Of a DNA stretch of 64,000 bases, positions 1 through 64,000 are shown one piece after another. This DNA comes from a virus, in IMG/VR virus record IMGVR_UViG_3300045988_071562, positions 1-64,000 of that record; one strand, written 5' to 3'. How positions within the stretch are numbered: position 1 is the first letter of the stretch; every line of letters begins with the position of its first letter. Made by a program: the position numbers and the translations under genes. Below the pieces are notes generated by a model that had not been told where the DNA came from, did not search any database, and was given only the letters and a program-made list of their open reading frames with translations.

Positions 1-45
1 ATTTTTTTTTCTTTTTCTGACATTATCTATTTCACTTCCTTTCTT

Positions 46-867
46 CTACGCACAATATTTAATTTCGTATTCAGTTACGATTTTGGAGAAAATCTCTCGC
101 AGCTTTTTATCGTCATCGATGACGTCCATTTTGTTTAGTGAATTAATCTCTGTTTTGGTGCAACCATTTTCAGCCATGCGTTTTCGCTTATTTCTTAATC
201 TTGTATTCAGATCACATCCAGCCCGGCGTTCCAATTCTGCGTACATTTCTGTTCTAAGCATTTTAAACTCTGCTCCAGCACCTTTTTGTATGCGATTGAA
301 TTTAGAATTAATTTCTGAACGCCAGTTATCAAATACAGGCTTAACCGCTTCTTTGATGTTCTCTGTAGTTGCAACAGCTTTATCTGCGGTTTCTTTGGCA
401 ATTAAAATCTGCCTGTCTCTTTCCTTGTCAGCAAGTTCTTTCTCTACCATTTGTGAAAGTAGCCCCTGTAACATTTGAAGTTCTGGTGACAATGCCCTTT
501 TTACAGTTTCTTTGGTTTTAAAGTACCCATTTACAAGCTGTCTCTGAACATCCCATGCTAAATCGTCTGTGAAAGACTTTACTAACATTAGATATCCTTG
601 TTCTGTGGCAAGTACAACTTTTTCTGGGACGCCGCCTTGTGGTCTTTCCAAACCAAGCGTCCGAATTTCGGACGGCTGAGTTATAACGAAGAAATCTTCT
701 CCTTCAATAAAGTGATTTCGATTGTCGTTGAATCTCTTTCTTGCCGTTCCGTCTGGTCTGCCGTGAACTGCATCAATATCTTTGAATGTAACCACTCGCT
801 GACCGTTATACTCTTTTATTGAGATATCCGAATTTCCAATATGTACTAACTGGTTCGTGTTTATCAC
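46..867 (-). CDS. antirepressor-like protein with ORF6N (KilA-N-like) N-terminal domain
   Basis: 273-aa ORF. The N-terminal VVTFKDIDAVHGRPDGTARKRFNDNRNHFIEGEDFF stretch is typical of ORF6N DNA-binding domains. The GTG start abuts AAAGGAG, so the exact start is uncertain. Confidence 0.65.
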   Translation of the reverse strand: MINTNQLVHIGNSDISIKEYNGQRVVTFKDIDAVHGRPDGTARKRFNDNRNHFIEGEDFFVITQPSEIRTLGLERPQGGVPEKVVLATEQGYLMLVKSFTDDLAWDVQRQLVNGYFKTKETVKRALSPELQMLQGLLSQMVEKELADKERDRQILIAKETADKAVATTENIKEAVKPVFDNWRSEINSKFNRIQKGAGAEFKMLRTEMYAELERRAGCDLNTRLRNKRKRMAENGCTKTEINSLNKMDVIDDDKKLREIFSKIVTEYEIKYCA

Positions 868-902
868 TCCTTTCTTAATCTGATTTTCAATTCCGTTTTG
901 TG

Positions 903-931
903 TTGAAAATATTTTTCCTATGTGTTAAAAT
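903..931 (+). promoter_or_regulatory. sigma-A-type promoter TTGAAA-17-TGtTAAAAT
   Basis: -35 at 903-908, 17-nt spacer, extended -10 at 923-931. It points into a CDS-free gap. Confidence 0.5.
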
Positions 932-937
932 TCTTTC

Positions 938-1277
938 ATACCCAAATAATGGGCAATGAAAGGAGTTGTTTGTTTTGACCCAACTTTTGAATTTGCCCTG
1001 TTCCTTATTGTAGGTCGCAAGCAGAGTAACCTGCGTTACCAAAGTACGTTAAGCAATTTCGTTCACCGTATTGAACAAAATTCCTACATTCGCCAACTAA
1101 TGGGCAGCTAATCTTTTTTTACTCAATCGCAGAACTAAAACTGCGTAAGTGGCGAAGTGTTTCAAGAAACATTTGGTGCTGCTTATGTGACTGAACAAGT
1201 GCGTTCAGTCTGCAAAACACATAAGGTAAACAAATTTAGGCAAGAACTGATAGGACAGCACTCCTGTCAGTTTTTTT
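938..1277 (+). ncRNA. putative ~340-nt plus-strand non-coding/antisense RNA
   Basis: Bounded by the promoter at 903-931 and the terminator at 1247-1277. No SD-led ORF. Perfect hairpin GACTGAAC/GTTCAGTC at 1189-1210. TAATGGGCA is repeated at 947-955 and 1098-1106. Confidence 0.35.
1247..1277 (+). terminator. intrinsic terminator, plus orientation
   Basis: 9-bp stem CTGATAGGA/TCCTGTCAG (one G-U pair), 6-nt loop, then T7. It abuts the stop codon of the minus-strand gene at 1279. Confidence 0.6.
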
Positions 1278-1278
1278 G

Positions 1279-1476
1279 CTATTCTTCTTTAAACAGATAT
1301 TCCAGATCATATTCTGGGAAAAGCTCTTTTTTAGAAAGGACTGCTTCTGGATATGTAAAAGGTGTTTTACCCTTTATCTTGTTCTGAATAGTCCTTTCAT
1401 CAACACCAAGAACCTTTGCAAACGCTCTGATTGTAATTCCTTTATCATCAAGAGCTTTTTTTAAGTTATTCAACAC
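1279..1476 (-). CDS. Cro-like small HTH (XRE-type) regulator
   Basis: HTH segment ITIRAFAKVLGVDERTIQNKIKG. The track ORF runs to 1539, but a TTGACA-17-TATTAT promoter lies inside that extension. GTG at 1476 has a GGAAGGGGG SD. Confidence 0.65.
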   Translation of the reverse strand: MLNNLKKALDDKGITIRAFAKVLGVDERTIQNKIKGKTPFTYPEAVLSKKELFPEYDLEYLFKEE

Positions 1477-1510
1477 TTTGGCTCGCCCCCTTCCTTGACT
1501 TCGTGAGTTT

Positions 1511-1577
1511 ATAATATCACATTGCGAGCTATATGTCAACAGTAAATATTGACTTTGTGAGTTTTTTGTGATATATT
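1511..1577. promoter_or_regulatory. back-to-back divergent switch promoters
   Basis: Minus strand: TTGACA (1539-1534), 17 nt, TATTAT (1516-1511). Plus strand: TTGACT (1549-1554), 17 nt, TATATT (1572-1577). GTGAGTTT and GTGATAT motifs recur over both -10 regions. Confidence 0.6.
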
Positions 1578-1597
1578 ATCATCAGGAGGTGAAAAAA

Positions 1598-1960
1598 ATG
1601 AAAGATAGGATTAAGCAAGTGCGCAAATCAAAAAATCTTACACAAACAGCATTTGGAGAAATAATTGGAGTGAAAGGCAATACTGTTACTAATTACGAAA
1701 CTGGTCTTAGAACTCCAACTGATGCAGTTATCAAATCTATATGTAGGGAATTTGATGTCAACGAAGAATGGATTCGTACTGGTAATGGCGAAATGTTTAC
1801 ACCTGGGATTAAAGACAAGCAAATTTCTGCCATGCTTGCAGACGTAATGAAATCTGGAGAAGATTCTTTTAGGCATCGTCTCGTGTCTGCGTTAGCCAGA
1901 TTGGATGATGATGGTTGGGACAACTTGGAAAAACTAATTGACATGATTTCTGATAAGTAA
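1598..1960 (+). CDS. CI-like XRE-family repressor
   Basis: AGGAGG SD then ATG at 1598. The N-terminal LTQTAFGEIIGVKGNTVTNYETG HTH is followed by a C-terminal non-HTH half. Confidence 0.75.
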   Translation: MKDRIKQVRKSKNLTQTAFGEIIGVKGNTVTNYETGLRTPTDAVIKSICREFDVNEEWIRTGNGEMFTPGIKDKQISAMLADVMKSGEDSFRHRLVSALARLDDDGWDNLEKLIDMISDK

Positions 1961-1967
1961 AAGAAAA

Positions 1968-2001
1968 GACAAGGGTAATGCGCAAACCCTTGTCTTTTTT
2001 T
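1968..2001 (+). terminator. intrinsic terminator
   Basis: GACAAGGGT/ACCCTTGTC stem followed by T7. Confidence 0.75.
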
Positions 2002-2148
2002 ACACTATCCAATTAACTTTTTCACAAATACATAAATCACTTCTATCCAATGATTATTCGTGCATTTTTCTATCATCTCAATAATTTCTTTCTTGTAATC
2101 CACGTAAATCCCTCCCAATATTCCAAACATCTGTTCTTATTTATTGAA

Positions 2149-2505
2149 TTATATCATGTTTTCATAACCATATAATGGGACGGAATCATCTCCGCTTAAA
2201 TCTTTCCTGGCAAACTGGTTTCTCCTGATTTTTCTATGAACTATAAGTCTTTTTGTGTAAATATTGTGATTTTTGCTTTTCCAAATCGTAATAGTAATAG
2301 ATAGAAATAAAGGGGCTGGATGCTTGTCTGCGAGGGATTTATAGCGCTCATGGACAACCTGTTTTACCTCTGCTTTTGCAGTTTCGATAGTTTTATTCCT
2401 CCCAAAGATAATACTACGATCCGGGCAGAAGTAAACATATTGAATCAAGAGCACATGCACGAATATCAGTATAAACACAATTATGATTTTTTTATGCTTC
2501 TCCAT
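2149..2505 (-). CDS. small N-terminally membrane-anchored protein, unknown function
   Basis: 118 aa with a hydrophobic segment IIIVFILIFVHVLLIQYVYF. It lies downstream of the LytTR-type repeat site. Confidence 0.5.
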   Translation of the reverse strand: MEKHKKIIIVFILIFVHVLLIQYVYFCPDRSIIFGRNKTIETAKAEVKQVVHERYKSLADKHPAPLFLSITITIWKSKNHNIYTKRLIVHRKIRRNQFARKDLSGDDSVPLYGYENMI

Positions 2506-2549
2506 GAATCCATCCCCTTTACACTATCATCTTAATGTATTACAATAAC

Positions 2550-2611
2550 ATTGTATCAAAAAAATACAATCACGCAGGAAATGGCGAAATTAGCACCTCT
2601 GGTGGCGAATT
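2550..2611 (-). promoter_or_regulatory. LytTR-type 9-12-9 direct repeat upstream of an extended -10
   Basis: TGGCGAAAT (2582-2590), a 12-nt spacer, then TGGCGAATT (2603-2611). On the minus strand TGaTACAAT (2558-2550) lies 26 nt downstream, and no good -35 is present. Confidence 0.5.
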
Positions 2612-2634
2612 TTACATGAAAAGGGATGATTTGA

Positions 2635-3336
2635 ATGCGAATTGCAATATGTGATGATAACGAAATCCAGATTGATATATTTATGCATCGGATTAATAAT
2701 TTTCTCAAACGAAATGGTGATATAAAAGCATTGATTACTCCGTATGATAAAGGGCAGCCGCTTATTGATGATGTGGCAGATGGCGAGTGGTATGATATTG
2801 TGGTTTTGGATATCGTTTTGAGAGAAGAAAATGGAATTGAAGTTGCAAAGGAATTGAGATCCAGCGGATATAACGGAAATATTATTTTCTGGACAGCCCA
2901 TAAAGAGTATGTTTTTGAAGCTCTTGATATACTCCCGGTACACTATATTATAAAAGGATCTGAAAACGGCAGAATGTATACTGCTTTCAATCATGCTCTG
3001 GAACATATCAGCAAAAGCACTCTTATGATAAAAGGAAAAGACTTTATTCATCGGGTGGAGTTTCAAAATATAGAATATATTGAGAGCCGAAACAAATACA
3101 TCATTATCCACTGCACTTGCGGTATAGTTTATACGGAACGATGTAAACTATCCGATATTGAAGAATTACTGGATTCCAGATTTTTGAGGTGTCACCAGAG
3201 CTACATAATAAACATGGATGAGGTAAAAGAAATAAACACTTCGTTCCTTATGTTTTCTGGAAATACAGTGCCGATCAGAAGAAAAGATTATGCAAAAATA
3301 AGAAACGAATTTGAGGAATATACGACATTTAAATAG
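2635..3336 (+). CDS. orphan response regulator, receiver plus LytTR DNA-binding domain
   Basis: The receiver has DD (ICDDNE), VVLDI, IIFWTAH and a later K. The C-terminal half is LytTR-like (FIHRVEFQNIEYIESRNKYIIIH...FLRCHQSYIINM). No histidine kinase is in the window. Confidence 0.85.
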   Translation: MRIAICDDNEIQIDIFMHRINNFLKRNGDIKALITPYDKGQPLIDDVADGEWYDIVVLDIVLREENGIEVAKELRSSGYNGNIIFWTAHKEYVFEALDILPVHYIIKGSENGRMYTAFNHALEHISKSTLMIKGKDFIHRVEFQNIEYIESRNKYIIIHCTCGIVYTERCKLSDIEELLDSRFLRCHQSYIINMDEVKEINTSFLMFSGNTVPIRRKDYAKIRNEFEEYTTFK

Positions 3337-3357
3337 CTCCCGGGAAAACCCCGGGAG
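3337..3357. terminator. hairpin between convergent genes
   Basis: CTCCCGGG-aaaac-CCCGGGAG, an 8-bp GC stem between the stops at 3336 and 3363. Confidence 0.6.
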
Positions 3358-3362
3358 TATTA

Positions 3363-4169
3363 TTATTTCAGTAATTCATTGACTTTTTTCTGTACTTCTG
3401 CGTAATTGTAGCCAGCGGATTCCAGACGGTCTCGTCTATCCTGTCCGTTCCCCCATTCGCCGTTGATTACCTCTTTTGCAACTTGGGCTACACTTTTCTT
3501 TGCTGTCATGGAATACACTACTTTTCCGTTCCAATCAAACACAGTATATCCAGCCTTGCAAGCTTTTTTCGCATTTTCCAGTGACTTGTAAGCCCCTATC
3601 TGGCTCTTGGAATCCTTCCAGGTCTTGCGGACACGGTAATACTTGTCAACCTTTGCTGTCGGTTTTGTGGTTGATGTTGTTGTGGTTTCGCTAGAAATAA
3701 GCTTCTTGAATCTATCCCAGTCACCTTTTCCGCGGATAACGGATGGACAATTCTTAGCGCACACATCGTAATGCTGCACTACTCGGCTTGCTGGGATTCC
3801 GTATTTCTTCATAAGCTGCTTACACACATCAACGGTATTATGGAATGCTTTTTCGTAGTTATATCCGGCATTCATACACATTTCAATTCCAATAGAGTTG
3901 TGATTGTTTACAGTTCCAAAAAGCTTACCGCCGTAATTTACCCCAACATGCCATGCTCCGCGATTATACGGCAAGGCTTGGTATGCTGATTTATCGTCCA
4001 CGAATACATGGGCTGAATAGCCATGAAAATTGCCATTATGCTGTGCAGTGGCGTGTGCTTTGGCATCCGCTGTTTTGGCAGTATTATCTGTATTATGAAT
4101 AACAATATACAGAGGTGTTTGTCCTGCGTAACTGTTGTTGTTGCTGATTAATGAGGTATTGATATTCAT
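3363..4169 (-). CDS. endolysin: N-acetylmuramoyl-L-alanine amidase (Amidase_2/PGRP-like) with a Cpl-7-like C-terminal wall-binding repeat
   Basis: YIVIHNTDN...HVFVDD...WHVG...NSIGIEMC...HYDVC..KNCP is an amidase_2 pattern. The C-terminal INGEWGNGQDRRDRLESAGYNYAEVQKKVNELL is Cpl-7-like. Confidence 0.85.
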   Translation of the reverse strand: MNINTSLISNNNSYAGQTPLYIVIHNTDNTAKTADAKAHATAQHNGNFHGYSAHVFVDDKSAYQALPYNRGAWHVGVNYGGKLFGTVNNHNSIGIEMCMNAGYNYEKAFHNTVDVCKQLMKKYGIPASRVVQHYDVCAKNCPSVIRGKGDWDRFKKLISSETTTTSTTKPTAKVDKYYRVRKTWKDSKSQIGAYKSLENAKKACKAGYTVFDWNGKVVYSMTAKKSVAQVAKEVINGEWGNGQDRRDRLESAGYNYAEVQKKVNELLK

Positions 4170-4250
4170 GTATGTTCTCCTTTCATTATTGAGGTTAAAA
4201 AGTGCATAATAAAAAGCACCCCAAATGGAATGCTCTTTAGCACAAACTCT

Positions 4251-5249
4251 TTATCCTATATATTTACGGTGATTATACTTCACATCTTCATCTTTTACTT
4301 TTGCGTATATCATAGTGGTATTTACACTAACATGGCCAAGCATTCTCTGGACATCAGTAACAGGAATTGATTTTTGAATCATATCTGTGGCAACTGTATG
4401 TCTAAACAAATGTGGAAATAACTCTCTTCCAATATCAGATCGTTTCCCGAGATTCCTTATAACTCTCTCGATAGCTTCTTTCTTTAAAGAATTGTGTGGC
4501 TTTCTTTCCGATACGAAAAGATATTCGGATTTATCATCTCTGCTATTGAGATATTCGGAAAGATACAAGGCGCACTTTGCTGTAATGTATGATTTCCTGT
4601 GCTTACTTCCTTTTCCAAATAACCATACTTCTCCTTTTTCAAAGTCCACATCAGAAATCTTAATTGTGCAAGTTTCCGTAACCCTGGCACCAGTGCTGTA
4701 AAGAAACTCTACAAGTGCTTTTTCTCGAATATTTTTTCAGGCCATTCTAACTTTTTCCAATTCAATAGCCGTAAGTCCTTCTCGTTCTTTTCTCTCATAC
4801 TTAATAACTTTTATTGCTCTGCAAGGATTCTTCCCGATATACCCCTCATTTGCAGCCCACTCGAAAAAAGCATGAAGCGCTGACCTGCGACTATCCAATG
4901 TACGATTGCTAATATTCCGTTCCTTCTGTGTGTAATACAAATATGCTCGAATATCATTTGAAGTAATATCAGAAATATCTTTATCCATTCGAGAAAAGAA
5001 ATCATCCAGATACATTTGATATAATTCAATTGTTTTGTTACTTAGTCCCTCAATTTTTCGACTTACAAGATAAATCTTAAAACATTCTGGCAGATACCCC
5101 TTGTATTTACCAATGGCTGTTTCCCTACGTTCAATATCATAGTCCTGTACGTGAAGAAACAATTCATTCTGGACAAGTTTTAAGACTTCATCAGACACTT
5201 TTCCGTAAAGTTTGGCGGTGAATTCATTTGAAAATTGTTCTCTCATCAT
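4251..5249 (-). pseudogene. XerC/D-like tyrosine recombinase interrupted by one in-frame TGA (4737-4739)
   Basis: ORFs 4251-4649 and 4737-5273 share a frame and are open right across the TGA: ...EKVRMA*KNIREKALVEFLYSTGARVTE... Catalytic R, HxxR and terminal Y motifs are all intact. The SD-led ATG is at 5249. Confidence 0.8.
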
Positions 5250-5268
5250 AAAAATCCCTCCTTTTGGG

Positions 5269-5297
5269 TTCACAAAGGGAGAGTACTGTGCTATAAT
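5269..5297 (+). promoter_or_regulatory. promoter TTCACA-17-TGcTATAAT
   Basis: -35 at 5269-5274 and extended -10 at 5289-5297, antisense to the recombinase 5' region. Confidence 0.45.
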
Positions 5298-5303
5298 AAT
5301 ACT

Positions 5304-5368
5304 GTACCCTTTGTGGTGCTTGGAGCTGAGTTTTTTGATTGGTAGTCGGGAACTCAGCTCCCTTTTTT
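5304..5368 (+). ncRNA. putative ~65-nt plus-strand small RNA antisense to the recombinase leader
   Basis: The promoter at 5269-5297 is followed by an 11-bp hairpin GGAGCTGAGTT/AACTCAGCTCC (5322-5361) and T6. Confidence 0.35.
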
Positions 5369-5794
5369 GTCGTTCCGATTTTGATATGCTGATTATAGCA
5401 TATTCATTTTATGTTTGGTAGTGTTTTGTTATTTTTTTCTTACTTCTCCAATAAACTCTATAGTGAGACAAAGATTGAAAAAATAGGATATACCGGAGAA
5501 ACAAACTTCTATCAAGTAGATTTATCTGCATTAAGTTTTGGCGTCTATGAGTTTTTCGCCTCAACCGGTCAATACTGTTTACTTGGAAATTATGTTGATT
5601 ATTGGTCAATAATTAGTAGCACTAATGATGAGTTCAAACTTATTGATAAAAATACATTGCAAATATACTCTGGTTCATGGTATTCCGATGTGTACAGAAG
5701 AAAAATTTTATAATTTTTAACTGTAACTTTTAAATACAACCGGAACTTGGGAGAATGGAATTTAAATTAAAGCCATTTTTATCTTAGCTCACTG

Positions 5795-6253
5795 TCATAA
5801 TATTTTTACCCATTTACCATTAGAATACTGCGCTGCCGCTAATTTTTTCGAAGCGTTTTCCACCCCAATGAAATTTATATTGTTTTGCCCAGCGAGTACA
5901 ATCCCCCAAGCCCAGCCGCTGTACAATCCGCCAATTGTTCCCCATACAGGAAGTAAATTACAACCATCGCCAGAGTTTACGCTATTAAGTATAGTGCTGA
6001 CACTAGCTTCATCACTAAGATTTAAGACTTTTTTCGGCACCTTATCACCATTTAGTGCATTTATTGCCCCGATGATTGTCTTGTTATTAGTCTCTAATTT
6101 CGAGATAACAGCCGTTGCCATTTTATCAACTACATAATCCCAAAACTTGCTCATTAATCCGCGCTTATTCGCTCTCGCAGTTGCGTCATACAGCATTACT
6201 TCGTCATTATCCGCTAACGTATTTTTTGATGTGTATTCAGTCCATTTCGGCAT
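5795..6253 (-). CDS. small tail-fibre-associated protein
   Basis: 152 aa. The N-terminal LADNDEVMLYDATARANKRG stretch resembles N-termini of phage fibre proteins. It lies just downstream of Tal. Confidence 0.45.
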   Translation of the reverse strand: MPKWTEYTSKNTLADNDEVMLYDATARANKRGLMSKFWDYVVDKMATAVISKLETNNKTIIGAINALNGDKVPKKVLNLSDEASVSTILNSVNSGDGCNLLPVWGTIGGLYSGWAWGIVLAGQNNINFIGVENASKKLAAAQYSNGKWVKIL

Positions 6254-6267
6254 GTTGCTGTCCTCCT

Positions 6268-6474
6268 TTAATTCAACTGATTTTTATTGATATAGTCTTC
6301 AATTGCCTTAATGTTTGCCGAAAGCCCATCGTCAAAAATGAGAAAATTTCCTTTCTCGTTCTGGCTCAAAACCTTTCCACTTTCGGTATCAATCGTTGAG
6401 TAGGTAAAGGCGATTCTATCGCCCTCTCCTGTTGACAGTTTCATAAATGATGTAAGCTTTTTAATCACGCTCAT
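6268..6474 (-). CDS. hypothetical small protein
   Basis: 68 aa, overlapping the Tal stop by 4 nt, which suggests translational coupling. Confidence 0.4.
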   Translation of the reverse strand: MSVIKKLTSFMKLSTGEGDRIAFTYSTIDTESGKVLSQNEKGNFLIFDDGLSANIKAIEDYINKNQLN

Positions 6475-9400
6475 AATAATTCTCCTTCCATTTCTTGAAT
6501 TAGTTTTTCTCTTTCCGAGAACATTTCATTCTCAATGTCGTTCAATCTAAAATTAACTTCCCTATCTTCTTTTCCGGCATTAAAGCGTATAAATTCTTTA
6601 TTTTTCTGCTTTGCTTTCAGCTCCCACGCAAAATGCAAGCCTGGTGTTCCTTTTACCTTGAAATAAGTATTTGTCTTTTCAGCTATCCATGTTTGTCCCT
6701 CTCCTTCATTCTGTAAGAACACATAATACTCGATTCCTGTGTCGGTCGATTCCTGAAATATATCATCAATCATAATGATTGCGATTCCGTCATCTCCGAT
6801 TACGCCACCGCCAAAATCTCCCAGAGTTGGAGTTGGAGTCTCGTAGCAGTAAAATAGCTGTTCTCCATAGTTTTCAGTGTCAGCTATTATGGATTTTGTT
6901 CCAGAAACCTTAAAATCGCCAAAAATACTAACATCTGAATTGAATTGTGTTCTTCCCAGATAATGTTTTGAACCGTCTGTAAAGCCACTTTCTGTTGTTG
7001 TATTATGTGGTGTTAAATTTAATGAGTTAGCGTAAGAGGATGCAATACCACTTGCGCTGTATTTAATAAATTGTCCTTGTGCATCCATAGCAAGCATTGA
7101 TGGAGCGTTATATTCATTTCCTACGGAAATCTGTAGGGTTCCATTTTTTTTATTATAAATTCTGTTGTTTTGAATCGTAAATCCGCCTATAGTGGCTCCA
7201 ATTGCCGCAAGCTCATTCAAGGACATTTTTTCAGCCGTGACCGCCTTAGCATCTAATTTTTCTGTGGTAATAGAACCAGCTGCTAGAGCATTAGCGGCTA
7301 TGCTCAACGCTTTAATAAATTGTCCATTTACATAAATGTTTCCGTTTTCGTCTAAATAAATTCCCTGTGCCTTGCCACCATTGGTAAGCTTGCTGAAAAT
7401 ATCGACTTGTGTCTGTCCATCGACAGCTGATTTTGCTGAGCTATTAGCAATCTCATCGACCGTCTTTCCTTGTAGCGAAAAAGTCTTTGGAGCTAGAATA
7501 ACATTTCCGTTGCTGTCGATTTCTAAAGTCACATTATTGTCGTCATCAATAACTTTCAGTCCTCGACCATTGATTCTCTCACCAGCAAGCAGTCCAGCCA
7601 GAATATATTTTGCATTAACGTATACTTTTCCATCTTTGATATAGATTCCCTGTTCAGTGCCGCCTTTTGTGAGTTTATTGAACACTTCATCCTGTCCAAG
7701 ACTGGTATCATACTTATCAATTGCATTTTTAATATCGTCTTTGTCTGCATACTTGAAATCAATCCAATCGGATGCGTCAAACGCTCCGCCAACACGATTT
7801 ACAGTGGATGTTTTGAGGGAAGCCTTTCCTTCACTATTGGTTGTCACCCACAAGTCACCTTCGTAATATGGCGGTTTTGGCTGAACCATATAGACAGATG
7901 ACTTCCCATCTATCTTGTCTAACAGCTCATTTGGTATGGATTGTGGTTGCCAAATACCGGATTTGTAAATCCATTGAGTGTTATCAGAAGTATTGTGCCA
8001 AAGGTCACCTTCATGCTCTGCTTTCTCTGATTCCCATACCAAGATAATTTCATTCCCGGATTCATCCAGAATCTTGTTTCCGTCAATATCGCACCATGGT
8101 TGTTCCTCTGTTTTTGTCCATTTAAGAGAAGGGTCGTTTGGCTGATACCAAGTTTCAATTTTTCCATCAATCTGTGTTTTTAAAGAATTAAGAGAATCTT
8201 TAAAAACGCCATTGATAAATAAATCTAAAGAACTATCATCTGTGTATTTTGAAGCCTTTTCCCAATCTGAAGCAGAATAAGAACCGCTTGCTCTGGCAAC
8301 TTTACATCTCATCAAATCACCATTAGAGCCTTGTGTCCATAAGTCTCCAATGTCATAAGGTGGCTCTGGCTGAACTACGAATACTCTGCGCTTATGATCT
8401 GCCGTATCTTGCGCTTTTTCTGCGGCGGCAAGTGCTAACGTGATATCGGTATCTTGTACCAATTGCCATTTCCAAGTTGCCCCATCTTGCATAAAACGGT
8501 ATGCATATCCCTTGGATTTCCAGTAAAATAAATCACCCTCATGTTTCTTTCGCTCTTCGTTTGTAGTCCATCCAGAAGCCGGGATATTCTGTAAGGTCGG
8601 TTCATAGTCATAAAAAAAAGTCTCAATCTGTCCGTCGATTTGAGACTGTAAATTATTGATATCAGTTGTGTATGTATTGCTTATAAAATTATTTACTTCT
8701 GTTTCTGCTTTTTCCTTTGCAATTGCATTAACATCTTTTCCTTTGATTTGTACAGAATCTGCATTAATAATAACCCTTCCTGTTGTTACATCAACCAGGA
8801 AAGTTATATTTCCGTCTTTGTCAATTGCTTTAATAGTTCCTGTATTAATCCAGTCAGCATTAATACCTGTAGCAGTAAGAATTCTGGCAATCACATCACC
8901 ATCAACAGTCATACCACCATTCCAATGTTGTCCGCCATCTGTAGAAACAGCCCACGCTTCCGCAGTCATTTTCCATACAATATCAGAATCGGATAACTGC
9001 GGCTTATTATGAAGATAATAGATGTTGCTTCCGTCCGGCTGTGTTTCTACTGTCGTGTATGTTCCAGAAGATTCCGCAAGGCGTTGCGATAATTCTTCCA
9101 GTGCCTTTTCTCTGGCGGTACGTTCATCTCTTAAATTCTTTTTGTTTTCTGCCTGTACTTGTTGATTAAGGGTATATTGTTTCTGCTTATTCCTAGATAC
9201 GCTTTTAGCACTGCATTCAAGTTGCTCAAATGTGCCTGGATTCAAAGTAACAGAAGTTAGGAAGCTCTTATACTGTTTCCCGTTTCTGTCGGAAATCTCA
9301 ATGGTGTCACCAGCTTCCCATGCTATATTAGTCAATGCGCCTGTAGTAAATGGTCTGAATTTTAGCCCCACGCACCTGTCTGCGATAATCTGGCAGATTT

Positions 9401-10340
9401 TCTCCCCGGAGCCCTCTTGAATTAGCTTATTATCACTGATTTCGATAACATAGCCAGTTTTCCCCGACTGATATGTTTTCGCTTCATTTTTAGAAGAATT
9501 TTCAACGTATTCTGCAACTTTTATGCCTGTTATTTCAACATCATACAACCATGGTGTGAATCCATTCGTATCTATGGCTGTAATACCCTTTTGCATAACA
9601 GTGATAATCTGTGCGCCAGCGGTATCTAAGATGTCTTTCCCTTCAATATCATTCCATGGTACTTCTGCCTTATTATAAAAATTTTCCGGTACTTCATTTT
9701 TGTACCAGTCAAGGCATAATCTGCCGTATGCATCTGTTTTCGCCCACTGGCAGCCCATCTGTGCTACCCATGCAATTACCTGTCGGAAAGTAATGCTGCT
9801 ATCATCTGGTCGATTCTGGATTACAAAATCATCGTTATCAAATCTTGTTGATTGCAGTGTTACTCCGCACACCTCGCAAGCATCCTGGATGATCTGTAAT
9901 CTAGTTGCCGGATAAGTCAGCTTACTTTCTGAATAATCACGATCAAATAATCGCATATAATCTTCGCATGTGAGGTTGATTATAGCTGTACTCTGGTACG
10001 GTGCATCTGTTACTGTCATGGTACAGATACGGATTTTCTCAATACCTGTAGATAATTCCATTCCGATATAGCAAACCACTCTTGCTCCATCCCAGATATA
10101 ATCTGAAAATTCACCAGAAAAGTTGTTGATCTGCAATGTCAGCTTATTTACGATAGCTGCGCCGATATCAAAAGAACCGCTTTGCGATACTGCATCCTCA
10201 AATTTAAAACCATTAGACCATAAATCTTTGTCGGTAATGGATAATGTGCTTCCGTCTGTAAAGGTAAAATCTGCATATTTCAGATAGTTACGGTTCCCGC
10301 TATTCTGCTGTTCTTTAAATTCCGTTGATAAATTTCGCAT
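6471..10340 (-). CDS. tail-associated protein (Tal / phage minor structural protein, prophage-tail N-terminal region) with long fibre-like C-terminus
   Basis: 1289 aa. The N-terminal ~220 aa (FRQVIAWVAQMGCQWAKTDAYGRL) resemble siphovirus Tal N-domains. A coiled coil, tandem modules and a C-terminal globular domain follow. Confidence 0.8.
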   Translation of the reverse strand: MRNLSTEFKEQQNSGNRNYLKYADFTFTDGSTLSITDKDLWSNGFKFEDAVSQSGSFDIGAAIVNKLTLQINNFSGEFSDYIWDGARVVCYIGMELSTGIEKIRICTMTVTDAPYQSTAIINLTCEDYMRLFDRDYSESKLTYPATRLQIIQDACEVCGVTLQSTRFDNDDFVIQNRPDDSSITFRQVIAWVAQMGCQWAKTDAYGRLCLDWYKNEVPENFYNKAEVPWNDIEGKDILDTAGAQIITVMQKGITAIDTNGFTPWLYDVEITGIKVAEYVENSSKNEAKTYQSGKTGYVIEISDNKLIQEGSGEKICQIIADRCVGLKFRPFTTGALTNIAWEAGDTIEISDRNGKQYKSFLTSVTLNPGTFEQLECSAKSVSRNKQKQYTLNQQVQAENKKNLRDERTAREKALEELSQRLAESSGTYTTVETQPDGSNIYYLHNKPQLSDSDIVWKMTAEAWAVSTDGGQHWNGGMTVDGDVIARILTATGINADWINTGTIKAIDKDGNITFLVDVTTGRVIINADSVQIKGKDVNAIAKEKAETEVNNFISNTYTTDINNLQSQIDGQIETFFYDYEPTLQNIPASGWTTNEERKKHEGDLFYWKSKGYAYRFMQDGATWKWQLVQDTDITLALAAAEKAQDTADHKRRVFVVQPEPPYDIGDLWTQGSNGDLMRCKVARASGSYSASDWEKASKYTDDSSLDLFINGVFKDSLNSLKTQIDGKIETWYQPNDPSLKWTKTEEQPWCDIDGNKILDESGNEIILVWESEKAEHEGDLWHNTSDNTQWIYKSGIWQPQSIPNELLDKIDGKSSVYMVQPKPPYYEGDLWVTTNSEGKASLKTSTVNRVGGAFDASDWIDFKYADKDDIKNAIDKYDTSLGQDEVFNKLTKGGTEQGIYIKDGKVYVNAKYILAGLLAGERINGRGLKVIDDDNNVTLEIDSNGNVILAPKTFSLQGKTVDEIANSSAKSAVDGQTQVDIFSKLTNGGKAQGIYLDENGNIYVNGQFIKALSIAANALAAGSITTEKLDAKAVTAEKMSLNELAAIGATIGGFTIQNNRIYNKKNGTLQISVGNEYNAPSMLAMDAQGQFIKYSASGIASSYANSLNLTPHNTTTESGFTDGSKHYLGRTQFNSDVSIFGDFKVSGTKSIIADTENYGEQLFYCYETPTPTLGDFGGGVIGDDGIAIIMIDDIFQESTDTGIEYYVFLQNEGEGQTWIAEKTNTYFKVKGTPGLHFAWELKAKQKNKEFIRFNAGKEDREVNFRLNDIENEMFSEREKLIQEMEGELL
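7740..8650 (-). repeat. intragenic tandem duplication (~155-aa module, two copies) in Tal
   Basis: QIDGQIETFFYDYEP...HEGDLFYW...PPYDIGDLWTQG...ASDWEKASKYTDD parallels QIDGKIETWYQPNDP...HEGDLWHN...PPYYEGDLWVT...ASDWIDFKYADKDD. Boundaries are approximate. Confidence 0.6.
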
Positions 10341-10343
10341 ATC

Positions 10344-10709
10344 TTACCTCTCGATAAAATCAAAACTAAGTCCTTCCATGCGCTCATTGCCTATCCACCA
10401 ACACTTAAAAGGGGATTCCCTGTCGCCAACATAAAATGTTCTGGTTTCGTGCTTATTTGCAGATAGCAAGTCTGGATATGTGACCTGTATGTACTCTGGA
10501 TTTACTGCCTGTATAATTTTGCAAGCAGTGTCCCAGTCTGGGCCATTCCAACCTACAGAAAGCTTTCGTTTCTGTCCAACTCTGTTTTTATGCATGGTCG
10601 TATCGTCTGTTCTGCCGGATTCTGATGCCGATATATCCTGTAATCCCCAAGTAAAAGAAGAAGGACAGGGCATTGCTACCCCATCCACTTTTAAAAATGC
10701 TTCTGCCAT
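10344..10709 (-). CDS. small distal-tail (Dit-like) protein
   Basis: 121 aa, ending 4 nt before the Tal start. The call rests on position and is weak. Confidence 0.45.
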   Translation of the reverse strand: MAEAFLKVDGVAMPCPSSFTWGLQDISASESGRTDDTTMHKNRVGQKRKLSVGWNGPDWDTACKIIQAVNPEYIQVTYPDLLSANKHETRTFYVGDRESPFKCWWIGNERMEGLSFDFIER

Positions 10710-10765
10710 ATGCTAACCCTCAGAAAGGGGGATATATCCCCTTTAATTTATTTAAAGTTTCATAC

Positions 10766-10842
10766 TATAAAAAAGGACAATGCAAAAATTTGTCCTCTTT
10801 TTTGGCAACAAAAAAGCGCCTACCCCGAAAGGTAAACGCTTT
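10766..10842 (-). terminator. two tandem intrinsic terminators in the leader of the Dit-like gene
   Basis: Read on the minus strand: AAGCGUUUACC-uuucgg-GGUAGGCGCUU plus U6 (10842-10809), then GGACAA-auuuuugca-UUGUCC plus U6 (10800-10766). Confidence 0.55.
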
Positions 10843-10866
10843 AAAATTTGCTTATTATGATTTTAT

Positions 10867-10912
10867 ATTATAACATAGGTGGTTGGTATCATTCAGTATA
10901 TTTTGGTATCAT
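10867..10912 (-). promoter_or_regulatory. late-box copy C plus -10 TATAAT
   Basis: The 28-nt box at 10885-10912 is identical to 38119-38146. TGtTATAAT lies 12 nt downstream (10872-10867). No TTGACA-like -35 is present. Confidence 0.5.
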
Positions 10913-11022
10913 TCATGGTCTTCATATTCAACCATTGTCTTAACCACGCCGTAAAGCATATTGATATTTTTCTCTTTTGTGATTTTTTCAATCAGTTCTA
11001 AAATCTCTTCCTTACGTGTCAT
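10909..11022 (-). CDS. hypothetical 37-aa protein
   Basis: Its ATG overlaps the HNH stop (ATGA). Below the track size cutoff. Confidence 0.3.
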   Translation of the reverse strand: MTRKEEILELIEKITKEKNINMLYGVVKTMVEYEDHE

Positions 11023-11315
11023 TCCACAATTCCTCCTAACGCTCTAATCAACTTCTGTTTACGGTTATACTTCAAAATCTCGGAAATCTGCCCCATCATA
11101 TCGTCCATGGTCATGTTGCTCTTCATGCTGTTGCAGCGCTTACAAGCCAGTTGCAGATTCTTAATATCATTGGTGCCGCCCCGGGACAGCGGTGTAATGT
11201 GGTCGATTGTCATTTTCTTGAATTTAACAGGCTTACCGCATATTGCACATTTTCCGTTGCACTTGGCGTAGACGCTCTTTTTCTGAAAGTCATTGAACTG
11301 GATTCTGTTTGCCAT
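11019..11315 (-). CDS. HNH endonuclease
   Basis: CAICGKPV...DHITPLSRGGTNDIKNLQLACKRCNSMK. The start is placed at MANRIQ. Confidence 0.8.
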   Translation of the reverse strand: MANRIQFNDFQKKSVYAKCNGKCAICGKPVKFKKMTIDHITPLSRGGTNDIKNLQLACKRCNSMKSNMTMDDMMGQISEILKYNRKQKLIRALGGIVE

Positions 11316-11319
11316 AATA

Positions 11320-11571
11320 TCACGCTTTCTGCTCCATATCTTCAAGAGACTTAAACGCCTGTTTTGCTTTCCAGGCATAATCGCACAAAATCAACAGTTT
11401 CATGGTCATAAAGTCCTTGTTGTACGCAAAGAAAAATCTTTTCTCTTCGTCCATTTTTTCTGGGTCATTAAATCCGTACTGTTCCATGAAATCATCCAAA
11501 AGGAACTTGATTTTATCAATACTGTCCTCTACTTCGAACATTGTGTTTTCTCTATCCATATTTTCTGTCAT
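11320..11571 (-). CDS. hypothetical protein
   Basis: 83-aa acidic ORF in the operon. Confidence 0.4.
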   Translation of the reverse strand: MTENMDRENTMFEVEDSIDKIKFLLDDFMEQYGFNDPEKMDEEKRFFFAYNKDFMTMKLLILCDYAWKAKQAFKSLEDMEQKA

Positions 11572-11604
11572 TTTATTTTCCTCCTGTGTAATCCGCGTAT
11601 CCTG

Positions 11605-12342
11605 TTAAAACATTCTTTCCTGTGCGTTCTCGTTGTCAATCAGTTCTTCCAGATAAATCGGTGGCTTATAATCTTCAACCAATTTTACCGCTTTCTCGCA
11701 CTGTTTCCGTTTGATTGCCTTATATGTAGTCACGCCAAACTGTCGGCGCACCTCATTGTGAATATCTCTGTACAGTTTCGCTCTCAGAGAGCCATTTTTA
11801 TAGGCATTGCTGGACTTTCCGCCCAAGACCTTTGTTCCTTTTGATTTCACGGCATTTGTCACCTTGTCCATCTCTACGCCAAGAAGCGGTAAATCCTGTT
11901 TGAAATCTTCCAATTCCTGTTTCACGGTGTCAACTTTCTGCTCTACCTGGGTTACTCGCTTGTCTACTACGATAACTGCCTGTAATTCTTTGGAGATTCC
12001 AGAAAGAACTGGATAATCATAGGTTCCCGTCTTTCTAATGGATGGGAGTACTTCTTTTGTAACCCACGACTTAAATTTCTTTGCGGATTCTAACTTGCTT
12101 CCGAAAATAAGGGCGTAAAGACCGGATTCGTTGATTACCGTTACATCTCTTTTCTGACCTGCAATCGTGATTTGCGATGTCAGCTTATCGTCAAAGTCTA
12201 CATGCTTTCCGATAGCATCCGCAGTATTTTTATATCCAAGTGCCGTTGCTACATCTTTTCCAGCAAACCAAGGCTCTCCGTCAATCATAGTTGTTCTGAT
12301 ATTTCCAAATTCTGGATTATTAAAAATCTGTAATTCGTTCAT
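11605..12342 (-). CDS. antirepressor, Bro-N N-terminal domain plus shared C-terminal module
   Basis: FGNIRTTMIDGEPWFAGKDVATALGY...SGLYALIFGSKLESAKKFKSWVTKEVLPSIRKTG is Bro-N-like. The C-terminal ~95 aa are paralogous to those of 12769-13530. Confidence 0.8.
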   Translation of the reverse strand: MNELQIFNNPEFGNIRTTMIDGEPWFAGKDVATALGYKNTADAIGKHVDFDDKLTSQITIAGQKRDVTVINESGLYALIFGSKLESAKKFKSWVTKEVLPSIRKTGTYDYPVLSGISKELQAVIVVDKRVTQVEQKVDTVKQELEDFKQDLPLLGVEMDKVTNAVKSKGTKVLGGKSSNAYKNGSLRAKLYRDIHNEVRRQFGVTTYKAIKRKQCEKAVKLVEDYKPPIYLEELIDNENAQERMF

Positions 12343-12374
12343 ATAGAAAATCCCTCCAATTCAAGAAAAAATAG

Positions 12375-12468
12375 TTGACCCATGGAGGTATATTGTAGTA
12401 ATATTTACATATACCTTTTTGGTGTGGGTATCCGTCAACTTTCCTAGGGCTAGCGGATACCCATTTTC
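12375..12468 (+). ncRNA. putative short plus-strand RNA unit (promoter plus ~58-nt transcript) between RHH and antirepressor genes
   Basis: TTGACC (12375-12380), 18 nt, TAATAT (12399-12404). Then a 9-bp hairpin GGGTATCCG/CGGATACCC (12426-12462) and ATTTT. Confidence 0.35.
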
Positions 12469-12470
12469 AG

Positions 12471-12647
12471 TTATTCTCCGATTTCTTCGTCAATCTTTTC
12501 GTTTAGCCATGCGGTCTTTGTCTGACCTTTTTCTTTCAGTTTTTTATCCAATGCTTCGAGTTTTTCTCGTTTCACTGAAACACTAAACTGTCCGATAGTT
12601 TCACGACGCTTTTTAAAGTATTCGGAGCCATCTTTTCTAGCAACCAC
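12471..12647 (-). CDS. ribbon-helix-helix (Arc/CopG-like) regulator, 58 aa
   Basis: Not in the ORF track (<60 aa). GTG start with GAGAGG SD. FSVSVKREKLEALDKKLKEKGQTKTAWLNEKIDEEI fits a beta-alpha-alpha RHH. Confidence 0.55.
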   Translation of the reverse strand: MVARKDGSEYFKKRRETIGQFSVSVKREKLEALDKKLKEKGQTKTAWLNEKIDEEIGE

Positions 12648-12663
12648 AAAATCACCTCTCTTT

Positions 12664-12706
12664 TAGTTGCTAGCAATATAATATAATAGTTGCTAGCAAA
12701 AGTCAA
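12664..12706 (-). promoter_or_regulatory. promoter with two palindromic operators
   Basis: On the minus strand, TTGACT-17-TATTAT. TAGTTGCTAGCAA occurs at 12664-12676 and 12687-12699, and each copy contains the perfect palindrome TTGCTAGCAA. Confidence 0.6.
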
Positions 12707-12768
12707 CTAGATTTTCTATATTTTTGGAAATTTTATTTTTCCTCCTGTGTATCCCTGTGAAAATCTAA

Positions 12769-13530
12769 TTAAAAGAATCTCTGCTGTGCATTTTCTGTAT
12801 CAATTTCATTCTTCAAGAAAACTGGCGGTTTATATTCTCCAATAATCTTGACCGCCTGTTCAACCTGGCTTCTCTTAATTGCCTTGTAGCTTTTGACCTG
12901 GAACTGGTAGCGCAGGTTGGAATGAATGTTACTGTAAACCTTCTGGCGAATGGAACGGCTATTGTAAGCATTGGATTCCTTGCCACCAAGTACCAGTGTT
13001 CCTTTTCTCTTTACGGCTTCCGTGATTTTCTCCGCTTCAATCGGGAGAATCGGTAAATCCATTTTCAAAGTCTCAAACTCTGTCTGAATATCGTCAATCC
13101 GCTTATTCAGTTCTACGTTTCCCTGTGCTAGAAGCTGAATCTGTTCGGGAATAGTCATTGGTACTGGGTGGCGAACTGTTTCTTTTAATTTGTCCTCTAC
13201 TTTGAGAAAATATTGTCTGGCTTGTTCACCTTTGGCGCTCTTTGACTGCATAGAAAGTTTCTTTGCAAAGCTGGCAGAGAGTTTATAATCTTCTCTTTGA
13301 ATAACGCCACCTGTCGGTGTCTCCTCCTCAAGGAAGAGTCGCAAATAATCCTCATTTTCGGTTGCGAAATCATTTTCTGCAATGTTTCTCTTACACCATC
13401 TAGCAAAATTTTGTGGCGCTAACTCAAGAAAAGCATATAACTTTCTGGCAGTAGTCATACCCTCTTCATCAATACCAAGTGCAATCTCAATAGGTGTCTG
13501 GCTTGCTGTGTTAATTGTGATTTCGTTCAT
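12769..13530 (-). CDS. antirepressor, AntA/AntB-type N-domain plus shared C-terminal module
   Basis: QTPIEIALGIDEEGMTTARKLYAFLELAPQNFARWCKRNI...FAKKLSMQSKSAKGEQARQYF. The C-terminal module is GGKESNAYNSRSIRQKVY...YKAIKRSQVEQAVKIIGEYKPP. Confidence 0.75.
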   Translation of the reverse strand: MNEITINTASQTPIEIALGIDEEGMTTARKLYAFLELAPQNFARWCKRNIAENDFATENEDYLRLFLEEETPTGGVIQREDYKLSASFAKKLSMQSKSAKGEQARQYFLKVEDKLKETVRHPVPMTIPEQIQLLAQGNVELNKRIDDIQTEFETLKMDLPILPIEAEKITEAVKRKGTLVLGGKESNAYNSRSIRQKVYSNIHSNLRYQFQVKSYKAIKRSQVEQAVKIIGEYKPPVFLKNEIDTENAQQRFF

Positions 13531-13566
13531 ATATAAAAATCCTCCTGTGAAATTTTAATTTTTTAT

Positions 13567-13675
13567 TTGCAAACAGGAGGTATACAGTGTTATAATTTGT
13601 ATAGCCTCCTATTTGGTGGCAGAAGCATTTAAGAGATTCTTAACTTTGGTCGGTCGGGAATCTCTTATTTTTTAT
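13567..13675 (+). ncRNA. putative short plus-strand RNA unit (promoter plus ~70-nt transcript) between RHH and antirepressor genes
   Basis: TTGCAA (13567-13572), 18 nt, TGtTATAAT (13588-13596). Then a 9-bp hairpin AAGAGATTC/GAATCTCTT (13631-13666) and ATTTTTTAT. Confidence 0.4.
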
Positions 13676-13856
13676 CACTCTGGAACATTTTATCATACTG
13701 CATTTCAATCCCAATTCTTACAATTTCAGACCTTGTAGTAGCCTTTTCAAGTGCAACAGCATCCAGTTTTTGAAGAGTTTTCTTGTCTAATCTTGTCCTT
13801 AACATATAGTCTTTTGGATTGTCAGTTAATTTTGTTCCGATTTTCATAGCAGCCAT
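13665..13856 (-). CDS. ribbon-helix-helix (Arc/CopG-like) regulator
   Basis: 63 aa; LRTRLDKKTLQKLDAVALEKATTRSEIVRIGIE. Confidence 0.65.
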   Translation of the reverse strand: MAAMKIGTKLTDNPKDYMLRTRLDKKTLQKLDAVALEKATTRSEIVRIGIEMQYDKMFQSDKK

Positions 13857-13877
13857 TTATATCACCTCTCTTTCTTC

Positions 13878-13920
13878 GTTGCTACAATCCTAGTATAGTG
13901 TGTAGCAACAATCCTGTCAA
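13878..13920 (-). promoter_or_regulatory. promoter TTGACA-17-TATACT with an overlapping inverted repeat
   Basis: GTTGCTACA (13878-13886) and TGTAGCAAC (13901-13909) bracket the -10 (13897-13892). The -35 is at 13920-13915. Confidence 0.6.
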
Positions 13921-14010
13921 GCATTATTTTAACTTTTTTCAAATTTCCTATTCCACTATTCATGTTAGAGTGGTAAAATATGTATATCATACTAAAGAGG
14001 GGGATTTTAA

Positions 14011-14160
14011 ATGAGAAAAAGAAAGAAAATAGACAAGATAACAGGAAAAATAAAATGTCCGAAATGGTCTTGCAGAAGTGCTAATGTCCAGATAATCGGT
14101 CATGGTCTGTTTTCTACCAAATATCAGTGTAGAGATTGCGGACGAATATTTAAAGGGTAA
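14011..14160 (+). CDS. 49-aa zinc-ribbon miniprotein
   Basis: AGAGGGGG SD. CPKWSC...CRDCG four-Cys pattern. Below the track cutoff. Confidence 0.4.
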   Translation: MRKRKKIDKITGKIKCPKWSCRSANVQIIGHGLFSTKYQCRDCGRIFKG

Positions 14161-14185
14161 AAAGGCTAGGGAGAAATCCCTAGCC
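14159..14185 (-). terminator. intrinsic terminator for the 14195-15703 gene
   Basis: GGCTAGGGA-tttc-TCCCTAGCC then T5, read on the minus strand. Confidence 0.6.
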
Positions 14186-14194
14186 CTAATCTTA

Positions 14195-15703
14195 TCAGTT
14201 AATGTATTCAACATCTATGCTTGGCAATGTAACTTGTTTCCCAAGAAGTGTTGTAGAATTTAATGTTCCGCTACAAGTTCCGTATACGGTTACCCAATCT
14301 CCTTCTAGGTAATGTGTTTCGCCATCCTCATAGCTATATGAACAATCCCATTTATTACCGTTTCCGTCAACAATATACAACGTATATCCACCGAATATTC
14401 CTTCTAATGACTGATCTATTGTTCCAGAGACAACACAATGTTTTTTATCGTAACTGTCTGGATTTCTCAATATATCATTATAATCTAACGTCTGGCAAAG
14501 TGCCTTGTATTCGTCCTCTGAAACTTCTTTTGAATTAGCAACTTCTTCTGTCACTACAAAATACTGTGATAAACTATCATCTGAAGCATCCTTTTTATAG
14601 CTTTTAGCTTCATCACCTTTTGCAAATACCATACAATTCTCTAAATTTATGGAATCTCCCATAAATCCCCATGAATCTACATTTGATACTGTTCCAAGAA
14701 TAGCAACCACATCATCATCTTTAAGACCGCTTTCATATTTTGCATACAATTTACTATCAGATACATTAAAATTACTCATCATGTATTTATCACCAATAGT
14801 AACTTGCACCTTATTGTCTTTAATCTCACTTATTGTTGCTACAGTATAAATTTTAGCTCCGCTCATATTGACTGCATATTTATATAAATCGCTGTCAGTG
14901 ATATAAGAATATTCACCAGAATTAAATGTTTGTAATTCATCATCAAAAGTAATTGGAGCCACATTCTGTTTTTTCTCTTCTACTGTAGGAGTTGCTTTTC
15001 TTTCGTAACTACTGGATTTTTCCGTCTGCGTTTTGGATGTATCTGCTGTTTTCTCTGTTTTAGATGAATACCAGCCAATTAGAATAAACACAAGGCAGAT
15101 AAAACCAAAATAGTTTGCGCATCCCCCTTTTTTCTTTTTCTTGGTAGCTGTCGGCTGTGGCGTGTACTGTGGTTCTGGTGCAGAATATGTTTTAGGTTTT
15201 TCGATATTCTCAATAGTTGTTCTGGTCTTGTTTGCTTCGCCCCTGTCGCAATTATCCATTACACTCTTTTCAAGCATATACCATTCAACAACATATTGTT
15301 TTTTGAAGTACCGCTCCGCAATCTCTGTTGTAAATTCTTTTGCCTGTTCATATGCGGAAGAGCCTGTTGATAAGCAAATTTTGAAAGGCTTTGCGTATTT
15401 CGGAATTGAAAAAGCAACTTTCAACTGTACTCTCCCTAAATCGTCTGGTTCTTCTTTATCATAATTCAATACAAAATCCATAGGATTTGCTTCAAGTAAC
15501 AAATTTCCTTTGTAGTAAACCTCAATATTCGCTTTTGAAGCCTTGATTCTCATGGAATCTAACATCTCAATGTCGTATTCCTTTTGCTTCTGTGGCGGTT
15601 CCTGTGTTACATTTCCCTGTGTTATCGGGAATCCACAGTTCGGGCAACTTGCCGCTTTATCACTTATTTCCTTGCCGCATTCTGGACATTTAATCAGTGC
15701 CAT
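14195..15703 (-). CDS. zinc-ribbon membrane protein with a large extracytoplasmic C-terminal region
   Basis: AAGGAGG SD at MALIKCPECGKEISDKAASCPNCGFP. A K-rich linker, a TM segment FGFICLVFILIGWY, then ~270 aa of beta-rich sequence. Confidence 0.7.
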   Translation of the reverse strand: MALIKCPECGKEISDKAASCPNCGFPITQGNVTQEPPQKQKEYDIEMLDSMRIKASKANIEVYYKGNLLLEANPMDFVLNYDKEEPDDLGRVQLKVAFSIPKYAKPFKICLSTGSSAYEQAKEFTTEIAERYFKKQYVVEWYMLEKSVMDNCDRGEANKTRTTIENIEKPKTYSAPEPQYTPQPTATKKKKKGGCANYFGFICLVFILIGWYSSKTEKTADTSKTQTEKSSSYERKATPTVEEKKQNVAPITFDDELQTFNSGEYSYITDSDLYKYAVNMSGAKIYTVATISEIKDNKVQVTIGDKYMMSNFNVSDSKLYAKYESGLKDDDVVAILGTVSNVDSWGFMGDSINLENCMVFAKGDEAKSYKKDASDDSLSQYFVVTEEVANSKEVSEDEYKALCQTLDYNDILRNPDSYDKKHCVVSGTIDQSLEGIFGGYTLYIVDGNGNKWDCSYSYEDGETHYLEGDWVTVYGTCSGTLNSTTLLGKQVTLPSIDVEYIN

Positions 15704-15765
15704 AAATATCCCCCTCCTTAGTATGATACCCATATTGTACCACCTTTGGGCGTATTCTGGAAGCA

Positions 15766-15990
15766 CTATTTCGCTTTTCTATCAATTTCCGCAGTTACGG
15801 CAAACAAAAGAGCTTCGGCAAATTTTGCTCCGACCGAATCGGAGTATTTATCGTGAATCCGGCTTGCTTCCATGGTGAGATTTTCCCACTGCGGAATATC
15901 ATCTTTTGAAATAAAGGCATACTTCTTGTGGAGATTCCATATTTCCTGCCAGATGGAAAAGTAAGTCTGTTTAAAGTCCATCAATACCAC
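15766..15990 (-). CDS. hypothetical protein
   Basis: 74-aa ORF overlapping its neighbours. Confidence 0.4.
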   Translation of the reverse strand: MVLMDFKQTYFSIWQEIWNLHKKYAFISKDDIPQWENLTMEASRIHDKYSDSVGAKFAEALLFAVTAEIDRKAK

Positions 15991-16313
15991 TTCTCCTTCA
16001 GCTGGTTAATCGGTGTTCCGGCAACTCCGGCACTTTCTCCGTTGTCTGTTGCCTTGAAGTATGCTCCCGGAATCTGAGGATACATAAATTCAAACATCAA
16101 ATAATTGGCTGCATCACAAAGATATTCTGTGTTTCCTGTCTCACGATACTTTTTGATACACATATCGTGGGATTCCAGGGCGTTTACCAACTTCTCCCCG
16201 AAGTTATCCTTTGCCGTACCGTATTTGTAAAAGCTTACCTCAACCCTATTCTGGCGCAATTTATCGAAACGGTCTGAATATTCTGTTGGAAGTTCTGTTC
16301 CTATTTGGCTCAT
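15981..16313 (-). CDS. hypothetical all-alpha protein
   Basis: 110 aa. A DAANYLMFEF motif is faintly reminiscent of MazG/DUF550-type NTP pyrophosphatases. Not assignable by eye. Confidence 0.45.
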   Translation of the reverse strand: MSQIGTELPTEYSDRFDKLRQNRVEVSFYKYGTAKDNFGEKLVNALESHDMCIKKYRETGNTEYLCDAANYLMFEFMYPQIPGAYFKATDNGESAGVAGTPINQLKEKWY

Positions 16314-16421
16314 ATGTTTTAATTCTCCACAATTAGTTGATTTCTTTGTTCAAATTTCAATTTTCTTGGCTTGTGCCTATATTTTATCGGGTGAGAGGTT
16401 TTTGAAACGGATTTGGCTATT

Positions 16422-17054
16422 TTATCGCAGTAATTCTTTGTCAATAATCTGGAAATTCGCCCTGTGGATATAAAGAGCTTTTCCGTCAATCATTAACTTT
16501 GTCATTTTAGGTAGATCATCCGGTATTTTCCAGAACACCTCGTCACCAGAATATGCGGCTATTGGCTGTCCAAGTTGGGATTTGATTACTACAACCCTGG
16601 ATTTCCCGAAATAATTTTTATAATAATTCACAATCCCGGCTATGTATGTGTTCTCTGAAATCTTCCCGGTTGAATGGCTAATTATATTCTCCTGTGTAAA
16701 ATCAACCTCTGGCTTCAATCCTTTTTGCTCAAAAATACAAGTATCACCACAGCTTTCAATTTCTTTACCGTCAATCAGAATTGTAATAACGGAAGATACG
16801 TCATAGCTTGTTGTTTCGTTACCCTCACTATCGTAGCCCTTGGATTTGGTTTTATTCCCGGCAATGTTGATCTTGTCCCCAGTAGTAGTCATAACCTTTT
16901 GACCGTAGTTGTCGTATGTATAGATTGTGTAGCTGTTACCGGAAAGATTTCCTTTCACGTCATTCATGTAATCGTCATTCGCTGCACAGCCTGTTAGCCA
17001 TGTGATAATGCAAATACAGATAATGGTTGCCAGTAGTGCTTTGATTCTTTTCAT
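16422..17054 (-). CDS. lipoprotein
   Basis: Signal peptide with lipobox ITWLTGC. ATGA overlap with the upstream gene. Confidence 0.7.
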   Translation of the reverse strand: MKRIKALLATIICICIITWLTGCAANDDYMNDVKGNLSGNSYTIYTYDNYGQKVMTTTGDKINIAGNKTKSKGYDSEGNETTSYDVSSVITILIDGKEIESCGDTCIFEQKGLKPEVDFTQENIISHSTGKISENTYIAGIVNYYKNYFGKSRVVVIKSQLGQPIAAYSGDEVFWKIPDDLPKMTKLMIDGKALYIHRANFQIIDKELLR

Positions 17055-17503
17055 GGTTTTTGTCCTCCCTCATATGTCTCATAATCAATCGTTCCCAGAT
17101 CACCATACACATCTGGATAATAAATTCCAACCCAGAAGTTATCCTCCATTGCTTTGTAGTAAGTTACTTTTACATTCCATCTCTGTACCTCGTCAATAAT
17201 TTCTTTGTTGAGAAGTCCGAATTGATCTCGGCAAGCTTCATTTTCCAGTTTATAAGTCAATGCTTTGTATTTCTCGGCATTTGCCTGTCTGGTGGCGGTA
17301 ATATTAGTTTGAGTGATAAGTAAAATCAATCCAAATACCAGGAACCATATTGCACTGATGAAGGAAATTACCACGCCAAAAGACAATATAAATCCACTCA
17401 CATTTGAATACTCATATTTGTAGCTTAAAGATTCGCCTATTCTATTTGCAATCAGCATAACAACGCCGACTGTAAAAATGATTATTGATAGCCAAAATAT
17501 CAT
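17051..17503 (-). CDS. membrane protein (2 TM) with a cytoplasmic C-terminal domain
   Basis: GGGAGG SD before MIFWLSIIIFTVGVVMLIA, and a second TM segment FILSFGVVISFISAIWFLVFGLILLI. Confidence 0.6.
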   Translation of the reverse strand: MIFWLSIIIFTVGVVMLIANRIGESLSYKYEYSNVSGFILSFGVVISFISAIWFLVFGLILLITQTNITATRQANAEKYKALTYKLENEACRDQFGLLNKEIIDEVQRWNVKVTYYKAMEDNFWVGIYYPDVYGDLGTIDYETYEGGQKP

Positions 17504-17597
17504 AGTGTGTCCTCCCTGTCCCATTCTGTGTCAGATTTATCTGACATAATAATATCGTTAGATATTATTCAAAATATAATTCTTTCTCTTTTTCTTA

Positions 17598-17711
17598 ATC
17601 TAAATCTATATCTAAATCTATATCTAAATCTATATCTAAATCTATATCTAAATCTAAACCTTTATCTAAACCTTAATCTGAGTGCGTCTACTATGCGTCT
17701 TTTGTGCGTCT
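17598..17711. repeat. iteron block: 4.5 copies of the 12-mer ATCTAAATCTAT, degenerate copies, then TGCGTCT x3 at 11-bp spacing
   Basis: Perfect 12-mers span 17598-17645. TGCGTCT occurs at 17683, 17694 and 17705. The block is homologous to 59150-59267 inside the replisome-organizer gene. Confidence 0.8.
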
Positions 17712-17832
17712 AAAAAAATAAGAACTCTAAATTCGTCATTTTTATATTATATTTCACCAAAATTCAACTTGTAAAAATACATATTTTCTCTGTTATGCTG
17801 ATTTTTACAGATTTTTGTATCGAAATAAAATT

Positions 17833-18011
17833 CTTATTTATTTCTTATTTAACGCTTATTTTTTCTTATTTGATGCAAAATAAAAAATTATTTTAACTTA
17901 AATTAAAACTTGTTTTTCCTTATTTGCTCCCTATTTAATGCTTATTTACTATCATTAATAGTAAAATAAGGTCTTATTTGAGCAATTTAATTTTCAGATA
18001 AAGCCTTATTT
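17833..18011. repeat. AT-rich region with helically phased CTTATTT repeats
   Basis: CTTATTT starts at 17833, 17844, 17855, 17865, 17919, (17930 variant), 17941, 17973 and 18005. Spacings are 10-11 bp or multiples of that. Confidence 0.7.
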
Positions 18012-18023
18012 TACCGAAATTAA

Positions 18024-18320
18024 TTATTCAAACAAGCTAAATACGTCTTTGCAAAATTCCTCATAGTCGGTATTCCCGACCAGTGGCATTTTATTTCTCA
18101 GCTTTTCCATTGCTTTAAAAAACTTGACTTGATCTTTGTTCCAGATTTTACAGGAAACAAGAAGATACTTCTCTTCTGTATGTCCATATTCTTTTCCAAA
18201 ATTCACCCGAATTTTCTCATTCTTAAAAAGTTGGTCTGCCAGATACTCTTCTGTATCTGCAAAAATGTATTCACTGCGGAATAAATGCTTTTGGATTAAG
18301 ATGTAATTTTTATATGACAT
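18024..18320 (-). CDS. hypothetical protein
   Basis: 98-aa ORF with an SD. Confidence 0.5.
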   Translation of the reverse strand: MSYKNYILIQKHLFRSEYIFADTEEYLADQLFKNEKIRVNFGKEYGHTEEKYLLVSCKIWNKDQVKFFKAMEKLRNKMPLVGNTDYEEFCKDVFSLFE

Positions 18321-18406
18321 GATATTCCTCCCTGTGAAAAATGTTCCATTTTAAATCGAACCTTTCCAGACCTCATTTTAAATGCGGGCTGTCTAAAAAT
18401 TCAAAA

Positions 18407-19096
18407 TCATGCGGCAATTTTATTAATTCCTTTATTCAGAATAAATTCTTTTATTTCGTTATATCCCCAGCCATATCCGACTAATGCGCTCACAAGCATT
18501 TCTGCATTCTGGATTTTCACCAAATCTTCTTCTGAAAAATAATCTCTCATACTTTCTTTTTTTGTGATTCCGAATTCCTCTCTTAGTTGCTTGGCGTTTT
18601 TACCAAATATGGACTTGTAAATAACGTCCGTATATGTAGAATAGGCATGTCCGTGCATTCTTTCATTTTCAGAAGATTGCTGGATTGCCTTTGTCAATGC
18701 CTGTCTTACTGCTATTCCTTTAGCTCGTTCAAGTTCTGCTGCACGCTGCTTTTTAAAAGCAATTTTTAAGGATTGTTCGCAACCAATAAAATAGTTTCTT
18801 GCTTGTTCTCCTCTTTCAGATTTTGATAGCATTGAAAGTTTTTTGGCGAAATGGGCAGTTATCTTATAATCAACAGTTTTATTACCCTCGACATAAATGT
18901 CGAACCCCCAATAGTCTTCATTTTCTACCGCAAATGAATTGTCGATAATATTTGTTTTCGCCCATCTTGAAAATTGTCCCTGTGCAAGTCCTAAAAATGA
19001 ATATAGTTTTCTTGCAGTAGTCATGCCTTCTTCGTCAATCCCAAGTGCAATCTCAATAGGTGTCTGTTCACTTGTTATCAAAACTTCATTTTCCAT
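18407..19096 (-). CDS. antirepressor, AntA/AntB-type N-domain with a different (KilAC-like) C-terminus
   Basis: The N-terminal 45 aa are nearly identical to 12769-13530 (QTPIEIALGIDEEGMTTARKLYSFLGLA). AAGGAGG SD. Confidence 0.75.
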   Translation of the reverse strand: MENEVLITSEQTPIEIALGIDEEGMTTARKLYSFLGLAQGQFSRWAKTNIIDNSFAVENEDYWGFDIYVEGNKTVDYKITAHFAKKLSMLSKSERGEQARNYFIGCEQSLKIAFKKQRAAELERAKGIAVRQALTKAIQQSSENERMHGHAYSTYTDVIYKSIFGKNAKQLREEFGITKKESMRDYFSEEDLVKIQNAEMLVSALVGYGWGYNEIKEFILNKGINKIAA

Positions 19097-19122
19097 TCTC
19101 CATTCCTCCTTATATTGATGGA

Positions 19123-19195
19123 TAAAATAAAAAGAGCCGCCAAGTAAGATAAAAATTCCTCAAAATCGAGAAATATTAATTTCTTCTTAGCGGCT
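19123..19195 (-). terminator. leader hairpin plus U-tract between the promoter and the antirepressor gene
   Basis: Read on the minus strand: GAGCCGCUAAG...CUUGGCGGCUC (11 bp, ~41-nt interior), then UUUUUAUUUU, then the SD. Confidence 0.4.
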
Positions 19196-19232
19196 CAAAA
19201 ATCAAGACCGTGTGTACTTCTTCATTGAAGAA

Positions 19233-19261
19233 ATTATACCACACAATCAGTCAAAAATCAA
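19233..19261 (-). promoter_or_regulatory. promoter TTGATT-17-TGgTATAAT
   Basis: The -35 (19261-19256) overlaps the tape-measure stop codon. The extended -10 ends at 19233. Confidence 0.55.
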
Positions 19262-22200
19262 TATGCCGGGGATGGTTTGAAACGGCTATCCGTATCATTC
19301 TGGGCTTTTGTTACTGCTTTTGCAATCTCGCTTCCATCCAGAATAATGCTGTTCATAATGTACTGCGGATTCTTGTTTCCGCTGTTCATACTCATTGCCA
19401 TTGCAACTCCTTGTGCTACTGCTTTTGCCATTTCTTCTTTTGTAAGTCCCATGCTTCCGTCTGAGCTGGAAACAATGCTGTCTGCGATCTTCTTCATTGT
19501 TCGTGGGTTTTCCAGTGGAAGAACGGCTTCAGAACCAGCTTCACCGATACCGATTACCTGTGCGCCATTAAAAAGACCACCTTTGGCGTACCAATTAGGC
19601 TTGTAAACTGGTGTAGAACTGGTTTTTCCACCTCCAAGATCATGTTTTCTCCACTTTGAAATATAATAAGTCAGAGTCGGTAAATGTACTTGTTTCATGC
19701 CATCAGCAAATGATTGAGCAGTTTCCCGACCAATTGATGTAAGATTAACATTAAATAGCCTTTTAATTTTATCCGAAATCCCAGACAAATTAGATTCTGT
19801 GTAGGTTTTCATTTTTCCAGTTTCCGTGTCAACTTTACCAGAAGCCTTTTCCCAAATCTGGTTTGTATTGATCAGAACGGAAGACCAATAGCTTTGAATA
19901 GTGGTCATAACCTTACCCATTATATCTTTGGTATCGGTGTCCATGGTTCCGAGAGCTGTCGATACAGCACTTGCAGAATTTCCCCAATTGGTTTTAGAGT
20001 TGGTTTCAACATCATCATTCGTGTTCTTTATCTTTGACCAAATGGAAGGCATTGTGCTTTCTGTTCTTTTTTTCATTCCAGCCATTGCAGTGCTTACGGC
20101 AGTATTGGCGAGACCAAAACCAGTTTTTGTCTTGGATGATACGGATTCGGATGCTGTTGCAACTGATTTGCTCATTGTTGATGAAGCTTTCGGAACATCT
20201 TCTGAAAAAGCTTTTATAACTTTTCTTGTGTCAATTCCCATCTCTGCCATTTTATCCATCAATGCTTGGAATGCGGCTCTAGCTGTTGCACCAGATAATT
20301 CTTGCTGTTGAAGGACAGTACTTAATTCATCAAACTGCGTTGGAGTGATTACTGCTTGATATGAAAGTCTTTCCAGTGCAGATTTCGCATTATCAAACTC
20401 AGTTCCCATTGTTCCAATGTATTCATTAATATTTCCGATATGGGAATTTGTAGAGGTATCGGATTCCTCCATTGCCTGTTTTAATGCTTGCTTAAATGTA
20501 TCGGAAGAAATTCCAAGATTTTCAAGTGATGTTTCTACAGTTTGGAGCTGTCCATCAAAATCAAATGCATTGTCTTTCACATTTTTCAAATCGCCACCAA
20601 GCCCAATAAATTTATCCCCAGAAACTCCAGTTTGGTCTTCAAGTATTTTCAAGGCTTTTCTGACAACTTCAAAATCGTTGAATGCGTCCGCTGTGGAATC
20701 TTTAAAGTCCATAGCTTTTTTTACTTGTCCAAGTCCTTCCATGACAAATGCGGTTGCGCCCAAATTGGTTGCGTATCCCCAAAATCCTTGGAATTGTCCA
20801 CCAGCTGTTTGTGCGACGTCACCAAGATTTTTTATCTTTTCAGCAAGGGTAGTAAATCCTCCATTTCCTGCGGATTCTGCCGCATCCCCTAAATCTTTTA
20901 TTGCTTCTTTTGCTCCACTCGTGCCATCTCCAAGGACATCTGCTAATTTTTCAGCAATGAGATCAGCATTTTCTTTGGCAATAATTTTTCCGCCAATGTG
21001 ATCAATAAGGTTCCATGCAAGTTCTCCAATTCCGCTTACTTTAAGAACATTTACGACAAGAAAGGCTTTTCCAAGAATATCAACAAGACTTCCAACAAGC
21101 GGATGGTCTTCTTTTATTCCATCCACCAATCCGTTAAAGGCACTTGATAAACCACCAAGAATCAAATCAGCCGCAGTACTAAGTATTTCGCCCCAAGGCA
21201 ACTCTCCTAAGAATGTTCCAACGCCTTGTCCAAACTCATAGAAAGTGTCTTTTGTAAGCGTATTTTTCAACGCCGTACACAGGTGAGATATGAAATCTCC
21301 AAGTGCTTGTCCATTTTCTTTCCAGTTTGTTTTTTTCAAGAAAGTAGAAATTCCCTCTGTGATATTATTAGTAAGTTCATCCCAGTTTACAGTTTTGGTA
21401 AACGCAGCCAAGCTTCTAAACGCTCCATTTAAAATTCCAGATAAAGAATCTGCAATATCCTTCATGGAAATTTTGGACACAGCGCCATTTAAAGCTTTTC
21501 CAAGTGAACTACCAAGCTTATCCCAACCAGTTACACCAGCGCCGTCCTCTTCTGACATACGTTTTACAAATCCAGATAGAATTTTCCAGGAAATCATAAA
21601 CTTATTTCCAAGCAATTCACCCAGATTAGTCCAGTTGATTTCATCCAGTGCGCCGATTAACCCATCACCAATATTTCTGCCGATTAATCCAAAATCAATA
21701 CCGCCATCACCAATAAGCTGATTAAGAGTATTTACAGCTGTGTTGATTCCCGTCCCGATAGTTCTTCCAAGCAAGTCAAAATCAAGTCTGGTATTTAATG
21801 AATTGAATGCTCTTGTAAATGCGTCTGTAAACTCAGTTATTTTCGGGGCAACATTTTTCCAGTTAATAACCTCATACACCTTGCTCATTCCGAGATTAAG
21901 CATATCGGCAATAGTAGTTCCTACACCCTCCCAGTCTTTCGCCAGGAATGCTTTTCTAATTTTGGAAGCCCATTTGTTAATAGGTGTTTCATCGACAGTC
22001 AAAACTTCGTCCAAGGAATCTTGTATTCCTGCAAAGCTATCAGCCAAATCGCCAAGTCCAGAACCAAGGCTTTTAGATGCAGTCCCGGAATCGTTTGAGT
22101 TATCAGCAAGCTGATTTAATTGGTCGAATGGTAATACAGAAAGTGCCTTTTTCAGCTTCTTTGCAGATGATGTAGCGTCATCCAATCCAGAAGAAGCATC

Positions 22201-24156
22201 ATCCACAGCCGTTTCAATTCCACCCAGATCAGATACAACATCACTAACACCAGTCTGTGAACCTTTAAGCTTCTTTCCCATCAATACATACATGAAGTTA
22301 CGGAACACATTCGCAGCTTGCATAAGCTTTGCCATGAGAGCGTTAAGTGCTTGAATAGCAGGAAGAATACCAGCAATCAAACCTTGCCCGATTACTGCGG
22401 AAAGCGACTGGAAATTCAGAGTGAGTAAACGAACCTGGTTTGCCCAGGTGCCGCTTGTCCTGGCGAAATCCCCTTGCACATCTCCTGTAACTGACATTAA
22501 ATAGTTGTATCGAAGAGCAACTTTTTCAGCTTGGGACATTGCGTTATAAGATGTTGTAATTCCCCTTGAAAGGGCATAAGCCTCCATATTTGCAACGGAT
22601 AAATTAATACCCAATTGTCTTAAAGGCTCAATTTCCCCGGAAATTCCAGCGCGTATTTTCTGAAAAGCAGTATCGGTATCAATGTTGTAAAATGATGCAA
22701 TATCCCCGGCTAATCCAGCAAGAGAAATTGACATTTTAGAAGCTGCATCTTGCGCAACACCAGATGATTTCATCATTGCCATCATGGTTCCAGAATATTG
22801 CTTTGCTGCCAATTCGGATAATCCAAATTGTTCTTTTGCCGTAGAAGCAAATTTATAAGCTTTATCAGACATGCTGCCAAACGCAACATCTACAACGTTT
22901 TCAACCTCTGTAATTTGAGAGCCTAAATCAACTGCGCTTCTTCCAAAGTCAACAATACCTTGGATTGCCTTAAATCCAATTGCAGTTTTAAAGAGTGCGC
23001 TCAGATTAAAGGATGCAGTTTTCAGTCCAGAGCTACCGCTTCCAAGACGCTGAAACCCACCAATGATAGTTTTTATGCCACCACCAATTTTAGAAGCAGT
23101 TTTACTTACAAGATTTCCAAGACTCAATGTACCAGATGATAACTTAGAAAAAGCACTGGATATGGAATTTGTTGCAGTATTCACCTTGCCGCCAGCACTT
23201 GCCAACTGCGCCAGTGCTTCCGTCATGCGGATGGTATTCTCACTGATTTTTGGAGCATTTTCCATTACTTTGAAAAACTTCTTTGTTTCTTGCGCCAGAT
23301 TTTGCAATTGTCCAGCGGTCTGGCTAGTCTTGTTTCCAGCACTTGCCAGTCTTCCGATGGATTGTACAAATAAATTAGTTGGTTCAGAAACATCACCAAC
23401 TCTGGATAGTGTTTTTATTACGGATTTTAATTGTTTTCCAAGCCCAGGAAGCGCAGCTTCCACCTGTCTTGCCTTATCACCAGCATTTACAAGTTTTTGC
23501 AAAGAAGAAACAAAACGGTTGGTGCTGGAAGATACATCTGGGAGATCAGAAAAGCTTTTCATGGAATTTGCAATTTTATCCAAAGTGGTTGTGTCAAAAT
23601 TATCCGTTTTGACTTCCATTAGCCTTTTGACTGCATTAATTCCTTGGATTACTTTTGAACCACTAAAATCAACAGTATTAAGAACAGACATAGAGTGTGC
23701 CACTTTCTGTATACTGTTAATTGTTTGCTGTGCATTTGAAGAATCAACTTTTCCAAGCTTTTCAATAGCTTTTGTTACTGAATTAATATTTTTAGCATCT
23801 ATTTTGGGTACAGAAATATTCTGTAAACCGCTGATAGACAATAAACCAGACGCAAAATCTTTAAGTGATTTCCCACTTCCATCCAATGCTGAAAAATTTA
23901 CACGTGATATGCTGGTGAGTTGCTTTGTAAGACCACCAAGATTAGGTAAGGAAACTCTAACACCATTTAATGTTTTTATGGATGCAGATACTCTTCCTAT
24001 TTCTCTGGCATAATGGCGCAATCCACCTGTATTCAGATTCTTAAATGAACTGTTTACGTTCAAAAGTTTTCTTGATAAGTTCTCAAGTGACCGAACAGCT
24101 TTTGCCGTACTACTTCTAACCTGTAAATCAAGGGTATCAATGGTGTTATCCGCCAT
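19258..24156 (-). CDS. tail tape measure protein
   Basis: ~1630 aa, alpha-helical and Ala/Ser/Gly-rich. It follows the G/GT chaperones. AGGAGGG SD before MADNTIDT. Confidence 0.9.
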   Translation of the reverse strand: MADNTIDTLDLQVRSSTAKAVRSLENLSRKLLNVNSSFKNLNTGGLRHYAREIGRVSASIKTLNGVRVSLPNLGGLTKQLTSISRVNFSALDGSGKSLKDFASGLLSISGLQNISVPKIDAKNINSVTKAIEKLGKVDSSNAQQTINSIQKVAHSMSVLNTVDFSGSKVIQGINAVKRLMEVKTDNFDTTTLDKIANSMKSFSDLPDVSSSTNRFVSSLQKLVNAGDKARQVEAALPGLGKQLKSVIKTLSRVGDVSEPTNLFVQSIGRLASAGNKTSQTAGQLQNLAQETKKFFKVMENAPKISENTIRMTEALAQLASAGGKVNTATNSISSAFSKLSSGTLSLGNLVSKTASKIGGGIKTIIGGFQRLGSGSSGLKTASFNLSALFKTAIGFKAIQGIVDFGRSAVDLGSQITEVENVVDVAFGSMSDKAYKFASTAKEQFGLSELAAKQYSGTMMAMMKSSGVAQDAASKMSISLAGLAGDIASFYNIDTDTAFQKIRAGISGEIEPLRQLGINLSVANMEAYALSRGITTSYNAMSQAEKVALRYNYLMSVTGDVQGDFARTSGTWANQVRLLTLNFQSLSAVIGQGLIAGILPAIQALNALMAKLMQAANVFRNFMYVLMGKKLKGSQTGVSDVVSDLGGIETAVDDASSGLDDATSSAKKLKKALSVLPFDQLNQLADNSNDSGTASKSLGSGLGDLADSFAGIQDSLDEVLTVDETPINKWASKIRKAFLAKDWEGVGTTIADMLNLGMSKVYEVINWKNVAPKITEFTDAFTRAFNSLNTRLDFDLLGRTIGTGINTAVNTLNQLIGDGGIDFGLIGRNIGDGLIGALDEINWTNLGELLGNKFMISWKILSGFVKRMSEEDGAGVTGWDKLGSSLGKALNGAVSKISMKDIADSLSGILNGAFRSLAAFTKTVNWDELTNNITEGISTFLKKTNWKENGQALGDFISHLCTALKNTLTKDTFYEFGQGVGTFLGELPWGEILSTAADLILGGLSSAFNGLVDGIKEDHPLVGSLVDILGKAFLVVNVLKVSGIGELAWNLIDHIGGKIIAKENADLIAEKLADVLGDGTSGAKEAIKDLGDAAESAGNGGFTTLAEKIKNLGDVAQTAGGQFQGFWGYATNLGATAFVMEGLGQVKKAMDFKDSTADAFNDFEVVRKALKILEDQTGVSGDKFIGLGGDLKNVKDNAFDFDGQLQTVETSLENLGISSDTFKQALKQAMEESDTSTNSHIGNINEYIGTMGTEFDNAKSALERLSYQAVITPTQFDELSTVLQQQELSGATARAAFQALMDKMAEMGIDTRKVIKAFSEDVPKASSTMSKSVATASESVSSKTKTGFGLANTAVSTAMAGMKKRTESTMPSIWSKIKNTNDDVETNSKTNWGNSASAVSTALGTMDTDTKDIMGKVMTTIQSYWSSVLINTNQIWEKASGKVDTETGKMKTYTESNLSGISDKIKRLFNVNLTSIGRETAQSFADGMKQVHLPTLTYYISKWRKHDLGGGKTSSTPVYKPNWYAKGGLFNGAQVIGIGEAGSEAVLPLENPRTMKKIADSIVSSSDGSMGLTKEEMAKAVAQGVAMAMSMNSGNKNPQYIMNSIILDGSEIAKAVTKAQNDTDSRFKPSPAY

Positions 24157-24203
24157 TTTCAATTTCCCTCCTTTTTGCATAAAAAAATAAAGGGCAGACA
24201 AGA

Positions 24204-24560
24204 CTAATCATCCTGCCTGCCCTCTTCGTTACCTATCTCGTCAAGTTTCGCATTTGCTTGTTTTACAAGAAGCTCAAAGTATCTTTCTTCTTGCTTTAAT
24301 TCCTCTTCTGTTTTTTCATCATAAATCTTTTCTGGAAGCAATTCTTTTTTATCATCACTTCCAAATGGCTTTTTGGGGTATGAAACCTTGGAAGAAAGTG
24401 CACTTGCTATAGCAATTTGAACATACGCACCAGAAACCCAGGATTGATAATCAATCAATTTGCTCTTCTGATTAATTTCATCTTCTTTTTGGTTTCTCCA
24501 AGCTTTTAATCGAAGTTGAAACTCTTTTATGGTGCAATGCAAAAAATCACGTTTACTCAT
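24204..24560 (-). CDS. tail assembly chaperone, T segment (expressed as a GT fusion)
   Basis: Lies in the -1 frame relative to 24599-25069. That frame stays open from the A6 run at 24614-24619 through to this ORF. Confidence 0.65.
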   Translation of the reverse strand: MSKRDFLHCTIKEFQLRLKAWRNQKEDEINQKSKLIDYQSWVSGAYVQIAIASALSSKVSYPKKPFGSDDKKELLPEKIYDEKTEEELKQEERYFELLVKQANAKLDEIGNEEGRQDD

Positions 24561-24598
24561 GCCAATTCTTACAGCTTCTGGATAAAGTTCACCCCAAA

Positions 24599-25069
24599 TT
24601 ACTTCTCGGTAGCTTTTTTCTGCGGATTTACTGATTTCTTCTTTGTTTTGGAACTCTTGAACACTTCGTCCAGAAATGTCCCGATTCCGGTCAGATTGAA
24701 AAAATCATCTTCCTCCATCTGTTCAATGCAAAGTTCAAGAACTCCGTAGAAATTTCCAGTTTCATCACCAGAATGTTCGCGAAGATAACTTGCAAGAAGT
24801 CTTTTAGCTGCCGCAATGTTCGGAACTTTCCCATCTCCATCTGGATGATCTCCGTGATGTTCCATGAGTCCGGCATAAAATACTGTAAGTGTAGTCTGTG
24901 GAATATTGGAAACTCCGGCTATAATTTTAGAAACATCTTTTTCATCAGATGCCAGTGCGAGTGAAGAAAATAATTCAGCTGTTCCCTTAACACAATCAGC
25001 ATATAGAGATGCCTCAATTGTGTATTCTAGTTTATAGTCATTTCCGCCAATAGTTAATGTTTTATACAT
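24599..25069 (-). CDS. tail assembly chaperone G
   Basis: 156 aa, between the major tail protein and the tape measure. Its Lys-rich C-terminus contains the slippery run. Confidence 0.7.
   Translation of the reverse strand: MYKTLTIGGNDYKLEYTIEASLYADCVKGTAELFSSLALASDEKDVSKIIAGVSNIPQTTLTVFYAGLMEHHGDHPDGDGKVPNIAAAKRLLASYLREHSGDETGNFYGVLELCIEQMEEDDFFNLTGIGTFLDEVFKSSKTKKKSVNPQKKATEK
24613..24620 (-). other. candidate -1 programmed frameshift site (CAG AAA AAA G)
   Basis: The A6 run sits 4 codons before the G stop. The -1 frame reads ...AGC TAC CGA GAA... into MSKRDF of the T ORF. Confidence 0.55.
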
Positions 25070-25090
25070 GGCCTATCCTCCCAATAATAA

Positions 25091-25582
25091 TTACTCTTCC
25101 TCTGTTGGCTTGATCGCGGTATCAGCACCAACATACTCATTGATAGTCAGAGACATGGAAACTGTAAGAAGTCCGTTCTGGTCTCTGGCTGGTTTTGGAA
25201 TCTTTGTTGGTGGCTCAATTTTGGTAAAAAATGCCTTTTGAAGAGAAGGGAAATACTCTTCATACCACATTGATAAGCCAGATGCCTTTCCAGTTTTGTA
25301 TGCAGCAATAAGTTTTTCCCACTCATCAATTGTTTCGTCTGTAACGTTTACTGTTACATTGAATGTTCCACCTGTAGAACCACGTCCAGCAATTGTTCTT
25401 TCAATTTCGTCTTCCAGTGCAGACGCATCAATCGTCTCTACATCAATGGTAATTTCGTCAGAAGCGTTGATTCTGTGAAGCATTATAAATTTTGTAGGCT
25501 TAGTACCAGCCACTGTTTCAACGGCATATCCAGTAAGAGAACCAACTGTAGATACACCAGCAATATTGCCTTTTTCTGCCAT
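25091..25582 (-). CDS. major tail protein
   Basis: 163 aa from the SD-led MAEKGNIAG. The call rests on position and a beta-rich sequence. Confidence 0.65.
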   Translation of the reverse strand: MAEKGNIAGVSTVGSLTGYAVETVAGTKPTKFIMLHRINASDEITIDVETIDASALEDEIERTIAGRGSTGGTFNVTVNVTDETIDEWEKLIAAYKTGKASGLSMWYEEYFPSLQKAFFTKIEPPTKIPKPARDQNGLLTVSMSLTINEYVGADTAIKPTEEE

Positions 25583-25677
25583 TTCTATATCTCCTTTTCT
25601 TTCTATCAAACTATAAACTGGCTCTATGACTCTCTTGCACGTAACCCTGTGCCGGGAGATAGCGGATCACCGCCTTT

Positions 25678-25971
25678 CTACTCTTTTTTTCCTGATTGCT
25701 TAATAAGTTGATTCACATAATTACTTAATCCGGCAACGATAACACCTTGTGTAATTGCGGTAAACAGTGCCATTGCAGCTTCTTGTGAACCGGAAACTGT
25801 AGATGTTGCAAAAACATAAAGACCGCAAATTAATACACCAAGAATTCCTAAAATCATTGGAATAAATTTGTCAGAAATATTCTCTGACTTTTTAATCATT
25901 TCTCCGATAAAATAAAGAAATACAACGACAATAAGTAATTCTGGCTTTACATAACTTAAAATCTGATCCAT
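25678..25971 (-). CDS. holin (Phage_holin_4_1-like, 3 TM)
   Basis: KPELLIVVVFLYFIGEMIKKSENISDKFIPMILGILGVLICGLY...QGVIVAGLSNYVNQLIKQ matches the clostridial holin pattern. Confidence 0.7.
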   Translation of the reverse strand: MDQILSYVKPELLIVVVFLYFIGEMIKKSENISDKFIPMILGILGVLICGLYVFATSTVSGSQEAAMALFTAITQGVIVAGLSNYVNQLIKQSGKKE

Positions 25972-26029
25972 AATCTCACCTCGCTTTCGTTTTTGGAATA
26001 AAAAAAGAACGTCTATGCGTTCATTTGGT

Positions 26030-26431
26030 TTAAAGTAATTTTCCTGTATATATCCGGCTGTATCGACTCACAAGCTTTTTGATTCCACTGTCGCCAAAAA
26101 ACATAGGTTCCGGTCCGTATGTACGGCGGAATCCCATGCTCACCATAGTTTTGTGACTTATCTTGTCCAATTCATACAATCTGGTTAATGCTTTGCTCCC
26201 AGATGTGAAGCAATTTACTTGAAATGATGGTATTGTTGCACATTCATCTCCTTCAAGGTCACCTCTCGTAATTGGATTTCCAAGCATATAAAGCTGTGCA
26301 TATGCTTTTTTGTCAGAAGCATTTGTTTCGCTCCCGTCCATGGAATAATTGTCTGCGCCAGTAATCTTAGAAACAGCCTCTCCCCATTTTGAAAAAACTT
26401 CCAGTACAGGGGATTCTATTGTGTCTGGCAT
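26030..26431 (-). CDS. tail completion/terminator-like protein
   Basis: The SD-led start is at MPDTIESP. The upstream part of the track ORF is occupied by a terminator hairpin. Confidence 0.45.
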   Translation of the reverse strand: MPDTIESPVLEVFSKWGEAVSKITGADNYSMDGSETNASDKKAYAQLYMLGNPITRGDLEGDECATIPSFQVNCFTSGSKALTRLYELDKISHKTMVSMGFRRTYGPEPMFFGDSGIKKLVSRYSRIYTGKLL

Positions 26432-26445
26432 ATCTGTCACCTCAC

Positions 26446-26481
26446 AATAAAAAATGCGCCCACCTTTATGGTGAACGCATT
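26446..26481 (-). terminator. leader intrinsic terminator (late cassette copy B)
   Basis: Read on the minus strand: AAUGCGUUCACC-auaaa-GGUGGGCGCAUU (12 bp including 2 G-U pairs), then UUUUUAUU. Confidence 0.6.
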
Positions 26482-26509
26482 GCATGTTATGCTACAATTT
26501 AACACTGTA

Positions 26510-26555
26510 ATCATAACATAATTGGTTAGTATCATTCAGTATATTATGGTATCTT
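26510..26555 (-). promoter_or_regulatory. late-box copy B plus TGtTATGAT
   Basis: The box at 26528-26555 matches copies A and C at 25 of 28 positions. The -10 is at 26515-26510. Confidence 0.5.
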
Positions 26556-26557
26556 CT

Positions 26558-27070
26558 TTAAGAAGAGAATACCTCTTTGGCAATTTTGCGAACAGCAATA
26601 ATAACGGCTTGTTCTGCGTGATACATAGGCATGTACGCTCTATTTCCATATGAATGGCGTGTTTCTCCACTTCTTTCGTCCGTATACCACCATCCATAAG
26701 GTGAAAATGCATGGGTTTGTCCGGGGTATGTACCTACTCCGTATTCAGAACCAGAGGGCAGAGGGTAATTGTTTGAACCATATGTGATACCAGCTGAAAA
26801 TTCAATGAACAACACTTTTTCACCAGATAGTCTAACAGAAGCCCCGACGATATTTCCGTTTTGATCATTAATGATTTCTGTATAGTAAGAGCCTTTTTCT
26901 TCATCCGGGATTGACTCCATGGTCGTTTGAATAACATCCAACCCGATTTCAGACAATCGTTTTACAAAAATCTCATTTTTCCTCTGTAGTTCATTTTGGT
27001 AAGCTTTTAATTTTTTGAGGGCATTTTGAATAGATTTCGTTGATAAGTCGCATTTTATTGTCTTACCCAT
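26558..27070 (-). CDS. HK97 gp10-like neck/tail component
   Basis: 170 aa. The call rests on position and an N-terminal KSIQNALKKLKAY-type helix. Confidence 0.4.
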   Translation of the reverse strand: MGKTIKCDLSTKSIQNALKKLKAYQNELQRKNEIFVKRLSEIGLDVIQTTMESIPDEEKGSYYTEIINDQNGNIVGASVRLSGEKVLFIEFSAGITYGSNNYPLPSGSEYGVGTYPGQTHAFSPYGWWYTDERSGETRHSYGNRAYMPMYHAEQAVIIAVRKIAKEVFSS

Positions 27071-27455
27071 CCTCGTTTCCTCTCTTAGAAATTCCGTATC
27101 TGGCAATATTGCCCTTTTGTGTGTCTAAAATCTTCTTTAGCATGTAGTCTGGCAATGCTGCAGGCTCTCCATTTTCGTCCAAAATAAGGCTTCCATCCTC
27201 GCTTATTTGTGGGATTCTGTCTATCCAAAATATATCTGCTTCCTGTGGGTGAAAATTTCGATTAAAGCTTGTAATATACCTGTCATAATCTGGCACTATT
27301 CCGGCTGCGATTTCTTCCGGTGTTCCGGCTGTAGATGATACGGAAAAAGAGTACAAAGCTGGTTTCTCATAAACTTTAATGCGGTCTAATCCTTCTGTTT
27401 TTTCGGATATTCGTGACCAGTATACCTTTTGCTTTTGACGGACTAATCCTCTCAT
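27063..27455 (-). CDS. head-tail adaptor/head closure-like protein
   Basis: 130 aa, positional call. Confidence 0.4.
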   Translation of the reverse strand: MRGLVRQKQKVYWSRISEKTEGLDRIKVYEKPALYSFSVSSTAGTPEEIAAGIVPDYDRYITSFNRNFHPQEADIFWIDRIPQISEDGSLILDENGEPAALPDYMLKKILDTQKGNIARYGISKRGNEDG

Positions 27456-27505
27456 ATTTCCTCCTTCTTAAATTTGATTGATTAACTAAAACTTCTTTTA
27501 GTTAA

Positions 27506-27682
27506 TTACTTACCATCTGGATATTCCTCTTTATACAGCATTTCATATTCTTCCACAGGAAGTTTTCCTTTTTTCACATACTCAATACCATATTCTCTTA
27601 CTTTATCCTGATATTTCTCAGGAATTGCATCATATGTAATAGTTCCTACAATCAATCTGTTAAAAAATACTTTTGCCATCAT
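27506..27682 (-). CDS. hypothetical small protein
   Basis: SD-led MMAKVFFNRLIVGTITYDAIPEKYQDKV. Confidence 0.4.
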   Translation of the reverse strand: MMAKVFFNRLIVGTITYDAIPEKYQDKVREYGIEYVKKGKLPVEEYEMLYKEEYPDGK

Positions 27683-27698
27683 TTTATTTCTCCTTTTC

Positions 27699-27851
27699 TT
27701 ATTCAGCATTTCCAAGTGTTTCAAGCAGTTCGCAGACAGCAATCTCAAGGTCATTGATACGTTCTTCATTGCTTACCACCGTTTCTTTTTTCTCAAAGTC
27801 TGATTCAACCAGACCAAGTTTCTCAATCATTTTCTTCTGCATTTCAGTCAT
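27699..27851 (-). CDS. hypothetical 50-aa coiled-coil protein
   Basis: ATGA overlap with the fibre-like gene stop. Below the track cutoff. Confidence 0.35.
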   Translation of the reverse strand: MTEMQKKMIEKLGLVESDFEKKETVVSNEERINDLEIAVCELLETLGNAE

Positions 27852-29527
27852 TTTGCCACCTCCGCTAAAGATATTACATATTCCTCAGAACTTGGTACAG
27901 GAATTCTGTAATCATTACCGTTGCTGTTTTTGAACGTCAGTGTACCGCCTACTTCAACTTCAAGAGGTTCTTGGAATGTATTGCCTATGATATCCGAGAT
28001 GTCAGAAACAATTGGTTCGGCAAGTTCATAGCAGAGCATGATTCCATTGATCTTGTTTTTGAAATCGTTTTCATCGGTACAAAATGTTGATTTCACCGTG
28101 AACTGAAGAGGGTATGCCATTTCACTATTACCTATACTATATTCGTATTCATTTCTATTAATATCGTTTACTTTTACGATATTAAATTTCTCACATATTG
28201 AATTTCCACTGTATGTGCTATATCTTCTTATGACTGTGTTAAGGCTGCCGCTTTTATATGTTGCATTGCCATCACGCTGAGCGTCACCAGACTCCATCCA
28301 ATTCAACGTCCCCAAATCCACTTTGTCAACTCTCTGGATATACTGCTTATTCTCCCAATTCACTTCATTTCTCACATCCCCAGCTGACCAACCGTAACCA
28401 GGAAGATTAAGAATGGCTTGTGGAATAGAGTAATGTGTTTCTTGAGTTTTGGTATCTGAATATGTAATTTCATTCACAGAAGCGCTCATCAACTCTCCTG
28501 CATTATACGGATAATAGTCTGCTGGAAACATAGCTTCAAATTCCTCTTGTGTGGATGGTTCGTTGCCAGTACCAAACATTTGTGTGAGATCAAAAATATT
28601 CATTCGCATCGTAATATTATCCACGGTTACTTTGTCTTTTACAAATATTATTGGATTAAAAGCGTAATTATAAATTACTGCTTTTTTTAGTGGGGAAGAA
28701 CCGCCGTTAATTGCAAAACCATAATTTCCATCAGAATATTTATCGGCTTTAACTAAATATTTATGACCTGATACATATTTTTTTGAAAATAAATATACGA
28801 TTGTATCAATTCCATCATCGTTAGATGCACTGCAAGTTCCATTTATTGTCCACGAACCATCCTTATTGTTTATAAAAGAAATACCATTTTTCGTAATAGA
28901 TTTCCCGCTATTTAAATTCAACTGATTCCAAACAATTGTCTTACCTCCGATACTTTTAATGCTTGCTACTTTCGCACCACTTGGAACCGTTTTCTGATAA
29001 GCTTCCGCATCATCTGTCTGAAATTCATAGCTGATACCCTGATTAAGTTTCCAGAGTGCATCGAGTTTTCTGTCAGTTTTAACAAGGGATGTTTTATCGG
29101 CTTTAGATATCATGTCTTCCTTTAGTGAACCAGTTTCCGTTTTCAGTGAAGCAATGTCTGTCTTGTTCTGCTCGATCTGCTGTGCCTGTTCTGTCGTGGC
29201 GCCAGGCTTGACTGGGTTCTTCTCAAAATATTCCGTGACTAATCTTTGTATTACCGACTCTGCTTCTTCTTTTGTAAAATAAAGTGACATATCAATCGGT
29301 GCGCCCATAGTATCCCAGGTCACGCCATTCCAGGATACGTTCATTCCAGCTTCGCCGTAGATGGATTTGGATTCGATATTGTACATGTCTCCAATGGCTG
29401 GATTTAACGGAAGCAAATCAGCAGTCGCAACTGTACCTCTGTATCTTACAGGGCTATTTAATTTTGCTTCCATATCGGAAATCTGGCGTTTTAATATTGC
29501 ATATACTTTCTTTGCTGTTAATGCCAT
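27848..29527 (-). CDS. fibre-like protein
   Basis: SD-led MALTAKK. YRGTVATADLLPLNPAIGDMYNIES...NVSWNGVTWDTMG is a motif common at N-termini of prophage fibre proteins. A coiled coil and a beta-rich C-terminal domain follow. Confidence 0.5.
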   Translation of the reverse strand: MALTAKKVYAILKRQISDMEAKLNSPVRYRGTVATADLLPLNPAIGDMYNIESKSIYGEAGMNVSWNGVTWDTMGAPIDMSLYFTKEEAESVIQRLVTEYFEKNPVKPGATTEQAQQIEQNKTDIASLKTETGSLKEDMISKADKTSLVKTDRKLDALWKLNQGISYEFQTDDAEAYQKTVPSGAKVASIKSIGGKTIVWNQLNLNSGKSITKNGISFINNKDGSWTINGTCSASNDDGIDTIVYLFSKKYVSGHKYLVKADKYSDGNYGFAINGGSSPLKKAVIYNYAFNPIIFVKDKVTVDNITMRMNIFDLTQMFGTGNEPSTQEEFEAMFPADYYPYNAGELMSASVNEITYSDTKTQETHYSIPQAILNLPGYGWSAGDVRNEVNWENKQYIQRVDKVDLGTLNWMESGDAQRDGNATYKSGSLNTVIRRYSTYSGNSICEKFNIVKVNDINRNEYEYSIGNSEMAYPLQFTVKSTFCTDENDFKNKINGIMLCYELAEPIVSDISDIIGNTFQEPLEVEVGGTLTFKNSNGNDYRIPVPSSEEYVISLAEVAK

Positions 29528-29540
29528 ATGCGCTTCTCCT

Positions 29541-29783
29541 TTACAGTTTGTACCATGTATCGGTAGGTTTGTGATATTCGTATAATTCAGAAGTATCAAG
29601 GCACAACGCCGAAGAACCGCTCTGTACATAATGTGGGAGCTTTGATACATCTTTTGAAAGTCCCTCGTAATCACGAACCATACCTTTTGCATCTGTACAT
29701 ACCCAACTGCCTAAATCAGGCAATTCATCACCTGGATTGTACTGAATGCCATCAAAAATAATTGTGTTTTCTGCTTTTGCCAT
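29541..29783 (-). CDS. hypothetical protein
   Basis: 80-aa ORF. Confidence 0.4.
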   Translation of the reverse strand: MAKAENTIIFDGIQYNPGDELPDLGSWVCTDAKGMVRDYEGLSKDVSKLPHYVQSGSSALCLDTSELYEYHKPTDTWYKL

Positions 29784-30170
29784 TTACGCAATCATCCTTT
29801 CTGCCCCAATGGGAGCTACATATGTGAACTGGTTTCCTAAAATATCTCTGGCTGTGCCAATAACAAACTGTCCATAGTCTGCCAGAATATTGCATACAAA
29901 TTCCTCTGCATCCACCCAATACCGTTTCTTAACCATACGATGAAGTTCTGGTAATAGACCATAGCTGAACATCACACAATGCCCTAACTCATGAATAAAT
30001 ACACGGTTTATAAGTTCGCCATGCAGGTTGTTTGCAATCGAAATTGTCATTGTAGAGTAATCAGATACAGCAAGTGTCCTCTGCCCTGTACGGTCAATCA
30101 AAACATTATCATTTGGAGAAACAAAGCGAACTCTCCATAAGTCCCCATTCATATAGAATTGTCGTAGCAT
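29784..30170 (-). CDS. ImmA/IrrE-like zinc metallopeptidase
   Basis: FIHELGHCV (HExxH) followed by EEFVCNILADYG, which resembles the second ImmA/IrrE motif. Confidence 0.55.
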   Translation of the reverse strand: MLRQFYMNGDLWRVRFVSPNDNVLIDRTGQRTLAVSDYSTMTISIANNLHGELINRVFIHELGHCVMFSYGLLPELHRMVKKRYWVDAEEFVCNILADYGQFVIGTARDILGNQFTYVAPIGAERMIA

Positions 30171-30246
30171 GGTTTATCACCATCCTTTCTACGAAAAAAG
30201 CCCCTGCCGCATTAATTTGCGACAAGGACTTAATTCATTTATTACT

Positions 30247-30873
30247 CTAGTTCATCTGCTGTACAAGACGGGTCAGATCAGTTTTCATCGACTGTCTGAG
30301 CGATGCATCCGCATCAGACCACATTTCTGTGAGATTACGGATAATATCGGATGTGTACTCTTTCATGGAATCATCCATTTTTCTTTTGGATTCCGTGTCT
30401 TTGGAATCATGATAATGCCTACGATTCTCATCGTATCTATCATAGGATTCGCCATATCTGGATTTCTTCCGATTCATGTCACCCATTTCCATATCACTAC
30501 GGTCTGGATGATATCCCATGCGGTACATATTGCGCTCAAATTCTGGATTGTTTAAATACTCATCCATCCAGTCATCATCCTGCATATACAGATACGGTCT
30601 ATAGCCTTTTCTGGTTCCCCTACCTTTTGGAGCGAAACGCCCATTTGAATAGCGGTAACGGTCATATCCCATGCGTCCAAGATACTTTTCTTCCTGTTCG
30701 CATTCATCCATGGCTTCTACAATACGATAATCTTTGTCAGCGCAAATTGCACATTTAACCGCTTCCATGCAGTCTTTCAGATCGTCCCAGTCTTGAGCGC
30801 TGAGATTATCAAAGCCATGTGTTTTTGCTTTTTCCATAGCCCATTTTCCCATTTCCATTGCAACTTTATGCAT
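30247..30873 (-). CDS. Arg/Tyr/Asp/Met-rich low-complexity protein
   Basis: 208 aa, e.g. GRMGYDRYRYSNGRFAPKGRGTRKGYRPYLYMQDDDWMDEY. Confidence 0.5.
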   Translation of the reverse strand: MHKVAMEMGKWAMEKAKTHGFDNLSAQDWDDLKDCMEAVKCAICADKDYRIVEAMDECEQEEKYLGRMGYDRYRYSNGRFAPKGRGTRKGYRPYLYMQDDDWMDEYLNNPEFERNMYRMGYHPDRSDMEMGDMNRKKSRYGESYDRYDENRRHYHDSKDTESKRKMDDSMKEYTSDIIRNLTEMWSDADASLRQSMKTDLTRLVQQMN

Positions 30874-31298
30874 TACAGTGCCCCCTTTCTAACAGCCTGC
30901 GTAACAGGTGCTTCTGTCGTTGGGGCTGTACCATTAATTGCTTTCAAATTGTTGCTCGGACTACATGCCGGATTTCCTAACATTTTGAACGCTCCACCAG
31001 TAGCACTTGTTGCAACTCTGGTTGCATATTTTGTTCTGGTTCTTACGCCACATGCTGTTACCTGTGCGCAACAACGATTCTCCAATGGATATAAAGTTGT
31101 TCCTGTTCCTATCTGAATCATCACTGGGGCGGTAATTGTGGTTGTATTCGGAATAGACTGCGCTAAAACAATGCAGTATTTTTCTCCATTATTGTAGCTT
31201 CCTTCCGGGATAGTAACCACAAGATTTCCACCTGTGAATGCAATTGCAGTAGACAGCACAAGGTGATTGCAAATCTTACAAACATTCTTACATGCCAT
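30873..31298 (-). CDS. Cys-rich small protein
   Basis: 141 aa. An N-terminal MACKNVCKIC cluster, plus internal CC and further Cys residues. Confidence 0.5.
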   Translation of the reverse strand: MACKNVCKICNHLVLSTAIAFTGGNLVVTIPEGSYNNGEKYCIVLAQSIPNTTTITAPVMIQIGTGTTLYPLENRCCAQVTACGVRTRTKYATRVATSATGGAFKMLGNPACSPSNNLKAINGTAPTTEAPVTQAVRKGAL

Positions 31299-31376
31299 AT
31301 TTTTTACCTCTCAATCAATAAGAGGTGAGCCGCAACCCACCTCTTAGAATTTAGTCAACCTCTAAGGGTGAGTTAC

Positions 31377-32183
31377 TTAGCAACAACCACTGTTGCATCC
31401 GTTGTTTCCGTAATATCCATACAAATTACTTGCCGGATATGACGGAACTGGAAGCGGTGCAGTGCGTCTGAGGATTTCTGCTGTATTTGCGTTCATAGCC
31501 GCCTGTAATACCGCATTCTGGTCGGACTGTGAAGCCGCCAGTTTAAGTGCCTGATTCTCTGCTCTGAGGTCTGCTGTCTCTTTCTGGCAAAGATAATCAA
31601 GGATTGCTCTTGTGTTGCTGTTCTGATTTTCCAGAAGGTCTCTGGTGTTATTGTTCATTGTGTTCTGCAATGCACAAGTGTTGGTAGCCAGGTTATAGTT
31701 GATACCCTGGATGGCTTCTCTGTTGTCACAGCAACACTGAGCTAACTGAGACTGTAATGCGTTTGTGTTCTGCATATTCGCTACAGTATCAGCATTGATT
31801 GCCTGCTGAACGCCGTTGAAACCTTGAAGCATTCCAACATTCACACCATTGAAGCCACTCTGCATGGTATTGTTAAGTGCATATGTGCTATCACAAATGC
31901 CCTGCTGAATACCTCTAATACCATTCTGAATATCGTTCAGAGCAAAGCTCTCATTGATATCCGCTCTGGTTGCCCATCCTTGGAAACCTGCACCATTTGT
32001 ACCGTTTCCACCATTGCCACCCCAGCCGCCAAAGCCGCCGAAACCGCCCCAGCCAAAGATTGCGAAAATAAGGACAAGCCAAATAAGGGAAAAACCATCG
32101 CCGCCCCACATGTCGTTTGCACGGTTATTAGAGCCTGTAGCGGCTGCAATGTCGCTAAGACTATAATTTGAACCATTCATCAT
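31377..32183 (-). CDS. membrane-anchored Gly/Trp-rich then Asn/Gln-rich protein with Cys-rich C-terminus
   Basis: FSLIWLVLIFAIFGWGGFGGFGGWGGNGGNG, then an N/Q-rich ~190 aa containing QCCCDN, ending GNNGCNSGCC. Confidence 0.55.
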   Translation of the reverse strand: MMNGSNYSLSDIAAATGSNNRANDMWGGDGFSLIWLVLIFAIFGWGGFGGFGGWGGNGGNGTNGAGFQGWATRADINESFALNDIQNGIRGIQQGICDSTYALNNTMQSGFNGVNVGMLQGFNGVQQAINADTVANMQNTNALQSQLAQCCCDNREAIQGINYNLATNTCALQNTMNNNTRDLLENQNSNTRAILDYLCQKETADLRAENQALKLAASQSDQNAVLQAAMNANTAEILRRTAPLPVPSYPASNLYGYYGNNGCNSGCC

Positions 32184-32277
32184 GTTTTTAGTCTCCTTAA
32201 ATTTTATTTACAATAGGAGACATCCGCGGCTGTCATCCCAAATTGTAGCGATTCTAAATCACCCAATTATGGGGAAG

Positions 32278-32526
32278 TTATTTCATCCCTAAAAATTTTT
32301 CTAAAATTCCTTCAGGAGAAAAATTCTTTTCTTTAAATATATTTTGCTGAACTTGGTGTAGTTGTTCTGTATCGCCATGTTTGTATAAATCCAGAGCATT
32401 TTTTAATGTTGGATTGTTTCCAGCAAATTTACTCATATCGTTCATCATGTTATCAACACTTCCGAACCTCTGAGAAATCATTTGCTGAATTTTTTGTTTC
32501 ATTATTGTATTTGGGTTGAAATTCAT
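32278..32526 (-). CDS. hypothetical protein
   Basis: 82-aa ORF overlapping the upstream stop. Confidence 0.4.
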   Translation of the reverse strand: MNFNPNTIMKQKIQQMISQRFGSVDNMMNDMSKFAGNNPTLKNALDLYKHGDTEQLHQVQQNIFKEKNFSPEGILEKFLGMK

Positions 32527-33011
32527 CTCTGATTACCTCCCTTCTGTGTCTTGGGCGGTTCAGATTGTATTGGCAATAATTCTTTAATTTCAGAAATTTC
32601 AGCATGAACATCATCACGAAGTTGATTAATCAGCGAAACAATATCAACTTGATTTGCATTATTGGTTTCTGGTTGTTCTCCTTCATTTACAAGTCTGTAA
32701 GTGAAAATTCGGCTTCTGCCATCTGCCTGTAACTGTTTTCGGTAAACTTCTGTACCATCAGTTTTTGGATAATAAACAGGATTCCCGGACATATCCACAT
32801 CTTTTGCCTTTACAGTATCAATTCCATCAACCATCTGTCCTTGCAACATGGGGATTTGTGGTACTTGTGGCATTTGTTGTATTGGTTGCTGAATCTGTGC
32901 CTGTCCGTATGGCATTGCCTGCTGATAACTATTCTGCAATTGTGCTAATCTATCTTGATACGGTTGTATTTGTTGAAATGGTTGCGCAAAATACGGATTA
33001 CCATACTGCAT
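32523..33011 (-). CDS. Gln/Pro-rich protein
   Basis: An N-terminal 60 aa of QPFQQIQPYQ...QIQQPIQQMPQVPQIPMLQGQ, followed by a globular C-terminal part. Confidence 0.5.
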   Translation of the reverse strand: MQYGNPYFAQPFQQIQPYQDRLAQLQNSYQQAMPYGQAQIQQPIQQMPQVPQIPMLQGQMVDGIDTVKAKDVDMSGNPVYYPKTDGTEVYRKQLQADGRSRIFTYRLVNEGEQPETNNANQVDIVSLINQLRDDVHAEISEIKELLPIQSEPPKTQKGGNQR

Positions 33012-33069
33012 ATCTCAAACCTCCCTTGTTTTTATAAGTATATTTTACAATAATAAGAGGTTGATTAAC

Positions 33070-33098
33070 ACGCCATGATAACGCCATAAATACGCCAT
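33070..33098 (-). repeat. three direct ACGCCAT repeats at exact 11-bp spacing
   Basis: Copies at 33070, 33081 and 33092. The minus strand reads ATGGCGT x3, about 40-70 nt upstream of a TATACT -10 for gene 32523-33011. Confidence 0.6.
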
Positions 33099-33100
33099 TT

Positions 33101-33340
33101 CTATGAATGCAAAGAAAAGCCCCGACAATACATCGGGGCAACTTTCATAATTTTCTTTTTTAATTTTCTATTTATGCGGTCTACAGTTCTTGTGCTGTAC
33201 CCCATGATTTCTGAAGCTTCTGCAAGTGTTTTTTCTTCGTAAACACGCAATCGGAATAACTCTTTTTCTCTGGAATCAAATCCAGCTTCACGCAAATAGA
33301 AGATTCTTTCATCTTCCGAAAAGTCTTTATAATTATCCAT
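33101..33340 (-). CDS. small sigma-70 region-4-like HTH protein
   Basis: SREKELFRLRVYEEKTLAEASEIMGYSTRTVDRINRKLKKKI. The start is placed at MDNYKDF. Confidence 0.55.
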   Translation of the reverse strand: MDNYKDFSEDERIFYLREAGFDSREKELFRLRVYEEKTLAEASEIMGYSTRTVDRINRKLKKKIMKVAPMYCRGFSLHS

Positions 33341-33371
33341 TCCACCGTCCTCCCTGTTAGTGGAATCAATA

Positions 33372-33683
33372 TTACACCGGGAAAATGCCTTTAAGGGCAA
33401 ATCCTAAAACAATACCAATTATGCCAGTTATGACATAAGCAATAATTTTGTCCTGTAATTTTCCTGGCTTTTCCATGAGTGCTTTTAAATTGTCGTTCAT
33501 TTCGTCAACTGTATCTTTGATGTGGCTCAGGTCATTGTTGTATAAAGCAATTTTCTGTTCCAGCGCATTGATACGTTCAAAAAAAATTCCATCCCTTTTG
33601 GAATGCTTTTCTTTCATCTCATGGACGGCGCTTTCCAATTCTTTCAAGCGGTGTTCGTTAATACACTCGTGTTCACATCCCAT
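33372..33683 (-). CDS. XhlA-like coiled-coil protein with a C-terminal TM anchor
   Basis: 103 aa. A coiled coil is followed by IIAYVITGIIGIVLGFALKGIF. Confidence 0.5.
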   Translation of the reverse strand: MGCEHECINEHRLKELESAVHEMKEKHSKRDGIFFERINALEQKIALYNNDLSHIKDTVDEMNDNLKALMEKPGKLQDKIIAYVITGIIGIVLGFALKGIFPV

Positions 33684-33792
33684 CGCTATTCCTTTCCATC
33701 ACTCCCATTTTTTTAAGATATTGCTTCTACCCACCTAATTTGAAGCACCCCTGCGATACGTGGGAGGATTGACGTATCACGCACACACCATC

Positions 33793-34113
33793 TTAGAATC
33801 CGATAAATGGAAAAACTCCATGATTTACATAGATTTCAGTTTCGGAATTCCAACTTCTATTTACGGAAGATTCGGAATGTGATCCTTGGAATTCAGCTCC
33901 CTGTTTCACTAGAAAGAAAAGAGCCAAATCAAATATGCAATCATAGCAGTTTTCCATATCAGAATTTATTTTCTCATCACTGTAGGATGAAGGATAATTC
34001 CTTTTCTTCTTAAATGAACGAATAGCCCTCTTTGCTGAAAGAGGAATCATCCTCGCAGTTTCTGCATCATCTTCAAGATAATTTGTCAAATCCTCTATAA
34101 GCTGTTCGTCCAT
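33793..34113 (-). CDS. head-tail connector (gp6-like)
   Basis: 106 aa. Position and an acidic N-terminal helix, DLTNYLEDDAETARMI. Confidence 0.45.
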   Translation of the reverse strand: MDEQLIEDLTNYLEDDAETARMIPLSAKRAIRSFKKKRNYPSSYSDEKINSDMENCYDCIFDLALFFLVKQGAEFQGSHSESSVNRSWNSETEIYVNHGVFPFIGF

Positions 34114-34121
34114 TTAATCAC

Positions 34122-34433
34122 CTACCTTTGCTGAGATAAAATCTCTGATATTATTCCAGCCTTATTAGTTGCTGTCAGGGCATAGCCGTTATCACTTGCG
34201 AGTTGTCTTAACTGAGATACAGTCATATTAGACAACTCGCTTTCTGTATACTTATGTGTTGATTCATCATAAGCACTTGCTACAGATGGTGACTGGCTGT
34301 TTTCATCGAGACTATGCCCGGTTATTCCCCCGCCTTGGTACCGATTACGATACCGCCGTTGGCTTTGGGTACAACCGGGACGAACATACCGGATGCTTTT
34401 GTCCATACTGCAACTGGATCCTGTGTAGCCCAC
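34122..34433 (-). CDS. ORF in the -1 frame overlapping the capsid 3' end; carries a HeH/Rho-N-like motif
   Basis: It has no SD or plausible own start. The C-terminal MTVSQLRQLASDNGYALTATNKAGIISEIL is HeH/SAP-like. It may be a frameshift extension of the capsid protein. Confidence 0.4.
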   Translation of the reverse strand: MGYTGSSCSMDKSIRYVRPGCTQSQRRYRNRYQGGGITGHSLDENSQSPSVASAYDESTHKYTESELSNMTVSQLRQLASDNGYALTATNKAGIISEILSQQR

Positions 34434-35359
34434 ATGGAAAGGGTTACAAAAGAACGGTTCTCTTCCTGAATGAACTGTCTGTATTCAAGTTCCTCAGGTG
34501 TCACACCCCAGAGACCAACACCGAAAGAACCGTTAGCATCTGCTTCATACAGAGTAAATACATCCTCTTTAAGGTATCTGGCTGTTTTCAGGGTTCCATC
34601 TGCTTTTCTGAAATTAAAGTTCTCATCACAACGATCAATTGTGATTTCATATTCCTGCATAAGCAGATTGGCAAGCTCCTGCTTTGTGAGAAGCCTTTTA
34701 TTTGCAGCACCCAGAACAGCTGTCTGCATTGCAGTGTTGTTCCGCATATAGTTAATCATTTTAAGAGAAGTAACAGCTTTGTTTACTACATAGCCATTGC
34801 CTTCTGCTACAGCTACCATTTTCTGGATATCGCCCATGATGTCTGCATCTGGCTTAGACCAATCAGTAAGCGTTACTTTTGCACTTGCTGGAACGCCATA
34901 GTCAATTCCCATGTCAACATGATTCTCTTTGATTGTTACAGCGCCAGTGGAAAGGAACTGTCCTTTCATAACATTTGCTCTTGTAACAACGCCCTCGAAC
35001 AGTCTGGCTGCATCATCAAATACAAAGCTTTTCAGCGCTTCATTATCCGGCACACCGTTTTCAATTGCCTGCCGTAAGTTTTCGGACTGATTGATTTTTC
35101 TCTTAATGAAGAGTTTTTCAGTCAGGACTTTTTCAAATCCAGGTCTTGTGCCGATTTCTGCTTCGCTATCAAGAGCGTGGACGAATGCAACTTCAGGGAG
35201 ATTCTGTCCAGCCATAAGTCTGTAATACTCTGCTTTCAGATACTGGGTTTTTGTATCTGGGAAAATGGTATCGAGGATACCTGGTCTTTTAACGCTGAAA
35301 TTCTGAGAGAAATTAAGTCTTTCTTCTTGGGTAATTGATTCCAAAATATTAAATGGCAT
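34322..35359 (-). CDS. major capsid protein (lambda gpE-like family)
   Basis: 345 aa. The call rests on position after scaffold and decoration genes, plus sequence character. Confidence 0.8.
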   Translation of the reverse strand: MPFNILESITQEERLNFSQNFSVKRPGILDTIFPDTKTQYLKAEYYRLMAGQNLPEVAFVHALDSEAEIGTRPGFEKVLTEKLFIKRKINQSENLRQAIENGVPDNEALKSFVFDDAARLFEGVVTRANVMKGQFLSTGAVTIKENHVDMGIDYGVPASAKVTLTDWSKPDADIMGDIQKMVAVAEGNGYVVNKAVTSLKMINYMRNNTAMQTAVLGAANKRLLTKQELANLLMQEYEITIDRCDENFNFRKADGTLKTARYLKEDVFTLYEADANGSFGVGLWGVTPEELEYRQFIQEENRSFVTLSMWATQDPVAVWTKASGMFVPVVPKANGGIVIGTKAGE

Positions 35360-35372
35360 TTGTCATACCTCC

Positions 35373-35717
35373 TTAAAATACTGGGTCTTCTGTGACTACA
35401 AAAACAATTCCGGCTTTTTCAAGCTCTGTTTTTGCAGTAGTGTCAACTGTTACTGGAAGTCTTTTTTCGAGAACACGGCCTGCGACGATCACGGAAATTG
35501 GTCTCTTTGTATCATCTGTCATATCAACATCTTCAAATACAATGCCGATTGCGCCTGTCGCATTTGTTGGATATACGGAACCTGCTTTAATAATTTTCTT
35601 AGTTCCAACTGTTTCAGCATTTGTTTGATCTGCTGTGTAGGTTTTAAGTACAAGTCCGACCTCGGATTCAAGAATATTTGGAGTGGACTCATATTGCTCT
35701 GTTTTCATAAAAGCCAT
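35373..35717 (-). CDS. head decoration-like protein
   Basis: 114 aa between scaffold and capsid. Confidence 0.45.
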   Translation of the reverse strand: MAFMKTEQYESTPNILESEVGLVLKTYTADQTNAETVGTKKIIKAGSVYPTNATGAIGIVFEDVDMTDDTKRPISVIVAGRVLEKRLPVTVDTTAKTELEKAGIVFVVTEDPVF

Positions 35718-35735
35718 TATTTATATCTCCTTTAC

Positions 35736-36386
35736 TTAAATATTTACAGGGGCGTTACCGTCCGCTGATTTAGTTTCCTGGTTCATTTTTTTTGCTGAGT
35801 AAGCTTTTGCGAATTCAGCAGCATCGCTTTTCACTGTAGCTTTGCCACCACTACCACCGCCCGGATTCGGAGTGTTTTCCAATGCTTCTTTCTCCCAAGC
35901 TGCCTTTGCGGTATCGAGTGCTGTTTTATTTGCTTCGGAAACTCCCTTAACAAAAGTTTCGACTTCTTTCATTGCATCTTCTGGTTTCTCATACGGTGCA
36001 GATGCGTATGCTTTAATAGCACTCGCGTATGTTTCAGTTGAAAGTCCTGCATTTGCGAACATAGAAGTAATTTCACTGGTAAGGGCTTTTTTGTTGGATT
36101 CTGCAAGCGCAGCTTTCAAATCAGCTAACTCCTTATCCACTGCTTCCTTTTCTTTCTTGCGTTCAGCTTCTAGCCGTTCGGCTTCGGTCATGTTCTGCTT
36201 TTTCAACTCTTCCAACTCTTTTTCCAGGGAATCTGCTTTTTCAGCTTTTTCCTTCAGAGAAACATTTTTGTCTTTCTCTTTCTTAGTTTCAGCAGAAATA
36301 GAATCAAGAAGCTTAGAAACCTGTTCCTCGGAAGGTTCTGCAACTCCCATACCGATAAGTGCCTGTTTTGCCTGTTCTCTTGTCAT
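35736..36386 (-). CDS. scaffolding protein
   Basis: SD-led MTREQAKQ. The sequence is E/K/A-rich coiled coil. Confidence 0.7.
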   Translation of the reverse strand: MTREQAKQALIGMGVAEPSEEQVSKLLDSISAETKKEKDKNVSLKEKAEKADSLEKELEELKKQNMTEAERLEAERKKEKEAVDKELADLKAALAESNKKALTSEITSMFANAGLSTETYASAIKAYASAPYEKPEDAMKEVETFVKGVSEANKTALDTAKAAWEKEALENTPNPGGGSGGKATVKSDAAEFAKAYSAKKMNQETKSADGNAPVNI

Positions 36387-36551
36387 TGAAATCTCCTTTC
36401 TTCCAGTCCAATACGCTTTTTCAACACGGTTCGCTCCGCACATGGTCTGTACCCGATTTACGCTCACGGGCTGTTGCAATTTATTTGATTTTGGGTATTA
36501 AAAAAGAAGCCTTAGATTTCTCTAAAACTCCTTAAATAATCGAAATTTGGT

Positions 36552-38048
36552 TCATTCTTCGTTAGATGGAGAATTTGCCATTGGTTCTGTTTTGGACGGA
36601 TTTTGAAACTTTCCGTCAAGTAATTGCTGTGCTTTCTGCATTTCCGCTTCTGGGTTTGCCAGTTCTGGATAAATTGTTCCAAGATAAGGAAGGCTCATTT
36701 CATAGACTTTCTGCGGATCACTAAATAAGCCGCAAGTAATCAGTGCGATAAGCGGATGAATTTTATTTTTGAACAGATAATCAAGCGCTTGTGCTTTTAC
36801 AAGCATATTGTCTGTTGGGTTTCTGGTTATCTTCACATCGAAATCTCGTGTTGAGATATTAACATCATTTGATGTGCCACGGATAATATTCAGAATAATT
36901 CTGGCAGATTCCTTTTCAGCTTCCTTGGTGAATGCTTCTACCAATTTTGCATCTCTCTCTGCAAAATCCCATCCATTACGAAGGTATACGGCATTTCCTG
37001 TATCCCCTCCGCTGTTGCTTTGACGGTTTGGCATTGCTTCCACAATCAGCATATTATTGTAGATATCATCCTTTGCAACCTGGCTTTCTGATTGATTTAG
37101 TTCAGCGGTCATCAGTTCAACATCCGACTGACATCCATTTCCGGTATCTTTAACAGAGATAGCACCAAGCTTTACCATTTTCAAAAACTCGTTTTCGTCT
37201 ACCTCGCAGTTTTTAAATTTCATAAAGGCTTGCACAAACTGTTCCACGCCATTTAATCTATCAGACTGATATTTGTTGATTGCATCGAATAAGGTGATTG
37301 CAATTTCAACATCCGAAAGTCTATCGTGATTATTCGGGCATTCAACAATAGGAATACCACCAAAACCATTGATGCCGTAATTGGTCACTTTTCCATTCTT
37401 GATTTCAAAAAACTGGTTCTTTGAATAACATAAATAATATTGCTGTTCATCTTCATCTTTTAAAATCTGTACGGAAAGCATTGCTTTCCCATTTCTCTGC
37501 GAATATACAATGTAACAATCACCTGGATATGGGATGAAAATTCTAAATGGAGGTAAATCTCCGTTTTTTGTCCAGTCCTCTTCTTTCAGAATAGCCTTAT
37601 AAGAAGTTCCTGTTGCGCTTTGGTATATTGCCCTCTGGATGTTTCTTGCATCTGCATTGGCTTCATCCAGATAATCATTCAGAAGGTCAACTTGCTCATT
37701 TATTTTTTTATCTGCTTTTTTCTTTTTGCATACATATTGGATTGGCTCCCCGCAAATTTGTCCAGCTTTAAATTTCACAGTTTCAAATGCGTGATTTTCA
37801 ACCACTCTGTTATTAACTTCTGGACGGACTATTTTATTTCGATATAATATTGGCTGATCGCCTTTCATGTACCGATACAAGTAATCAATCAATGTTCGGT
37901 TTCTATTATGTATACCAATTGTATCTGACACTACTTTTACTACATTTTGTGGAGTGATTCGGTCAACGCCTGTGTAGGCTACTTTTCGCCCGAACTCACC
38001 TCGGCATAAATCTACAAAATTCATTGTATTTCTCACGAGCCGAACCAT
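36552..38048 (-). CDS. portal protein (SPP1 gp6-like)
   Basis: ~500 aa next to TerL. The start is 38048 or 38024. The track N-terminal extension covers the late box and a terminator. Confidence 0.85.
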   Translation of the reverse strand: MVRLVRNTMNFVDLCRGEFGRKVAYTGVDRITPQNVVKVVSDTIGIHNRNRTLIDYLYRYMKGDQPILYRNKIVRPEVNNRVVENHAFETVKFKAGQICGEPIQYVCKKKKADKKINEQVDLLNDYLDEANADARNIQRAIYQSATGTSYKAILKEEDWTKNGDLPPFRIFIPYPGDCYIVYSQRNGKAMLSVQILKDEDEQQYYLCYSKNQFFEIKNGKVTNYGINGFGGIPIVECPNNHDRLSDVEIAITLFDAINKYQSDRLNGVEQFVQAFMKFKNCEVDENEFLKMVKLGAISVKDTGNGCQSDVELMTAELNQSESQVAKDDIYNNMLIVEAMPNRQSNSGGDTGNAVYLRNGWDFAERDAKLVEAFTKEAEKESARIILNIIRGTSNDVNISTRDFDVKITRNPTDNMLVKAQALDYLFKNKIHPLIALITCGLFSDPQKVYEMSLPYLGTIYPELANPEAEMQKAQQLLDGKFQNPSKTEPMANSPSNEE

Positions 38049-38057
38049 CCTTTCTGC

Positions 38058-38091
38058 AAAATAAAAAGCACTGGATATTTTAATCCAATGC
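38058..38091 (-). terminator. leader intrinsic terminator (late cassette copy A)
   Basis: Read on the minus strand: GCAUUGGA-uuaaaaua-UCCAGUGC, then UUUUUAUUUU. Confidence 0.55.
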
Positions 38092-38101
38092 TCTACTTTA
38101 T

Positions 38102-38146
38102 ATTTTACACATATTGGCGGTATCATTCAGTATATTTTGGTATCAT
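38102..38146 (-). promoter_or_regulatory. late-box copy A plus TAAAAT
   Basis: The box at 38119-38146 overlaps the stop of the DUF1492-like gene. The -10 is at 38107-38102. Confidence 0.5.
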
Positions 38147-38565
38147 CTTTCAAAACCTTTTATCTTTTTTACTTCTGCCAAAGCTTTTAAGTGTTTTTTC
38201 TTAATATGTATTTCAGAATATCCCATCTCGTCTGCGATACGAACCAATGATTTGTACTCAACATAGTGCTTAAATAGTATGTTGTACAGCAACGGGTCTT
38301 CAACCTGTTCTATGGTTCGAACTATTTCCTGTTTTTTTTGTAAAAATTCGGATATCATTTTTGAAATCTCTTCTCGCAGATCAAATATCTTTGCAACCAT
38401 ATCTCCCATTGGATCACGTTTTACAGAAGTTTGTACCTTTTCTCCAACAGGGATTGCAGATACACTTGTGGAAAGAGAACTGAGCTGTTCTTCTTCGATA
38501 AGCTTGTTTTTGATTCTGTTATCATAATTTTCAATTTGTCGTAAATATTGAGTTGCAGTCATCAT
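38143..38565 (-). CDS. DUF1492-family sigma-70 region-4-like protein (putative late transcription regulator)
   Basis: TQYLRQIENYDNRIKNKLIEEEQL...MGDMVAKIFDLREEISKMISEFLQKKQEIVRTIEQVEDPLLYNILFKHYVEYKSLVRIADEMGYSEIHIKKKHLKAL follows the DUF1492 pattern. Confidence 0.65.
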   Translation of the reverse strand: MMTATQYLRQIENYDNRIKNKLIEEEQLSSLSTSVSAIPVGEKVQTSVKRDPMGDMVAKIFDLREEISKMISEFLQKKQEIVRTIEQVEDPLLYNILFKHYVEYKSLVRIADEMGYSEIHIKKKHLKALAEVKKIKGFER

Positions 38566-38568
38566 ATT

Positions 38569-40263
38569 TTATCTCCTTCCCCACATAAAATTTTTGGTTG
38601 CTTTTACTTCTGCAAATCTTTTTCCAGCAAGTGTTATTGCAAGCTGTGTAACTCCATCTGCGGCGTCATCATGCTCATTATCGCCAATATATACAAAGGT
38701 CGTTAATTCATCCATGGCCTTTTGATACTGCTTGTCTTGATATTTTGGAGCCAAAAATATGAAATTCTGCTTAACATCCCCGGAATACTGATTTATTTTT
38801 TCTTTTTTTGCTTGTTTTGAAGGCGCTTTTGTACTGGTCGTGCTGCAAGCGTATTTATGTTCTTTCAACCGTTCATTTACATAATAGGCATACATATCTC
38901 CACCATTATTTGCTTCAAAATTGATGGATTGAATATTATTACCCATGATTCTTCCAACAACTAATGGCAATGTTCCTTCTTTTGGTGCCGTGCTGAAAAT
39001 CCAGTCATAAATATACACATCTCCATTTTCGTATTCTGCGCCCACTGGCATTGATAAGCTATCACCACCACCCCACGCAACATCACAGGCAGAAACATTT
39101 TTAACAAATCCCCCTTCTGGAAGAACGCCGTTATAATATCTCAATTCATCAGCTGCAAACACAATTCCTTCACGTAAGAAGGGCTTTTGCTGATATTTGG
39201 CTTCCCATTCGTTAGCGTCTAACCTGGCTTTCATATCGACATAATATTTTGTTGAAAATCCAACGCCATACTCATAATCGAAATTCGATTTACCTTCATC
39301 ATTCAAAGCTGGAATTTTTCTAAACCGATACATTGGATTATCGTGATTTAGCTTCTCGATTTTTCCAAGAGGGTCATATAAATTCCATCTAGTTCCAACC
39401 ATAAGTTCCCTTGCGCCATCAATCTTACGGTCAACCATCTTATTCAGATATTCTTGATATGTATTTTCTAATCGGGTAGGACTTAATGAATGTTGCCTAT
39501 CTCTTACAAGATCATCCACATACAAATAACCATCGGAAGAAATATCAACGGCACCCGTCCAAGTTCCTTCAATACCACGGCAAGTCATTGTTGCAAATCT
39601 ATCTGGTTTGTCCAGGTTTATTTCAAAATCATCAGCACTTTGTTTTTGAAGTTTCGACTGTGGAAAAATTTCATTGTAGTTGTATTCCTGTGTATTAATG
39701 AGATTAAGAAGTTCTCCGTAAAATCCTTTTGCCAGTTTTCCAGAATGACCGCCCATTGCACTATGACTATTCGGTCTTTTACCCATTATCCAAGACATAA
39801 AGAAAATACACATAGTAGATTTTCCAACACGGCTTGGAAGCGATAAACCGTAAAACTCTATCTTTCTTTCTTCCAAATCTTGTAGGTCTTGGGCTACCAC
39901 ATGTAGTGTTTTTCTTCTTGGAATATAAAATTTCTTGCTGTCCGGTCTATTCTTTTCCATATAAAGCAAGTAACTTTCAAATAAATGTGGTGCTTCCAGT
40001 AACAAATACTGCCAGTATATATCGTCAAAGTCACCACTACCAGTTAATGCAGCACACTTCTCTGCTATGTTATGTGAGTATTGACTTACTTTCATAGCCA
40101 TTTTCCGTGCTTCTTGGTTCTTGTCGAAAGGAAGGTCAATATTCATATTTAAGAGCAAATCAAGGCAATCTTTTTGGTTCTGATAGATTGTCATATCACT
40201 ATTGATAATTTGATTCAGTACTGCCCGATACCATTCGAGCGAGCCTTCTGTAATTTTTGACAT
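38569..40263 (-). CDS. terL: terminase large subunit
   Basis: Walker A LPSRVGKST, Walker B-like YLYVDDLV, and a C-terminal nuclease-type region. Confidence 0.9.
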   Translation of the reverse strand: MSKITEGSLEWYRAVLNQIINSDMTIYQNQKDCLDLLLNMNIDLPFDKNQEARKMAMKVSQYSHNIAEKCAALTGSGDFDDIYWQYLLLEAPHLFESYLLYMEKNRPDSKKFYIPRRKTLHVVAQDLQDLEERKIEFYGLSLPSRVGKSTMCIFFMSWIMGKRPNSHSAMGGHSGKLAKGFYGELLNLINTQEYNYNEIFPQSKLQKQSADDFEINLDKPDRFATMTCRGIEGTWTGAVDISSDGYLYVDDLVRDRQHSLSPTRLENTYQEYLNKMVDRKIDGARELMVGTRWNLYDPLGKIEKLNHDNPMYRFRKIPALNDEGKSNFDYEYGVGFSTKYYVDMKARLDANEWEAKYQQKPFLREGIVFAADELRYYNGVLPEGGFVKNVSACDVAWGGGDSLSMPVGAEYENGDVYIYDWIFSTAPKEGTLPLVVGRIMGNNIQSINFEANNGGDMYAYYVNERLKEHKYACSTTSTKAPSKQAKKEKINQYSGDVKQNFIFLAPKYQDKQYQKAMDELTTFVYIGDNEHDDAADGVTQLAITLAGKRFAEVKATKNFMWGRR

Positions 40264-40309
40264 AAAAATAGAGCCAGACCTTCTTTCTTTTTAGGATTTA
40301 GTCTGGCTC
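40264..40309 (-). terminator. intrinsic terminator directly abutting the TerL ATG
   Basis: Read on the minus strand: GAGCCAGAC...GUCUGGCUC (9 bp), then UAUUUUU-ATG. No SD is visible for TerL. Confidence 0.55.
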
Positions 40310-40314
40310 TCATG

Positions 40315-40329
40315 TGGCTCTCTTGACTG
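40315..40329. repeat. 15-bp direct repeat TGGCTCTCTTGACTG (copy 1)
   Basis: Identical to 41548-41562. It ends 1 nt before the RtcB stop codon. Confidence 0.85.
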
Positions 40330-41532
40330 TTATTCACTTGCTTTAAAGTTATATATAGGTTTGATAATATCAATTATTTCTACGGTATCTTTGATGTTAT
40401 CAATAATTTCTTGCGGTGTTTTGTAAGCCATAGGGCTTTCATCAATTGTAGATTTATGAACGGATGTTGTATATATTCCATCCATAGACTCCTTAAATTC
40501 TTCTAACGAAATGTTTTCTTTTGCTTTTGACCGGCTCATAATACGTCCTGCGCCATGCGGGGCTGAACAGTTCCAATCCTCGTTTCCTTTCCCGACTGCA
40601 ATAATGCATCCGTCTCGCATATTCATGGGGATAAGAACTTTTTCACCATACTTAGCTGATATCGCACCTTTCCGAACAATATTTGTATCGTGGTCAATAT
40701 AATTATGAATTGTGTCAAACCATGTATTTCTTTGAAGCGTCCAATTCATGCTGTAGAATATAGCCGACTGTATACACCGTCTGTTTATTCTTGCAAATTC
40801 TTGACAGATTTTCATATCATGCAGATATTGTTTTCTGTGTTCTCCTGTCAAGTAGCACAATTCTTTCGGAATGTCAAGTTTGTCTGGCTTCCATTTTCGT
40901 TTTAATTCGTCAATACCATTTTGAATTTCCTTGTGCCTGCCAGAGCACTTGTATTCTTTTATTAATTTCTGTATTTCAGTTTCAAGTTTATCTGTGCTCC
41001 GCATATCTTCTATGGCAATTTTTTGATATATTTCAGCTACTTGCTTCCCAAGGTTGCGACTTCCAGTATGAATTACAAGGTATTTTGCACCTTTTGAATT
41101 GGTGTCAACTTCAATAAAATGATTTCCACCCCCAAGTGTACCAAGGCTCCTGCGAATCCATTCGATATTTTTAAGCTGATGAAAGCAGTGAAGTTCTTCT
41201 AATTCTTCAAAATTTATGATTTCGTCACGTACATTTCTTCCTGCTGGAACATTGTTTCTTATTACTTCGTCAAGTTTTTTTAAATCTATTGTTCCCACAT
41301 CGGTAGGAATTTGTGTTGTAAGCATTCCACATCCAATGTCCACGCCAACAATGTTTGGAATTACTTTATCTCCGAGATCAGCAGTAAAGCCAATTACACA
41401 TCCTGCTCCTGCGTGAACATCTGGCATGATTCGTACTTTGCATTCAGAAAATGCAGGCTGTTTTATCAATGCATAAATCTGATTTAATGCTTCTGGTTCG
41501 ATATTTTCTGTAAATATCTTCAAGTCACTCAT
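40330..41532 (-). CDS. rtcB: RNA ligase RtcB
   Basis: 400 aa with GCGM, NHFIE, HTGSRNLG and APHGAGR motifs characteristic of RtcB. Confidence 0.9.
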   Translation of the reverse strand: MSDLKIFTENIEPEALNQIYALIKQPAFSECKVRIMPDVHAGAGCVIGFTADLGDKVIPNIVGVDIGCGMLTTQIPTDVGTIDLKKLDEVIRNNVPAGRNVRDEIINFEELEELHCFHQLKNIEWIRRSLGTLGGGNHFIEVDTNSKGAKYLVIHTGSRNLGKQVAEIYQKIAIEDMRSTDKLETEIQKLIKEYKCSGRHKEIQNGIDELKRKWKPDKLDIPKELCYLTGEHRKQYLHDMKICQEFARINRRCIQSAIFYSMNWTLQRNTWFDTIHNYIDHDTNIVRKGAISAKYGEKVLIPMNMRDGCIIAVGKGNEDWNCSAPHGAGRIMSRSKAKENISLEEFKESMDGIYTTSVHKSTIDESPMAYKTPQEIIDNIKDTVEIIDIIKPIYNFKASE

Positions 41533-41547
41533 AATGGCGCTCCTTTC

Positions 41548-41562
41548 TGGCTCTCTTGACTG
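41548..41562. repeat. 15-bp direct repeat TGGCTCTCTTGACTG (copy 2)
   Basis: Lies 16 nt upstream of the RtcB ATG and 3 nt below the stop of the upstream gene. Confidence 0.85.
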
Positions 41563-41564
41563 AT

Positions 41565-41759
41565 TTACTTATTTTTTTCCGTAAAAATATTTTCAATTAC
41601 TTTCCACTCTGCGAATACTGTCATAAACAATAATGGTACTGCCGAAAATCCCCAATGATTTTCAATCATCATTTGAATTGTGGCTATCAAATAATCTGCT
41701 ACCCATTTGGATATTATGAAATTCGCAATTATCCAACATATTTTTCTTGCCTTCTTCAC
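41565..41759 (-). CDS. small membrane protein
   Basis: 64 aa with two hydrophobic segments. Confidence 0.4.
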   Translation of the reverse strand: MKKARKICWIIANFIISKWVADYLIATIQMMIENHWGFSAVPLLFMTVFAEWKVIENIFTEKNK

Positions 41760-41774
41760 TCAATAGACCTCCAT

Positions 41775-42056
41775 TTATTTCCACGGTATATTATCATTTT
41801 CGTGTTCCAAAAAGAAATCAACCTTGTCAACATATCCTTTAGCTATCAGTTTTTTTACACAATCATCAACTCTTACAGGAGATGTATACCTTGTAAATTC
41901 ATTTGAATATACAGTCTTGGCTGTAATATTTCCGCATATTTTGCATTTTTTTACAATATAAGCATTTATATGAGTACCATTTCCGTAATCTATTCTGTCA
42001 TAGCATTTCCCAATTTCCTCATATAGGTGGGAACATTTTTCTTTAAACCAATTCAT
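41775..42056 (-). CDS. hypothetical Cys-containing protein
   Basis: 93 aa; contains CKICGN. Confidence 0.4.
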   Translation of the reverse strand: MNWFKEKCSHLYEEIGKCYDRIDYGNGTHINAYIVKKCKICGNITAKTVYSNEFTRYTSPVRVDDCVKKLIAKGYVDKVDFFLEHENDNIPWK

Positions 42057-42060
42057 ACAT

Positions 42061-42240
42061 TCACCTCACTGGAATCCCTAATTGTTTGTAGGCAAATACG
42101 GCAGTGTACTTCTTCCCACATTTGTAGCAAGTTTCCGTAATAGTGCAAGTCTTTTCTTTGTCATTACATTTTGATTCTGTATCCGAACTTTTGAACTTGC
42201 ATCCACCTGTCAAAATGCATTTAATCCGTTTTACGTTCAT
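42061..42240 (-). CDS. Cys-rich miniprotein
   Basis: GGAGG SD before MNVKRIKCILTGGCKF...CYKCGKKY. Confidence 0.4.
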   Translation of the reverse strand: MNVKRIKCILTGGCKFKSSDTESKCNDKEKTCTITETCYKCGKKYTAVFAYKQLGIPVR

Positions 42241-42742
42241 CTGGTTCCTCCAAATAATTGATAATTTCATGTGCGATATGCGCCAATTCCCTTCTGGTAT
42301 GTCGTTCAAAAAATTCATCAATGTCAATTTTGAATACTGAATCAAATTTCTGTGATTCATTGATTCTTTTTATAGCTTTATCAAGTTTTGTTTCTGGATA
42401 ATGTGGGTTTATATAACAAGTCAAAGGATTATTTTCATCATGTACCTCTGAATCGCATATAACCTTATACCATTTAACAGAAGTTCTTTCTCCTGCATCT
42501 TTTTGAATTAGAATATTTGAAAGTCCTCCAATATAACATTTTATGACCATATCATCATTTTTTATTTTTACTGAATATTCCTTTTGAAATTCAAATACAG
42601 TGTACTCAGTATAAAATTTTAAAACGGTCTTTGTAATTGGCGGATAAGATGTAAAAAGAATTTCCTCGATATCAATCTGCGCATATGTTTCTATTCCAAG
42701 TTCGATGATCTCAATCGGAATCCTTTTAACCACAATTCTCAT
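42221..42742 (-). CDS. hypothetical protein
   Basis: 173-aa ORF. Confidence 0.5.
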   Translation of the reverse strand: MRIVVKRIPIEIIELGIETYAQIDIEEILFTSYPPITKTVLKFYTEYTVFEFQKEYSVKIKNDDMVIKCYIGGLSNILIQKDAGERTSVKWYKVICDSEVHDENNPLTCYINPHYPETKLDKAIKRINESQKFDSVFKIDIDEFFERHTRRELAHIAHEIINYLEEPDERKTD

Positions 42743-42972
42743 ACATTCACCTCAAACTCTCTCTTACAATTGCTACCCTTGCATTTCAATTTAAGATGCT
42801 GAATTTTTGTCTCTGGGCTAATCAGAAGTGCTTTCTTCTGGCAAAAAGGACAACAAGCGTATTTCGTTCCATTGATATTCCGTATCAATGCCTGTCCATT
42901 CCACGGTTCGGGTGGGTTCATGTATTTAGAAAAATCTATCCCTTCGGATTCTAATGCTGACTTAATGCTCAT
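42739..42972 (-). CDS. Com-like zinc-finger protein
   Basis: CCPFCQKKALLISPETKIQHLKLKCKGSNCKREFEV resembles Mu Com-type zinc ribbons. Confidence 0.45.
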   Translation of the reverse strand: MSIKSALESEGIDFSKYMNPPEPWNGQALIRNINGTKYACCPFCQKKALLISPETKIQHLKLKCKGSNCKREFEVNV

Positions 42973-43213
42973 TAATTTTCTCCCTCAATTGCTTTGGCAA
43001 ATCATTAATGGAAAATGTTCCAAAAGTTCCGTAAACAATCTTTTTGTTTTGTGTGATTTCTATATTGTTCAACACTTCTTTTGATATTGGTTCAATATTT
43101 CCAATCTTTAAATCATCGCATACTAGATACTCTGAATGTAGTTTCTTTAGATATACGGCTTCATCACGCAATAAAGCTCCGTCAAGGTCATAATCTGCGT
43201 TTCCTGGTACCAT
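42962..43213 (-). CDS. hypothetical protein
   Basis: 83-aa ORF. Confidence 0.4.
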   Translation of the reverse strand: MVPGNADYDLDGALLRDEAVYLKKLHSEYLVCDDLKIGNIEPISKEVLNNIEITQNKKIVYGTFGTFSINDLPKQLREKINEH

Positions 43214-43484
43214 TAATTTTCCTCCGTTTCGGAATACCGTGCATTTTACGGAAATTGTTCTGTTTTATTCGATCTGGAAAAGCAAAGAGCAAAGCATTTT
43301 CTTTAGTGAGTTTAAATTCGGTTTCAAATTCAAGTGATTTTCCTGCGAAGATAACAGAATTATTTTGTGTCTCAAAAGTCTCTAATGCATAAGCAATTAA
43401 ATCTCGTGGAAATTCTGGTATTCCCGATATGGATATTTCCTCATCTCCTATAAATAAACGCCTTAACTTGTCTTTCTCACCCAT
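43188..43484 (-). CDS. hypothetical protein
   Basis: 98-aa ORF. Confidence 0.4.
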   Translation of the reverse strand: MGEKDKLRRLFIGDEEISISGIPEFPRDLIAYALETFETQNNSVIFAGKSLEFETEFKLTKENALLFAFPDRIKQNNFRKMHGIPKRRKINGTRKRRL

Positions 43485-43485
43485 A

Positions 43486-43827
43486 TCAGCACATTCCTTT
43501 GTTTTTCCTTAAATTAGCGTATCGGTCAACCAGAGTGTCAATGGTAGTCATCAGCTCATTAATTCTAATGCAATCATCCTGGTGGCGTTTTTCGTAATAA
43601 ACATCCTTGAAAGAATCATTTTGTATATTCTCAACGCCCATATATCCCACTAAAGCTCTCTTAGTATCCATTTCATTTGTAAGCGCCATAATATGAGCAT
43701 TGGCCGAATCAAGCTTATCTTTCAAATCCGATATTGTATTCTGCTTTTTCTCACACTCTTTGGATAGACGAACAACTTCTTTCTTCAGCTGTTCTTCCGT
43801 CCAGTCTGCCATGTCTGCATATTTCAT
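43486..43827 (-). CDS. hypothetical coiled-coil protein
   Basis: 113-aa ORF. Confidence 0.45.
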   Translation of the reverse strand: MKYADMADWTEEQLKKEVVRLSKECEKKQNTISDLKDKLDSANAHIMALTNEMDTKRALVGYMGVENIQNDSFKDVYYEKRHQDDCIRINELMTTIDTLVDRYANLRKNKGMC

Positions 43828-43839
43828 ATTTGCCGCTCC

Positions 43840-44049
43840 TTATCTGGTAGAACTCAAAACAATTTTATTTTTACACTGCGGACATACGATATATTTCTGC
43901 CTGTATCCGAAACCGGATGGCATATTTGTAGCAAATTTCTTTTCTGTGTTTTCTTCTTTTACATCTTCTGATTCATCATAGCTCAATAACGCTCCGCAGT
44001 TCAAACAGGTTGCTTCTTTCAGCGTTCCCGGCTTAATAATTTTAATCAT
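43840..44049 (-). CDS. zinc-ribbon miniprotein
   Basis: GGGAGG SD before MIKIIKPG; CLNCG...CPQCKNK. Confidence 0.45.
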   Translation of the reverse strand: MIKIIKPGTLKEATCLNCGALLSYDESEDVKEENTEKKFATNMPSGFGYRQKYIVCPQCKNKIVLSSTR

Positions 44050-44311
44050 GCTTTTCCTCCCTTTTCTGCCTGTGCCGCATCTGGCAGGCAACCATTTTAG
44101 TTATGTTTTCACGTTCCTGTTTTATACCATGTCCTTGTCTAAACAGTTCACATTCAAGGATATTCCCGCACTTGGAGCATTCGTCTTTTATTTCTTTACC
44201 GCATACTTCCATCTTCTTTTCTCTCCCAAAACTCACAACAACACTCTGGTTTCGTAAAGTCTGCACAATATTCACTGTCACCGTTGAAGCAAACCCATGT
44301 GAAGTCATCAT
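44042..44311 (-). CDS. hypothetical Cys-containing protein
   Basis: 89 aa with CGKEIKDECSKCGN. Confidence 0.35.
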   Translation of the reverse strand: MMTSHGFASTVTVNIVQTLRNQSVVVSFGREKKMEVCGKEIKDECSKCGNILECELFRQGHGIKQERENITKMVACQMRHRQKREEKHD

Positions 44312-44367
44312 GCTTTTTGCAATTCTTACAACATTTTTTCTTTCATAATTTACCTCGATTTAGGAAA

Positions 44368-44418
44368 ATCCAGTGCTCCGACTTGAACGGCATAAATCTC
44401 CCAACGAGAAACACTGGA
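44368..44418 (-). ncRNA. tRNA-like element lacking an anticodon arm (51 nt)
   Basis: 7-bp acceptor TCCAGTG/CACTGGA. D arm TCTC-GTTGG-GAGA. A TTTAT linker. T-loop-like TTCAAGT in a weak stem. No anticodon stem-loop. Confidence 0.3.
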
Positions 44419-44464
44419 ACTTTAAGGGGGAAAATGCAACTTCTGGCAATGGCAATTTGCCAGA

Positions 44465-44536
44465 TAGAAACAACAGGAATCGAACCTGTGTCACATGATA
44501 TTGGATATCATTGCTCTACCACTGAGCTATGTTTCT
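44465..44536 (-). tRNA. tRNA-Trp (anticodon CCA)
   Basis: Cloverleaf read by eye: AGAAACA/TGTTTCT acceptor, GCTC-AGTGGTA-GAGC, ATGAT-ATCCAAT-ATCAT, ACAGG-TTCGATT-CCTGT. No encoded CCA. Confidence 0.85.
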
Positions 44537-44758
44537 TTTTCATCCTCAAACGCTAAACAAGATGATTTTTTTAGAATCCCCGACTATCACTCCTCACGGG
44601 CATTGGTCTTATCTCTCTAAAAAGTTTTTGCACAAGATCGCTAGTGAGTTGCGTCTATATGCCTGCACGAACGCACACAAACAAATCCGCATTTATGTGC
44701 AAGAACTAACAATAGCTATGCTAAAGTCAGATTTCCTATCTACACTTGGTAGATAGAA

Positions 44759-44830
44759 TTGCAGGAGACGGATTCGAACCGCCGTTTCCATGGATATGAG
44801 CCATGTGAGATTCCACTTCTCTATCCTGCA
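44759..44830 (-). tRNA. tRNA with anticodon CAT (Met or lysidine-Ile2)
   Basis: TGCAGGA/TCCTGCA acceptor, GAGA-AGTGGAA-TCTC, CATGG-CTCATAT-CCATG, GGCGG-TTCGAAT-CCGTC. Confidence 0.8.
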
Positions 44831-45178
44831 AGAACCCGGAAGAACCGGGTTAGCAATAGGTTTATCGTGTTATGCTTTCCACTATCCAGTTTTCTTTATT
44901 TGCGGCACGCATACTGGCAACCCTAGCGGCTTTTTGATAACCGTGGTATGCTCCACGAGTATTTTTATGCACAACTTTAATGGCTTATGGTTCGCATCTT
45001 TTGAAAACTCCTTTAATCAGCGTGCGCTGCGCTGATTTCTTTAACTCCAAGATGCATTCCAGCTGGGAAACCAGATCCATTTAGGCTACGCCGTATCGCA
45101 CCTATAATTTACCTGATCCACACGCTCAACTGGAAGTTTTTTCCACACATATTACGGATGAATGGCATTTAGAAGAAA

Positions 45179-45251
45179 TGGAAACTCTGGGATTCGAACC
45201 CAGGACTTACGGCTTATGAGGCCGTTGCTCTTACCGCTGAACTAAGCTTCC
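45179..45251 (-). tRNA. tRNA with anticodon CAT (Met or lysidine-Ile2)
   Basis: GGAAGCT/AGTTTCC acceptor (one G-U pair), GTTC-AGCGGTAA-GAGC, ACGGC-CTCATAA-GCCGT, CTGGG-TTCGAAT-CCCAG. Confidence 0.8.
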
Positions 45252-45465
45252 TGAGATACCAGTTGGCAATACTGGTAACCAAACTGGCACTGTTACAGTT
45301 CTTAACCACCAACTATAACAAAGGTTTTCTGAAATACTCCTGATACTTCAGATACGCCTTCCGGGATATTTGAAGTCCCTTTAATCAGTCTCAGTTAGAC
45401 TAGAAGGCTAGAGGTGTTTCTTATGAAAAAAAAGAATATTTTTGCAGCATATTAACTACTGCAAA

Positions 45466-45537
45466 CTGGGCTAGTTGGATTTGAACCAACGAATTGTGGA
45501 GTCAAATTCCACGGCCTTACCACTTGGCGATAGCCCA
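45466..45537 (-). tRNA. tRNA-Gln (anticodon TTG)
   Basis: U1-A72 and G73 as in bacterial tRNA-Gln. GTGGA-ATTTGAC-TCCAC, GTTGG-TTCAAAT-CCAAC. Confidence 0.8.
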
Positions 45538-45756
45538 TTACCCCCTGGCGCACCATTAATCCAGGGGCGTGATATATAAAGTCCAGCACTTTTATCCTAT
45601 AAAGATTGTTATTCGCTACTCTGGATGCATCGACTTTTCGCTTTCGTAGGCTTTTCCGAGCCTACATGGATTAAGTCGAAGTGGTGCTTTTATGAATTTA
45701 ACCCTTTCGATTAACTCGATCGGGATAATTCCAATTGGAATTGGTAGATACATATG

Positions 45757-45927
45757 TCACCTCATGATCAAGAAAATATTCAGTGCAAACACAATTTCCA
45801 TCAGAAAGTAAAAGAACGCTTGTAAAAGATTTATCTTTCTTTCATCCAGCATTGACAGAACACCAGCAATAACAATCACGAAAAACATAAGATTCGCAGC
45901 AATTCCGATTAGTTCAAGTGCGTTCAT
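45757..45927 (-). CDS. 56-aa hydrophobic miniprotein
   Basis: Below the track cutoff. Two TM-like segments. No clear SD. Confidence 0.3.
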   Translation of the reverse strand: MNALELIGIAANLMFFVIVIAGVLSMLDERKINLLQAFFYFLMEIVFALNIFLIMR

Positions 45928-46312
45928 CTGATTTTTCCTCCCCTATCAGGAAATCCAAAATCTTTCCTGCAATCTCTTCTTCTGGCTCAAATGGCATTCC
46001 ACAGTAATTGTAGGATTCTAAAGCCGATTTTAGGCTTGATTTGAAGCCATCGTAAATTTCTCCATGTTGTAGTAATTCGTGCCTTAAAACCAAAATTGCA
46101 TCAGCAATTGATTGAGAAGTGACACTAATTTGTGCAAGGCAGTCTATCTCAATGTCTGGAACAGCCATCATTTCAAACTCAAATACCGGAATTTCATCTA
46201 CTGCTGTATGAAAATTTATTGATCTTACTCTCGGAACTTCATTTCCATCAATGAAATATTTTGTGCCGAGCCAATCATAGGGGTTGGGGTTTGTGATCTT
46301 CACTATCGGCAT
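45914..46312 (-). CDS. hypothetical protein
   Basis: SD-led MPIVKITNPNPYDW. Confidence 0.5.
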   Translation of the reverse strand: MPIVKITNPNPYDWLGTKYFIDGNEVPRVRSINFHTAVDEIPVFEFEMMAVPDIEIDCLAQISVTSQSIADAILVLRHELLQHGEIYDGFKSSLKSALESYNYCGMPFEPEEEIAGKILDFLIGEEKSDERT

Positions 46313-46643
46313 CTTCGTACCCCTTTCTTCGAAATTTACAATACAAAAGAATGTGTTTTGCGATTTCTTCAAGCTCATATATGCTGTATCTTGGAACTAC
46401 ACATGGCTCACGTTTCAATAATGGGGATAATGGTGAAAATGGCTTTGGCGGCTCATATGTTATAGTCGCGTTAATAATCATGGGAGCTACATCTGTAGGA
46501 GATTGCAAAAGATTTTTGCCTTCTGAACCAATCACCTGTTTCCATTTTCCACCTACTTTCAAAAAGCATTCCCCGTATTTTTCCCTAACCGTCCCTTCTG
46601 GAGCGACGTCTTCTTTATCTTTGTAGAAGGTGTAATCTGTCAC
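46275..46643 (-). CDS. hypothetical protein
   Basis: 122-aa ORF. Confidence 0.45.
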   Translation of the reverse strand: MTDYTFYKDKEDVAPEGTVREKYGECFLKVGGKWKQVIGSEGKNLLQSPTDVAPMIINATITYEPPKPFSPLSPLLKREPCVVPRYSIYELEEIAKHILLYCKFRRKGYEDADSEDHKPQPL

Positions 46644-47068
46644 CCTTCTTCTACCTCCCCGAAATATTTCTTGTAAAGCTTATTGTTGTAATACCACAGA
46701 TGTTGCATCACAAAAAATTTATCAATACATTTCAGACCATAATACATTACTCTGTACTCGGCGGTTCTGTCTCCGTTTTCATCAGCACTGTAACCAGCTA
46801 ATTCAGATTTTGATTTAGCCCCAAACCATCTGCCATTCTTCGTTACAAACAGGGAAAGGTCTCCGTATTCACAAACATATGTAGCAGTTTGAGTATCATA
46901 TAATCTACCATCAGCTAATATCGCTTTTGCGTGAATTGGCTTCACCAGTTTTCGGATTGCTGGGGATTCTTGTCCGACATTTTCATAATCATGTCTGATT
47001 TCAGAAACACCTTTTTTATTTTTTGAGAAAAATTTAAGCACGTCTTTTCCTCCCGAAATATTCATCAA
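46640..47068 (-). CDS. hypothetical protein
   Basis: 142-aa ORF. Confidence 0.5.
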   Translation of the reverse strand: MMNISGGKDVLKFFSKNKKGVSEIRHDYENVGQESPAIRKLVKPIHAKAILADGRLYDTQTATYVCEYGDLSLFVTKNGRWFGAKSKSELAGYSADENGDRTAEYRVMYYGLKCIDKFFVMQHLWYYNNKLYKKYFGEVEEG

Positions 47069-47189
47069 CTGCCTGTCTTACAATATCCGATACGCTCCTG
47101 TCTGTTCGGTTCTTCTCTTCCAGGAGCCTTTTTTTCTGTTTTTCGGAAAATCGGATACGGATGGATTCGGATTGTGGGTTTGGTTTCAT
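47034..47189 (-). CDS. ribbon-helix-helix (CopG-like) protein, 51 aa
   Basis: IRIRFSEKQKKRLLEEKNRTDRSVSDIVRQAVDEYF. Below the track cutoff. Confidence 0.5.
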   Translation of the reverse strand: MKPNPQSESIRIRFSEKQKKRLLEEKNRTDRSVSDIVRQAVDEYFGRKRRA

Positions 47190-47200
47190 AAGCACTTACC

Positions 47201-47668
47201 TCAACTTACAATTTCAATTGGATATCCTAAATATGCTTCCAACTCTGAAACAGTCAGTTTGCGTGGTTTCTTTATTTCAACATCAACACGCTGTATGATA
47301 TTGTCTGTTGTCTTTGCGATTGCCTTTCCGGTATAACTTTCAAGCTCTTCGTTTGCATATACATTCAAATGTTCATATCCATATGCCCGGCACCATCTTG
47401 CAGCTGAATCAACAATTTTTCTTAGCTCTTCTTGCTCATCACCAAACAACTCCGAATATCTAACCGCCTTGTTGGGGTCGTTCAAACTTACTCCGCAAGA
47501 AGCCACAACATGTTTATATGGACTTCCAATAAAATGAAAATATCTATTCGATTCCATTGCTTTTTGGCCTTTTGGCAAGTTGAACCCTTGAGCTATTGCT
47601 TTTTTAAGCAACTGTTCTGATTCAACATTGTTTTCTGTAATAATGCATTTGTTTGTAAAATCAATCAT
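47201..47668 (-). CDS. hypothetical protein
   Basis: 155-aa ORF overlapping the recombinase stop. Confidence 0.5.
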   Translation of the reverse strand: MIDFTNKCIITENNVESEQLLKKAIAQGFNLPKGQKAMESNRYFHFIGSPYKHVVASCGVSLNDPNKAVRYSELFGDEQEELRKIVDSAARWCRAYGYEHLNVYANEELESYTGKAIAKTTDNIIQRVDVEIKKPRKLTVSELEAYLGYPIEIVS

Positions 47669-48251
47669 CTTTATCCCCCTCTAAAAGTTTATATAGCGTG
47701 CTTCTTGAAACTCCCATAATCTCGGCAAATTGTACCTTTGTTATTTCCCCTCTTTGCCAGCTACGTTTGGTTTCTTTGAAAAGTTCCTTATCTATCTCTT
47801 TTTTGGCGCGGCCTTTATATTTGCCTTGCGTTTTTGCTATTTCAATACCTTCTTTTTGACGCTTCCGAATGTTTTCTCTCTCTCTTTGGGCTACATATGA
47901 AAAAAGCTGCAATACAATGTCTGTAATTAAGGTTCCTGTTAAGTCTTTATCCTGGCATGTGTTAAGAAGCGGCATGTCCTGTACGATAATATCGGCTCCG
48001 ATTTCTTTTGTGATACATCTCCACTGTTCAACAATTTCATTGTAGTTTCTTCCAAGACGGTCAATTGAATGGATTACCAATATATCGTCTTTTGTTAGCT
48101 CTGAAATCATTCTCTGGTACTCTGGACGATTGAAGTCTTTCCCAGATTTTTTATCCATATAAATTTTTTCAACACCATCTGCTTTCATTGCTTCAATCTG
48201 TCTCGCTTCGTTCTGATCTGCTGTTGAAACTCTTACATATCCTATCTTCAT
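47661..48251 (-). CDS. small serine recombinase (resolvase/invertase family)
   Basis: MKIGYVRVSTADQNEARQ catalytic Ser motif. 196 aa with a C-terminal HTH (GVSRSTLYKLL). Confidence 0.9.
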   Translation of the reverse strand: MKIGYVRVSTADQNEARQIEAMKADGVEKIYMDKKSGKDFNRPEYQRMISELTKDDILVIHSIDRLGRNYNEIVEQWRCITKEIGADIIVQDMPLLNTCQDKDLTGTLITDIVLQLFSYVAQRERENIRKRQKEGIEIAKTQGKYKGRAKKEIDKELFKETKRSWQRGEITKVQFAEIMGVSRSTLYKLLEGDKDD

Positions 48252-48341
48252 ACATAATCACTCCCATTTGTTTATAGGTTGATTATACACTTTTTCAATT
48301 ATGTTTGCAAGTGTATTATACACATTTATGAGTATTTTTCA

Positions 48342-48370
48342 TTGACTATTGAAATGCTTTTGAGTATGAT
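48342..48370 (+). promoter_or_regulatory. promoter TTGACT-17-TATGAT
   Basis: It precedes the HTH gene. ATTATACAC direct repeats lie at ~48281 and ~48313. Confidence 0.5.
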
Positions 48371-48392
48371 AATGTCAATAGGAGGTATTTAT

Positions 48393-48626
48393 ATGGTTTC
48401 TGATAAGATAAAGCAAATAATGAAAATGAAAAAAGTAACCAGTGTTCAATTAGCTCAGCACCTTGGGATACTACCGCAATCGCTTGCAAATAAATTTTCA
48501 AGGGGAAGCATATCCGCAGATGAACTAATTCAGATTCTTGATTTTCTGGAATGTCAACTGATAATTGAACCAAAACCAGATATATCAATCAAACTAACAA
48601 CAGATGATCTCAAAAGGGAACCGTGA
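48393..48626 (+). CDS. XRE-type HTH regulator
   Basis: AGGAGG SD; VTSVQLAQHLGILPQSLANKFSRG. Confidence 0.65.
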   Translation: MVSDKIKQIMKMKKVTSVQLAQHLGILPQSLANKFSRGSISADELIQILDFLECQLIIEPKPDISIKLTTDDLKREP

Positions 48627-48640
48627 TGGTTCTCTTTTTT
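48616..48640 (+). terminator. intrinsic terminator
   Basis: GGGAACC-gtgat-GGTTCTC followed by T6. Confidence 0.65.
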
Positions 48641-48649
48641 ATGCTCTAA

Positions 48650-48832
48650 TTAATCCCTGTCCATATTCTCTGAAAGTTCATCTATAATCCGAACGATCTC
48701 TTCTTTCTGAGTTTCCGACAATTCTTTTCTGAGCTTTCTGCTGAAATTACCATCATTGATATGTAACACCTCTGCGATCTGCCATAAGCGAACGCCCTTT
48801 GCCTTGGCATAGTTCTTGATATCTTGATTCAT
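48650..48832 (-). CDS. small HTH protein
   Basis: 60 aa; GVRLWQIAEVLHINDGNFSRKLR. Confidence 0.55.
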   Translation of the reverse strand: MNQDIKNYAKAKGVRLWQIAEVLHINDGNFSRKLRKELSETQKEEIVRIIDELSENMDRD

Positions 48833-49206
48833 GTTTTATACCTGCCTTTCCTGGTATTGCCTTATTTTGTATTGACAGAGAAACAGTTAAGGCTTAATGC
48901 TTGTCGTGTTGCAATCACTATCCCTGCCATGTTAAGGAGAGCTTTTTTGTTTTTTCGGGCGGTTTCGGTGGTAACTACCGCTGACTGGGGTTTTATATAT
49001 ACCCCCTCCCGGTCATCCAGTGCGGTCGCTGTTTATCGTAAGCCTTCGGCGGTGGTCAAGGAAATGCTATGCAAAATCTATTGTCATATTGCACAAAAAA
49101 CAGTGTTTTATAGAATGTCTTTTTAGGGTGTACCCTATTTATACATTACATATTACTATATATAGAATCCATTTTCTCGTAATCACAACATATAGTATTT
49201 TTACTG

Positions 49207-49902
49207 TTATAATTCCGGTTTTTCCATCTCTGGAAGCTGCAAAGCTGCTTTGTGTTTCTCTGCAATCTCTGCGGCGGTTCGCCTTGGCTTTCCGCTGTTC
49301 TCGTCTGCGCCTCTTCCGTTTGGAGCGTTCCAACCATATTGAGTATTGAGTTTCATCGCAACGCCTGTATTATTCCTGTCGCTAATTCCAATGTTAGACA
49401 AAGAGTGTTCGTCCATTAATCTAATTTTTTTCACTAGGTCAAGGTGTGCAGTGCTTGCAATCTCCCTATATTCGCCCCTATTATTTAACTTCCATTCCTG
49501 TATATCCTTTATTACATTACCGTCTATATCTATATATATCTTTGATTTATAATCACCATTTAACCAATTATACATAGTCTGTTCACTTATTTTTATATAC
49601 CTACTAAACCCTTGTATATTAACCTCTTTGTTATATGTTTTGCAAATTTGCTCATATCTATCTAAAATATAATCAATAAGTGGCGCATTGTCAGAATCTA
49701 TAATGGTTTTTCTGTTATATTTTAAAGTCACATTATCTGGCTTTAAAAATATGTGATCTCCAGCGTAAGACATGGCAGCCTCAAAAGTATTTTGCGGTGC
49801 TTTGGATAAATCATCAATCTTGTATCTATTGCAAAAAGCAAGCAAATAGCTTTCTGTTTCTTCTTCAAAATTTTCTAAAATATTCTCTGTTGATCTCACC
49901 AT
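49207..49902 (-). CDS. terminase small subunit-like protein
   Basis: HTH-like FSRYIKISEQTMYNWLNG with a basic/acidic C-terminus. The assignment is tentative. Confidence 0.45.
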   Translation of the reverse strand: MVRSTENILENFEEETESYLLAFCNRYKIDDLSKAPQNTFEAAMSYAGDHIFLKPDNVTLKYNRKTIIDSDNAPLIDYILDRYEQICKTYNKEVNIQGFSRYIKISEQTMYNWLNGDYKSKIYIDIDGNVIKDIQEWKLNNRGEYREIASTAHLDLVKKIRLMDEHSLSNIGISDRNNTGVAMKLNTQYGWNAPNGRGADENSGKPRRTAAEIAEKHKAALQLPEMEKPEL

Positions 49903-49932
49903 GTCTCGCCTCACTTTAACACGTTAATTTGT

Positions 49933-50078
49933 AAATAAAAAAAGAGAACAACCCAAAACAAAAGTAACCTGTAATCCAATCACTCTTATTTTTTTATCGT
50001 TCTCTTTGGTAAAATGTCGTAAAAAGTAAATTTATTTTCGTTGCTGATACCTTAACACAGTTTTTAATATCTTGTCAA
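49933..50078 (-). promoter_or_regulatory. promoter TTGACA-18-TGtTAAGGT followed by a leader hairpin plus U-tract
   Basis: -35 at 50078-50073, -10 at 50054-50049. AAAGAGAAC/GTTCTCTTT arms (50007-49999 and 49949-41) are followed by UUUUUAUUU before the TerS-like gene. Confidence 0.4.
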
Positions 50079-50467
50079 ATTTAATTTTGCATAAAATAAA
50101 ACCATCTATTTTGTTAGTAATTAATAAATAATAATTGGGGTATTATATTATAATCTTTATTTATATTTATATCTTATATATTATTATACGGTACTGTATA
50201 GCATATCTTTTAATAAACTCTAGTCTTAAGAATCTATGGAGGGGTAAAAGATATATTATATATAATATATTTAAACATAATAAAAGCCAGACCTTACCGG
50301 GCTGCAATGCCTGGTTGATCTGGCTTGTTAGGTGCTATTTTATTCTGTTCAGGTGCAAACGATTTTGCAATAACTACCCCTCCATGAGTTCCCGCGACCG
50401 TCGTTGGTAATAACGTTACTGTAAGTTCTCCAGAAAGTCAAGACCAAAAATAAGAAAAATATTTTTC

Positions 50468-50598
50468 TTGACAAAAATTAAAAACCTGTGCTATTAATAT
50501 CTTAACAGTTTCGGCGGTGGGCTGTTAACCCCTCGATTGTCGTTACGCCGCCACAAATAAGCATTTTAAAAGCCCTAGGAATTATCCCAGGGCTTTTT
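50468..50598 (+). ncRNA. putative ~95-nt plus-strand small RNA unit A (promoter to terminator)
   Basis: TTGACA (50468-73), 18 nt, TGcTATTAA. A GGCGG...CCGCC-enclosed structure is followed by the terminator AGCCCTAGG/CCCAGGGCT plus T5. No downstream plus-strand gene. Confidence 0.4.
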
Positions 50599-50602
50599 CT
50601 TA

Positions 50603-50714
50603 TTGACAACTATATTTTTATATGCTATATTTATTATACCTAAAATTTAGGTGTGAATTGAAAAATATTTATTATTTAATGGAGATTGGACAACCAAAAA
50701 AGTTGTCCTTTTTT
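50603..50714 (+). ncRNA. putative ~77-nt plus-strand small RNA unit B (promoter to terminator)
   Basis: TTGACA (50603-08), 17 nt, TGcTATATT. The palindrome ACCTAAAaTTTAGGT is followed by the terminator GGACAAC/GTTGTCC plus T6, which overlaps the stop of the convergent gene. Confidence 0.4.
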
Positions 50715-51025
50715 CATTCTACGTAATACAATTCTATTGGTTCCCCATTCTTAAATAAAATATGGCTTGCTCCCGAAAATGTAACTGTTGAGAAATTGAT
50801 AGCTGCGTTTTCATCCCAAGAATAACCGTTTTCTTTGAAACTCTCGTCAGAAGAATTTTCAATCATATTTTCCACATAATCTTTTATGGGGTCTTCGTCA
50901 TCTTCTGTCCATTCCTCCGAGTATTCGCATTGAAATTGTTCTTTGCATACTTCGTAAATCGGTTCTTTTGTCCCCTCATTGTAACTCTGGGACATTGTAA
51001 TCTCGTGATAATATATTTTTTTCAT
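50714..51025 (-). CDS. hypothetical acidic protein
   Basis: 103-aa ORF. Confidence 0.5.
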   Translation of the reverse strand: MKKIYYHEITMSQSYNEGTKEPIYEVCKEQFQCEYSEEWTEDDEDPIKDYVENMIENSSDESFKENGYSWDENAAINFSTVTFSGASHILFKNGEPIELYYVE

Positions 51026-51051
51026 ATTTTTTTATCCTCCTGAAAGTTTGA

Positions 51052-51339
51052 TTATCCTATAATTTTTAAATATTTTCTATGTCCATCCATATTCTTGTCT
51101 AATGCGTAAAAGCAAGGATTTTTGTCCCCCTGTAAAACTTCGTTTATTTCGTAGTCCCATCCCCATGGAGCTTTTACCATTAACTTGCCCATATCGTTTT
51201 TAAAAGGCTCCCATCCTTCTGGTGTTTCTACTGTCATTTCTTCCCAGCAATCAGCCGTTGCATGTGGTGCTCCAAAAGTGTATTTCTTCCTTTTCTCCGC
51301 TCCTAATACTCCGTAATTGCAATAGATTTTAATTTTCAT
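51052..51339 (-). CDS. hypothetical protein
   Basis: 95-aa ORF. Confidence 0.5.
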   Translation of the reverse strand: MKIKIYCNYGVLGAEKRKKYTFGAPHATADCWEEMTVETPEGWEPFKNDMGKLMVKAPWGWDYEINEVLQGDKNPCFYALDKNMDGHRKYLKIIG

Positions 51340-51435
51340 ATTTTCCCTCCTGATCTGTCCCTGTCTGGGGCTGTGCTGTTCTTCTTTAACTGTCTTTATT
51401 ATATCACTATATTTTGTGATTTGTCAATGTATTTA

Positions 51436-51687
51436 TCACTCTTTTTTGTGAATTATATTTATATAATCTGATCTATCTTTTTCTGTTTCTACATATTTCA
51501 AAATGTCTCTTGGCTGCATCTCCAGAACTGCGCAAAGCCGATTAAGGTTATCAAGAGATATATTAGTATCTCTATCCCTAAATTTTTTCATTGTAGCCTG
51601 TCCAAAAATCCCGGTATTTTTTGCAACTGTTGTATTTATACCAATATTTGAAAGTTCTTTTATTACATCGATTTTATACTCTAGCAT
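51436..51687 (-). CDS. XRE-type HTH regulator
   Basis: AGGAGG SD before MLEYKIDV. The promoter TTGACA-17-TACATT (51747-51719) lies inside the track ORF extension. Confidence 0.6.
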   Translation of the reverse strand: MLEYKIDVIKELSNIGINTTVAKNTGIFGQATMKKFRDRDTNISLDNLNRLCAVLEMQPRDILKYVETEKDRSDYINIIHKKE

Positions 51688-51780
51688 TTTTCTTTCCTCC
51701 TGTTTTATTTCTATATATAATGTAACTTTTTGCGATCTAAATGTCAAGAAAAATTTTCACTTATTTTTGTGATTTATGTA

Positions 51781-51809
51781 TTGACTTTCCCTAAAATTAG
51801 TGATATTAT
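51781..51809 (+). promoter_or_regulatory. promoter TTGACT-17-TGaTATTAT
   Basis: Divergent from the HTH gene promoter. It drives a ~205-nt leader and the plus-strand cluster. Confidence 0.55.
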
Positions 51810-52020
51810 ATAACCATCAACAAAGGAACAAAAGAAACAAACAACCGGAACCGCCCGAACCACTCAACACAATGAGGACATAAGGAACCGAATCCGATTA
51901 ATTGAAAAATTCTAGTTCCTGGACAAAATAAAAAAAAGCCCGGCGATCTTCCAAACCAAACCGGGCACCAAACTAAAAAGAAAGGCAACCCTATTATAAC
52001 AGGGTCGAAGGTAAAAAACA

Positions 52021-52977
52021 ATGAAAAAATACACACTTGAAACATTAAAGAAAGAGAACGAGCTTTTCAATAGCTATTACGGACTTGAAGAGTCAGACGT
52101 AAAAAAAGTAAACCGCATTATTGAAATGATTGAAAGATCACGCTCTACAGAAGTCATTCAAAAATATGACGTAGTAGAGTATACAAATGAATATGGTGAG
52201 TATTTTCCAAAAGCAACAGCAACAAAGAAAAGAGGAGAAAACATAGAGCTTTGTGAAAATGCTGGAATACATTTAAGTATTTATGATAACGAGTTGTGCG
52301 GAAGTGCTTCTGGTGGTGCGTTTAGCCATCATAATAAGTCTGAATTTACATATAAAGGCACGTCAAGCAATACTTTTTGGACTTGGGGAAATGCTGGAGC
52401 TTGCGCAAATGGTGGAATTTATTTTACCGCAACAATTAATTTGTGGGAATGTAATGACAATAAAGAAATGTTTTCCACAAAAACACATGATAAATATCAT
52501 TTGTCATATAGAAAAGCAGGAAACAACGGAGATTATCAATATTTTGCTTCTAAAGCTGGAATGAGTAGCTATGCATGGAGAACTGAAGAAGATATGCAAG
52601 CATGGTTGAGAACTAAAAGAGCAGTTGTGACCGAAAAAAATACATGGGGTGGCGCGGTTATCTGGACATATAAAGAAATAGAGCACCATTGTTCAAATAC
52701 AGAGTATGACGCTTTAGAAGCGCCGGAAGATATTTTTTTAATGAACGGAAGCAAAAGACGTTGTAAACGTGTCTATGATGATAAGAATTATATCTTGCAT
52801 ACTTATTTTGTCTGGTACTGGGAAGATGATACTTTAGACTTTTATAAAAGAATGTCATTACAGAATAAAATTATTGATTCTTACGAGGTGGATTATTTTA
52901 CAAATGAAGTAAATAAAATCGCGCTTGAAGAATTGAGAAGCGGAATTATAAAGCCGCTTGAAGTTAAATTTAATTAG
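52021..52977 (+). CDS. hypothetical protein
   Basis: 318 aa, Trp/Tyr/Cys-containing and globular. No motif was recognised with confidence. Confidence 0.6.
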   Translation: MKKYTLETLKKENELFNSYYGLEESDVKKVNRIIEMIERSRSTEVIQKYDVVEYTNEYGEYFPKATATKKRGENIELCENAGIHLSIYDNELCGSASGGAFSHHNKSEFTYKGTSSNTFWTWGNAGACANGGIYFTATINLWECNDNKEMFSTKTHDKYHLSYRKAGNNGDYQYFASKAGMSSYAWRTEEDMQAWLRTKRAVVTEKNTWGGAVIWTYKEIEHHCSNTEYDALEAPEDIFLMNGSKRRCKRVYDDKNYILHTYFVWYWEDDTLDFYKRMSLQNKIIDSYEVDYFTNEVNKIALEELRSGIIKPLEVKFN

Positions 52978-53045
52978 ACCGGTAAGCGTACCGGGGAGCA
53001 TTTCCCCGGCGACCTTTTAACAAAAATTCAAGGAGGATAAAAAAC

Positions 53046-53249
53046 ATGATGAAAATTGACATGTGGTACAATGACAAAAAGGAGCAGGCAACCGAGCTTG
53101 ATATCTGGTTTAATGATTTAGGGTGTTTTTACTCTGGAAATATCAAGATTTTTGGCAAGACCGTTGGGGATTATTACGCCGACAGTGTGCAAGAAATTTG
53201 TGAAGCGTTCCCACATCTGGAAGAGAAAATAAACGCTTGTTTGAATTAA
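53046..53249 (+). CDS. hypothetical protein
   Basis: 67 aa with a GGAGGA SD. Confidence 0.5.
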   Translation: MMKIDMWYNDKKEQATELDIWFNDLGCFYSGNIKIFGKTVGDYYADSVQEICEAFPHLEEKINACLN

Positions 53250-53308
53250 ATAAATCGATTCCGGGCGGGGCTTTCCCGCCTGTTTTTCTAAAAAAGGAGG
53301 GCTTAAAC

Positions 53309-53575
53309 ATGAACGAAAGAACTTTTATTATCCGCTTAAAAACTGGGAATAAAATAATCACAGAATCTGAGGCAATAGCCAACGCAGAAGAGCAGAAAGC
53401 TAAAGGAATAAAACCGCATTATGTTCTTTTTGACGGTGATAAAAAGGAAAAGCTTTCAAATCCCGGCTGGCTGATCTGGTCAACTTGGGAAGATGGTGCA
53501 GGCGTTGTGGTTCCTCGCGATGACGGAAAGCTTGTTTTACTTACTGGCTGGCAGTCTAATTTAGCATACTGTTAG
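53309..53575 (+). CDS. hypothetical protein
   Basis: AGGAGGG SD before MNERTFII. Confidence 0.5.
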   Translation: MNERTFIIRLKTGNKIITESEAIANAEEQKAKGIKPHYVLFDGDKKEKLSNPGWLIWSTWEDGAGVVVPRDDGKLVLLTGWQSNLAYC

Positions 53576-53644
53576 GCGTGATGATCTTCTGCCCGGTTCG
53601 ATTCCGGGGCGCGTCTTTTTATCAAAATTATGGAGGTTAAAAGA

Positions 53645-53845
53645 ATGAAAAACTATAATGTATATTATTCTGGAGGATCAAAAATAACAACAGTAAAAGC
53701 AAGTTGTGTTATAAAAGCTTGCAAAGCCTTTATGGAACAATTTAATAAGCCTTACAAAATAGAAAAATATGGTTATGATTATGTAGCTATCAGATTTTGT
53801 GATAATTACTCTATATGTAGTGATTATGTAGTGATTTCAGAATGA
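53645..53845 (+). CDS. hypothetical protein
   Basis: GGAGG SD before MKNYNVYY. Confidence 0.45.
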   Translation: MKNYNVYYSGGSKITTVKASCVIKACKAFMEQFNKPYKIEKYGYDYVAIRFCDNYSICSDYVVISE

Positions 53846-53892
53846 TTTTATTATTTCCTGGCTCCCAGGGTGAAGGGAAGAAAGAAAAAAAT

Positions 53893-54045
53893 ATGGACTT
53901 AATGCAAATAATAAGTTATATACGTGAAAAACATTTGGAAGCTGAGTTTAATAAATTTAGAAATTATCGGTGCATTTCTGGTGTAGAACCTATAGAAACA
54001 ACATTAATTCTATTTTATAAAAATCAAAAAGCATCATCGAAATAG
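53893..54045 (+). CDS. hypothetical small protein
   Basis: 50 aa from MDLMQIISY. Confidence 0.35.
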   Translation: MDLMQIISYIREKHLEAEFNKFRNYRCISGVEPIETTLILFYKNQKASSK

Positions 54046-54264
54046 ATTTCCACCGCTTACCAGCTACCAGGCTGGCGGCACGTTCACGGCGTGCAAGCGG
54101 TTTTTTTGGCATTCTGTCAGTAGTACCTTGGCAATTTAATAGCACAAGTCAGCAAATAAGCAAGCTATTTAAGCCGCAAATGGCTTTTAATGCTGTTAAT
54201 GGGGATTTATGCCACTATTGCATTATAAGCCGTTTATGAGCCTTTAAATGCGTTACATGGTTTA

Positions 54265-54293
54265 TTGACTGTCTGCGGCTATGGGTGTATAAT
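54265..54293 (+). promoter_or_regulatory. near-consensus promoter TTGACT-17-TATAAT in a gene-free region
   Basis: -35 at 54265-54270, -10 at 54288-54293. Confidence 0.55.
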
Positions 54294-54299
54294 AGCCTT

Positions 54300-54915
54300 G
54301 TGTAGCTATGTGCGGCTATGCCTTATTTGCGTACCTTTCCAACAGGCGCATTATGTCCTCTTATGTGCGTAGCTTGTACAGGCTTCCCGGTGATCTGTCG
54401 CAGCTGTCCGGGTTATATATCAATTAGGGATATACAACTATATTGTGATATGCTCGTATAACGCCGTATTTGCCATTTTAAGGTGTTTTATAATCGTAGT
54501 CAATAAAATATAGGATAAATACGTTACAAGCTATTTAAGGCTTATTTTGTAAGAGTATTATTGCATTTTTAATCACTGCATTATATGCTGTTTGATGTCA
54601 CAATCTATTATCTGTTGGCTGTTGGTTCTAATCTGCCAGGGCTACGGCTGGCGGTTGGCTTTGCTGGTGTCCAATTGTTCCCGACATCGTCCCGGATTCA
54701 TCAGTTCGGCGCGGTATCGGTTCCCGGTGGTGTATTTGTTTGATTTGCAGCAATAAATACTCGTAGCTGCTCACAGCTTCAATAGTTACAACTAACTTGT
54801 AAACGGTTCCCAAATTTCAGCATCATTTTGGAAACCAAAAAATCACGGAAATTAAGAAAAAAAGTGGCAATCAGAAAATTTCTCGCATTTTCTAGTTACC
54901 ACTTAAATTTTAATT
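54300..54915 (+). ncRNA. possible large (~600-nt) non-coding transcript
   Basis: No SD-led ORF between 54046 and 55078. GC-rich hairpins (e.g. GCCAG-ggctacgg-CTGGC near 54634). A long imperfect hairpin AAGTGG...CCACTT (54862-54904) is followed by a T-rich tract. Confidence 0.2.
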
Positions 54916-55078
54916 TTGCACAAATATTTCTATAGCGTAAAGTTCTGAATGATTCAAAATTCACAATTTATTTAATCCTTCTTTCTTACGTGTTCCATAT
55001 CTTCTGTGAGATGATTTCTCTAAACGTTCCGTCCTTTTTGTTTGGGACTTTGAAAGTTTTTTCTTTCTCTGGTAATTG

Positions 55079-55744
55079 TCAGTCGTTGTTCCCATTCATA
55101 CCCTCCTTGTTAATTTTCTGATTCCTAGTCTCAAAGTTTACAATTTCCGTGTCTGTTTCTAATTCTTCCGGTATTCTTCCAACAATGATAACTCGCAGTG
55201 GCTTCAATCTGCGTTCCATTTCCTTGAAACCAACGCAAAATTCCAACCGTGCTGCCTTGCTCTTTACTCTTCCATTTGTGCAACAGGCAACTGTGCTTCC
55301 CTCTGGCAGTCCATCAAAGCACCAGTCCCAACAGTATTCTGGCAGTATGTTTACGTTCGGAATTACCGGAATATCATTCAAGATCATGTAGTGAGCCAGT
55401 GAGTGATTGCGGTATTTATTCCACAAGCACATTACCAGTGGCATTCCATTCTTGCCTACCGATATGCTAAAATCCGGCATAATGACTGCATGAAAACATT
55501 TTAAATGCTCCATATATTTGTCTGGCTGATTCCATAATCTTTGAAACTGTACATCGTCCACGTAGAAGTTTACATCCAGTTCCCGGTGTTTCTTTATCTT
55601 TCTACTGAAGCTCTCTGCAAAGTCTACAGTATCTTTGCCTGGATGGATAAAAGTCTTTGGAATTTTCGGTATTCCGTACTTACCATCAAGGTCTGCATCC
55701 GTGATTAAAAACTCTTTCATTACGTCATAAGCTGTATGTATCAT
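55079..55744 (-). CDS. DUF4417-like protein
   Basis: 221 aa from the SD-led MIHTAYDV. The family call is from memory of the DUF4417 pattern. Confidence 0.5.
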   Translation of the reverse strand: MIHTAYDVMKEFLITDADLDGKYGIPKIPKTFIHPGKDTVDFAESFSRKIKKHRELDVNFYVDDVQFQRLWNQPDKYMEHLKCFHAVIMPDFSISVGKNGMPLVMCLWNKYRNHSLAHYMILNDIPVIPNVNILPEYCWDWCFDGLPEGSTVACCTNGRVKSKAARLEFCVGFKEMERRLKPLRVIIVGRIPEELETDTEIVNFETRNQKINKEGMNGNND

Positions 55745-55767
55745 TGATTCCACTCCCATTTTTTCTC

Positions 55768-57480
55768 TTATAGTGCTAAAAGGTACTTATATTTGAAAAA
55801 TACCATATCTTGTGTCTTAATGCAAGTTTTCCTACTAAATATATTGTGTTGTTCTGAATGTAGAGTTAAAATCATATCGTCAGAACAACGCAAAGGAAAT
55901 CCCCATTTTTCAAGGTTTCCAGACCTCAATTGAAATGTTAGTGTTGCACATGTAGCCGCCAACGGTTCCACGGTAATTTTTTCAAAAAGTTCATTGATAA
56001 TCTGCCTGTTAATGTCTTTTGGAGTAACGCCCTTAAACTTTTCTAACTGTTCTTTAATAGCACTTAATTGTATTTCTACTGGCTCTGGACTTTTGGTATT
56101 TTGGATTTCTAGAATATGGCTCTCAATCTGCTTTATCTGCTTCACGTATTCTTTATTTCTTGAAATAAATTCATCATCAGATATTTTTCCGTCCAGATTA
56201 TATTCCAGTATTTTTTCACGTTTTTGTTTTAATAGATCAATCTGTTTTTTAAGTCGTGAGATTTCGTTTTTATTGTCTGGAATGTTTTTGATCGAGGACT
56301 GCAAAATTTCAAAATATTCCTCCAAAATGCTATCAATGTTTTCAGAAGATTTATTTATTAATTCTGCGATTACTTCTTTCAGTTCTGATTCTGCCAGTCC
56401 AAATGAATCACATGAAGCTGCTCCGTTTTTTATCTTATAACTACATACCCATCGAACATCTTCTTTTCCTCGAATATAATGTTGCTTCATCCAGTATGGT
56501 GCTCCGTCGTTAGCACAGAAAAGTTTTCCAGTGAAAATATTTTCACTCTTAAAAGAGGTTTTTCTTGATTTTATAGCTTCTCCGCGCTCCCTTAAATACG
56601 CATTTGCTTTTTCCCAAGTAATCTCGTCAATAATCTGCGGTACTCTGGAACCATCGTCTTTAAACATTACCCATTCTGACTGCGGAAGAAATTCCTGCTT
56701 TTTTGTGAACATATCAACGATCTTGACTTTTCCTCCGCAATAGTATCCTTTGTATTTTGGATTCCGAATAATATTTTTTATGACATCTCTACTGATCTTA
56801 CCGCCTTTGAAACTTCTATATCCCATATTCCAGAGTTTTTTTTCGATTCTTGGTGTAGACATTCCAGAAGCATAGTCTCGAAAGACCATTCGAACCATAT
56901 CTGCTTCTTCCGGTATTAGCTCAAGTTTTCCTTGATGATTTGAGTATCCATACATTCTGTGTCCAAGTACAACACCGTTTTTAATTGACTGTGCATGTCC
57001 AAATTTTATTCTTGAAGATAATTTTCTGATTTCGTCCTGTGCTACTCCAGCCATAATTGTTAGCCTAAGTTCACTATCTTCATCAATGGTATTGATTCCG
57101 TCATTTTGGAACCACACGCACACACCGTAAGACAACAATTCTCTGGTATATTGGATACTATCAAGAGTGTTTCTTGCAAATCTTGAAATTTCTTTTGTGA
57201 TAATCATATCAATTTTTCCAAGTTTTGCATCTCTGAGCATTCTTTGAAATTCTTCTCTTTTATCTGCGTGCATTCCAGAAATACCATCATCAATGTAAGA
57301 ACCTGCAAACTTCCATCTGTTGTTAGAATGTATCAGTTCTTCAAAATGTTCTTCCTGATGTTTGATGGATGCTTGCTGCTCAAGTTTTTCCGTTGAAACC
57401 CTGGCATAATAAGCAACATTTAATTCAATGTCGTAAATAGAGCAACTTCTTAATTTTTCTCTGACATAATAAATATTCAT
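55768..57480 (-). CDS. large serine recombinase (phage integrase type)
   Basis: YARVSTEKLEQ catalytic motif in a resolvase domain, then recombinase and zinc-ribbon-like regions and a coiled coil. 570 aa from the SD-led MNIYYV. Confidence 0.9.
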   Translation of the reverse strand: MNIYYVREKLRSCSIYDIELNVAYYARVSTEKLEQQASIKHQEEHFEELIHSNNRWKFAGSYIDDGISGMHADKREEFQRMLRDAKLGKIDMIITKEISRFARNTLDSIQYTRELLSYGVCVWFQNDGINTIDEDSELRLTIMAGVAQDEIRKLSSRIKFGHAQSIKNGVVLGHRMYGYSNHQGKLELIPEEADMVRMVFRDYASGMSTPRIEKKLWNMGYRSFKGGKISRDVIKNIIRNPKYKGYYCGGKVKIVDMFTKKQEFLPQSEWVMFKDDGSRVPQIIDEITWEKANAYLRERGEAIKSRKTSFKSENIFTGKLFCANDGAPYWMKQHYIRGKEDVRWVCSYKIKNGAASCDSFGLAESELKEVIAELINKSSENIDSILEEYFEILQSSIKNIPDNKNEISRLKKQIDLLKQKREKILEYNLDGKISDDEFISRNKEYVKQIKQIESHILEIQNTKSPEPVEIQLSAIKEQLEKFKGVTPKDINRQIINELFEKITVEPLAATCATLTFQLRSGNLEKWGFPLRCSDDMILTLHSEQHNIFSRKTCIKTQDMVFFKYKYLLAL

Positions 57481-57561
57481 AGTGCATTTCTCCCTCAATA
57501 AACAGGGAGTGGAATCATATAAAGTATAACACCTCACATAACTCCACTCAATACATTTTCG

Positions 57562-57669
57562 TTACTTTCTAGTGCTGATTTCAGCTTTAATTTTATCTCT
57601 TGTTTTCTCGTCTATCAGACCAAGTGAGAACATTCTTTCGTTTATGGCATACAATATAGCTTTTTCCAT
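57562..57669 (-). CDS. 35-aa miniprotein
   Basis: GGAGGG SD. Below the track cutoff. Confidence 0.3.
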   Translation of the reverse strand: MEKAILYAINERMFSLGLIDEKTRDKIKAEISTRK

Positions 57670-57798
57670 TAAATGTCCCTCCAAGTAATTATCTAATTTT
57701 TTACGTTATTTTCCTTTATCTTTTGTATGCCCTATAATTTCTACCATTATTCTCTTTTGAACGATTCTTCGCTATTTTAAGTACACAATTATCACATT

Positions 57799-58011
57799 TT
57801 ACAACAAATCAAAGATATTGACCTGTCCGTCAATCTGAGTTTCTTCCAGATTGTAAAATTTACAAGCTATATAATCTGGTTTCCAGTCAATTTCCAGTTC
57901 GTATTGCAAGCACTGCGGATGCTTGCCTCCACGGAAGAACCTGCAATCTGAACAGGTATGCTGATAAGCTGTACCGCCAGACCGCTTATACATTTCGCTT
58001 ATCTTCCTCAT
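57799..58011 (-). CDS. hypothetical Cys-containing protein
   Basis: 70-aa ORF. Confidence 0.45.
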   Translation of the reverse strand: MRKISEMYKRSGGTAYQHTCSDCRFFRGGKHPQCLQYELEIDWKPDYIACKFYNLEETQIDGQVNIFDLL

Positions 58012-58250
58012 AGAATCACTCGCTTTACTCTTGACTTTCCTTTCGCTTTCTTCTTGAAGATACCATTTTTAACACAATCCCTTGGATCACATCCTCTGCT
58101 ATGCTCTTCGATCAAGATATAATCACAGGTTGCATTTGTACTCCATGCATTTTCACTCTTGCTGTAATAGTCGCATTTTGAGCATTGCCTCCGCTTTAAG
58201 CCTATAATTTCAGTGCTTTTTAATTCTCTCCATGGTTTTCTATCTGGCAA
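58008..58250 (-). CDS. hypothetical Cys-rich protein
   Basis: CSKCDYY...CDYILIEEHSRGCDPRDC. The start is uncertain (TTG at 58250 after GGGAGG) and it overlaps the upstream gene end. Confidence 0.35.
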   Translation of the reverse strand: MPDRKPWRELKSTEIIGLKRRQCSKCDYYSKSENAWSTNATCDYILIEEHSRGCDPRDCVKNGIFKKKAKGKSRVKRVIL

Positions 58251-58780
58251 TTTTCCGCACCTCCCAATCTGGCAGTATCTATAATTTTTAAAAGGTCTGG
58301 ACTTAGTTTTCTTCGTTCCTGTTCCCTCTGTACCTCTGCCCGGTAAGTCCTTTGAAAATTTGATTGAACCACACTCCACCATGTGCCATCCACATTTTCA
58401 GATACCGCCCATTCTCTAAGTTGTGCCGGGCTTGATACTGCTTTCTGAATGATTTTTGGAAGCTTATCAAACTCTGTTTCTGCATTATATGTAGAGTTCT
58501 GAATAGCTTTGCATACCTTTTCCCAGGCTTCTGTTTCATTCAGCTCTTCCTTTTGCGGTGCAACGCTTTGTGCGCATTTCCTTAATGCGGCTATTGATGG
58601 CTCTTTCCATTCCGTCTGCATATATTTCTTTAATCCGAAACTTAAAAGCTTGTAATCTAGGTCTTTCAAAAGTCCATACCAAGTATCAAAAGCATATTGA
58701 TCTGGCAGAAATGCTGGGGAAGTGTACACAGCTTTCATTGCCTTTACGAGTACCGCCCATTCTTCTCTTGTCATACCCAA
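58220..58780 (-). CDS. G39P-like helicase loader
   Basis: The call rests on position directly after the replisome organizer and an N-terminal W/Y-rich helical pattern. Confidence 0.45.
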   Translation of the reverse strand: MGMTREEWAVLVKAMKAVYTSPAFLPDQYAFDTWYGLLKDLDYKLLSFGLKKYMQTEWKEPSIAALRKCAQSVAPQKEELNETEAWEKVCKAIQNSTYNAETEFDKLPKIIQKAVSSPAQLREWAVSENVDGTWWSVVQSNFQRTYRAEVQREQERRKLSPDLLKIIDTARLGGAENCQIENHGEN

Positions 58781-59679
58781 TTATCCACCTCGCTTACCCT
58801 GTTTTGGATTTTCTCCATGTAGCTTTGCGGTTTACTTCCGGATTTATCAAGATAGTTCCCTTCAAATACCTTCGCAAAGTTACCTGGCTTTAAGAACCAA
58901 TCGAAAGTTATCATCCAGCCTTCTTTGTTCTGGCCTTGTAAGAAGCTGCTATGGCGAATGTTTTCAATGGCTTCTAAGATATCGTCCATATGGTTCTGAC
59001 GGATTCTGGCTTTCACTGCTTGTTCTCGTTTTGATGTCATTCTTTTTACAGGGTTAATACCAAATTCTTCCAGAGTATTCCATTCATCAATGATTCGTTG
59101 GACGTCAGTCTGACGAATAGTATCTTTAGATACTATTAAATCATTTATATCTTTTTCTTTATCTTTATCTAATTCTATATCTAAATCTAATTCTAAATCT
59201 TTATCTAAACCTATATCTTTATCTGAGTGCGTCTTTTGTTCGTCTGTTTTGCGTCTTTTCTGCGTCTGCCTGTTTGAACGCTCTATTAGTTTGGTATCAT
59301 CAATAGAATTTCCATTTGTCAGTGAGTAGCTTCCATTATCTTTCAATAGCAGTTTCTTTTTTTCATCAGTGTATGAAGTTTCTATATATCTGTCTCTAGA
59401 CAGGGTGTTGTGCATTCTCCAATGCTTAATAACAATCACGCCATCATCAAATAAGATAACAAATCTCTTGGCAATCAGAAGCTTTAAATCATCATCGTTT
59501 GCACCTATTATTTTTTCAATCCTCTTTGGGTTTCCAATAAATCCATCATCGTCCGCTCTCATGTTTAGATGAAAATAAAGACATTGTGTTGATAACGGCA
59601 TATCAAGAAAAGCATCTGTATCAACAATTTTCATTGTGAACATTCTTTTATTTGCCAATTCCAAAATTCCTTTCTCCAA
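58771..59679 (-). CDS. replisome organizer / replication initiator with internal iterons
   Basis: N-terminal DTDAFLDMPLSTQCLYFHLNMRADDDGFIGNPKRI winged-helix-like region. The central D/L/K-rich segment is encoded by the iteron block. Confidence 0.65.
   Translation of the reverse strand: MEKGILELANKRMFTMKIVDTDAFLDMPLSTQCLYFHLNMRADDDGFIGNPKRIEKIIGANDDDLKLLIAKRFVILFDDGVIVIKHWRMHNTLSRDRYIETSYTDEKKKLLLKDNGSYSLTNGNSIDDTKLIERSNRQTQKRRKTDEQKTHSDKDIGLDKDLELDLDIELDKDKEKDINDLIVSKDTIRQTDVQRIIDEWNTLEEFGINPVKRMTSKREQAVKARIRQNHMDDILEAIENIRHSSFLQGQNKEGWMITFDWFLKPGNFAKVFEGNYLDKSGSKPQSYMEKIQNRVSEVDNWV
59150..59267. repeat. intragenic iteron block (ATCT-type 6/12-mers plus T(G/T)CGTCT x4 at 11-bp spacing)
   Basis: TGCGTCT at 59228, TTCGTCT at 59239, TGCGTCT at 59250 and 59261. 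Homologous to 17598-17711. Confidence 0.8.
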
Positions 59680-59701
59680 TTCCTGACTTTTTAAAAAGCG
59701 T

Positions 59702-60823
59702 TTATTTTAATTCAACTTCAATTCCATTTATTTTCAGTTCTCCATTTACTGGAATCACAAGGGATGGAACACCGTTTATTTCTTTCAGTTCAATTAAAGC
59801 AATTTTATCTGGCTGGATACAGATTGTTGCATCTGGTGTTACAATTTTTGCAGTTTTTGAATTATGAATATTGTCAAGAGCAACAGGCTCATTACTGAAA
59901 TACATTTCCCAGTTTTCTTTGAAATTTGATAACTTCTCATCTGGAACTCCGCAATATCCAAAAATCTGTTCCATTTCGTCACATGATACAGTTATCATCT
60001 CCGGGCTGTCTTTCTTCTGTTCTTTCACTTCCTGTAATGATTCAACCAGACTTTCCGTGAAATTGAATGTTGTATCTCCTTCGAAATTATCCATGATGAA
60101 ATCTGAAAAGACATTGATCTCATTACCGGGTATACGTGGAATTGGTGTACCAAGAACGTTTTCGATAAAGTCTGGATGAATATTCTTTATGTTTTTGTTA
60201 AAATACAAAATTCCATGAATATCAGTGCTTCTGTCATTGAATACAGGGAATAAGAATCCTGTTTCTGGTCTTGAGACTACCCAATCACGAACTCTGTCTT
60301 TGATGTTATTTTCAGCCACATCATAGCTAAGCCCAGCCTTTGAAAGATTTACTGGACAAATGCTGCACAGAATGTGTTCATAAATTTCTTCTGATGCATC
60401 GTGCATTTCGGTTCCATCAGAAGCTTTTCCTGGAATGTCATATACTGCATGAATGAGAACTATGTAGTAATTTTCGTGATAATCGTAATTTTCAATCACT
60501 TTGTCGTAGAACTCGTCCAAAAGCTCATCATCTTTAAGCTTACTTGCTCTGATCCGCATAAGAAATTCCTGTGTTCCACCCTCTTTTTCCTGTGCTAATG
60601 GAAAATCAAGGTTCATAAGGTTCTTTCCAAGTCTGCCAGACATGGTTTTCTTGAAAATGTCAAAATACTTAAACATTTCTTCCTCTGGAAGGGAAAGGAA
60701 AGCTTCTTTAATCTTTGTTTTCTTATTCTTCTCCGCATCCACATAACAACCACAAATGCGTGTAATGGAACAATTTGCTGGTGTAAATTGTTTCTTGATC
60801 TCTGCGATTTCTTTCTTATTCAT
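59702..60823 (-). CDS. DUF4317-like protein
   Basis: 373 aa from the SD-led MNKKEIAEIKKQFTP. The family call is from memory. Confidence 0.5.
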   Translation of the reverse strand: MNKKEIAEIKKQFTPANCSITRICGCYVDAEKNKKTKIKEAFLSLPEEEMFKYFDIFKKTMSGRLGKNLMNLDFPLAQEKEGGTQEFLMRIRASKLKDDELLDEFYDKVIENYDYHENYYIVLIHAVYDIPGKASDGTEMHDASEEIYEHILCSICPVNLSKAGLSYDVAENNIKDRVRDWVVSRPETGFLFPVFNDRSTDIHGILYFNKNIKNIHPDFIENVLGTPIPRIPGNEINVFSDFIMDNFEGDTTFNFTESLVESLQEVKEQKKDSPEMITVSCDEMEQIFGYCGVPDEKLSNFKENWEMYFSNEPVALDNIHNSKTAKIVTPDATICIQPDKIALIELKEINGVPSLVIPVNGELKINGIEVELK

Positions 60824-60881
60824 GATTAATCCTCCAATTTTAATTTTTGTAAAATAAATCAAATTATATGAATTTTATGTG

Positions 60882-61835
60882 CTATTTCTTGATTACCTTC
60901 ATGTTTTTATTCCAACTTCCAGAAATTGTTCCGTCTGGGTGAATTATAAATTCTCTGCAAACACTATTATCTTCCGTTTTCTCTATTTCGCTAAGCATTT
61001 TCATGTTTGAATAGCTAAAGGTAATTAAAATATCTTTGTATTTCCATATCTCATACACATAATAATCCTGAATTGTTTGTTCGATAAATTCAAAATGATT
61101 GTATGCGTATTCAAGTATTTTGTTATATAATTCTTCTTTTTCATCGTATTTAATTCCGCTTTTTTCACTTAGCTTCATAAGTTTTCTGAATGATAAATCA
61201 TCTGCAAAAGAGTATGCATCAATCGTATTTAATACATCTTCGATTGTGTTTGCATCGCACAATACGCATTGCAATCTCATTTTGGTCTTTAACAATTTGC
61301 CTTTAATACGTTCCAGATCAGCCAAAGATGGCATACATGTTCCAAAAATTTCATTATTTTTCTTATCAGAAATAGCATGTCTGCTAATGTCTACAAAATC
61401 AAACAGTCCATCAATTTCTTTAATATGATTTTCTAAGTATTTCCCATTTGTATTAATCGTCAAAAATTTAATATCGTGTTTTCCTAAAACTTCACACAAT
61501 TTAGTAAATTTTTCAAATAGCAGTGGCTCTCCACCTGTTACAGATACGGAATACAATATTCCTTCTTTTTCCATTTCTGAAAGCATTTCATCAACTTGCA
61601 TTATAAAATACTCTGCATTCTCGCAACGTTCTGCGTTTTGTTCGACACAGAATGAACATTTGGCATTGCACTTATCTGTTATTTTCAAATGCAAGTGCCA
61701 TAACCATTCATTCTTTTCTACTAAAATCCGATGACCAAATAATTTGACTTCCATCTTGCCATCATAATTTATTGGTAATCTTTCGACATTGCACTTGTGA
61801 ATGTAATCTTTTATACTTTTATTTTGTACAAACAT
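60882..61835 (-). CDS. radical SAM enzyme, unknown specificity
   Basis: CNAKCSFC (CX3CX2C) preceded by LHLKITDK, and a GGEPLL motif. Confidence 0.75.
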   Translation of the reverse strand: MFVQNKSIKDYIHKCNVERLPINYDGKMEVKLFGHRILVEKNEWLWHLHLKITDKCNAKCSFCVEQNAERCENAEYFIMQVDEMLSEMEKEGILYSVSVTGGEPLLFEKFTKLCEVLGKHDIKFLTINTNGKYLENHIKEIDGLFDFVDISRHAISDKKNNEIFGTCMPSLADLERIKGKLLKTKMRLQCVLCDANTIEDVLNTIDAYSFADDLSFRKLMKLSEKSGIKYDEKEELYNKILEYAYNHFEFIEQTIQDYYVYEIWKYKDILITFSYSNMKMLSEIEKTEDNSVCREFIIHPDGTISGSWNKNMKVIKK

Positions 61836-62358
61836 TAATATCACCAATCCTTTCTGCTTCTCTCGCCTGTTTCTTTTCAATCCACTTATTAATTTTATCA
61901 TCGGAAATCATGTACATTTGCTTTAACATTTCGATGCAGATCAACACATCAGCAATTTCTTCTATCATGTTATCACGGTTGATTTTTCCACGCTTTGCCT
62001 TACTGATTGCCTGGATAAGCTCGGCACATTCTTCCATGCAGACGGTACTCTGTTTTTCTTCCCCATAATACAGAATGCTTCTCGCAATAGTGTACTTATC
62101 AATAATGTATCTCTCTTTTGTGCTGGATTTCTCTTCTTTTACCAATTCGAAATATTTATCTCTATATTCCAGGACAACTTCAAAATTGTATGAACCATAT
62201 CCCGTATGGTAAAAGTTATCTCCAACCTTCTTATATTTTATTTGATAATATGGTTTCTCACCCATAACCTCAAAAACCAGATCCAATTCAGTTACTTTTT
62301 CTTTTTCAATTTTTGCTTCTCTTTCGCTTTCTATAGAAACATTTTCTAAATTATCCAT
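61819..62358 (-). CDS. protein with a C-terminal MazG-like NTP pyrophosphohydrolase domain
   Basis: EECAELIQAISKAKRG...EEIADVLICIEML. SD-led MDNLENV. Confidence 0.6.
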   Translation of the reverse strand: MDNLENVSIESEREAKIEKEKVTELDLVFEVMGEKPYYQIKYKKVGDNFYHTGYGSYNFEVVLEYRDKYFELVKEEKSSTKERYIIDKYTIARSILYYGEEKQSTVCMEECAELIQAISKAKRGKINRDNMIEEIADVLICIEMLKQMYMISDDKINKWIEKKQAREAERIGDINVCTK

Positions 62359-62856
62359 TATTCCCCTCCACCTTAATAAATGCCATCCAATGTGTTTTCC
62401 CCTGTTTGCCAGATCTATTGCCGTACAAGGGTCGTGCCCCAATGGCTGCAATAACGTCCTTTACAGAAATCTGTGTCTCATTCCACTTAAAAATCAATGT
62501 GCCGTAAGGTTTAAGCACACGCATACACTCCGAAAAACCATCATGTAACACTTGTTTCCATGTATCTTTGTTGAGTTTTCCGTACTTCTTTACCATCCAG
62601 GCATTGTCTCCTCCTTGGATAAGATGTGGTGGGTCAAACACAACATGGCAAAATGTATTATCTTCAAACGGGAGGCATGTGAAGTTGCTATAATATCTGG
62701 ATGGATGTTGCAATACCTTGTTACTTTTCCATCTCCGCTTGTCCATATTGCTTCGTCATCCAGTTCGCGTTTATCAACGAAAACAGCAAATTCATTATTT
62801 TTGTTGAACCAAATCATTCTTGAACCACATGTAGCGTCCAGAACAGGTTTATCCAT
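62351..62856 (-). pseudogene. DNA methyltransferase (DPPH motif IV) split by a 1-nt frameshift
   Basis: The N-terminal part has VLDATCGSRMIW (motif I) in the frame of 62590-62856. The C-terminal part has NFTCLPFEDNTFCHVVFDPPH in the frame of 62351-62746. The frames switch near 62680-62700. Confidence 0.7.
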
Positions 62857-62933
62857 TTTCCTTCATCTCCTATCCAAAAAGTTTTCCACAAATTACACAT
62901 CTGTATATATGCCCTCTTCTGCGAGAGTGATAT

Positions 62934-63437
62934 TTAATCCATTGATGACTGTGCATTCTTCATCTCCTCCAATTTCCTTGCAGTTTTTCTATAATCTCTA
63001 TTTGCTGACCGGAACATCATCAGAAGAATTTCAGATACAGGTCTTGTTCTGTATCTCCTCACTGCTCTCTTGATGCATGAAAGCTCACTTCCGTCTGGTA
63101 TGTAAACCCCTACAGAATACGGAATTTCCAGAGATATTTTTGCATATACATCTTGCGGCATAACTAAATAGTTGAAATCGCCAATGAAATTTAACCCGTG
63201 TCCAGATTTGAAATCTTCAACAGACGACTTAATTTCATAGCAGTAGCAATCCGCTTTTTCTATTCCAGAAACGCTATTATTTGCTGGAACAAATTTCATG
63301 TAGTCCACTCTGATTGCATGATCTGTATAGTAATCAAATGTAACTTCTCGTGCCCAATAAATACGTGGATCATTATGCGGATTAATTTTCTTTTCAACCA
63401 TGGCTGATAATTTTGCCGTAATCTCAGGTCTTGTCAT
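62934..63437 (-). CDS. PD-(D/E)xK-type nuclease-like protein (MmcB-like)
   Basis: VDYMKF...CYCYEIKSSVEDFKSG pattern. Tentative. Confidence 0.4.
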   Translation of the reverse strand: MTRPEITAKLSAMVEKKINPHNDPRIYWAREVTFDYYTDHAIRVDYMKFVPANNSVSGIEKADCYCYEIKSSVEDFKSGHGLNFIGDFNYLVMPQDVYAKISLEIPYSVGVYIPDGSELSCIKRAVRRYRTRPVSEILLMMFRSANRDYRKTARKLEEMKNAQSSMD

Positions 63438-63984
63438 TTCCCAGCTCCTCCAACTTCTTCTCAGCTTCTTCGCTGGTAGTAAATACTTTTATCCCAATAA
63501 CATCATCTGAGAAAAATACTTCTCCATAATCTTCTTGGATTGCCTTTATGTTATATAATTTGCTTATCATAGTAATCTGAGATACTTTCATCTTGATAAT
63601 TGGGTTTCTTGCGCCCTTGTTAATTCGGAATAATATATCCCCAACCTTACACGGCAATCTCACAAGCAATCCCTGTTCTTCTAAGTCTTTGTATTTCTTC
63701 AACTCTTTCTGCATTATCGCTAATTTAGCAAGTTCCAATCCAGTAAATGCACCGTTTTCTTTGAGTTCCTTTAATTCTTTTAAAGTGCCAATATCTTTGT
63801 AAGACTTTAATTCTTCAAGCCACTCTGCGATTTGTTCATACTCCTTTACATATTGATTTCGTATATCTGCATTTAACTCATTTGCATCTTCTGAACCCAT
63901 ATCTGCATTCTCGATACTCCATTTATAACGATTTGCAACTATCTTTAACTGTTTAATACCATCATCAATTAGAAATCTCTCCAT
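63424..63984 (-). CDS. hypothetical coiled-coil protein
   Basis: 186-aa ORF with a GAGGTG SD. Confidence 0.5.
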   Translation of the reverse strand: MERFLIDDGIKQLKIVANRYKWSIENADMGSEDANELNADIRNQYVKEYEQIAEWLEELKSYKDIGTLKELKELKENGAFTGLELAKLAIMQKELKKYKDLEEQGLLVRLPCKVGDILFRINKGARNPIIKMKVSQITMISKLYNIKAIQEDYGEVFFSDDVIGIKVFTTSEEAEKKLEELGNDKT

Positions 63985-64000
63985 CTACTTCACCTCTTCC

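Follow-up and report, generated by a model that had tools for sequence, protein, structure and literature searches.

What can an Agr-type response regulator do in the lysogeny region of a phage that brings no kinase to address it? This question is raised by a 64,000-nt stretch of viral DNA (hereafter the window, meaning the whole stretch analysed), which is most of a ~80-kb temperate phage of Blautia-like gut bacteria. The window encodes a 233-aa receiver-LytTR regulator that faces a divergent gene for a small membrane-anchored protein, and the two are separated by a region with a pair of 9-bp direct repeats (Table 1). Relatives of the regulator are encoded in 169 IMG/VR stretches, the best 80 of which are at least 96% identical, and a 62%-identical version from Blautia obeum prophages is listed in 1556 assembly-index blocks. 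The carriers of the module form a common temperate gut phage family of Blautia-like hosts. A near-identical isolated phage was not found in INPHARED, and scanning species genomes with the regulator as the only query sequence returned nothing useful. An initial first-pass annotation, made from the letters of the window, had placed the gene pair next to a CI/Cro-like switch and the endolysin. This arrangement extends to the family: in every phage relative examined (regulator 47–100% identical), the regulator lies between a CI-like repressor and an endolysin or integrase, and this slot in the lysogeny region is constant. We propose that the region represents the output half of an Agr-type circuit, consisting of a kinase-less regulator and one two-box promoter, a reading for which we consider the chances evenly balanced.

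Table 1. Features of the regulator locus, in window coordinates.
Feature	Positions	Strand	Basis
Orphan response regulator gene, 233 aa	2635..3336	+	Pfam Response_reg and LytTR; conserved residues; phrog_8810 match
Regulator promoter TTTACA-17-TACAAT, near-consensus; predicted start near 2553	2518..2546	+	Promoter scan, clade conservation
Box 1, TGGCGAAAT, proximal to membrane-protein promoter; minus strand reads ATTTCGCCA	2582..2590	+	Conserved in phage clades; same 9-mer beside Lachnospiraceae AgrC/A-type loci
Box 2, TGGCGAATT, proximal to regulator gene; ends 23 nt before regulator ATG	2603..2611	+	Read from sequence
Extended -10 TGaTACAAT of divergent promoter, without -35; boxes at ~-39 to -68	2550..2558	-	Read from sequence
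118-aa protein gene, one N-terminal hydrophobic helix; predicted target of box promoter	2149..2505	-	ORF; relatives; counterparts in all clades
32-aa protein gene (MDYKKEIIEMI...), second in divergent operon; GTG start 6 nt after GGGAGGG ribosome-binding site	2005..2103	-	Conserved small ORF
Hairpin and T-run between convergent repressor gene and small gene; likely bidirectional terminator	1966..2002		Read by eye
Terminator-like hairpin after regulator gene	3336..3358	+	Terminator scan

The regulator comprises a receiver (~nt 2641-2985; Pfam Response_reg, residues 3–117, 6e-11) and a LytTR domain (~nt 3046-3306; PF04397, residues 138–224, 3.7e-18), and weak matches to the solved LytTR domains 3d6w and 3bs1 were also observed. 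It matches the PHROG family phrog_8810 at 2.5e-41, with protein residues 1–228 aligned to profile positions 1–242 of 245. The phospho-switch residues D7/D8, D59 (within VVLDI), T87 and K107 are all present, in agreement with the first description of an intact receiver fused to LytTR. These residues are conserved in the aligned phage clades and in cellular relatives, with the exception of one natural variant, P0045, which carries D8S and D59E; the remaining phage clades, which reach down to 47% identity, retain every one of them. Two properties of the protein had escaped the first-pass annotation. The receiver is only ~25% identical to Agr-type regulators, and the closest cellular relatives, which are 33–38% identical, often have PAS hybrid kinases and Hpt proteins as neighbours or contain Hpt as a fusion.

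The regulator is a phage-borne orphan. Pfam searches of the large ORFs of the window detected no kinase domain, the AgrC-type HATPase_c_5 domain included, as the annotation had claimed for the 64 kb. AgrB, AgrC-like, hybrid kinase and Hpt sequences used as tblastn queries returned nothing below E = 0.3, either in the window or in the rest (~20 kb) of the genome of a relative with 97% identity. Individually, the two AgrB queries gave no match below E = 2 and the four AgrC-like queries none below E = 1. A Blautia agrD-like ORF used as a query had no match in the phage, a result to be read with the caveat that short peptides are hard to exclude. No kinase adjoins the regulator in any phage locus examined. 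An orphan of this kind might be an atypical response regulator that works without phosphorylation and involves no host donor; its conserved lysine is followed by G where P is usual, and the D8S and D59E substitutions of P0045 point in the same direction. The retention of all phospho-acceptor residues by the other phage clades argues against phosphorylation-independent action, as does the finding that the boxes of P0045 are degenerate too, and we regard it as improbable.

The paired repeat has the form TGGCGAAAT-N12-TGGCGAATT and spans 2582-2611, with 21 nt from start to start. The 9-12-9 geometry first noted at these positions is the one described for LytTR regulators, whose 9-bp repeats lie 12 bp apart just upstream of the -35 element (PMC6193735), and Agr-type sites consist of paired 9-bp direct repeats 12–13 bp apart that adjoin a promoter with a poor -35 or poor spacing (PMC4227749, PMC6193735). 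A 9-mer direct repeat with at most one mismatch at 21-nt spacing arises in 1–2% of shuffles of the 129-nt intergenic region. By itself the repeat is weak, suggestive evidence, because such repeats also occur in ~3% of real 129-nt windows of the phage genome, a frequency that would suit a functionless chance feature. Three observations make this explanation hardly credible: the 64 kb contain no other perfect 9-12-9 consensus, several phage clades retain the pair although their spacers have diverged, and more than half of the host two-component loci described below have this element beside them. The compound unit TTCGCCA-N22-25-TGnTAnnnT is likewise found once in 64 kb, compared with 0.05 expected. 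A second site with one mismatch (17730-17759, minus strand) was set aside; it probably arose by chance and overlaps TTTACA-18-TATAAT, an ordinary promoter. An exact-pattern scan of all species genomes yielded mostly chance matches in unrelated phyla, and only four loci beside LytTR regulators were informative.

Across the phage clades, the box pair recurs with differing spacers at regulators that are 47–100% identical. The window carries TGGCGAAAT/TGGCGAATT, and the corresponding pairs are TGGCAAAAT/TGGCGAAAT in L001, TGTCAAAAA/TGGCAAAAT in L016, TGTCAAAAT/TGACAAAAT in L018 and TGTTAAAAA/TGGCAAAAT in L306. The distance from the boxes to the regulator ATG is fixed at 20–24 nt, and among the phage loci compared the presence of boxes tracks the regulator, not the repressor type. 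L018 has a second pair at +68/+89 from the start of the membrane-protein gene, close to the +77/+98 of the window. In the L010/L304 clade, which represents very common Blautia obeum prophages, a single box is left; Box 2 is missing and the intergenic region is one 21-bp unit shorter. Regulator relatives retrieved by homology (L285, L286 and L290) have similar boxes 5–10 nt upstream of the -35 position. These comparisons support the assignment of the repeats as a genuine LytTR-type element.

The same element was observed at host loci. The comparison set consisted of 80 Lachnospiraceae loci (L427–L506) in which a LytTR regulator and an AgrC-like kinase occur together, and the kinase gene directly follows the regulator in 79 of them. 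In 45 of the 80, TGGCGAAAT-N12/13-TG[GC]CGAAAT is located just after the kinase gene. Two Blautia loci, L460 and L462, were read and both have the boxes, a 24-nt interval and an extended -10 element in the same orientation as in the phage; L460 continues from the boxes through 24 nt to TGgTAAAAT, an agrD-like ORF and AgrB (1e-37). Judged by sequence comparison, the phage boxes match the host Agr-type boxes in both sequence and layout, and the pair becomes convincing once phages and host loci are compared together. In view of this match, the prophage may be able to listen in on host signalling or disturb it. The first-pass annotation had gone further and suggested that the phage taps a host Agr/Com-like kinase. 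What stands of that proposal is the shared DNA boxes; given the low receiver identity and the frequent association of the closest relatives with PAS hybrid kinases and Hpt proteins, the phosphodonor need not be an Agr-type kinase.

The identity of the boxes also raises the possibility that they are read mainly by a host AgrA-like regulator, and that the phage protein is a competitor or decoy at Agr-type boxes, including those of host promoters, which would blunt or rewire host signalling. Box sequence and promoter geometry identical to those of the host loci would fit this arrangement, as would the absence of a kinase belonging to the phage and a phage LytTR domain that is only 20–26% identical to those of the box-sharing host regulators. 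This low identity also counts against the reading proposed above, although a DNA specificity common to the phage and host proteins is plausible. The boxes, on the other hand, vary with the phage regulator: position 5 is A in the clades with 47–50% identity and G in nearly all host loci. Their fixed distance from the regulator ATG and the strict conservation of D7, D8, D59, T87 and K107, which argues for an active phospho-switch, also weigh against a host reader, and we consider this account unlikely.

We next consider the divergent promoter, with the phage regulator as the proposed reader of its own boxes. On the minus strand, 23 nt separate the proximal box from the TG of the extended -10 element and 26 nt from its hexamer, and the position of a -35 element reads CCTGCG, which bears out the earlier description of a promoter without a -35. 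The boxes are located 3 nt upstream of this -35 position. The unit TTCGCCA-N23-TGaTACAAT is unique in the window, and equivalent TGnTAnnnT elements are found 23–25 nt from the box in L001, L010 and L018. The annotation had called this an activator-dependent promoter. Box orientation and box-to-TG distance (23 nt in the phage, 24 nt in Blautia) agree with the agrD-like/agrB promoter of Blautia and lend weight to that view. However, extended -10 promoters can work without an activator, and the dependence does not follow from the promoter type.

The divergent operon encodes two small proteins. The ORF of the 118-aa protein, which had been noted before as membrane-anchored, was confirmed with its single helix. 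It has 178 relatives in Blautia and Caudoviricetes, none of which is functionally named, and a profile search of 1.84 billion representatives recovered only 7 clusters. No Pfam, PHROG or PADLOC match was obtained, and an AlphaFold model built on a shallow alignment has a mean pLDDT of 51. The C-terminus carries the motif Q[LF][PA]R[GAK][ND][IL]xG; an arbitrium or AgrD peptide was considered for this segment (QLPRGN...) and rejected for its misfit in length and position. The second gene of the operon, for the 32-aa protein, is an addition to the original annotation. Homologous small ORFs are present in L001, L010, L011, L015, L016 and L018; the relatives retrieved with a 41-aa version as the query are all hypothetical proteins, and the 32-aa protein has no PHROG or PADLOC match. 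The hairpin that separates this gene from the convergent repressor gene was not listed by the terminator scan because its loop exceeds 8 nt. For the two products, an envelope or exclusion role expressed in the lysogen appears most likely.

The regulator has a predicted strong promoter of its own on the plus strand, which had also been overlooked. TTTACA-17-TACAAT is a top-scoring match of the promoter scan (10 of 12), and 8 clades share its -35 hexamer and key -10 positions without variation. In all clades the boxes lie downstream of this conserved TTTACA-17-TAnAnT promoter, at ~+29 to +58 of the predicted leader in the window. Because this promoter would drive the regulator gene through the boxes, they are predicted to serve also as an operator in the leader of the regulator. 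Two other candidates in this region were rejected. An RNA element in the leader received no support from folding (z = 0.06) or from Rfam, which has no match in the region, and the palindrome TACAATaacATTGTA (2541-2555), examined as a repressor operator, corresponds to two back-to-back -10 elements. Repeats of another kind, TTGACTTyGTGAGTTT, are found between the repressor and Cro genes.

The leader position of the boxes suggests a simpler scheme, in which they act as an autoregulatory operator only and the membrane-protein operon is transcribed constitutively from the extended -10 element. There is precedent for AgrA acting as a repressor from a downstream position relative to a promoter (PMC4227749), and in L016 and L306 the boxes stay with the regulator gene despite extra inserted genes. 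The link between the boxes and the membrane-protein gene is thus not universal, because these two loci keep a clear pair only beside the regulator gene. Against pure autoregulation, the orientation and the 23–24-nt interval before an extended -10 that lacks a -35 are those seen at the Blautia agrD-like/agrB promoter, the second box pair of L018 sits at the membrane-protein gene, and the sole box of the L010 clade is placed for the minus-strand promoter, 24 nt from TGtTATAGT. On balance, a role confined to autoregulation seems quite unlikely.

The preferred reading combines both functions. The regulator would be transcribed from its own strong constitutive-type promoter and phosphorylated at D59 by a donor supplied by the host, which might be a kinase, an Hpt protein or acetyl phosphate. 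The phosphorylated protein would bind the boxes as a dimer and, from ~-39 to -68, activate the -35-less extended -10 promoter, leading to production of the membrane-anchored or secreted 118-aa protein and the 32-aa protein. Occupancy of the boxes is expected to lower expression of the regulator itself, because they lie within its leader and the two -10 elements are back to back. Regulation may also cross between the two genomes, from host regulators to the phage promoter and from the phage regulator to host promoters, because Lachnospiraceae AgrC/AgrA-type systems use the same boxes. We give this scheme of activation, self-damping and possible cross-talk at the DNA level about the same weight as its failure.

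Comparison with characterised systems places the module between several of them. S. aureus AgrA (agr P2/P3) and the clostridial Agr systems share with the phage a receiver-LytTR regulator and paired 9-bp repeats at a promoter. In contrast, the phage lacks agrB and agrC, no agrD-like match was found, the identity to Lachnospiraceae Agr-type regulators is only ~25%, and its boxes also lie inside the leader of the regulator; the box TGGCGAAAT presumably differs from the staphylococcal AgrA consensus. The uncharacterised Lachnospiraceae and Blautia AgrC/AgrA-type loci are closest in their DNA element (TGGCGAAAT-N12-TGGCGAAAT, with the same orientation), but they have a kinase and other output genes. 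The temperate clostridial phage phiCDHM1 has a partial Agr system (PMC3901668; review PMC11945551), namely agrB, agrD and agrC without a regulator, and the present phage holds the complementary half, a regulator and a box promoter.

Other relatives are more distant. Clostridioides difficile CdtR is an orphan on a discrete accessory locus. It is not phage-borne and has other targets, and the likeness drawn here to the phage regulator is one of description; a passage in PMC9882218, citing Carter 2007, presents it as a response regulator of the LytTR type with control over the toxin genes next to it. The regulators of the S. mutans HdrRM and BrsRM systems are not known to have a receiver domain. 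They share an operon with a membrane protein that acts as an inhibitor, whereas the phage regulator has a receiver, and the phage membrane protein, which has one helix and a C-terminus that is probably external, is encoded divergently. What HdrRM and BrsRM have in common with the phage locus is the combination of a LytTR regulator, a small membrane protein and 9-bp repeats with a 12-bp spacing (PMC6193735). Receiver-LytTR phage proteins had already been catalogued, as phrog_8810 and as the 'two-component response regulator' of the C. difficile phages LIBA2945 and LIBA6276. They are annotated as of unknown function and are at most 34% identical to the present regulator; no description of boxes, a promoter or a module was found for them in the literature. 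The VqmA protein of vibriophage VP882 is reportedly a copy-like prophage regulator that shares DNA targets with the quorum-sensing regulator of its host and has a lysis-triggering output. Its protein family and signal differ from those of the phage regulator, and the lysis-triggering output also sets VqmA apart. Phage-encoded quorum-sensing receptors have been reviewed as a topic (PMC7790227).

Phage use of bacterial communication is known from few systems, namely arbitrium, the VP882 receptor and the phiCDHM1 agrBDC cassette, and literature searches returned nothing on Agr-type regulators that lack a kinase and belong to the lysogeny modules of abundant phages of gut commensals. The module described here is widespread and has a precise DNA target in common with host Agr-type loci. 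Through the orphan regulator and its host-type boxes, the prophage would eavesdrop on or rewire the cell-density signalling of its host, with an envelope or exclusion output and possibly an influence on the lysis-lysogeny balance; this broader proposal is tentative, and we hold it somewhat less probable than not. If true, it would provide a handle on how prophages sense the state of the host population in the gut, on their possible alteration of host signalling, and on the role of the membrane-protein and 32-aa-protein outputs. If the phage does eavesdrop, the regulator would be a Gram-positive two-component counterpart of the vibriophage quorum-sensing receptors.

The 233-aa regulator comprises a Pfam Response_reg domain (residues 3-117) and a LytTR domain (residues 138-224), in agreement with the receiver-LytTR fusion that the first-pass annotation had read from the sequence. 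Residues D7/D8, D59 (VVLDI), T87 and K107 are all present, and the phospho-acceptor residues are kept in every phage clade with the sole exception of variant P0045 (D8S, D59E). This conservation argues for a working phospho-switch, the alternative being a regulator that is active without phosphorylation. The orphan status proposed earlier was also borne out. The large ORFs of the window carry no kinase domain, and tblastn with AgrB, four AgrC-like kinases, two hybrid kinases, Hpt and an agrD-like ORF returned nothing below E = 0.3. The ~20 kb beyond the window, represented by a 97% relative (L076, L102, L191), contain replication and recombination genes only, and no kinase was found at the regulator loci of phage and prophage relatives (95% to 46% identity). 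The nearest cellular relatives in species-representative genomes share at most 38% identity and belong to Oscillospiraceae and allies. About one third of the best 35 adjoin a PAS-HisKA-HATPase-receiver hybrid kinase, an Hpt protein or both; there are also two receiver-LytTR-Hpt fusions among the relatives, and Blautia faecis encodes a 30% relative close to a hybrid kinase. Four proteins from metagenome assemblies (P0025, P0039, P0073 and P0079) are chimeric: two join a repressor helix-turn-helix N-terminus to the C-terminal part of the regulator, one joins a coiled-coil N-terminus to the LytTR domain, and one joins the first 59 regulator residues to a resolvase C-terminus. These chimeras reflect natural deletion or recombination, or else faulty assembly.

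Comparison of the control region among clades identified four conserved elements: a plus-strand promoter, a minus-strand extended -10, the box pair and a ribosome-binding site. The plus-strand promoter, which the first-pass annotation overlooked, is a top-scoring match (10 of 12) in a promoter scan and keeps its -35 hexamer unchanged across eight clades; the predicted regulator start lies near 2553, with a leader of ~80 nt. Its -10 stands back to back with the minus-strand extended -10 across clades; in the window the latter lacks a -35 and precedes the 118-aa ORF, as previously described.

The two direct repeats lie where they had been reported, 21 nt from start to start. A 9-mer repeat at this spacing with at most one mismatch occurs in 1-2% of region shuffles; among real 129-nt windows across this genome the share is 3%. 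The repeat by itself is weak evidence, and its origin by chance is an improbable rival reading. The perfect consensus pair occurs once in 64 kb, and TTCGCCA-N22-25-TGnTAnnnT was observed once against 0.05 expected. The phage clades share the box consensus TGNCRAAAT with diverged spacers between the boxes; the pair ends 20-24 nt before the regulator ATG, and a 23-25-nt gap separates its start from the minus-strand -10 TG. A further alternative is that the boxes serve autoregulation only. In L018, extra genes part the membrane-protein and regulator genes, and each retains a box pair, at +68/+89 from the gene start for the membrane-protein gene (+77/+98 in the window). The L010 and L304 clade is shorter by exactly one 21-bp unit, and the retained box fits the minus-strand promoter. 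Loci whose regulator and boxes are identical differ in the type of repressor; the boxes track the regulator, not the repressor. The regulator leader RNA showed no notable fold, so the box element is best read as a DNA site.

Features of the window and of related phage or prophage loci
Feature	Locus	Position	Strand	Detail
FuFi-1 RNA (RF02986)	window	1104-1276	+	129.8 bits vs gathering score 59.6
Direct repeats	window	1490-1560		TTGACTTyGTGAGTTT
32-aa gene	window	2005-2103	-	MDYKKEIIEMI...; GTG start after GGGAGGG site
118-aa gene	window	2149-2505	-	
Regulator promoter	window	2518-2523, 2541-2546	+	TTTACA-17-TAnAnT across clades
Extended -10	window	2558-2550	-	TGaTACAAT
Extended -10	L001		-	TGcTATAAT
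Extended -10	L010		-	TGtTATAGT
Extended -10	L018		-	TGcTATAAT
Box pair	window	2582-2590, 2603-2611		TGGCGAAAT/TGGCGAATT
Box pair	L001			TGGCAAAAT/TGGCGAAAT
Box pair	L016			TGTCAAAAA/TGGCAAAAT
Box pair	L018			TGTCAAAAT/TGACAAAAT
Box pair	L306			TGTTAAAAA/TGGCAAAAT
Regulator gene	window	2635-3336	+	
Tyrosine recombinase frame	window	4251-5273	-	single in-frame stop near 4735 (...EKVRMA*KNIREK...)
Membrane-protein/lipoprotein pair	window	17524-16422	-	
Tandem array	window	17593-17679		12-nt unit ATCTAAATCTAT x 4.9
Box-like pair	window	17730-17759		one mismatch
RtcB RNA ligase	window	40330-41532	-	2e-64
Large serine recombinase	window	55768-57537	-	
Gap insert	L016	4839-5735		
Gap insert	L018	4747-5812		
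Gap insert	L303	2733-3740		
Gap insert	L306	2511-3746		

The 118-aa protein has a single hydrophobic helix at its N-terminus. All clades keep this helix, together with the motif Q[LF][PA]R[GAK][ND][IL]xG at the C-terminus, and the remainder diverges fast; judging from the basic N-terminus, the C-terminal part may lie outside the cell. The family is narrow (7 clusters among 1.84 billion representatives), Blautia faecis and Caudoviricetes are the source names attached to its relatives, and Pfam, PHROG, PADLOC and the names of these relatives offered no annotation. Downstream lies the 32-aa gene, with counterparts of 32-38 aa in L001, L010, L011, L015, L016 and L018 and no annotation among its relatives. 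The first 11 residues of these proteins are nearly invariant and the remainder is variable; the gene has a strong ribosome-binding site and is convergent to the repressor gene 3´ end.

The window has a G+C content of 37%, matches in its coordinates the beginning of an 84-kb IMG/VR contig (L022), and encodes tail, capsid, terminase, endolysin, CI/Cro-like, antirepressor and recombinase functions. Regulator relatives are encoded on 169 IMG/VR stretches, the best 80 of which are at least 96% identical. These stretches are mostly 78-85-kb contigs whose start points differ, consistent with a genome of ~80 kb that is circular or permuted; a search of isolated phage genomes found no close isolated phage. 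Every relative in the 95% to 46% identity range belongs to a phage or prophage and occupies the same slot: CI-like repressor (+), small ORF (-), one-helix membrane protein (-), an optional insert (+; Big_2 surface protein, Mrr nuclease or others), regulator (+), and then endolysin, or SHOCT and integrase at the prophage end. The 62%-identical version resides in prophages of Blautia obeum; 1556 assembly-index blocks list it.

The gap between the membrane-protein and regulator genes is an insertion hot spot. Its inserts include Big_2 surface proteins, a small membrane protein with a secreted protein, and an Mrr-type nuclease, and every one has its own promoter and terminator. The TTGACTTyGTGAGTTT repeats in the repressor/Cro intergenic region, which overlap a TTGACT-17-TATATT promoter, are unlike the regulator boxes and are likely repressor operators. 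The strong FuFi-1 match is placed between the antirepressor and Cro-like genes. At the tyrosine recombinase site, relatives carry an intact 332-333-aa gene, a homing-endonuclease-like gene or nothing; the recombinase is a variable insert, probably inactive in the window. The serine recombinase adjoins DUF4417, DUF4317 and radical-SAM genes. The tandem array sits within a 6-nt periodicity of 14.5 copies in the long leader upstream of the membrane-protein/lipoprotein pair, which is embedded amid the tail genes and whose promoter is overlapped by the box-like pair.

An exact-pattern scan of species genomes gave mostly chance matches; four adjoin a LytTR regulator and then a HATPase_c_5 (AgrC-type) kinase, one of them also with AgrB. 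With the regulators from these four, 80 Lachnospiraceae loci, Blautia included (L427-L506), were retrieved. An AgrC-like kinase is present in 79 of the 80, and 45 carry a box pair, TGGCGAAAT-N12/13-TG[GC]CGAAAT (score at least 15 of 16), directly after the kinase gene and oriented away from the next gene. AgrB was detectable nearby in only 4 of the 80, so most represent AgrC/A-type two-component systems rather than full agr loci. Genes downstream of the box promoter vary and, where AgrB is missing, are mostly unannotated secreted or small proteins. In the transcription direction, Blautia locus L460 reads ATTTCGCCA-N12-ATTTCGCCA, 24 nt, TGgTAAAAT, an ORF ending ...DSTCKWVTYQPKETE... (agrD-like by eye, no Pfam hit) and AgrB (1e-37); L462, also from Blautia, is arranged alike with TGtTATTAT as its -10. 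The phage reads AATTCGCCA-N12-ATTTCGCCA, 23 nt, TGaTACAAT. At three loci of homology relatives of the phage regulator (L285, L286, L290), similar boxes lie 5-10 nt upstream of the -35 position, which is where LytTR boxes canonically sit (PMC6193735). In a rival reading, a host regulator would be the main reader of the boxes, with the phage protein as a decoy. The phage LytTR domain is only 20-26% identical to Agr-type regulators versus 38% to the Oscillospiraceae type. At box position 5 nearly every host locus has G, and the 47-50% phage clades have A; this difference fits the phage regulator as the cognate reader of its own boxes.

Phage receiver-LytTR proteins are already known: phrog_8810 and the proteins of C. 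difficile phages LIBA2945 and LIBA6276 are catalogued and uncharacterised, and LytTR proteins are also mentioned for Pseudomonas phages in a review (PMC11945551). Phage phiCDHM1 carries agrBDC and no regulator (PMC3901668), whereas the module here is the complementary half; it qualifies neither as a complete agr locus nor as an HdrRM-type system. No description of this module of regulator and box promoter turned up in literature searches.

In the reading best supported by the sequence comparisons, the regulator would be produced from its own strong promoter, be phosphorylated by a host donor, bind the boxes and switch on the divergent operon from a position of about -39 to -68. Box occupancy should also reduce its own expression, because the boxes are part of the regulator leader and the -10 elements of the two promoters overlap; AgrA is known to be able to repress when its site lies downstream of a promoter (PMC4227749). 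Host Agr-type regulators and the phage module could plausibly cross-talk at the DNA level, in either direction.

Follow-up and report, generated by a model that had tools for sequence, protein, structure and literature searches.

What controls a phage gene that lies behind a small repressor gene, with a promoter and a hairpin pointing the other way in the gap between them? The window, by which we mean the whole 64,000-nucleotide stretch of DNA analysed here, comes from a source described as a gut-bacterial phage, and two such cassettes adjoin one another in it. A preliminary description had read them as two tandem copies of the immI logic of phage P22. Our comparison, which covers 39 non-redundant homologous gaps and 32 more from bacterial genomes, lends support to the core of that reading, in which a small repressor gene and a gene of antirepressor type are separated by a gap with a short RNA on the opposite strand, twice in tandem. 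We think it likely that each unit is a minus-strand expression cassette made of an autoregulated ribbon-helix-helix (RHH) repressor gene, a countertranscript of ~70 nt and a leader switch.

Genes, promoters and predicted operators

The four genes of the two modules lie on the minus strand at the positions first assigned to them (Table 1). In Pfam, the product of cargo gene 1 matches AntA (8e-13) and ORF6C (8e-32), and that of cargo gene 2 matches Bro-N (6e-27) and ORF6C (3e-30). The two had been said to have a C-terminal module of ~95 aa in common; the sharing is real, but its extent was understated, as 139 residues align at 47% identity and correspond to the ORF6C domain. Two further antirepressor-like genes had been placed in the window, and they are indeed found, at 46-867 with ORF6N and at 18407-19096 with AntA. 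Proteins with Bro-N, AntA and ORF6C domains are termed antirepressors mostly by annotation, and for the cargo proteins, too, the label is one of domain annotation only.

Table 1 Features of the two cassettes in the window
Feature	Position	Strand	Description
Module 1 promoter	13892-13920	-	TTGACA-17-TATACT; promoter scan 11/12
Module 1 operator-like inverted repeat	13878-13909	.	GTTGCTACA at 13878-13886 and TGTAGCAAC at 13901-13909, either side of the -10
RHH1 gene, module 1	13665-13856	-	63 aa; RHH repressor
Hairpin H1, module 1	13631-13666	+	AAGAGATTC / GAATCTCTT; 9-bp stem, 18-nt loop, then ATTTTTTAT
Predicted antisense RNA 1	13603-13675	+	~73 nt: 5' tail, hairpin H1, U-tract
Antisense RNA 1 promoter	13567-13596	+	TTGCAA-18-TGtTATAAT; promoter scan; family-wide promoter kept here
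Hairpin H2, leader 1	13575-13610	-	AGGAGGCUAUAC ... GUAUACCUCCU; encloses antisense -10; folding prediction
Hairpin H3, leader 1	13541-13580	-	CCUCCUG (H2 3' arm) with Shine-Dalgarno CAGGAGG, then AUUUUUAU
Cargo gene 1	12769-13530	-	253 aa; AntA + ORF6C, antirepressor-like; Pfam and PHROGs matches
Module 2 promoter	12678-12706	-	TTGACT-17-TATTAT; promoter scan
Module 2 palindromes	12667-12699	.	TTGCTAGCAA at 12667-12676 (just after the -10) and 12690-12699 (promoter spacer)
RHH2 gene, module 2	12471-12647	-	58 aa; candidate small repressor
Hairpin H1, module 2	12426-12462	+	GGGTATCCG / CGGATACCC; 9-bp stem, 19-nt loop, then ATTTTCAG
Predicted antisense RNA 2	12411-12472	+	~62 nt
Antisense RNA 2 promoter	12375-12404	+	TTGACC-18-TAATAT; promoter scan
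Hairpin H2, leader 2	12386-12416	-	AGGUAUAU ... AUAUACCU; encloses antisense -10; helix parse and folding
Hairpin H3, leader 2	12352-12388	-	CCUCCA with Shine-Dalgarno UGGAGG, plus UCAA/UUGA, then GAUUUUCU
Cargo gene 2	11605-12342	-	245 aa; Bro-N + ORF6C, antirepressor-like; Pfam and PHROGs matches

Both small proteins had been called RHH proteins. For the 63-aa RHH1 the assignment holds by family, as 32 of 35 homologues match Pfam RHH_1; precomputed Pfam hits for some of them include PF10723, RepB-RCR_reg. The protein also matches phrog_876, annotated as a repressor (5e-12), and its AF2 model (pLDDT 81) has CopG, Arc, MatP and ParG as best Foldseek matches, all with weak E-values and with the CopG structures 2cpg and 1ea4 among them. 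On family membership and the fold of the model, RHH1 is of the CopG/Arc type. For the 58-aa RHH2 the same assignment is only weakly indicated. It matches phrog_3896 (7e-22) and is named 'CopG-like protein' by one source. A Pfam scan gave no match and a PDB profile search returned nothing relevant; the AF2 model (pLDDT 62) has a coil and then two helices at the expected place, and Foldseek gave no fold match for it. Aligned to the RHH1 family with hhalign, RHH2 falls in register, but at a probability of 5-13% only, and a weak match to N-terminal positions 4-37 of the 148 in the NCBIfam NikR profile (E = 0.0026) is in register as well. RHH2 is probably also an RHH protein.

All four promoters and both operator repeats sit exactly where they had been placed. 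The module 1 promoter is kept in relatives, including Streptococcus phage Javan367, and its repeat occurs at the same place in homologues with 42-65% identity. Across the family of module 2 the promoter layout is kept, and the two palindrome copies vary jointly by lineage (e.g. GTAACTAGTTAC, TTACGCGTAA, GTAGCGCGCTAC). Conserved, or changing along with the protein lineage, these repeats are predicted operators. The genes, operators and antisense promoter are supported by sequence together with comparison.

The opposite-strand promoter and hairpin H1

Promoter-like hexamers alone occur at chance level in this region (9 found, against 7.0 +/- 2.9 in shuffles). The composite of a promoter, a large-loop hairpin and a T tail is found at only these two places on either strand of the whole 64 kb, and shuffled windows yield about 0.2. 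The module 2 antisense promoter is mediocre by itself (9/12, no TG); at the four -10 positions that the family conserves best, it has the conserved bases. In the 39 gaps after homologues of the 58-aa gene, the antisense -35 reads T38 T39 G37 and the -10 T38 A39 ... A37 T39, with the TG extension in about 30/39; the spacer is 17 nt in 29 gaps and 18 nt in 10, and most gaps have 60-77 nt from the -10 to the stop codon. The promoter is also present in about 29 of the 32 additional bacterial gaps. Throughout the homologous gaps its consensus, TTG-17/18-(TG)nTAnnAT, occupies a fixed place, and the flanking stems vary in sequence yet remain paired.

Plus-strand RNA units of ~60-70 nt had been proposed. 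With the start of antisense RNA 1 placed 7 nt past the -10, the predicted lengths are ~73 nt for RNA 1 and ~62 nt for RNA 2, and the family median is 71 nt; comparative support for such units is strong. The predicted RNA 1 folds at -23.6 kcal/mol (z -3.8) and RNA 2 (12411-12482) at -23.4 kcal/mol (z -3.7).

Both hairpins, with their 9-bp stems, 18-19-nt loops and T-tracts, were recovered at the positions given for them earlier. The family set of H1 comprises 43 distinct stem sequences, in which 423 pairs are Watson-Crick. The remaining pairs, taken in mRNA orientation, are 26 A.C and 2 G.U, and a hold-out set gave 29 A.C and 1 G.U; because of this A.C excess in both sets, the non-Watson-Crick pairs are G.U only on the antisense strand (55 vs 3 for the two sets together). 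Helix boundaries were set by our own helix finder, so percentages paired lean to the side of structure; the G.U/A.C asymmetry is free of this bias because the finder treats both pairs alike. In a gapless 14-row alignment, 99.2% of cells pair when read as antisense and 92.9% when read as sense, double changes occur at all 9 pairs, and the covariation score of 1.07, compared to 0.28 in shuffles, was reached by 0/500 of them. Family counts of this kind are not fully independent, as the sequences are related. Counted over the 8 nt that follow H1, the antisense strand averages 6.05 U's and the sense strand 0.85, and at least 5 U's are found in 71/75 and 1/75 cases, respectively. Against an H1 covariance model that had an identical sequence among its seeds, the module 2 hairpin reaches 41.6 bits when read as the plus strand and 25.8 as the minus strand. 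By this comparative sequence evidence H1 is an antisense-strand terminator hairpin, and that of module 1 is predicted to serve as both the terminator and the recognition hairpin of the antisense RNA.

These data bear on two other explanations of the gap. Each gap repeat brackets a -10, much as true operators do at repressor promoters, and GGAGGTATA ... TATACCTCC-like arms are common to both window gaps, so the repeats might be read as DNA operators for the small repressor, CI or another protein and not as RNA structures. We consider this very improbable: the stems of relatives are nearly wholly different yet complementary, as the 43 H1 stems attest, a strand asymmetry of G.U and A.C is meaningless in duplex DNA, and the repressors already own lineage-specific palindromes elsewhere. 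Still harder to credit is a coding role for the plus-strand units, for small peptides or a type I toxin-antitoxin pair, in place of regulation of the cargo. Reading frames do exist on paper (12419-12586, 55 aa; 13613-13738, 41 aa), but they have TTG starts, have no Shine-Dalgarno site and read through the terminator, while the underlying sequence is not conserved as protein in relatives and the units have no match to known toxin families.

Leader hairpins and the proposed switch

The bias is reversed in H2, where G.U outnumbers A.C on the mRNA strand by 14 to 3 (Fisher test against H1, 4e-7). Its core helix is supported by RNAalifold and pair counts, with double changes at 5/7 pairs and one U.G pair kept in 9/11 rows. 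H3 of leader 1 forms when the 3' half of the leader is folded (shuffle z -3.5), and that of leader 2 is weak as a single sequence (z -1.2) and draws its support from the family, in which the mean z is -3.0 against 3'-arm shuffles and the Shine-Dalgarno site is fully paired in 78%. One subgroup has a 10-bp consensus. These patterns place H2 on the mRNA strand and make H2 and H3 alternative pairings through a common 3' arm.

When the antisense target was blocked in silico, the mean unpaired probability of the Shine-Dalgarno site fell from 0.46 to 0.05 (35/35 sequences), which is a consistency check and no test, since blocking part of any RNA shifts its pairing. In the equilibrium fold of the free window leaders the site is mostly paired already (unpaired probability 0.20 and 0.12), so the leader could be ON only if H2 folded co-transcriptionally; without such folding, the antisense RNA may work mainly through duplex cleavage or through attenuation. 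The window H3 hairpins have loops of 24-26 nt and for this reason make poor terminators, and at least 5 U's in the 8 nt after H3 are found in only about half of the family.

The conserved promoter, covarying stems, strand-specific wobble and one-sided U-tract lead us to a countertranscript acting on a leader switch. A strong sigma-A promoter, with two operator half-sites or palindromes around its -10, would drive the small repressor, which would be expected to shut its own promoter. The same transcript would read through a leader of ~130 nt into the antirepressor-type cargo gene, and a constitutive promoter on the opposite strand of this leader would produce a countertranscript of ~60-75 nt with a single-stranded 5' tail, one GC-rich, large-loop hairpin (H1) and a U-tract terminator. 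H2 in the mRNA would sequester a pyrimidine-rich 3' arm, CCUCCUG or CCUCCA. By pairing with H1, with the C/A-rich spacer and with the outer portion of the H2 5' arm, the countertranscript would free this 3' arm to pair with the Shine-Dalgarno site of the cargo gene as H3, blocking translation and, where H3 is compact and followed by U's, probably also terminating transcription. Production of the RNA, its pairing, the effect of that pairing, autorepression and antirepressor activity are all steps that we infer. A burst of antirepressor would be expected on entry into a cell without repressor and antisense RNA, followed by shut-off, and in a lysogen a threshold against leaky expression.

Could the leader switch act purely in cis, with no functional antisense RNA, so that H1, H2 and H3 sense a protein, ribosome traffic or some other cue, and the promoter-like stretch within the H2 loop owes its conservation to being a loop motif of the RNA? 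H2 and H3 are indeed mutually exclusive mRNA structures, promoter-like hexamers by themselves are at chance in this AT-rich region, and the antisense RNA is a prediction from sequence. However, a loop motif needs no TTG exactly 17-18 nt away and outside the loop, and both the H1 wobble (55 to 3) and the H1 U-tract (71/75) favour the antisense side, making this reading unlikely. We give about the same low weight to transcriptional interference, in which convergent polymerases or promoter occlusion would act, H1 would merely shield the repressor gene and RNA-RNA pairing would be irrelevant. The two promoters do converge, about 300 bp apart, and H1 looks like an efficient terminator for one direction, set directly at the stop codon. 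Interference gives no reason for the H1 loop to be large in every case (mean 18 nt), frequently with a common CUUUGGnCGG-type motif, for an A.C mismatch to weaken the mRNA copy of H1 systematically, or for the Shine-Dalgarno site to find its complement in the H2 3' arm; moreover, the antisense transcript spans only about 70 bp of the leader.

Relation to known modules and spread of the cassette

What stands of the likeness to P22 immI is its logic and not membership, as we find no Mnt-like repressor and no homology to sar or P22 Ant. In both systems an RHH repressor gene (Arc in P22; clear for RHH1 and uncertain for RHH2) comes first with a co-oriented antirepressor gene downstream, and a short antisense RNA (sar, ~69 nt, in P22; predicted here) arises from a promoter in the gap between them. 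The P22 unit is a 'moron' within the late/tail gene region (PMC2629481). In the window, similarly, the cassettes sit between tape-measure and tail genes. P22 sar covers the ant ribosome-binding site. The predicted RNAs here, as had been remarked before, do not cover the Shine-Dalgarno site; they would begin upstream of it and take effect through leader rearrangement. From predicted start to Shine-Dalgarno site the distance is 56 nt in module 1 (13603; site at 13541-13547) and 53 nt in module 2 (12411; site at 12352-12358), and the RNAs run away from these sites. Unlike P22, there is no divergent second repressor such as Mnt, the only divergent ORF (14011-14160, 49 aa) being zinc-ribbon-like, with no family match and apparently absent from some relatives with different upstream sequence. 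An Rfam scan of the region gave no family at gathering score and nothing sar-like up to E = 10. Homology of the cargo proteins to P22 Ant is not indicated, because a Pfam scan lists Bro-N, AntA and ORF6C and no other domain families. The hosts here, unlike that of P22, are Firmicutes.

A small RNA also controls the antirepressor operon in the secondary immunity region of P1/P7 (immI: c4 RNA, icd, ant), and this control over such an operon is the likeness. But c4 lies on the same strand as its target, is processed from that transcript and acts on icd translation and Rho-dependent polarity with no RHH protein involved, whereas the RNA here is predicted from the opposite strand and accompanies an RHH repressor. 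No c4 match was found in the region with Rfam.

The anatomy of the cassette is closer to pMV158 CopG-RNAII and to leader switches of the pT181/pIP501 type than to P22 immI. In pMV158, the autoregulated RHH protein CopG is encoded first in the Pcr-copG-repB operon, and the countertranscript RNAII, in which a single-stranded 5' tail leads into one GC-rich terminator hairpin with a U-tail, is complementary to a stretch immediately upstream of the translation start signals and not to the signals themselves (PMC4485353). Correspondingly, RHH1 is an RHH_1-family protein encoded by the first gene, with repeats flanking its -10 as a putative operator, and the predicted countertranscript gene is intergenic, complementary to sequence just upstream of the translation start signals and of the same layout, with one terminator hairpin between 5' tail and U-tail. 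The differences are that the controlled gene is of phage antirepressor type (Bro-N, AntA, ORF6N, Rha) or a small unknown and not a plasmid initiator, that the RNA is ~70 nt long with a loop of 17-19 nt (48 nt and 6 nt for RNAII), and that H2 and H3 form an explicit alternative pairing with the Shine-Dalgarno site.

The leader structures have a parallel in another plasmid strategy. In pT181 and pIP501/pAMbeta1, a countertranscript drives attenuation through mutually exclusive structures in the leader. The leaders here have such structures too: a 3' segment would be set free by antisense pairing to the 5' part and would form a hairpin just before the start codon, and in about half of the family a U-tract follows this hairpin. 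Unlike in those plasmids, the Shine-Dalgarno site is part of H3, so the chief effect may be to mask translation; the H3 loops in the window are also long. In the Rfam ctRNA_pT181 model (RF00242), the last hairpin, with a 9-bp stem, a 16-nt loop with AAACUUUGGU and then U's, resembles antisense RNA 1; membership of that family is ruled out by a score of 23.6 bits (E = 6.3), far under the gathering score of 56.

The cassette recurs in many Firmicutes phages and prophages, Streptococcus phage Javan367 among them, and is also found downstream of the 63-aa RHH family. A search with the H2 loop alone located it after many other small RHH-like proteins of the GRPK..NP..IRL type. The tandem arrangement is not the general pattern, with module 1 standing alone in most relatives of this phage. 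Antirepressor-type domains are present in all Pfam-matched cargo proteins but two (ORF6N 7, Rha 5, AntA 3, Bro-N 2; the other two match HTH and Lar), and roughly 35 of 55 cargo proteins have no Pfam match. A tblastn search of 72,556 PLSDB plasmids found neither RHH1 nor RHH2, and no description of the cassette was found in any searchable paper or Rfam family.

We tentatively suggest, as a reading with not quite an even chance of holding in all its parts jointly, that these loci are two members of a large family of portable cassettes, so far undescribed, that Firmicutes phages and prophages carry and that is related by ancestry or by design to the CopG/RNAII modules for copy control in rolling-circle plasmids. 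If so, the cassette would provide burst-then-shut-off, thresholded expression of antirepressors and of a set of unknown 60-100-aa proteins, which may themselves be new small antirepressors, and the A.C mismatch in the target copy of H1, present as G.U in the RNA copy, would be a built-in strand-invasion accelerator.

Gene content and setting of the two modules

The genome in the window is of temperate siphovirus type. Its two modules sit between the tape-measure gene and a tail gene, with an HNH endonuclease gene adjoining, and all four genes lie on the minus strand in the order RHH1, ANT1, RHH2, ANT2, the RHH genes being named for ribbon-helix-helix repressors and the ANT genes being of antirepressor type. 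All the promoters, repeats and hairpins listed in the preliminary description were found at the positions it had given, as were two further antirepressor-type genes. A shared C-terminal module of about 95 residues had been claimed for ANT1 and ANT2; it is present as the ORF6C domain (47% identity), and it is longer than claimed, at 139 residues.

Features of the modules and of the surrounding genome in the window
Feature	Position	Strand	Description
ORF6N gene	46-867		antirepressor type
FuFi-1 RNA	1089-1276	+	Rfam match, 138.6 bits
CI-like repressor gene	1568-1960
Tail gene	6471-10340
Repeat after ANT2	about 11575-11595	-	ACACAGGAGGAAAA(A)TAAAAT
ANT2	11605-12342	-	245 aa, Bro-N + ORF6C
RHH2	12471-12647	-	58 aa
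RHH2 operator	12667-12699		TTGCTAGCAA
Repeat after ANT1	about 12725-12745	-	ACACAGGAGGAAAA(A)TAAAAT
ANT1	12769-13530	-	253 aa, AntA + ORF6C
RHH1	13665-13856	-	63 aa
RHH1 operator	13878-13909		GTTGCTACA/TGTAGCAAC
49-aa ORF	14011-14160	+	two CxxC pairs (zinc-ribbon-like)
Hairpin	~14164-14185		near the 49-aa ORF
Third antirepressor-like gene (AntA)	18407-19096		antirepressor-like
Leader of third antirepressor-like gene	about 19125-19253	-	long hairpin GAGCCGC...GCGGCTC, then T-tract
Tape-measure gene	19258-24201
tRNA genes	44465-45537	-	four, clustered

Homologues of RHH1 (57-73% identity) matched the Pfam family RHH_1 in 32 of 35 cases. The AF2 model of RHH1 has a pLDDT of 81, and its best Foldseek matches, with weak E-values, are almost all RHH proteins, including CopG of pMV158, Arc, MatP and ParG. 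For RHH2, labelled 'CopG-like' in one source, there was no match in Pfam (searched over 33 members), PDB sequences or Foldseek, the AF2 model was poor, and tblastn with the 58-aa protein gave no match among GenBank phages or PLSDB plasmids; weak in-register matches were seen to the RHH1 family and to the NikR profile (positions 4-37). In the 63-aa family, comprising RHH1 homologues, GTTGCTACA ... TGTAGCAAC always lies around the -10 element. In the 58-aa family of RHH2 homologues, a 10-12-bp palindrome invariably occurs twice, in the promoter spacer and again after the -10; the palindrome varies by lineage, and both copies change in step. This promoter architecture supports putative autoregulation by RHH1 and RHH2. 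Within the one phage, the operators of modules 1 and 2 differ, as do their RNA stems. A half-site, TTGCTA, is common to both operators; the proteins belong to different families, and the shared half-site could reflect cross-talk or coincidence.

Several other elements of the window were recorded. The 49-aa ORF is divergent from the module 1 promoter, the hairpin near it has the appearance of a bidirectional terminator, and our search for a family match found none; as the sequence upstream of the module 1 promoter also differs in some relatives, this ORF is seemingly not conserved. The third antirepressor-like gene (AntA) has no accompanying repressor gene and has its own promoter, TTGATT-17-TGGTATAAT, directly after the tape-measure stop codon. 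Its leader hairpin may be an attenuator, and contains ACTTGGCGG, a motif also present in other cassettes, in the loops of the hairpin H1 that follows the repressor gene. The strong FuFi-1 match is flanked by a cro-like gene and the ORF6N antirepressor-like gene, which form an early operon read from the other strand; its position beside another antirepressor gene may be informative as to what FuFi-1 does.

Distribution and mobility of the cassette

Homologues of the 58-aa protein were collected from 77 IMG/VR loci and 40 bacterial-genome loci, the latter in Lachnospiraceae, Oscillospiraceae, Anaerotignum, Roseburia, Agathobaculum, Bulleidia and Gemella. Nearly all keep one layout in the ~120 nt after the stop codon, which reads 5' to 3' on the mRNA strand as an A-rich run, the GC-rich large-loop hairpin H1, a C/A-rich spacer often containing ACACCA, the long leader hairpin H2, and the Shine-Dalgarno site of the next, or cargo, gene. 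The loop of H2 is the reverse complement of TGnTATAAT, and the end of its 3' arm is a TTGnnn -35 element in reverse complement. The same layout follows genes of the 63-aa family, and it is also present downstream of a 44%-identical homologue of the 63-aa protein in Streptococcus phage Javan367; there the cassette precedes a "putative antirepressor" and has the terminase and portal genes on either side. We also searched IMG/VR with the H2 loop sequence alone and obtained 94 distinct contexts, with the -35, the A-run and H1 all present in 41. In these contexts the ORF that stops at H1 mostly encodes other small proteins of the type GRPK..NP..IRL..SR.E.IR.GI, a pattern typical of RHH proteins, so the RNA unit goes with small RHH-type genes generally and not with one protein family.

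The Javan367 locus (L164; MK448740, 1400-1790), a GenBank prophage of S. oralis, holds a complete cassette. Its parts are a GTTGCTACA/TGTAGCAAC operator as in the 63-aa family, a 59-aa RHH gene, an H1 with an A.C mismatch, an antisense promoter TTGAAA-17-TGATATAAT, an H3 (the H2 3' arm paired with the Shine-Dalgarno site) with a T-tract, and an 82-aa cargo protein followed by the putative antirepressor. This cassette could serve as a tractable experimental system.

Among the 46 RHH1-bearing IMG/VR relatives, the usual order is RHH1, ANT1, then an 83-aa gene and/or HNH, and RHH2 with ANT2 is inserted in only a few. As most relatives have module 1 only, and a repeat of ~20 nt follows both ANT genes in the window, module 2 is marked as an inserted or duplicated cassette; the repeat fits an insertion junction, as expected. 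The cassette is mobile as a unit, module 2 being an insertion present in a minority of this phage's relatives. Two cassette loci, L115 (3180-3310) and L041 (3174-3310), have an identical H2/H3 segment with different H1 hairpins and different repressor families, and the identity seems to include the start of the downstream leader, which points to recombination within the cassette.

Pfam domains among 55 cargo genes were ORF6N (7), Rha (5), AntA (3) and Bro-N (2), the exceptions to the antirepressor type being one HTH and one Lar; the remaining ~35 encode small proteins (60-125 aa) that recur and match no known family. Three recurrent small families (65-91 aa, no Pfam match) were distinguished, with N-termini MxEIEKMKRYIERTK... 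(loci L018, L026, L028, L138, L148, L139), MKYDLSKLYWDYIQE... (L015, L129, L137) and MSLxxELLELE... (L134, L135, L144, L146, L147). As they sit where antirepressors sit elsewhere, they are candidate small antirepressors.

The predicted opposite-strand RNA unit and the leader

Promoter-like hexamers alone occur in the region at chance level (9 found vs 7.0 +/- 2.9 expected). A composite of TTGnnn-17/18-TAnnnT, then a stem of 8 bp or more enclosing a 10-24-nt loop, then a T tail was found only at the two modules in the whole 64-kb window, both strands included, where shuffled windows gave ~0.2. Taking the best promoter per gap in 39 non-redundant gaps, the opposite-strand -35 has T in 38, T in 39 and G in 37; the -10 has T in 38 and A in 39, with A in 37 and T in 39 at the last two positions. 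The TG extension occurs in ~30 of these gaps, the spacer is 17 nt in 29 and 18 nt in 10, and the distance from the stop codon to the promoter is nearly constant. The pattern recurs in 32 additional non-redundant bacterial-genome gaps. There is no sequence conservation between the hexamers, a stretch that makes up the H2 3' arm. We take the opposite-strand promoter to be real, since conservation of an RNA loop would not require TTG at promoter spacing outside that loop.

Because plain MAFFT alignments of the gaps lose register in the variable stems, helices were parsed per sequence in Python; alignment-based pair counts were limited to a gapless subset for H1 and the RNAalifold core for H2. The helix finder penalises G.T and A.C alike, so the G.U/A.C asymmetry is unbiased. 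Read on the mRNA strand, 43 distinct H1 stems have 423 Watson-Crick, 2 G.U and 26 A.C pairs, and H2 has 376, 14 and 3, respectively (Fisher, 4e-7). A hold-out set gave 1 G.U and 29 A.C for H1 and 9 G.U and 5 A.C for H2 (Fisher, 2.5e-5). Each A.C on the mRNA strand corresponds to a G.U on the opposite one; the H1 helix is thus preserved in the predicted opposite-strand RNA and slightly weaker in the mRNA, and H2 is a helix of the mRNA. In a gapless MAFFT alignment of 14 H1 hairpins, 99.2% of cells are paired in the antisense orientation vs 92.9% in the sense, all 9 pairs show double changes, and the covariation score is 1.07 vs 0.28 in shuffles (0 of 500 reach 1.07); when the partners are slid, pairing drops to 27-51% of cells. 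The H2 core, from a plain alignment including both window leaders, has double changes at 5 of 7 pairs, and at one position 9 of 11 rows retain a U.G pair. In the 8 nt following H1, U's number 6.05 on average on the antisense side (at least 5 in 71 of 75) vs 0.85 on the sense side, which argues that H1 is a one-way terminator. The median length predicted for the antisense RNA is 71 nt. Small plus-strand ORFs were considered as the meaning of these units and rejected, and the predicted antisense RNA genes are very probably real.

A covariance model of H1 alone (R1) was set aside as too short for sensitivity: it matched the module 2 H1, whose sequence was among its seeds, and missed that of module 1. 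A YUNR/UUGG loop motif was also dropped, being present in ~40% of H1 loops only, on either strand, and too short to test. Many H1 loops (L001-L163) have CCnACCAAAG on the mRNA strand, equivalent to CUUUGGUnGG in the antisense RNA; in some others, a minority (e.g. L032, L038, L063, L077, L128), it is the mRNA strand that carries CUUUGGUnGG. It looks as if loop-loop geometry is kept in H1 while the motif-bearing strand can flip.

Sequence complementarity links the Shine-Dalgarno region of the cargo gene to the H2 3' arm plus the -35 complement; this pairing is H3. When the leader 3' halves were folded, H3 gave a mean z of -3.0 vs shuffles of the 3' arm (76% of sequences have z < -2), with full pairing of the Shine-Dalgarno site in 78%; one subgroup has a 10-bp consensus H3. 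In the window, H3 is CCUCCUG/CAGGAGG in module 1 and CCUCCA/UGGAGG in module 2, so the flanking bases covary between modules. The predicted antisense RNA starts fall within the 5' arm of H2, so H2 would be opened by pairing with the antisense RNA, releasing the anti-Shine-Dalgarno arm. In partition-function calculations, blocking the antisense target lowered the mean unpaired probability of the Shine-Dalgarno site from 0.46 to 0.05 (35 of 35 sequences), a result to be read as a consistency check and not as proof. At least five U's directly follow H3 in about half of the family, where H3 resembles an attenuator terminator; since the U-tract is limited to that half, H3 was rejected as a strict transcription terminator family-wide. 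In the window, H3 has loops of 24-26 nt, and there it is safer to assume that the ribosome-binding site is masked. The free window leaders, folded at equilibrium, already have their Shine-Dalgarno sites mostly paired (unpaired 0.20 and 0.12), and the ON state would rest on H2 forming co-transcriptionally. Overall, we consider the leader switch a plausible mechanism, with the balance slightly in its favour.

Relation to known control systems

The preliminary description had likened both modules to immI of phage P22. The logic of Arc-sar-ant is borne out, including the moron position in the late region; membership fails on the Mnt repressor, ribosome-binding-site coverage and homology. The closest anatomy is that of pMV158 copG-rnaII-repB, where RNAII is intergenic and complementary to a stretch just upstream of the translation signals and, like the RNAs predicted here, has a 5' tail, one terminator hairpin and a U-tail. 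The alternative pairing of H2 and H3 is reminiscent of attenuation in pT181/pIP501. Rfam, searched window-wide with gathering thresholds and, for the region, at E <= 10, gave no match to the cassette beyond a sub-threshold ctRNA_pT181. Arbitrium AimX, described in a preprint, is a different system. We found no description of antisense-controlled antirepressors in Gram-positive phages in the searchable literature, which is incomplete, and this is absence of evidence only. To our knowledge, textbook RNA control of antirepressors is limited to enterobacterial phages (P22 sar, P1 c4).

In short, the original observation is confirmed and its interpretation supported: a P22-like logic is seen in phages of Lachnospiraceae, Oscillospiraceae, Streptococcus and Gemella, where it takes the anatomical form of copy-control circuits known from Gram-positive plasmids. 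The comparative signals of the unit are unusually clean and make it a candidate new RNA family, the recurrent small cargo proteins form a short list worth testing as antirepressors, and the two modules represent a compact orthogonal set of repressor and antisense parts. Prophage silence depends on antirepressors, and their control therefore bears on prophage induction and on phage-phage conflict in the gut.

Follow-up and report, generated by a model that had tools for sequence, protein, structure and literature searches.

In the viral DNA analysed here (the window, 64,000 nucleotides), three short cassettes on the minus strand stand ahead of blocks of late genes, each combining a box of direct repeats with a -10 hexamer and an intrinsic terminator. 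On sequence comparison, it is probable that the three cassettes are late promoters dependent on the phage's own DUF1492 protein, encoded by the gene called ltr below; polymerase started with its help may in addition be resistant to the leader terminators. The features are listed in their order along the minus strand.

38143 to 38565, minus strand: ltr, DUF1492 (LtrB/RinA-family) regulator gene, 140 aa, between terL (38569-40263) and the portal gene
38119 to 38146, minus strand: box A, direct repeats in 10-bp phase, TGATACC / ATATAC / TGATACC; proposed Ltr operator
38102 to 38107, minus strand: -10 hexamer A, TAAAAT, 11 nt past the box and preceded by TGTG
38055 to 38094, minus strand: leader terminator A, 12-bp stem (38094-38065), then UUUUUAUUUU; -17.6 kcal/mol, z = -5.5
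36552 to 38036, minus strand: portal gene (SPP1 Gp6-like), GTG start at 38036, Pfam SPP1_portal 5e-71; first head-block gene after cassette A
26528 to 26555, minus strand: box C, AAGATACCATAATATACTGAATGATACT
26510 to 26518, minus strand: extended -10 C, TGTTATGAT, hexamer TATGAT (26515-26510) 12 nt past the box
26443 to 26481, minus strand: leader terminator C, 12-bp stem (26481-26453), then U6; -17.9 kcal/mol, z = -5.4
26030 to 26431, minus strand: gene for a 133-aa protein with no assigned function, first past cassette C
10885 to 10912, minus strand: box B, same sequence as box A
10867 to 10875, minus strand: extended -10 B, TGTTATAAT, hexamer TATAAT (10872-10867) 12 nt past the box
10803 to 10842, minus strand: leader terminator B1, 13-bp stem (10842-10813), then U6; -16.8 kcal/mol, z = -4.6
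10767 to 10801, minus strand: weaker tandem terminator B2, AGGACAA/UUGUCCU then U6; -10.4 kcal/mol, z = -2.2
6471 to 10709, minus strand: distal tail block behind cassette B, with a DUF6711 gene (10344-10709) and a gene for a 1289-aa tail protein (6471-10340)

The position of the portal start codon is consistent with that in relatives. Downstream of the first gene past cassette C lie a holin-like gene, the tail chaperone genes and the tape-measure gene. Cassette B is preceded by an 8-kb block of accessory genes (morons), and the distal tail block behind it is followed by lysis genes, including an amidase (3363-4169).

The box, ATGATACCAAAATATACTGAATGATACC on the minus strand, was reported in the first-pass annotation as three copies, and their coordinates and matches stand: 28 of 28 positions at both 38119-38146 and 10885-10912, and 25 of 28 at 26528-26555. 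Not one of 100 shuffled sequences contained a match at up to three mismatches, the chance expectation being zero, and a looser three-repeat pattern picked out just these three sites across the 64 kb. Where the annotation had described two TGATACC half-sites, the box proves to consist of three tandem 10-bp units, TGATACCnnn / kATACTGAA / TGATACy. The middle unit is degenerate in this phage (ATATAC); relatives with a 70% identical protein have TGATAC there. Copy A does overlap the stop codon of the DUF1492 gene, as had been noted, the codon being the TGA within the first repeat. The same is true of copy B, whose first repeat contains the stop codon of a 37-codon ORF (10909-11022) coupled to an HNH gene (11019-11378).

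The ltr product is related to staphylococcal RinA and is a member of family III (LtrB) of the Ltr superfamily of late regulators. It matches Pfam DUF1492 with 26.2 bits (cutoff 21.5), a family that the RinA of 80alpha also matches, and PHROG 36 at 1.5e-19; the DUF1492 family numbers 3,486 representatives at 50% identity (E-value <=0.001). In an AlphaFold2 model (pLDDT 92) an N-terminal helical hairpin is joined to a C-terminal sigma-region-4 fold, and Foldseek matched the C-terminal domain to region 4 of SigF, SigD, SigR and sigma-E with rmsd values of 1.1-2.4 A. This neighbouring protein is the likely factor acting at the boxes. It had been proposed that the late promoters depend on either an activator or an alternative sigma factor. 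An autonomous sigma factor was rejected, the model showing a hairpin and region 4 without region 2 and the -10 being of sigma-A type; the activator is favoured by the co-variation of repeats and protein and by the fixed distance of the TRTGn -10 (see below). Membership of a Q family (PF03589, PF06530 or PF06323) was rejected too. The profile matches are below threshold (PF06530, 19.2 bits against a cutoff of 26, E = 1e-3; PHROG 79, 2.7e-5) and cover only the helix-turn-helix, of which just 45 columns align with the QuuD family at 50% probability. No similarity to HK97 Q was found, nor did Foldseek return any Q structure among the fold matches in the PDB and BFVD.

The Ltr superfamily comprises RinA, ArpU, LtrA, LtrB (DUF1492) and LtrC (PMC3152322, PMC3753634, PMC13123087). 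DUF1492 is Ltr family III, and the direct repeats to which Ltr proteins bind lie just past their own genes (PMC3753634). The box had initially been taken as foreign to any described system; the system is in fact already described, as that of Ltr family III, and it is the sequence of the box that is new. Shared with known members are a small basic regulator with a sigma-region-4-like C-terminus (here 140 aa, with a calculated pI of 8.7), specificity-conferring direct repeats whose start is at, or only slightly past, the stop codon of the regulator, a late promoter with a TATA-type -10 and no -35, and a terminator separating the regulator gene from the first late gene. The phage departs from them in the placing of the regulator gene, which lies between terL and the portal gene rather than upstream of terS, and in having three operator-promoter cassettes rather than a single late promoter and a single late transcript.

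Two of the described phages are particularly informative. In phi13 the first repeat likewise lies at the ltr stop codon, and the mapped start TSS23 together with a TATA-box mutation puts the promoter directly after the repeats (PMC13123087), which are 18 bp long as against the 10-bp units seen here. A phi13 reporter ending at +50, without most of the U-run, stayed silent when no phage was present, and its activity depended on the repeats as well as on Ltr (PMC13123087), so that in phi13 Ltr is needed for initiation. By the coordinates in the same paper, a hairpin with U5AU5 follows TSS23 at a distance of about 26 nt and precedes the first late ORF (PMC13123087). In 80alpha, the mapped RinA-dependent 5' end lies 24 nt ahead of terS, just past the U-run of a terminator and >155 bp from the RinA site (PMC3152322), a distance that has been a puzzle since 2011. 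In published Ltr reporter fusions, an upstream Pcad promoter gave no read-through unless Ltr was present (PMC3753634). The Ltr papers that we found take the terminator as the end of the ltr unit and do not discuss its position downstream of the promoter, and our literature search found no paper in which RinA, Ltr, ArpU or Alt is treated as an antiterminator. The conserved promoter-then-terminator layout, seen also in phi13, is left unexplained by published work.

Each of the three boxes is indeed followed after 11-12 nt by a -10-like hexamer, and a TTGACA-like hexamer at -35 is absent from all three cassettes, both points agreeing with the original description. Copies B and C have the canonical TGn extension. 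Across 42 distinct leaders from related phages, a TATAnT hexamer lies 11-13 nt past the last repeat, with T at -3 in 38 and G at -2 in 34; the consensus, TRTGnTATAAT, is a Gram-positive extended -10 of sigma-A type. The TG and TA..AT positions of promoter C are invariant in 35 unique relatives. A fourth type of cassette (L039), whose upstream gene is divergent, carries the box and TGTTATATT without a terminator, so that box and -10 are used as a stand-alone unit. Second TAnnnT-like hexamers can be found downstream of the -10 in cassettes A, B, C, A' and B', in an AT-rich region and at variable spacing; the logo of the 42 distinct leaders reveals no conserved second hexamer in the initially transcribed region. 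Further -10-like hexamers lie in or after the U-runs of cassettes A (TATTTT) and B (TATAGT). In cassette C the interval from terminator to Shine-Dalgarno sequence has no room for anything promoter-like.

If the box is functional, related phages should carry it at homologous positions, and they do. At cassette A all 12 protein-anchored relatives have it in the same place, where it overlaps the stop codon of ltr. Box C lies upstream of the homologous gene in all 80 protein-anchored loci, among whose 35 unique copies the repeats, TG and -10 are invariant and the spacers variable. The type of repeat tracks the identity of the protein, being TGATAC at 70-100% identity, AATCATAT at 51% and ATGTCATA at 44%. 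Three protein groups thus correspond to three repeat sequences, and the cassettes of one genome share their repeat, as in a contig of the AATCATAT group in which both cassettes (L155 and L177) bear the repeat of that group; this cognate pairing is seen as co-variation only. At cassette A, physical linkage could account for part of the association between box type and ltr allele. A search of 185,579 representative genomes turned up neither the box nor any relative of the ltr protein, and the sole match in an annotated phage collection was an unannotated 5.7-kb fragment from human faeces.

The intrinsic terminators predicted between each -10 and the Shine-Dalgarno sequence of the next gene are present in all three cassettes, with a stem, a U-run and strong folding. 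The portal Shine-Dalgarno sequence follows the end of terminator A by 4 nt; directly 3' of terminator C come GAGGTG and the ATG at 26431, the Shine-Dalgarno sequence being <=6 nt past the U-run. Terminator B1 is homologous to terminator C by alignment, and the tandem B2 is found in some relatives only. Since their stems contain G.U pairs, the leader terminators are specific to the minus strand. In relatives, a leader terminator is found in 17 of 18 distinct leaders of the TGATAC group, 6 of 6 of the AATCATAT group and about 35 of 39 of the ATGTCATA group, so that some 90% of distinct cassettes have one, compared with 6.5% of random 170-nt windows. Its distance from the -10 varies from 25 to 105 nt. 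The stems show compensatory changes, GC to AU and CG to UA in that of terminator C, and the stem of terminator A is kept in relatives, with sequence changes. A hairpin upstream of terminator C takes in the -10 itself, and variation there is not compensatory.

The same phage encodes another small sigma-region-4-like regulator (33101-33340) with repeats of its own, ATGGCGT with an 11-nt period, directly after its stop codon. There the terminator is placed before the repeats, so the promoter-then-terminator order is not obligatory. Additional terminators without a box lie inside the late region at 33139, 30231 and 24223, an indirect hint that polymerase under Ltr control might be processively resistant.

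Two ways in which the leaders themselves might avoid termination were considered. An antiterminator RNA fold or riboswitch was rejected, as folding of the cassette leaders produced no competing structure and the cassettes have no match in Rfam. A start site within the 5' arm of the terminator, which would leave the cassette's own transcripts unable to fold it, is barely conceivable for cassette A and fails for B and C, because there the hairpin begins 20-35 nt after the expected start.

We envisage the cassettes working as follows. The regulator would be produced from the upstream terL-ltr transcription unit and would bind the three direct repeats through its sigma-region-4-like helix-turn-helix, probably as an oligomer. 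All three repeats would face the same side of the helix, with their centres at about -27, -37 and -47, and the bound regulator would stand in for -35 recognition, with host sigma-A polymerase held by TRTGnTATAAT. Each cassette would restart late transcription past non-structural genes, with A serving the portal and head, C the tail and B the distal tail and lysis. The strong terminator just ahead of the Shine-Dalgarno sequence of the first gene would stop transcription coming from upstream co-directional genes. Transcripts from the cassette's own promoter would have to cross it too, which in cassette B means crossing two tandem terminators ahead of essential tail and lysis genes, and Ltr-started polymerase would accordingly be resistant, the logic being that of lambda Q with an unrelated protein. 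In this scheme, repeat binding and promoter activation by the ltr product are carried over by analogy from published work on other Ltr families. The need for antitermination we infer from geometry, there being no room in cassette C for a promoter past the terminator.

The role of the terminator could be more modest. Ltr might activate initiation only, the terminators being partial ones that block weak read-through from upstream and attenuate a strong late promoter, with no specific antitermination involved; we regard this as possible, if on the unlikely side. Such an arrangement sits uneasily with the strength of the terminators (12-13-bp stems, -17 kcal/mol, U5-6) and with the tandem pair that cassette B carries before essential genes. 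Phage late operons do often have internal terminators that tune protein stoichiometry, and the window has the three box-less ones; moreover, the terminator of L039 is missing exactly where the upstream gene is divergent, and no antiterminator fold was found for the ltr product. An insulator, however, could equally be placed upstream, as it is at the second regulator (33.1 kb), yet some 90% of distinct cassettes, from all three specificity groups, have the terminator downstream, and so does phi13. At the other extreme, control might be purely of the Q type: the extended -10 promoters would be constitutive, giving short terminated RNAs of about 40-70 nt, and box-bound DUF1492 would do no more than load onto the early elongation complex and make it terminator-resistant, without helping initiation. 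Extended -10 promoters can function without a -35 element, the promoter-then-terminator order is conserved, many cassettes have -10-like hexamers in the initially transcribed region and there are the weak Q-like profile matches (PF06530, PHROG 79). Reporter fusions that contain the terminator do not, in addition, tell initiation from antitermination (PMC3753634). The phi13 +50 reporter, silent without phage and dependent on repeats and Ltr, nevertheless makes this improbable (PMC13123087), the box would be useless to the terminator-less L039 cassette, and the Q similarity is confined to 45 helix-turn-helix columns, with no Q structures from Foldseek.

The remaining explanations question the promoter or the reader of the box. 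The true late starts might lie past the terminators, the box acting at a distance and the hexamer next to it being no promoter at all. We retain this as a rival because of the 80alpha data, in which the 5' end falls just after a terminator U-run and >155 bp from the RinA site (PMC3152322), and the hexamers in or after the U-runs of cassettes A and B could serve such starts. It is nonetheless very improbable. A promoter downstream of the terminators is excluded for cassette C, where the closeness of the Shine-Dalgarno sequence leaves no room for promoter or leader, and is unlikely for short variants of B. In the 42 distinct leaders TRTGn is fixed at 11-13 nt from the repeats, whereas the terminator wanders over 25-105 nt; and the phi13 start site and TATA-box mutation place the promoter right after the repeats (PMC13123087). 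Finally, the box might be read by another factor, either the second regulator at 33101-33340 or a host protein, or might chiefly mark a boundary at which phage modules recombine, without taking part in regulation. That the phage has a second small regulator, that the contexts of cassette B differ and that chimeric A/B cassettes exist would all fit, but we give these ideas very little credence. The repeats of the second regulator differ from the box; in every lineage examined, box and DUF1492 stop codon overlap, and the sequence of the box varies along with that protein; and a recombination role leaves the conservation of an extended -10 at fixed distance unexplained. Recombination does occur at the box all the same, since the upstream context of cassette B varies among relatives and chimeric A/B cassettes are found (L015, L034, L043 and L047).

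Ltr/RinA regulators govern packaging, lysis and virulence-gene transfer by phages of staphylococci, streptococci and enterococci and by a very large set of human-gut phages. Late promoters of this kind are known; what is new is the multi-copy layout, in which one regulator would serve late promoters distributed through one gut prophage, restarting transcription behind inserted blocks of accessory genes. With the operator sequences of the three specificity groups, it should be possible to annotate late promoters of metagenomic phages and to construct orthogonal expression switches. Tentatively, RinA/Ltr proteins in general may be promoter-loaded antiterminators, which recruit polymerase to a -35-less, repeat-flanked promoter and carry it through the leader terminator. 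Polymerase arriving from upstream would, on such a reading, be stopped, and the idea could extend to phi13 and possibly to 80alpha. If Ltr-started polymerase is truly terminator-resistant, then these phages have a Gram-positive functional analogue of lambda Q, with a different fold and reused at several points in the genome, and the textbook split between Gram-positive activators and lambdoid antiterminators needs revision.

There are further parallels to the layout. Lambdoid PR'-tR', controlled by Q, and the Bartonella gene transfer agent with its Q21-like BrrG (bioRxiv 10.1101/2024.11.20.624540) likewise have a site for the regulator in the DNA of the late promoter, a terminator separating that promoter from the late genes, an early transcribed region with -10-like hexamers and a regulator gene immediately upstream. 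Unlike these, the present protein falls outside the Q family, there are several cassettes per genome, the promoter has no -35, the related phi13 system needs its regulator for initiation and antitermination is inferred. In the lactococcal phage TP901-1, the PL promoter controlled by Alt also has direct repeats (-76 to -32, as quoted in PMC3152322) upstream of a -35-less extended -10, TGaTATACT, and a hairpin with a U-run just ahead of the terS Shine-Dalgarno sequence. Alt, however, is a DUF722 rather than a DUF1492 protein, and there is a single promoter with a leader of about 480 nt.

A different set of phages offers parallels for the regulator. With Mu C and P2 Ogr / P4 delta, one phage activator switches on several dispersed late promoters that have no good -35. 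These activators differ in being unrelated zinc-finger or C-type proteins from phages of Gram-negative hosts, acting at inverted repeats or single sites, and a leader terminator is not built into each of their promoters. Among phage factors directed at the beta-flap or sigma region 4, T4 AsiA/MotA (by sigma appropriation), gp39 of Thermus phage P23-45 and p7 of Xp10 steer host polymerase to phage promoters that are -35-less or of the extended -10 type. Of these, gp39 and p7 also suppress termination, although neither binds DNA repeats; since both redirect polymerase and suppress termination, there is precedent for one small protein doing both jobs.

The 28-nt box ATGATACCAAAATATACTGAATGATACC is found on the minus strand at 38119–38146 (cassette A) and 10885–10912 (cassette B) and, with three mismatches, at 26528–26555 (cassette C). 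None of 100 dinucleotide-preserving shuffles yielded a match, and a looser three-repeat pattern picks out only these same sites in the 64 kb, so that the three copies noticed in the first-pass annotation stand. Its description of the box as two half-sites does not: relatives with a 70%-identical protein carry TTGATACCTTTTGATACTGAATGATACT at the same place, from which the box reads as three direct repeats phased at 10 bp, the middle one degenerate in the window phage. Taking the -10 as -12 to -7, the repeat centres fall at about -27, -37 and -47. The TGA within the first repeat of cassette A is, as had been noted, the stop codon of the DUF1492 gene (38143–38565); in cassette B it is the stop of a 37-codon ORF overlapping the end of an HNH gene.

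A -10-like hexamer lies 11–12 nt past each box, and no -35-like hexamer is present in cassettes A, B or C, both in agreement with the first reading of the sequence:

Cassette A, minus strand: TAAAAT, with TGTG before it
Cassette B, minus strand: TGTTATAAT
Cassette C, minus strand: TGTTATGAT

Downstream of the -10 each cassette has a hairpin and U-run, and the next gene's Shine–Dalgarno sequence and start codon follow a few bases later. Their stabilities, -16.8 to -17.9 kcal/mol (z-scores of -4.6 to -5.5 relative to shuffled sequence), uphold the proposal of an intrinsic terminator between the -10 and the Shine–Dalgarno sequence of the next structural gene. Because the stems contain G.U pairs, the terminators would function in minus-strand RNA alone. 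In cassette B the first terminator is followed in tandem by a weaker one.

All genes in the cassette part of the window are on the minus strand. Read in that direction, tRNA genes, RtcB, TerL (38569–40263) and the DUF1492 gene precede cassette A; portal, scaffold, decoration, capsid and further genes lead from there to cassette C, which is followed by a 133-aa gene, a holin-like gene, tail chaperone genes and the tape-measure gene (19258–24201). An 8-kb accessory block (11000–19260, minus) interrupts the tail module, lying between its tape-measure and DUF6711 genes, and after cassette B come the DUF6711 gene, a gene for a 1289-aa tail protein and the lysis genes. Each cassette thus heads a structural block and is preceded by non-structural or unknown genes. 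The accessory block, whose promoters are canonical sigma-70-type, contains three Ant/BRO antirepressor-like genes, a lipoprotein/Sie-like gene and the HNH gene. Close relatives (loci L010–L126) differ in what the block contains; among them box B adjoins no fewer than six different sequences and so sits at a recombination boundary.

The window holds a temperate phage, with the following genes:

3363–4169: amidase endolysin
55768–57537: large serine recombinase, with host-like genes beyond

The recombinase adjoins host-like genes (DUF4317, radical SAM), a junction at which the prophage probably ends. A few kb upstream of the RtcB RNA ligase gene (40330–41532) is a group of four tRNA genes (Trp, Met, Met, Gln; 44465–45537, minus). 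The tRNA and RtcB genes (40330–45537, minus) share a transcription unit with terL and ltr, the DUF1492 gene, and might together supply and repair tRNAs in the face of host anticodon nucleases. Some 8–10 kb upstream of terL are found a small resolvase-type recombinase and a weak GP3_package (small-terminase-like) gene (47661–48251 / 49207–49914). A full-length match (1089–1276, plus strand; 138.6 bits) to the Rfam FuFi-1 RNA (RF02986), a structured RNA of unknown function, lies towards the lysis end of the prophage. Two distant arrays of 12-nt period (repeat family D1; 17562–17723 and 59143–59280) are 61–78% similar to each other; the first falls within the accessory block, the second within the host-like flank.

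The product of 38143–38565 scores above the Pfam cutoff for DUF1492 and also hits PHROG 36, annotated "transcriptional regulator" (1.5e-19). AlphaFold2 with 114 homologues gave a confident model (pLDDT 92), comprising an antiparallel helical hairpin (residues 10–35 and 52–86) and a three-helix C-terminal domain that superposes on region 4 of SigF, SigD, SigR and sigma-E with rmsd of 1.1–2.4 Å. Sigma region 4 was also the sole match of the sequence profile among solved structures, and its neighbours in a viral structure library are likewise phage proteins, labelled DUF1492 or "sigma-70 region 4". The protein is basic (pI 8.7 overall, 9.3 in the C-terminal part). Its family has 3,486 representatives at 50% identity (E-value up to 0.001), and RinA of the Staphylococcus phage 80alpha, also of 140 aa, matches the DUF1492 Pfam model.

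The box was not at first recognised from any described system, but DUF1492 is family III (LtrB) in the superfamily of late transcriptional regulators (Ltr). These are small basic proteins that bind direct repeats lying just past their own genes, and specificity is a matter for which the repeats are both necessary and sufficient; Ltr systems have an intergenic terminator, with no read-through from an upstream Pcad promoter without the regulator (PMC3753634). In phi13, of the LtrC family, the repeats lie at -107 to -42, a TATA box spanning -15 to -5 is required, and the late promoter is silent without phage (PMC13123087). For RinA, more than 155 bp separate the binding region from the mapped 5' end downstream of it, and the authors spoke of something "more complex" than direct contact (PMC3152322). 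We found no paper treating Ltr-type proteins as antiterminators.

The phi13 sequence has 3.5 18-bp repeats spanning the ltr stop codon, then TATAAT at locus positions 2055–2060; converted from the published -107/-42 coordinates, TSS23 falls at about 2067. A hairpin (GAACUCUCAC/GUGAGGGUUU) and U5AU5 run occupy +26 to +59 (leader segment -14.5 kcal/mol, z = -3.5), followed by a Shine–Dalgarno sequence and the first late ORF; on our reading of the published coordinates, the published reporter ends at +50, inside the U-run. In 80alpha (rinA–terS region L373, 4222–4408) two repeats, TTGGCAGT and GTGGCAGT, follow the rinA stop codon at an 11-nt period, with TAAAAT 10 nt past them, a geometry as in the window, and a terminator about 115 nt downstream of the stop. 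TP901-1 has TGaTATACT and a leader of about 480 nt ending in a hairpin and U-run just before the terS Shine–Dalgarno sequence. The order of promoter then terminator is therefore not peculiar to the window.

Scanning IMG/VR with a degenerate box pattern, a check that the first-pass annotation had proposed, gave at least 119 loci. Among the matches listed, most are on 40–85-kb contigs, several contigs have two or three boxes, and the loci are of the same three cassette types plus rare variants; the annotated-phage match is from a human faecal sample. One rare variant is a chimeric A/B cassette behind the HNH gene (L015, L034, L043, L047), in which a box with A-type -10 and terminator is followed, after about 45 nt, by a B-type leader and terminator that have no box of their own, which is evidence of between-cassette recombination within the phage population. 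Loci anchored on the protein rather than the box have the same architecture with differing repeats:

Protein 70–100% identical to that of the window: repeat TGATAC, spacing 10 nt
Protein 51% identical: repeat AATCATAT, spacing 10 nt
Protein 44% identical: repeat ATGTCATA, spacing 10 nt

The first repeat reaches the stop codon in all three groups. One AATCATAT-group contig has that group's repeat at two cassettes (L155 and L177), one ahead of the portal gene and one ahead of a tail-region gene, with different -10 regions and different terminators. The ATGTCATA repeat occurs in many 35–60-kb phage contigs, always ending a DUF1492-like gene, and the one such contig examined (L252) has the terL–DUF1492–portal order of the window. 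In a further sample, anchored on the protein downstream of cassette C, the box is present in 80/80 loci; GATAC, TATACTGAATGATAC, a TG motif and TA..AT are invariant across the 35 unique sequences, and the spacers take most of the variation. This box-independent sample confirms, from the pattern of substitution, that the repeats are under selection. Their co-variation with the protein makes the box a likely operator of the DUF1492 protein; the alternative is that a different factor binds it.

For the promoter, 42 distinct leaders from the three repeat groups were aligned on a TA...T hexamer 10–13 nt past the last repeat. The hexamer consensus is TATAnT, and the positions not used as anchor read T-R-T-G-n (T in 38/42, G in 34/42). 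An extended -10 with a "-16 region" is a feature of Gram-positive sigma-A promoters, reportedly set out by Voskuil and Chambliss in 1998, and the predicted element matches it. Since its distance from the repeats is fixed, the -10 is tied to them, and a sigma-A-type extended -10 so placed indicates that the DUF1492 protein likely partners the host primary sigma factor, substituting for the -35 element. The protein has no region 2, and with this type of -10 we rejected it as a sigma factor in its own right.

The leader terminator is conserved, as shown by a custom search for a hairpin at least as stable as -11 kcal/mol followed by a U-run, within 170 nt:

TGATAC group, distinct leaders: terminator in 17/18
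AATCATAT group, genuine leaders: 6/6
ATGTCATA group, leaders having a -10: about 35/39
Random windows, same strands: 6.5%

Terminators B and C are homologous, with double changes in the stem (GC to AU and CG to UA) and almost no broken pairs. The distance from -10 to terminator ranges from 25 to 105 nt, so the hairpin is no fixed 5'-end structure. The sole terminator-less TGATAC-group cassette, found at L039 (7762–8070) and L117, is a fourth type in which the box and TGTTATATT drive small membrane proteins and a helix-turn-helix protein of 58 aa. The gene upstream of this cassette runs divergently, which suggests that the leader terminator serves to block co-directional read-in transcription and that box and -10 function as a unit without it. 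Elsewhere, a very strong intrinsic terminator (24191–24223, minus; about -23.6 kcal/mol, then AU7) with no nearby box lies exactly between the tail chaperone and tape-measure genes; all genes from there to cassette B depend on its read-through.

Cassette anatomy, conservation and co-variation of repeats with protein are read directly from the genomes; that an Ltr protein would bind the repeats and activate the adjacent promoter is borrowed from experiments on other Ltr families. Because the portal, tail and distal-tail/lysis transcripts must cross a strong terminator (two in cassette B), polymerase started at the cassette promoters probably acquires resistance to termination. The Ltr protein itself would be the simplest candidate for conferring it, and its region-4-like domain would be expected at the beta-flap, beside the RNA exit channel; lambda Q, Xp10 p7 and P23-45 gp39 act at the beta-flap near this channel.

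The terminator might instead be a leaky insulator, or transcription might start past it, as reported for 80alpha, where the mapped 5' end is just past the terminator and a -10-like TAAAAA lies within the U/A run. In cassette C, however, the Shine–Dalgarno sequence is at most 6 nt past the U-run, leaving no room for a promoter. The published 80alpha start position, set against the TAAAAT geometry, merits experimental re-examination. Pure Q-type control of a constitutive promoter is a further alternative: the layout is like that of lambda PR'-tR', but the DUF1492 protein fails tests of Q-family membership by sequence, profile and fold, and we rejected that assignment.

By predicted function and family, then, the window cassettes are an Ltr (LtrB/RinA-type) late-promoter system. 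Classical Ltr systems have the gene upstream of terS and a single late promoter, whereas the window phage has neither. Dispersed late promoters under one activator, as here, are known from Mu C and P2 Ogr; for Ltr proteins several such promoters are not described in the papers found. What makes the cassettes of interest is that the leader terminator is conserved, together with a testable idea: Ltr may couple initiation to antitermination.

A second small sigma-region-4-like gene (33101–33340, minus; 79 aa; Pfam Sigma70_r4, 29 bits) has directly behind it three copies of ATGGCGT with a period of 11 nt (33098–33070), then a -10-like TTGTAAAATATACT and the next gene's ATG at 33011. Its terminator (33139–33119) precedes the repeats, within the end of the ORF; in relatives the gene and the terminator persist, as do GGCG-type repeats of that period. 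The product may be a second-tier Ltr-like regulator; if so, the late program would be a cascade.
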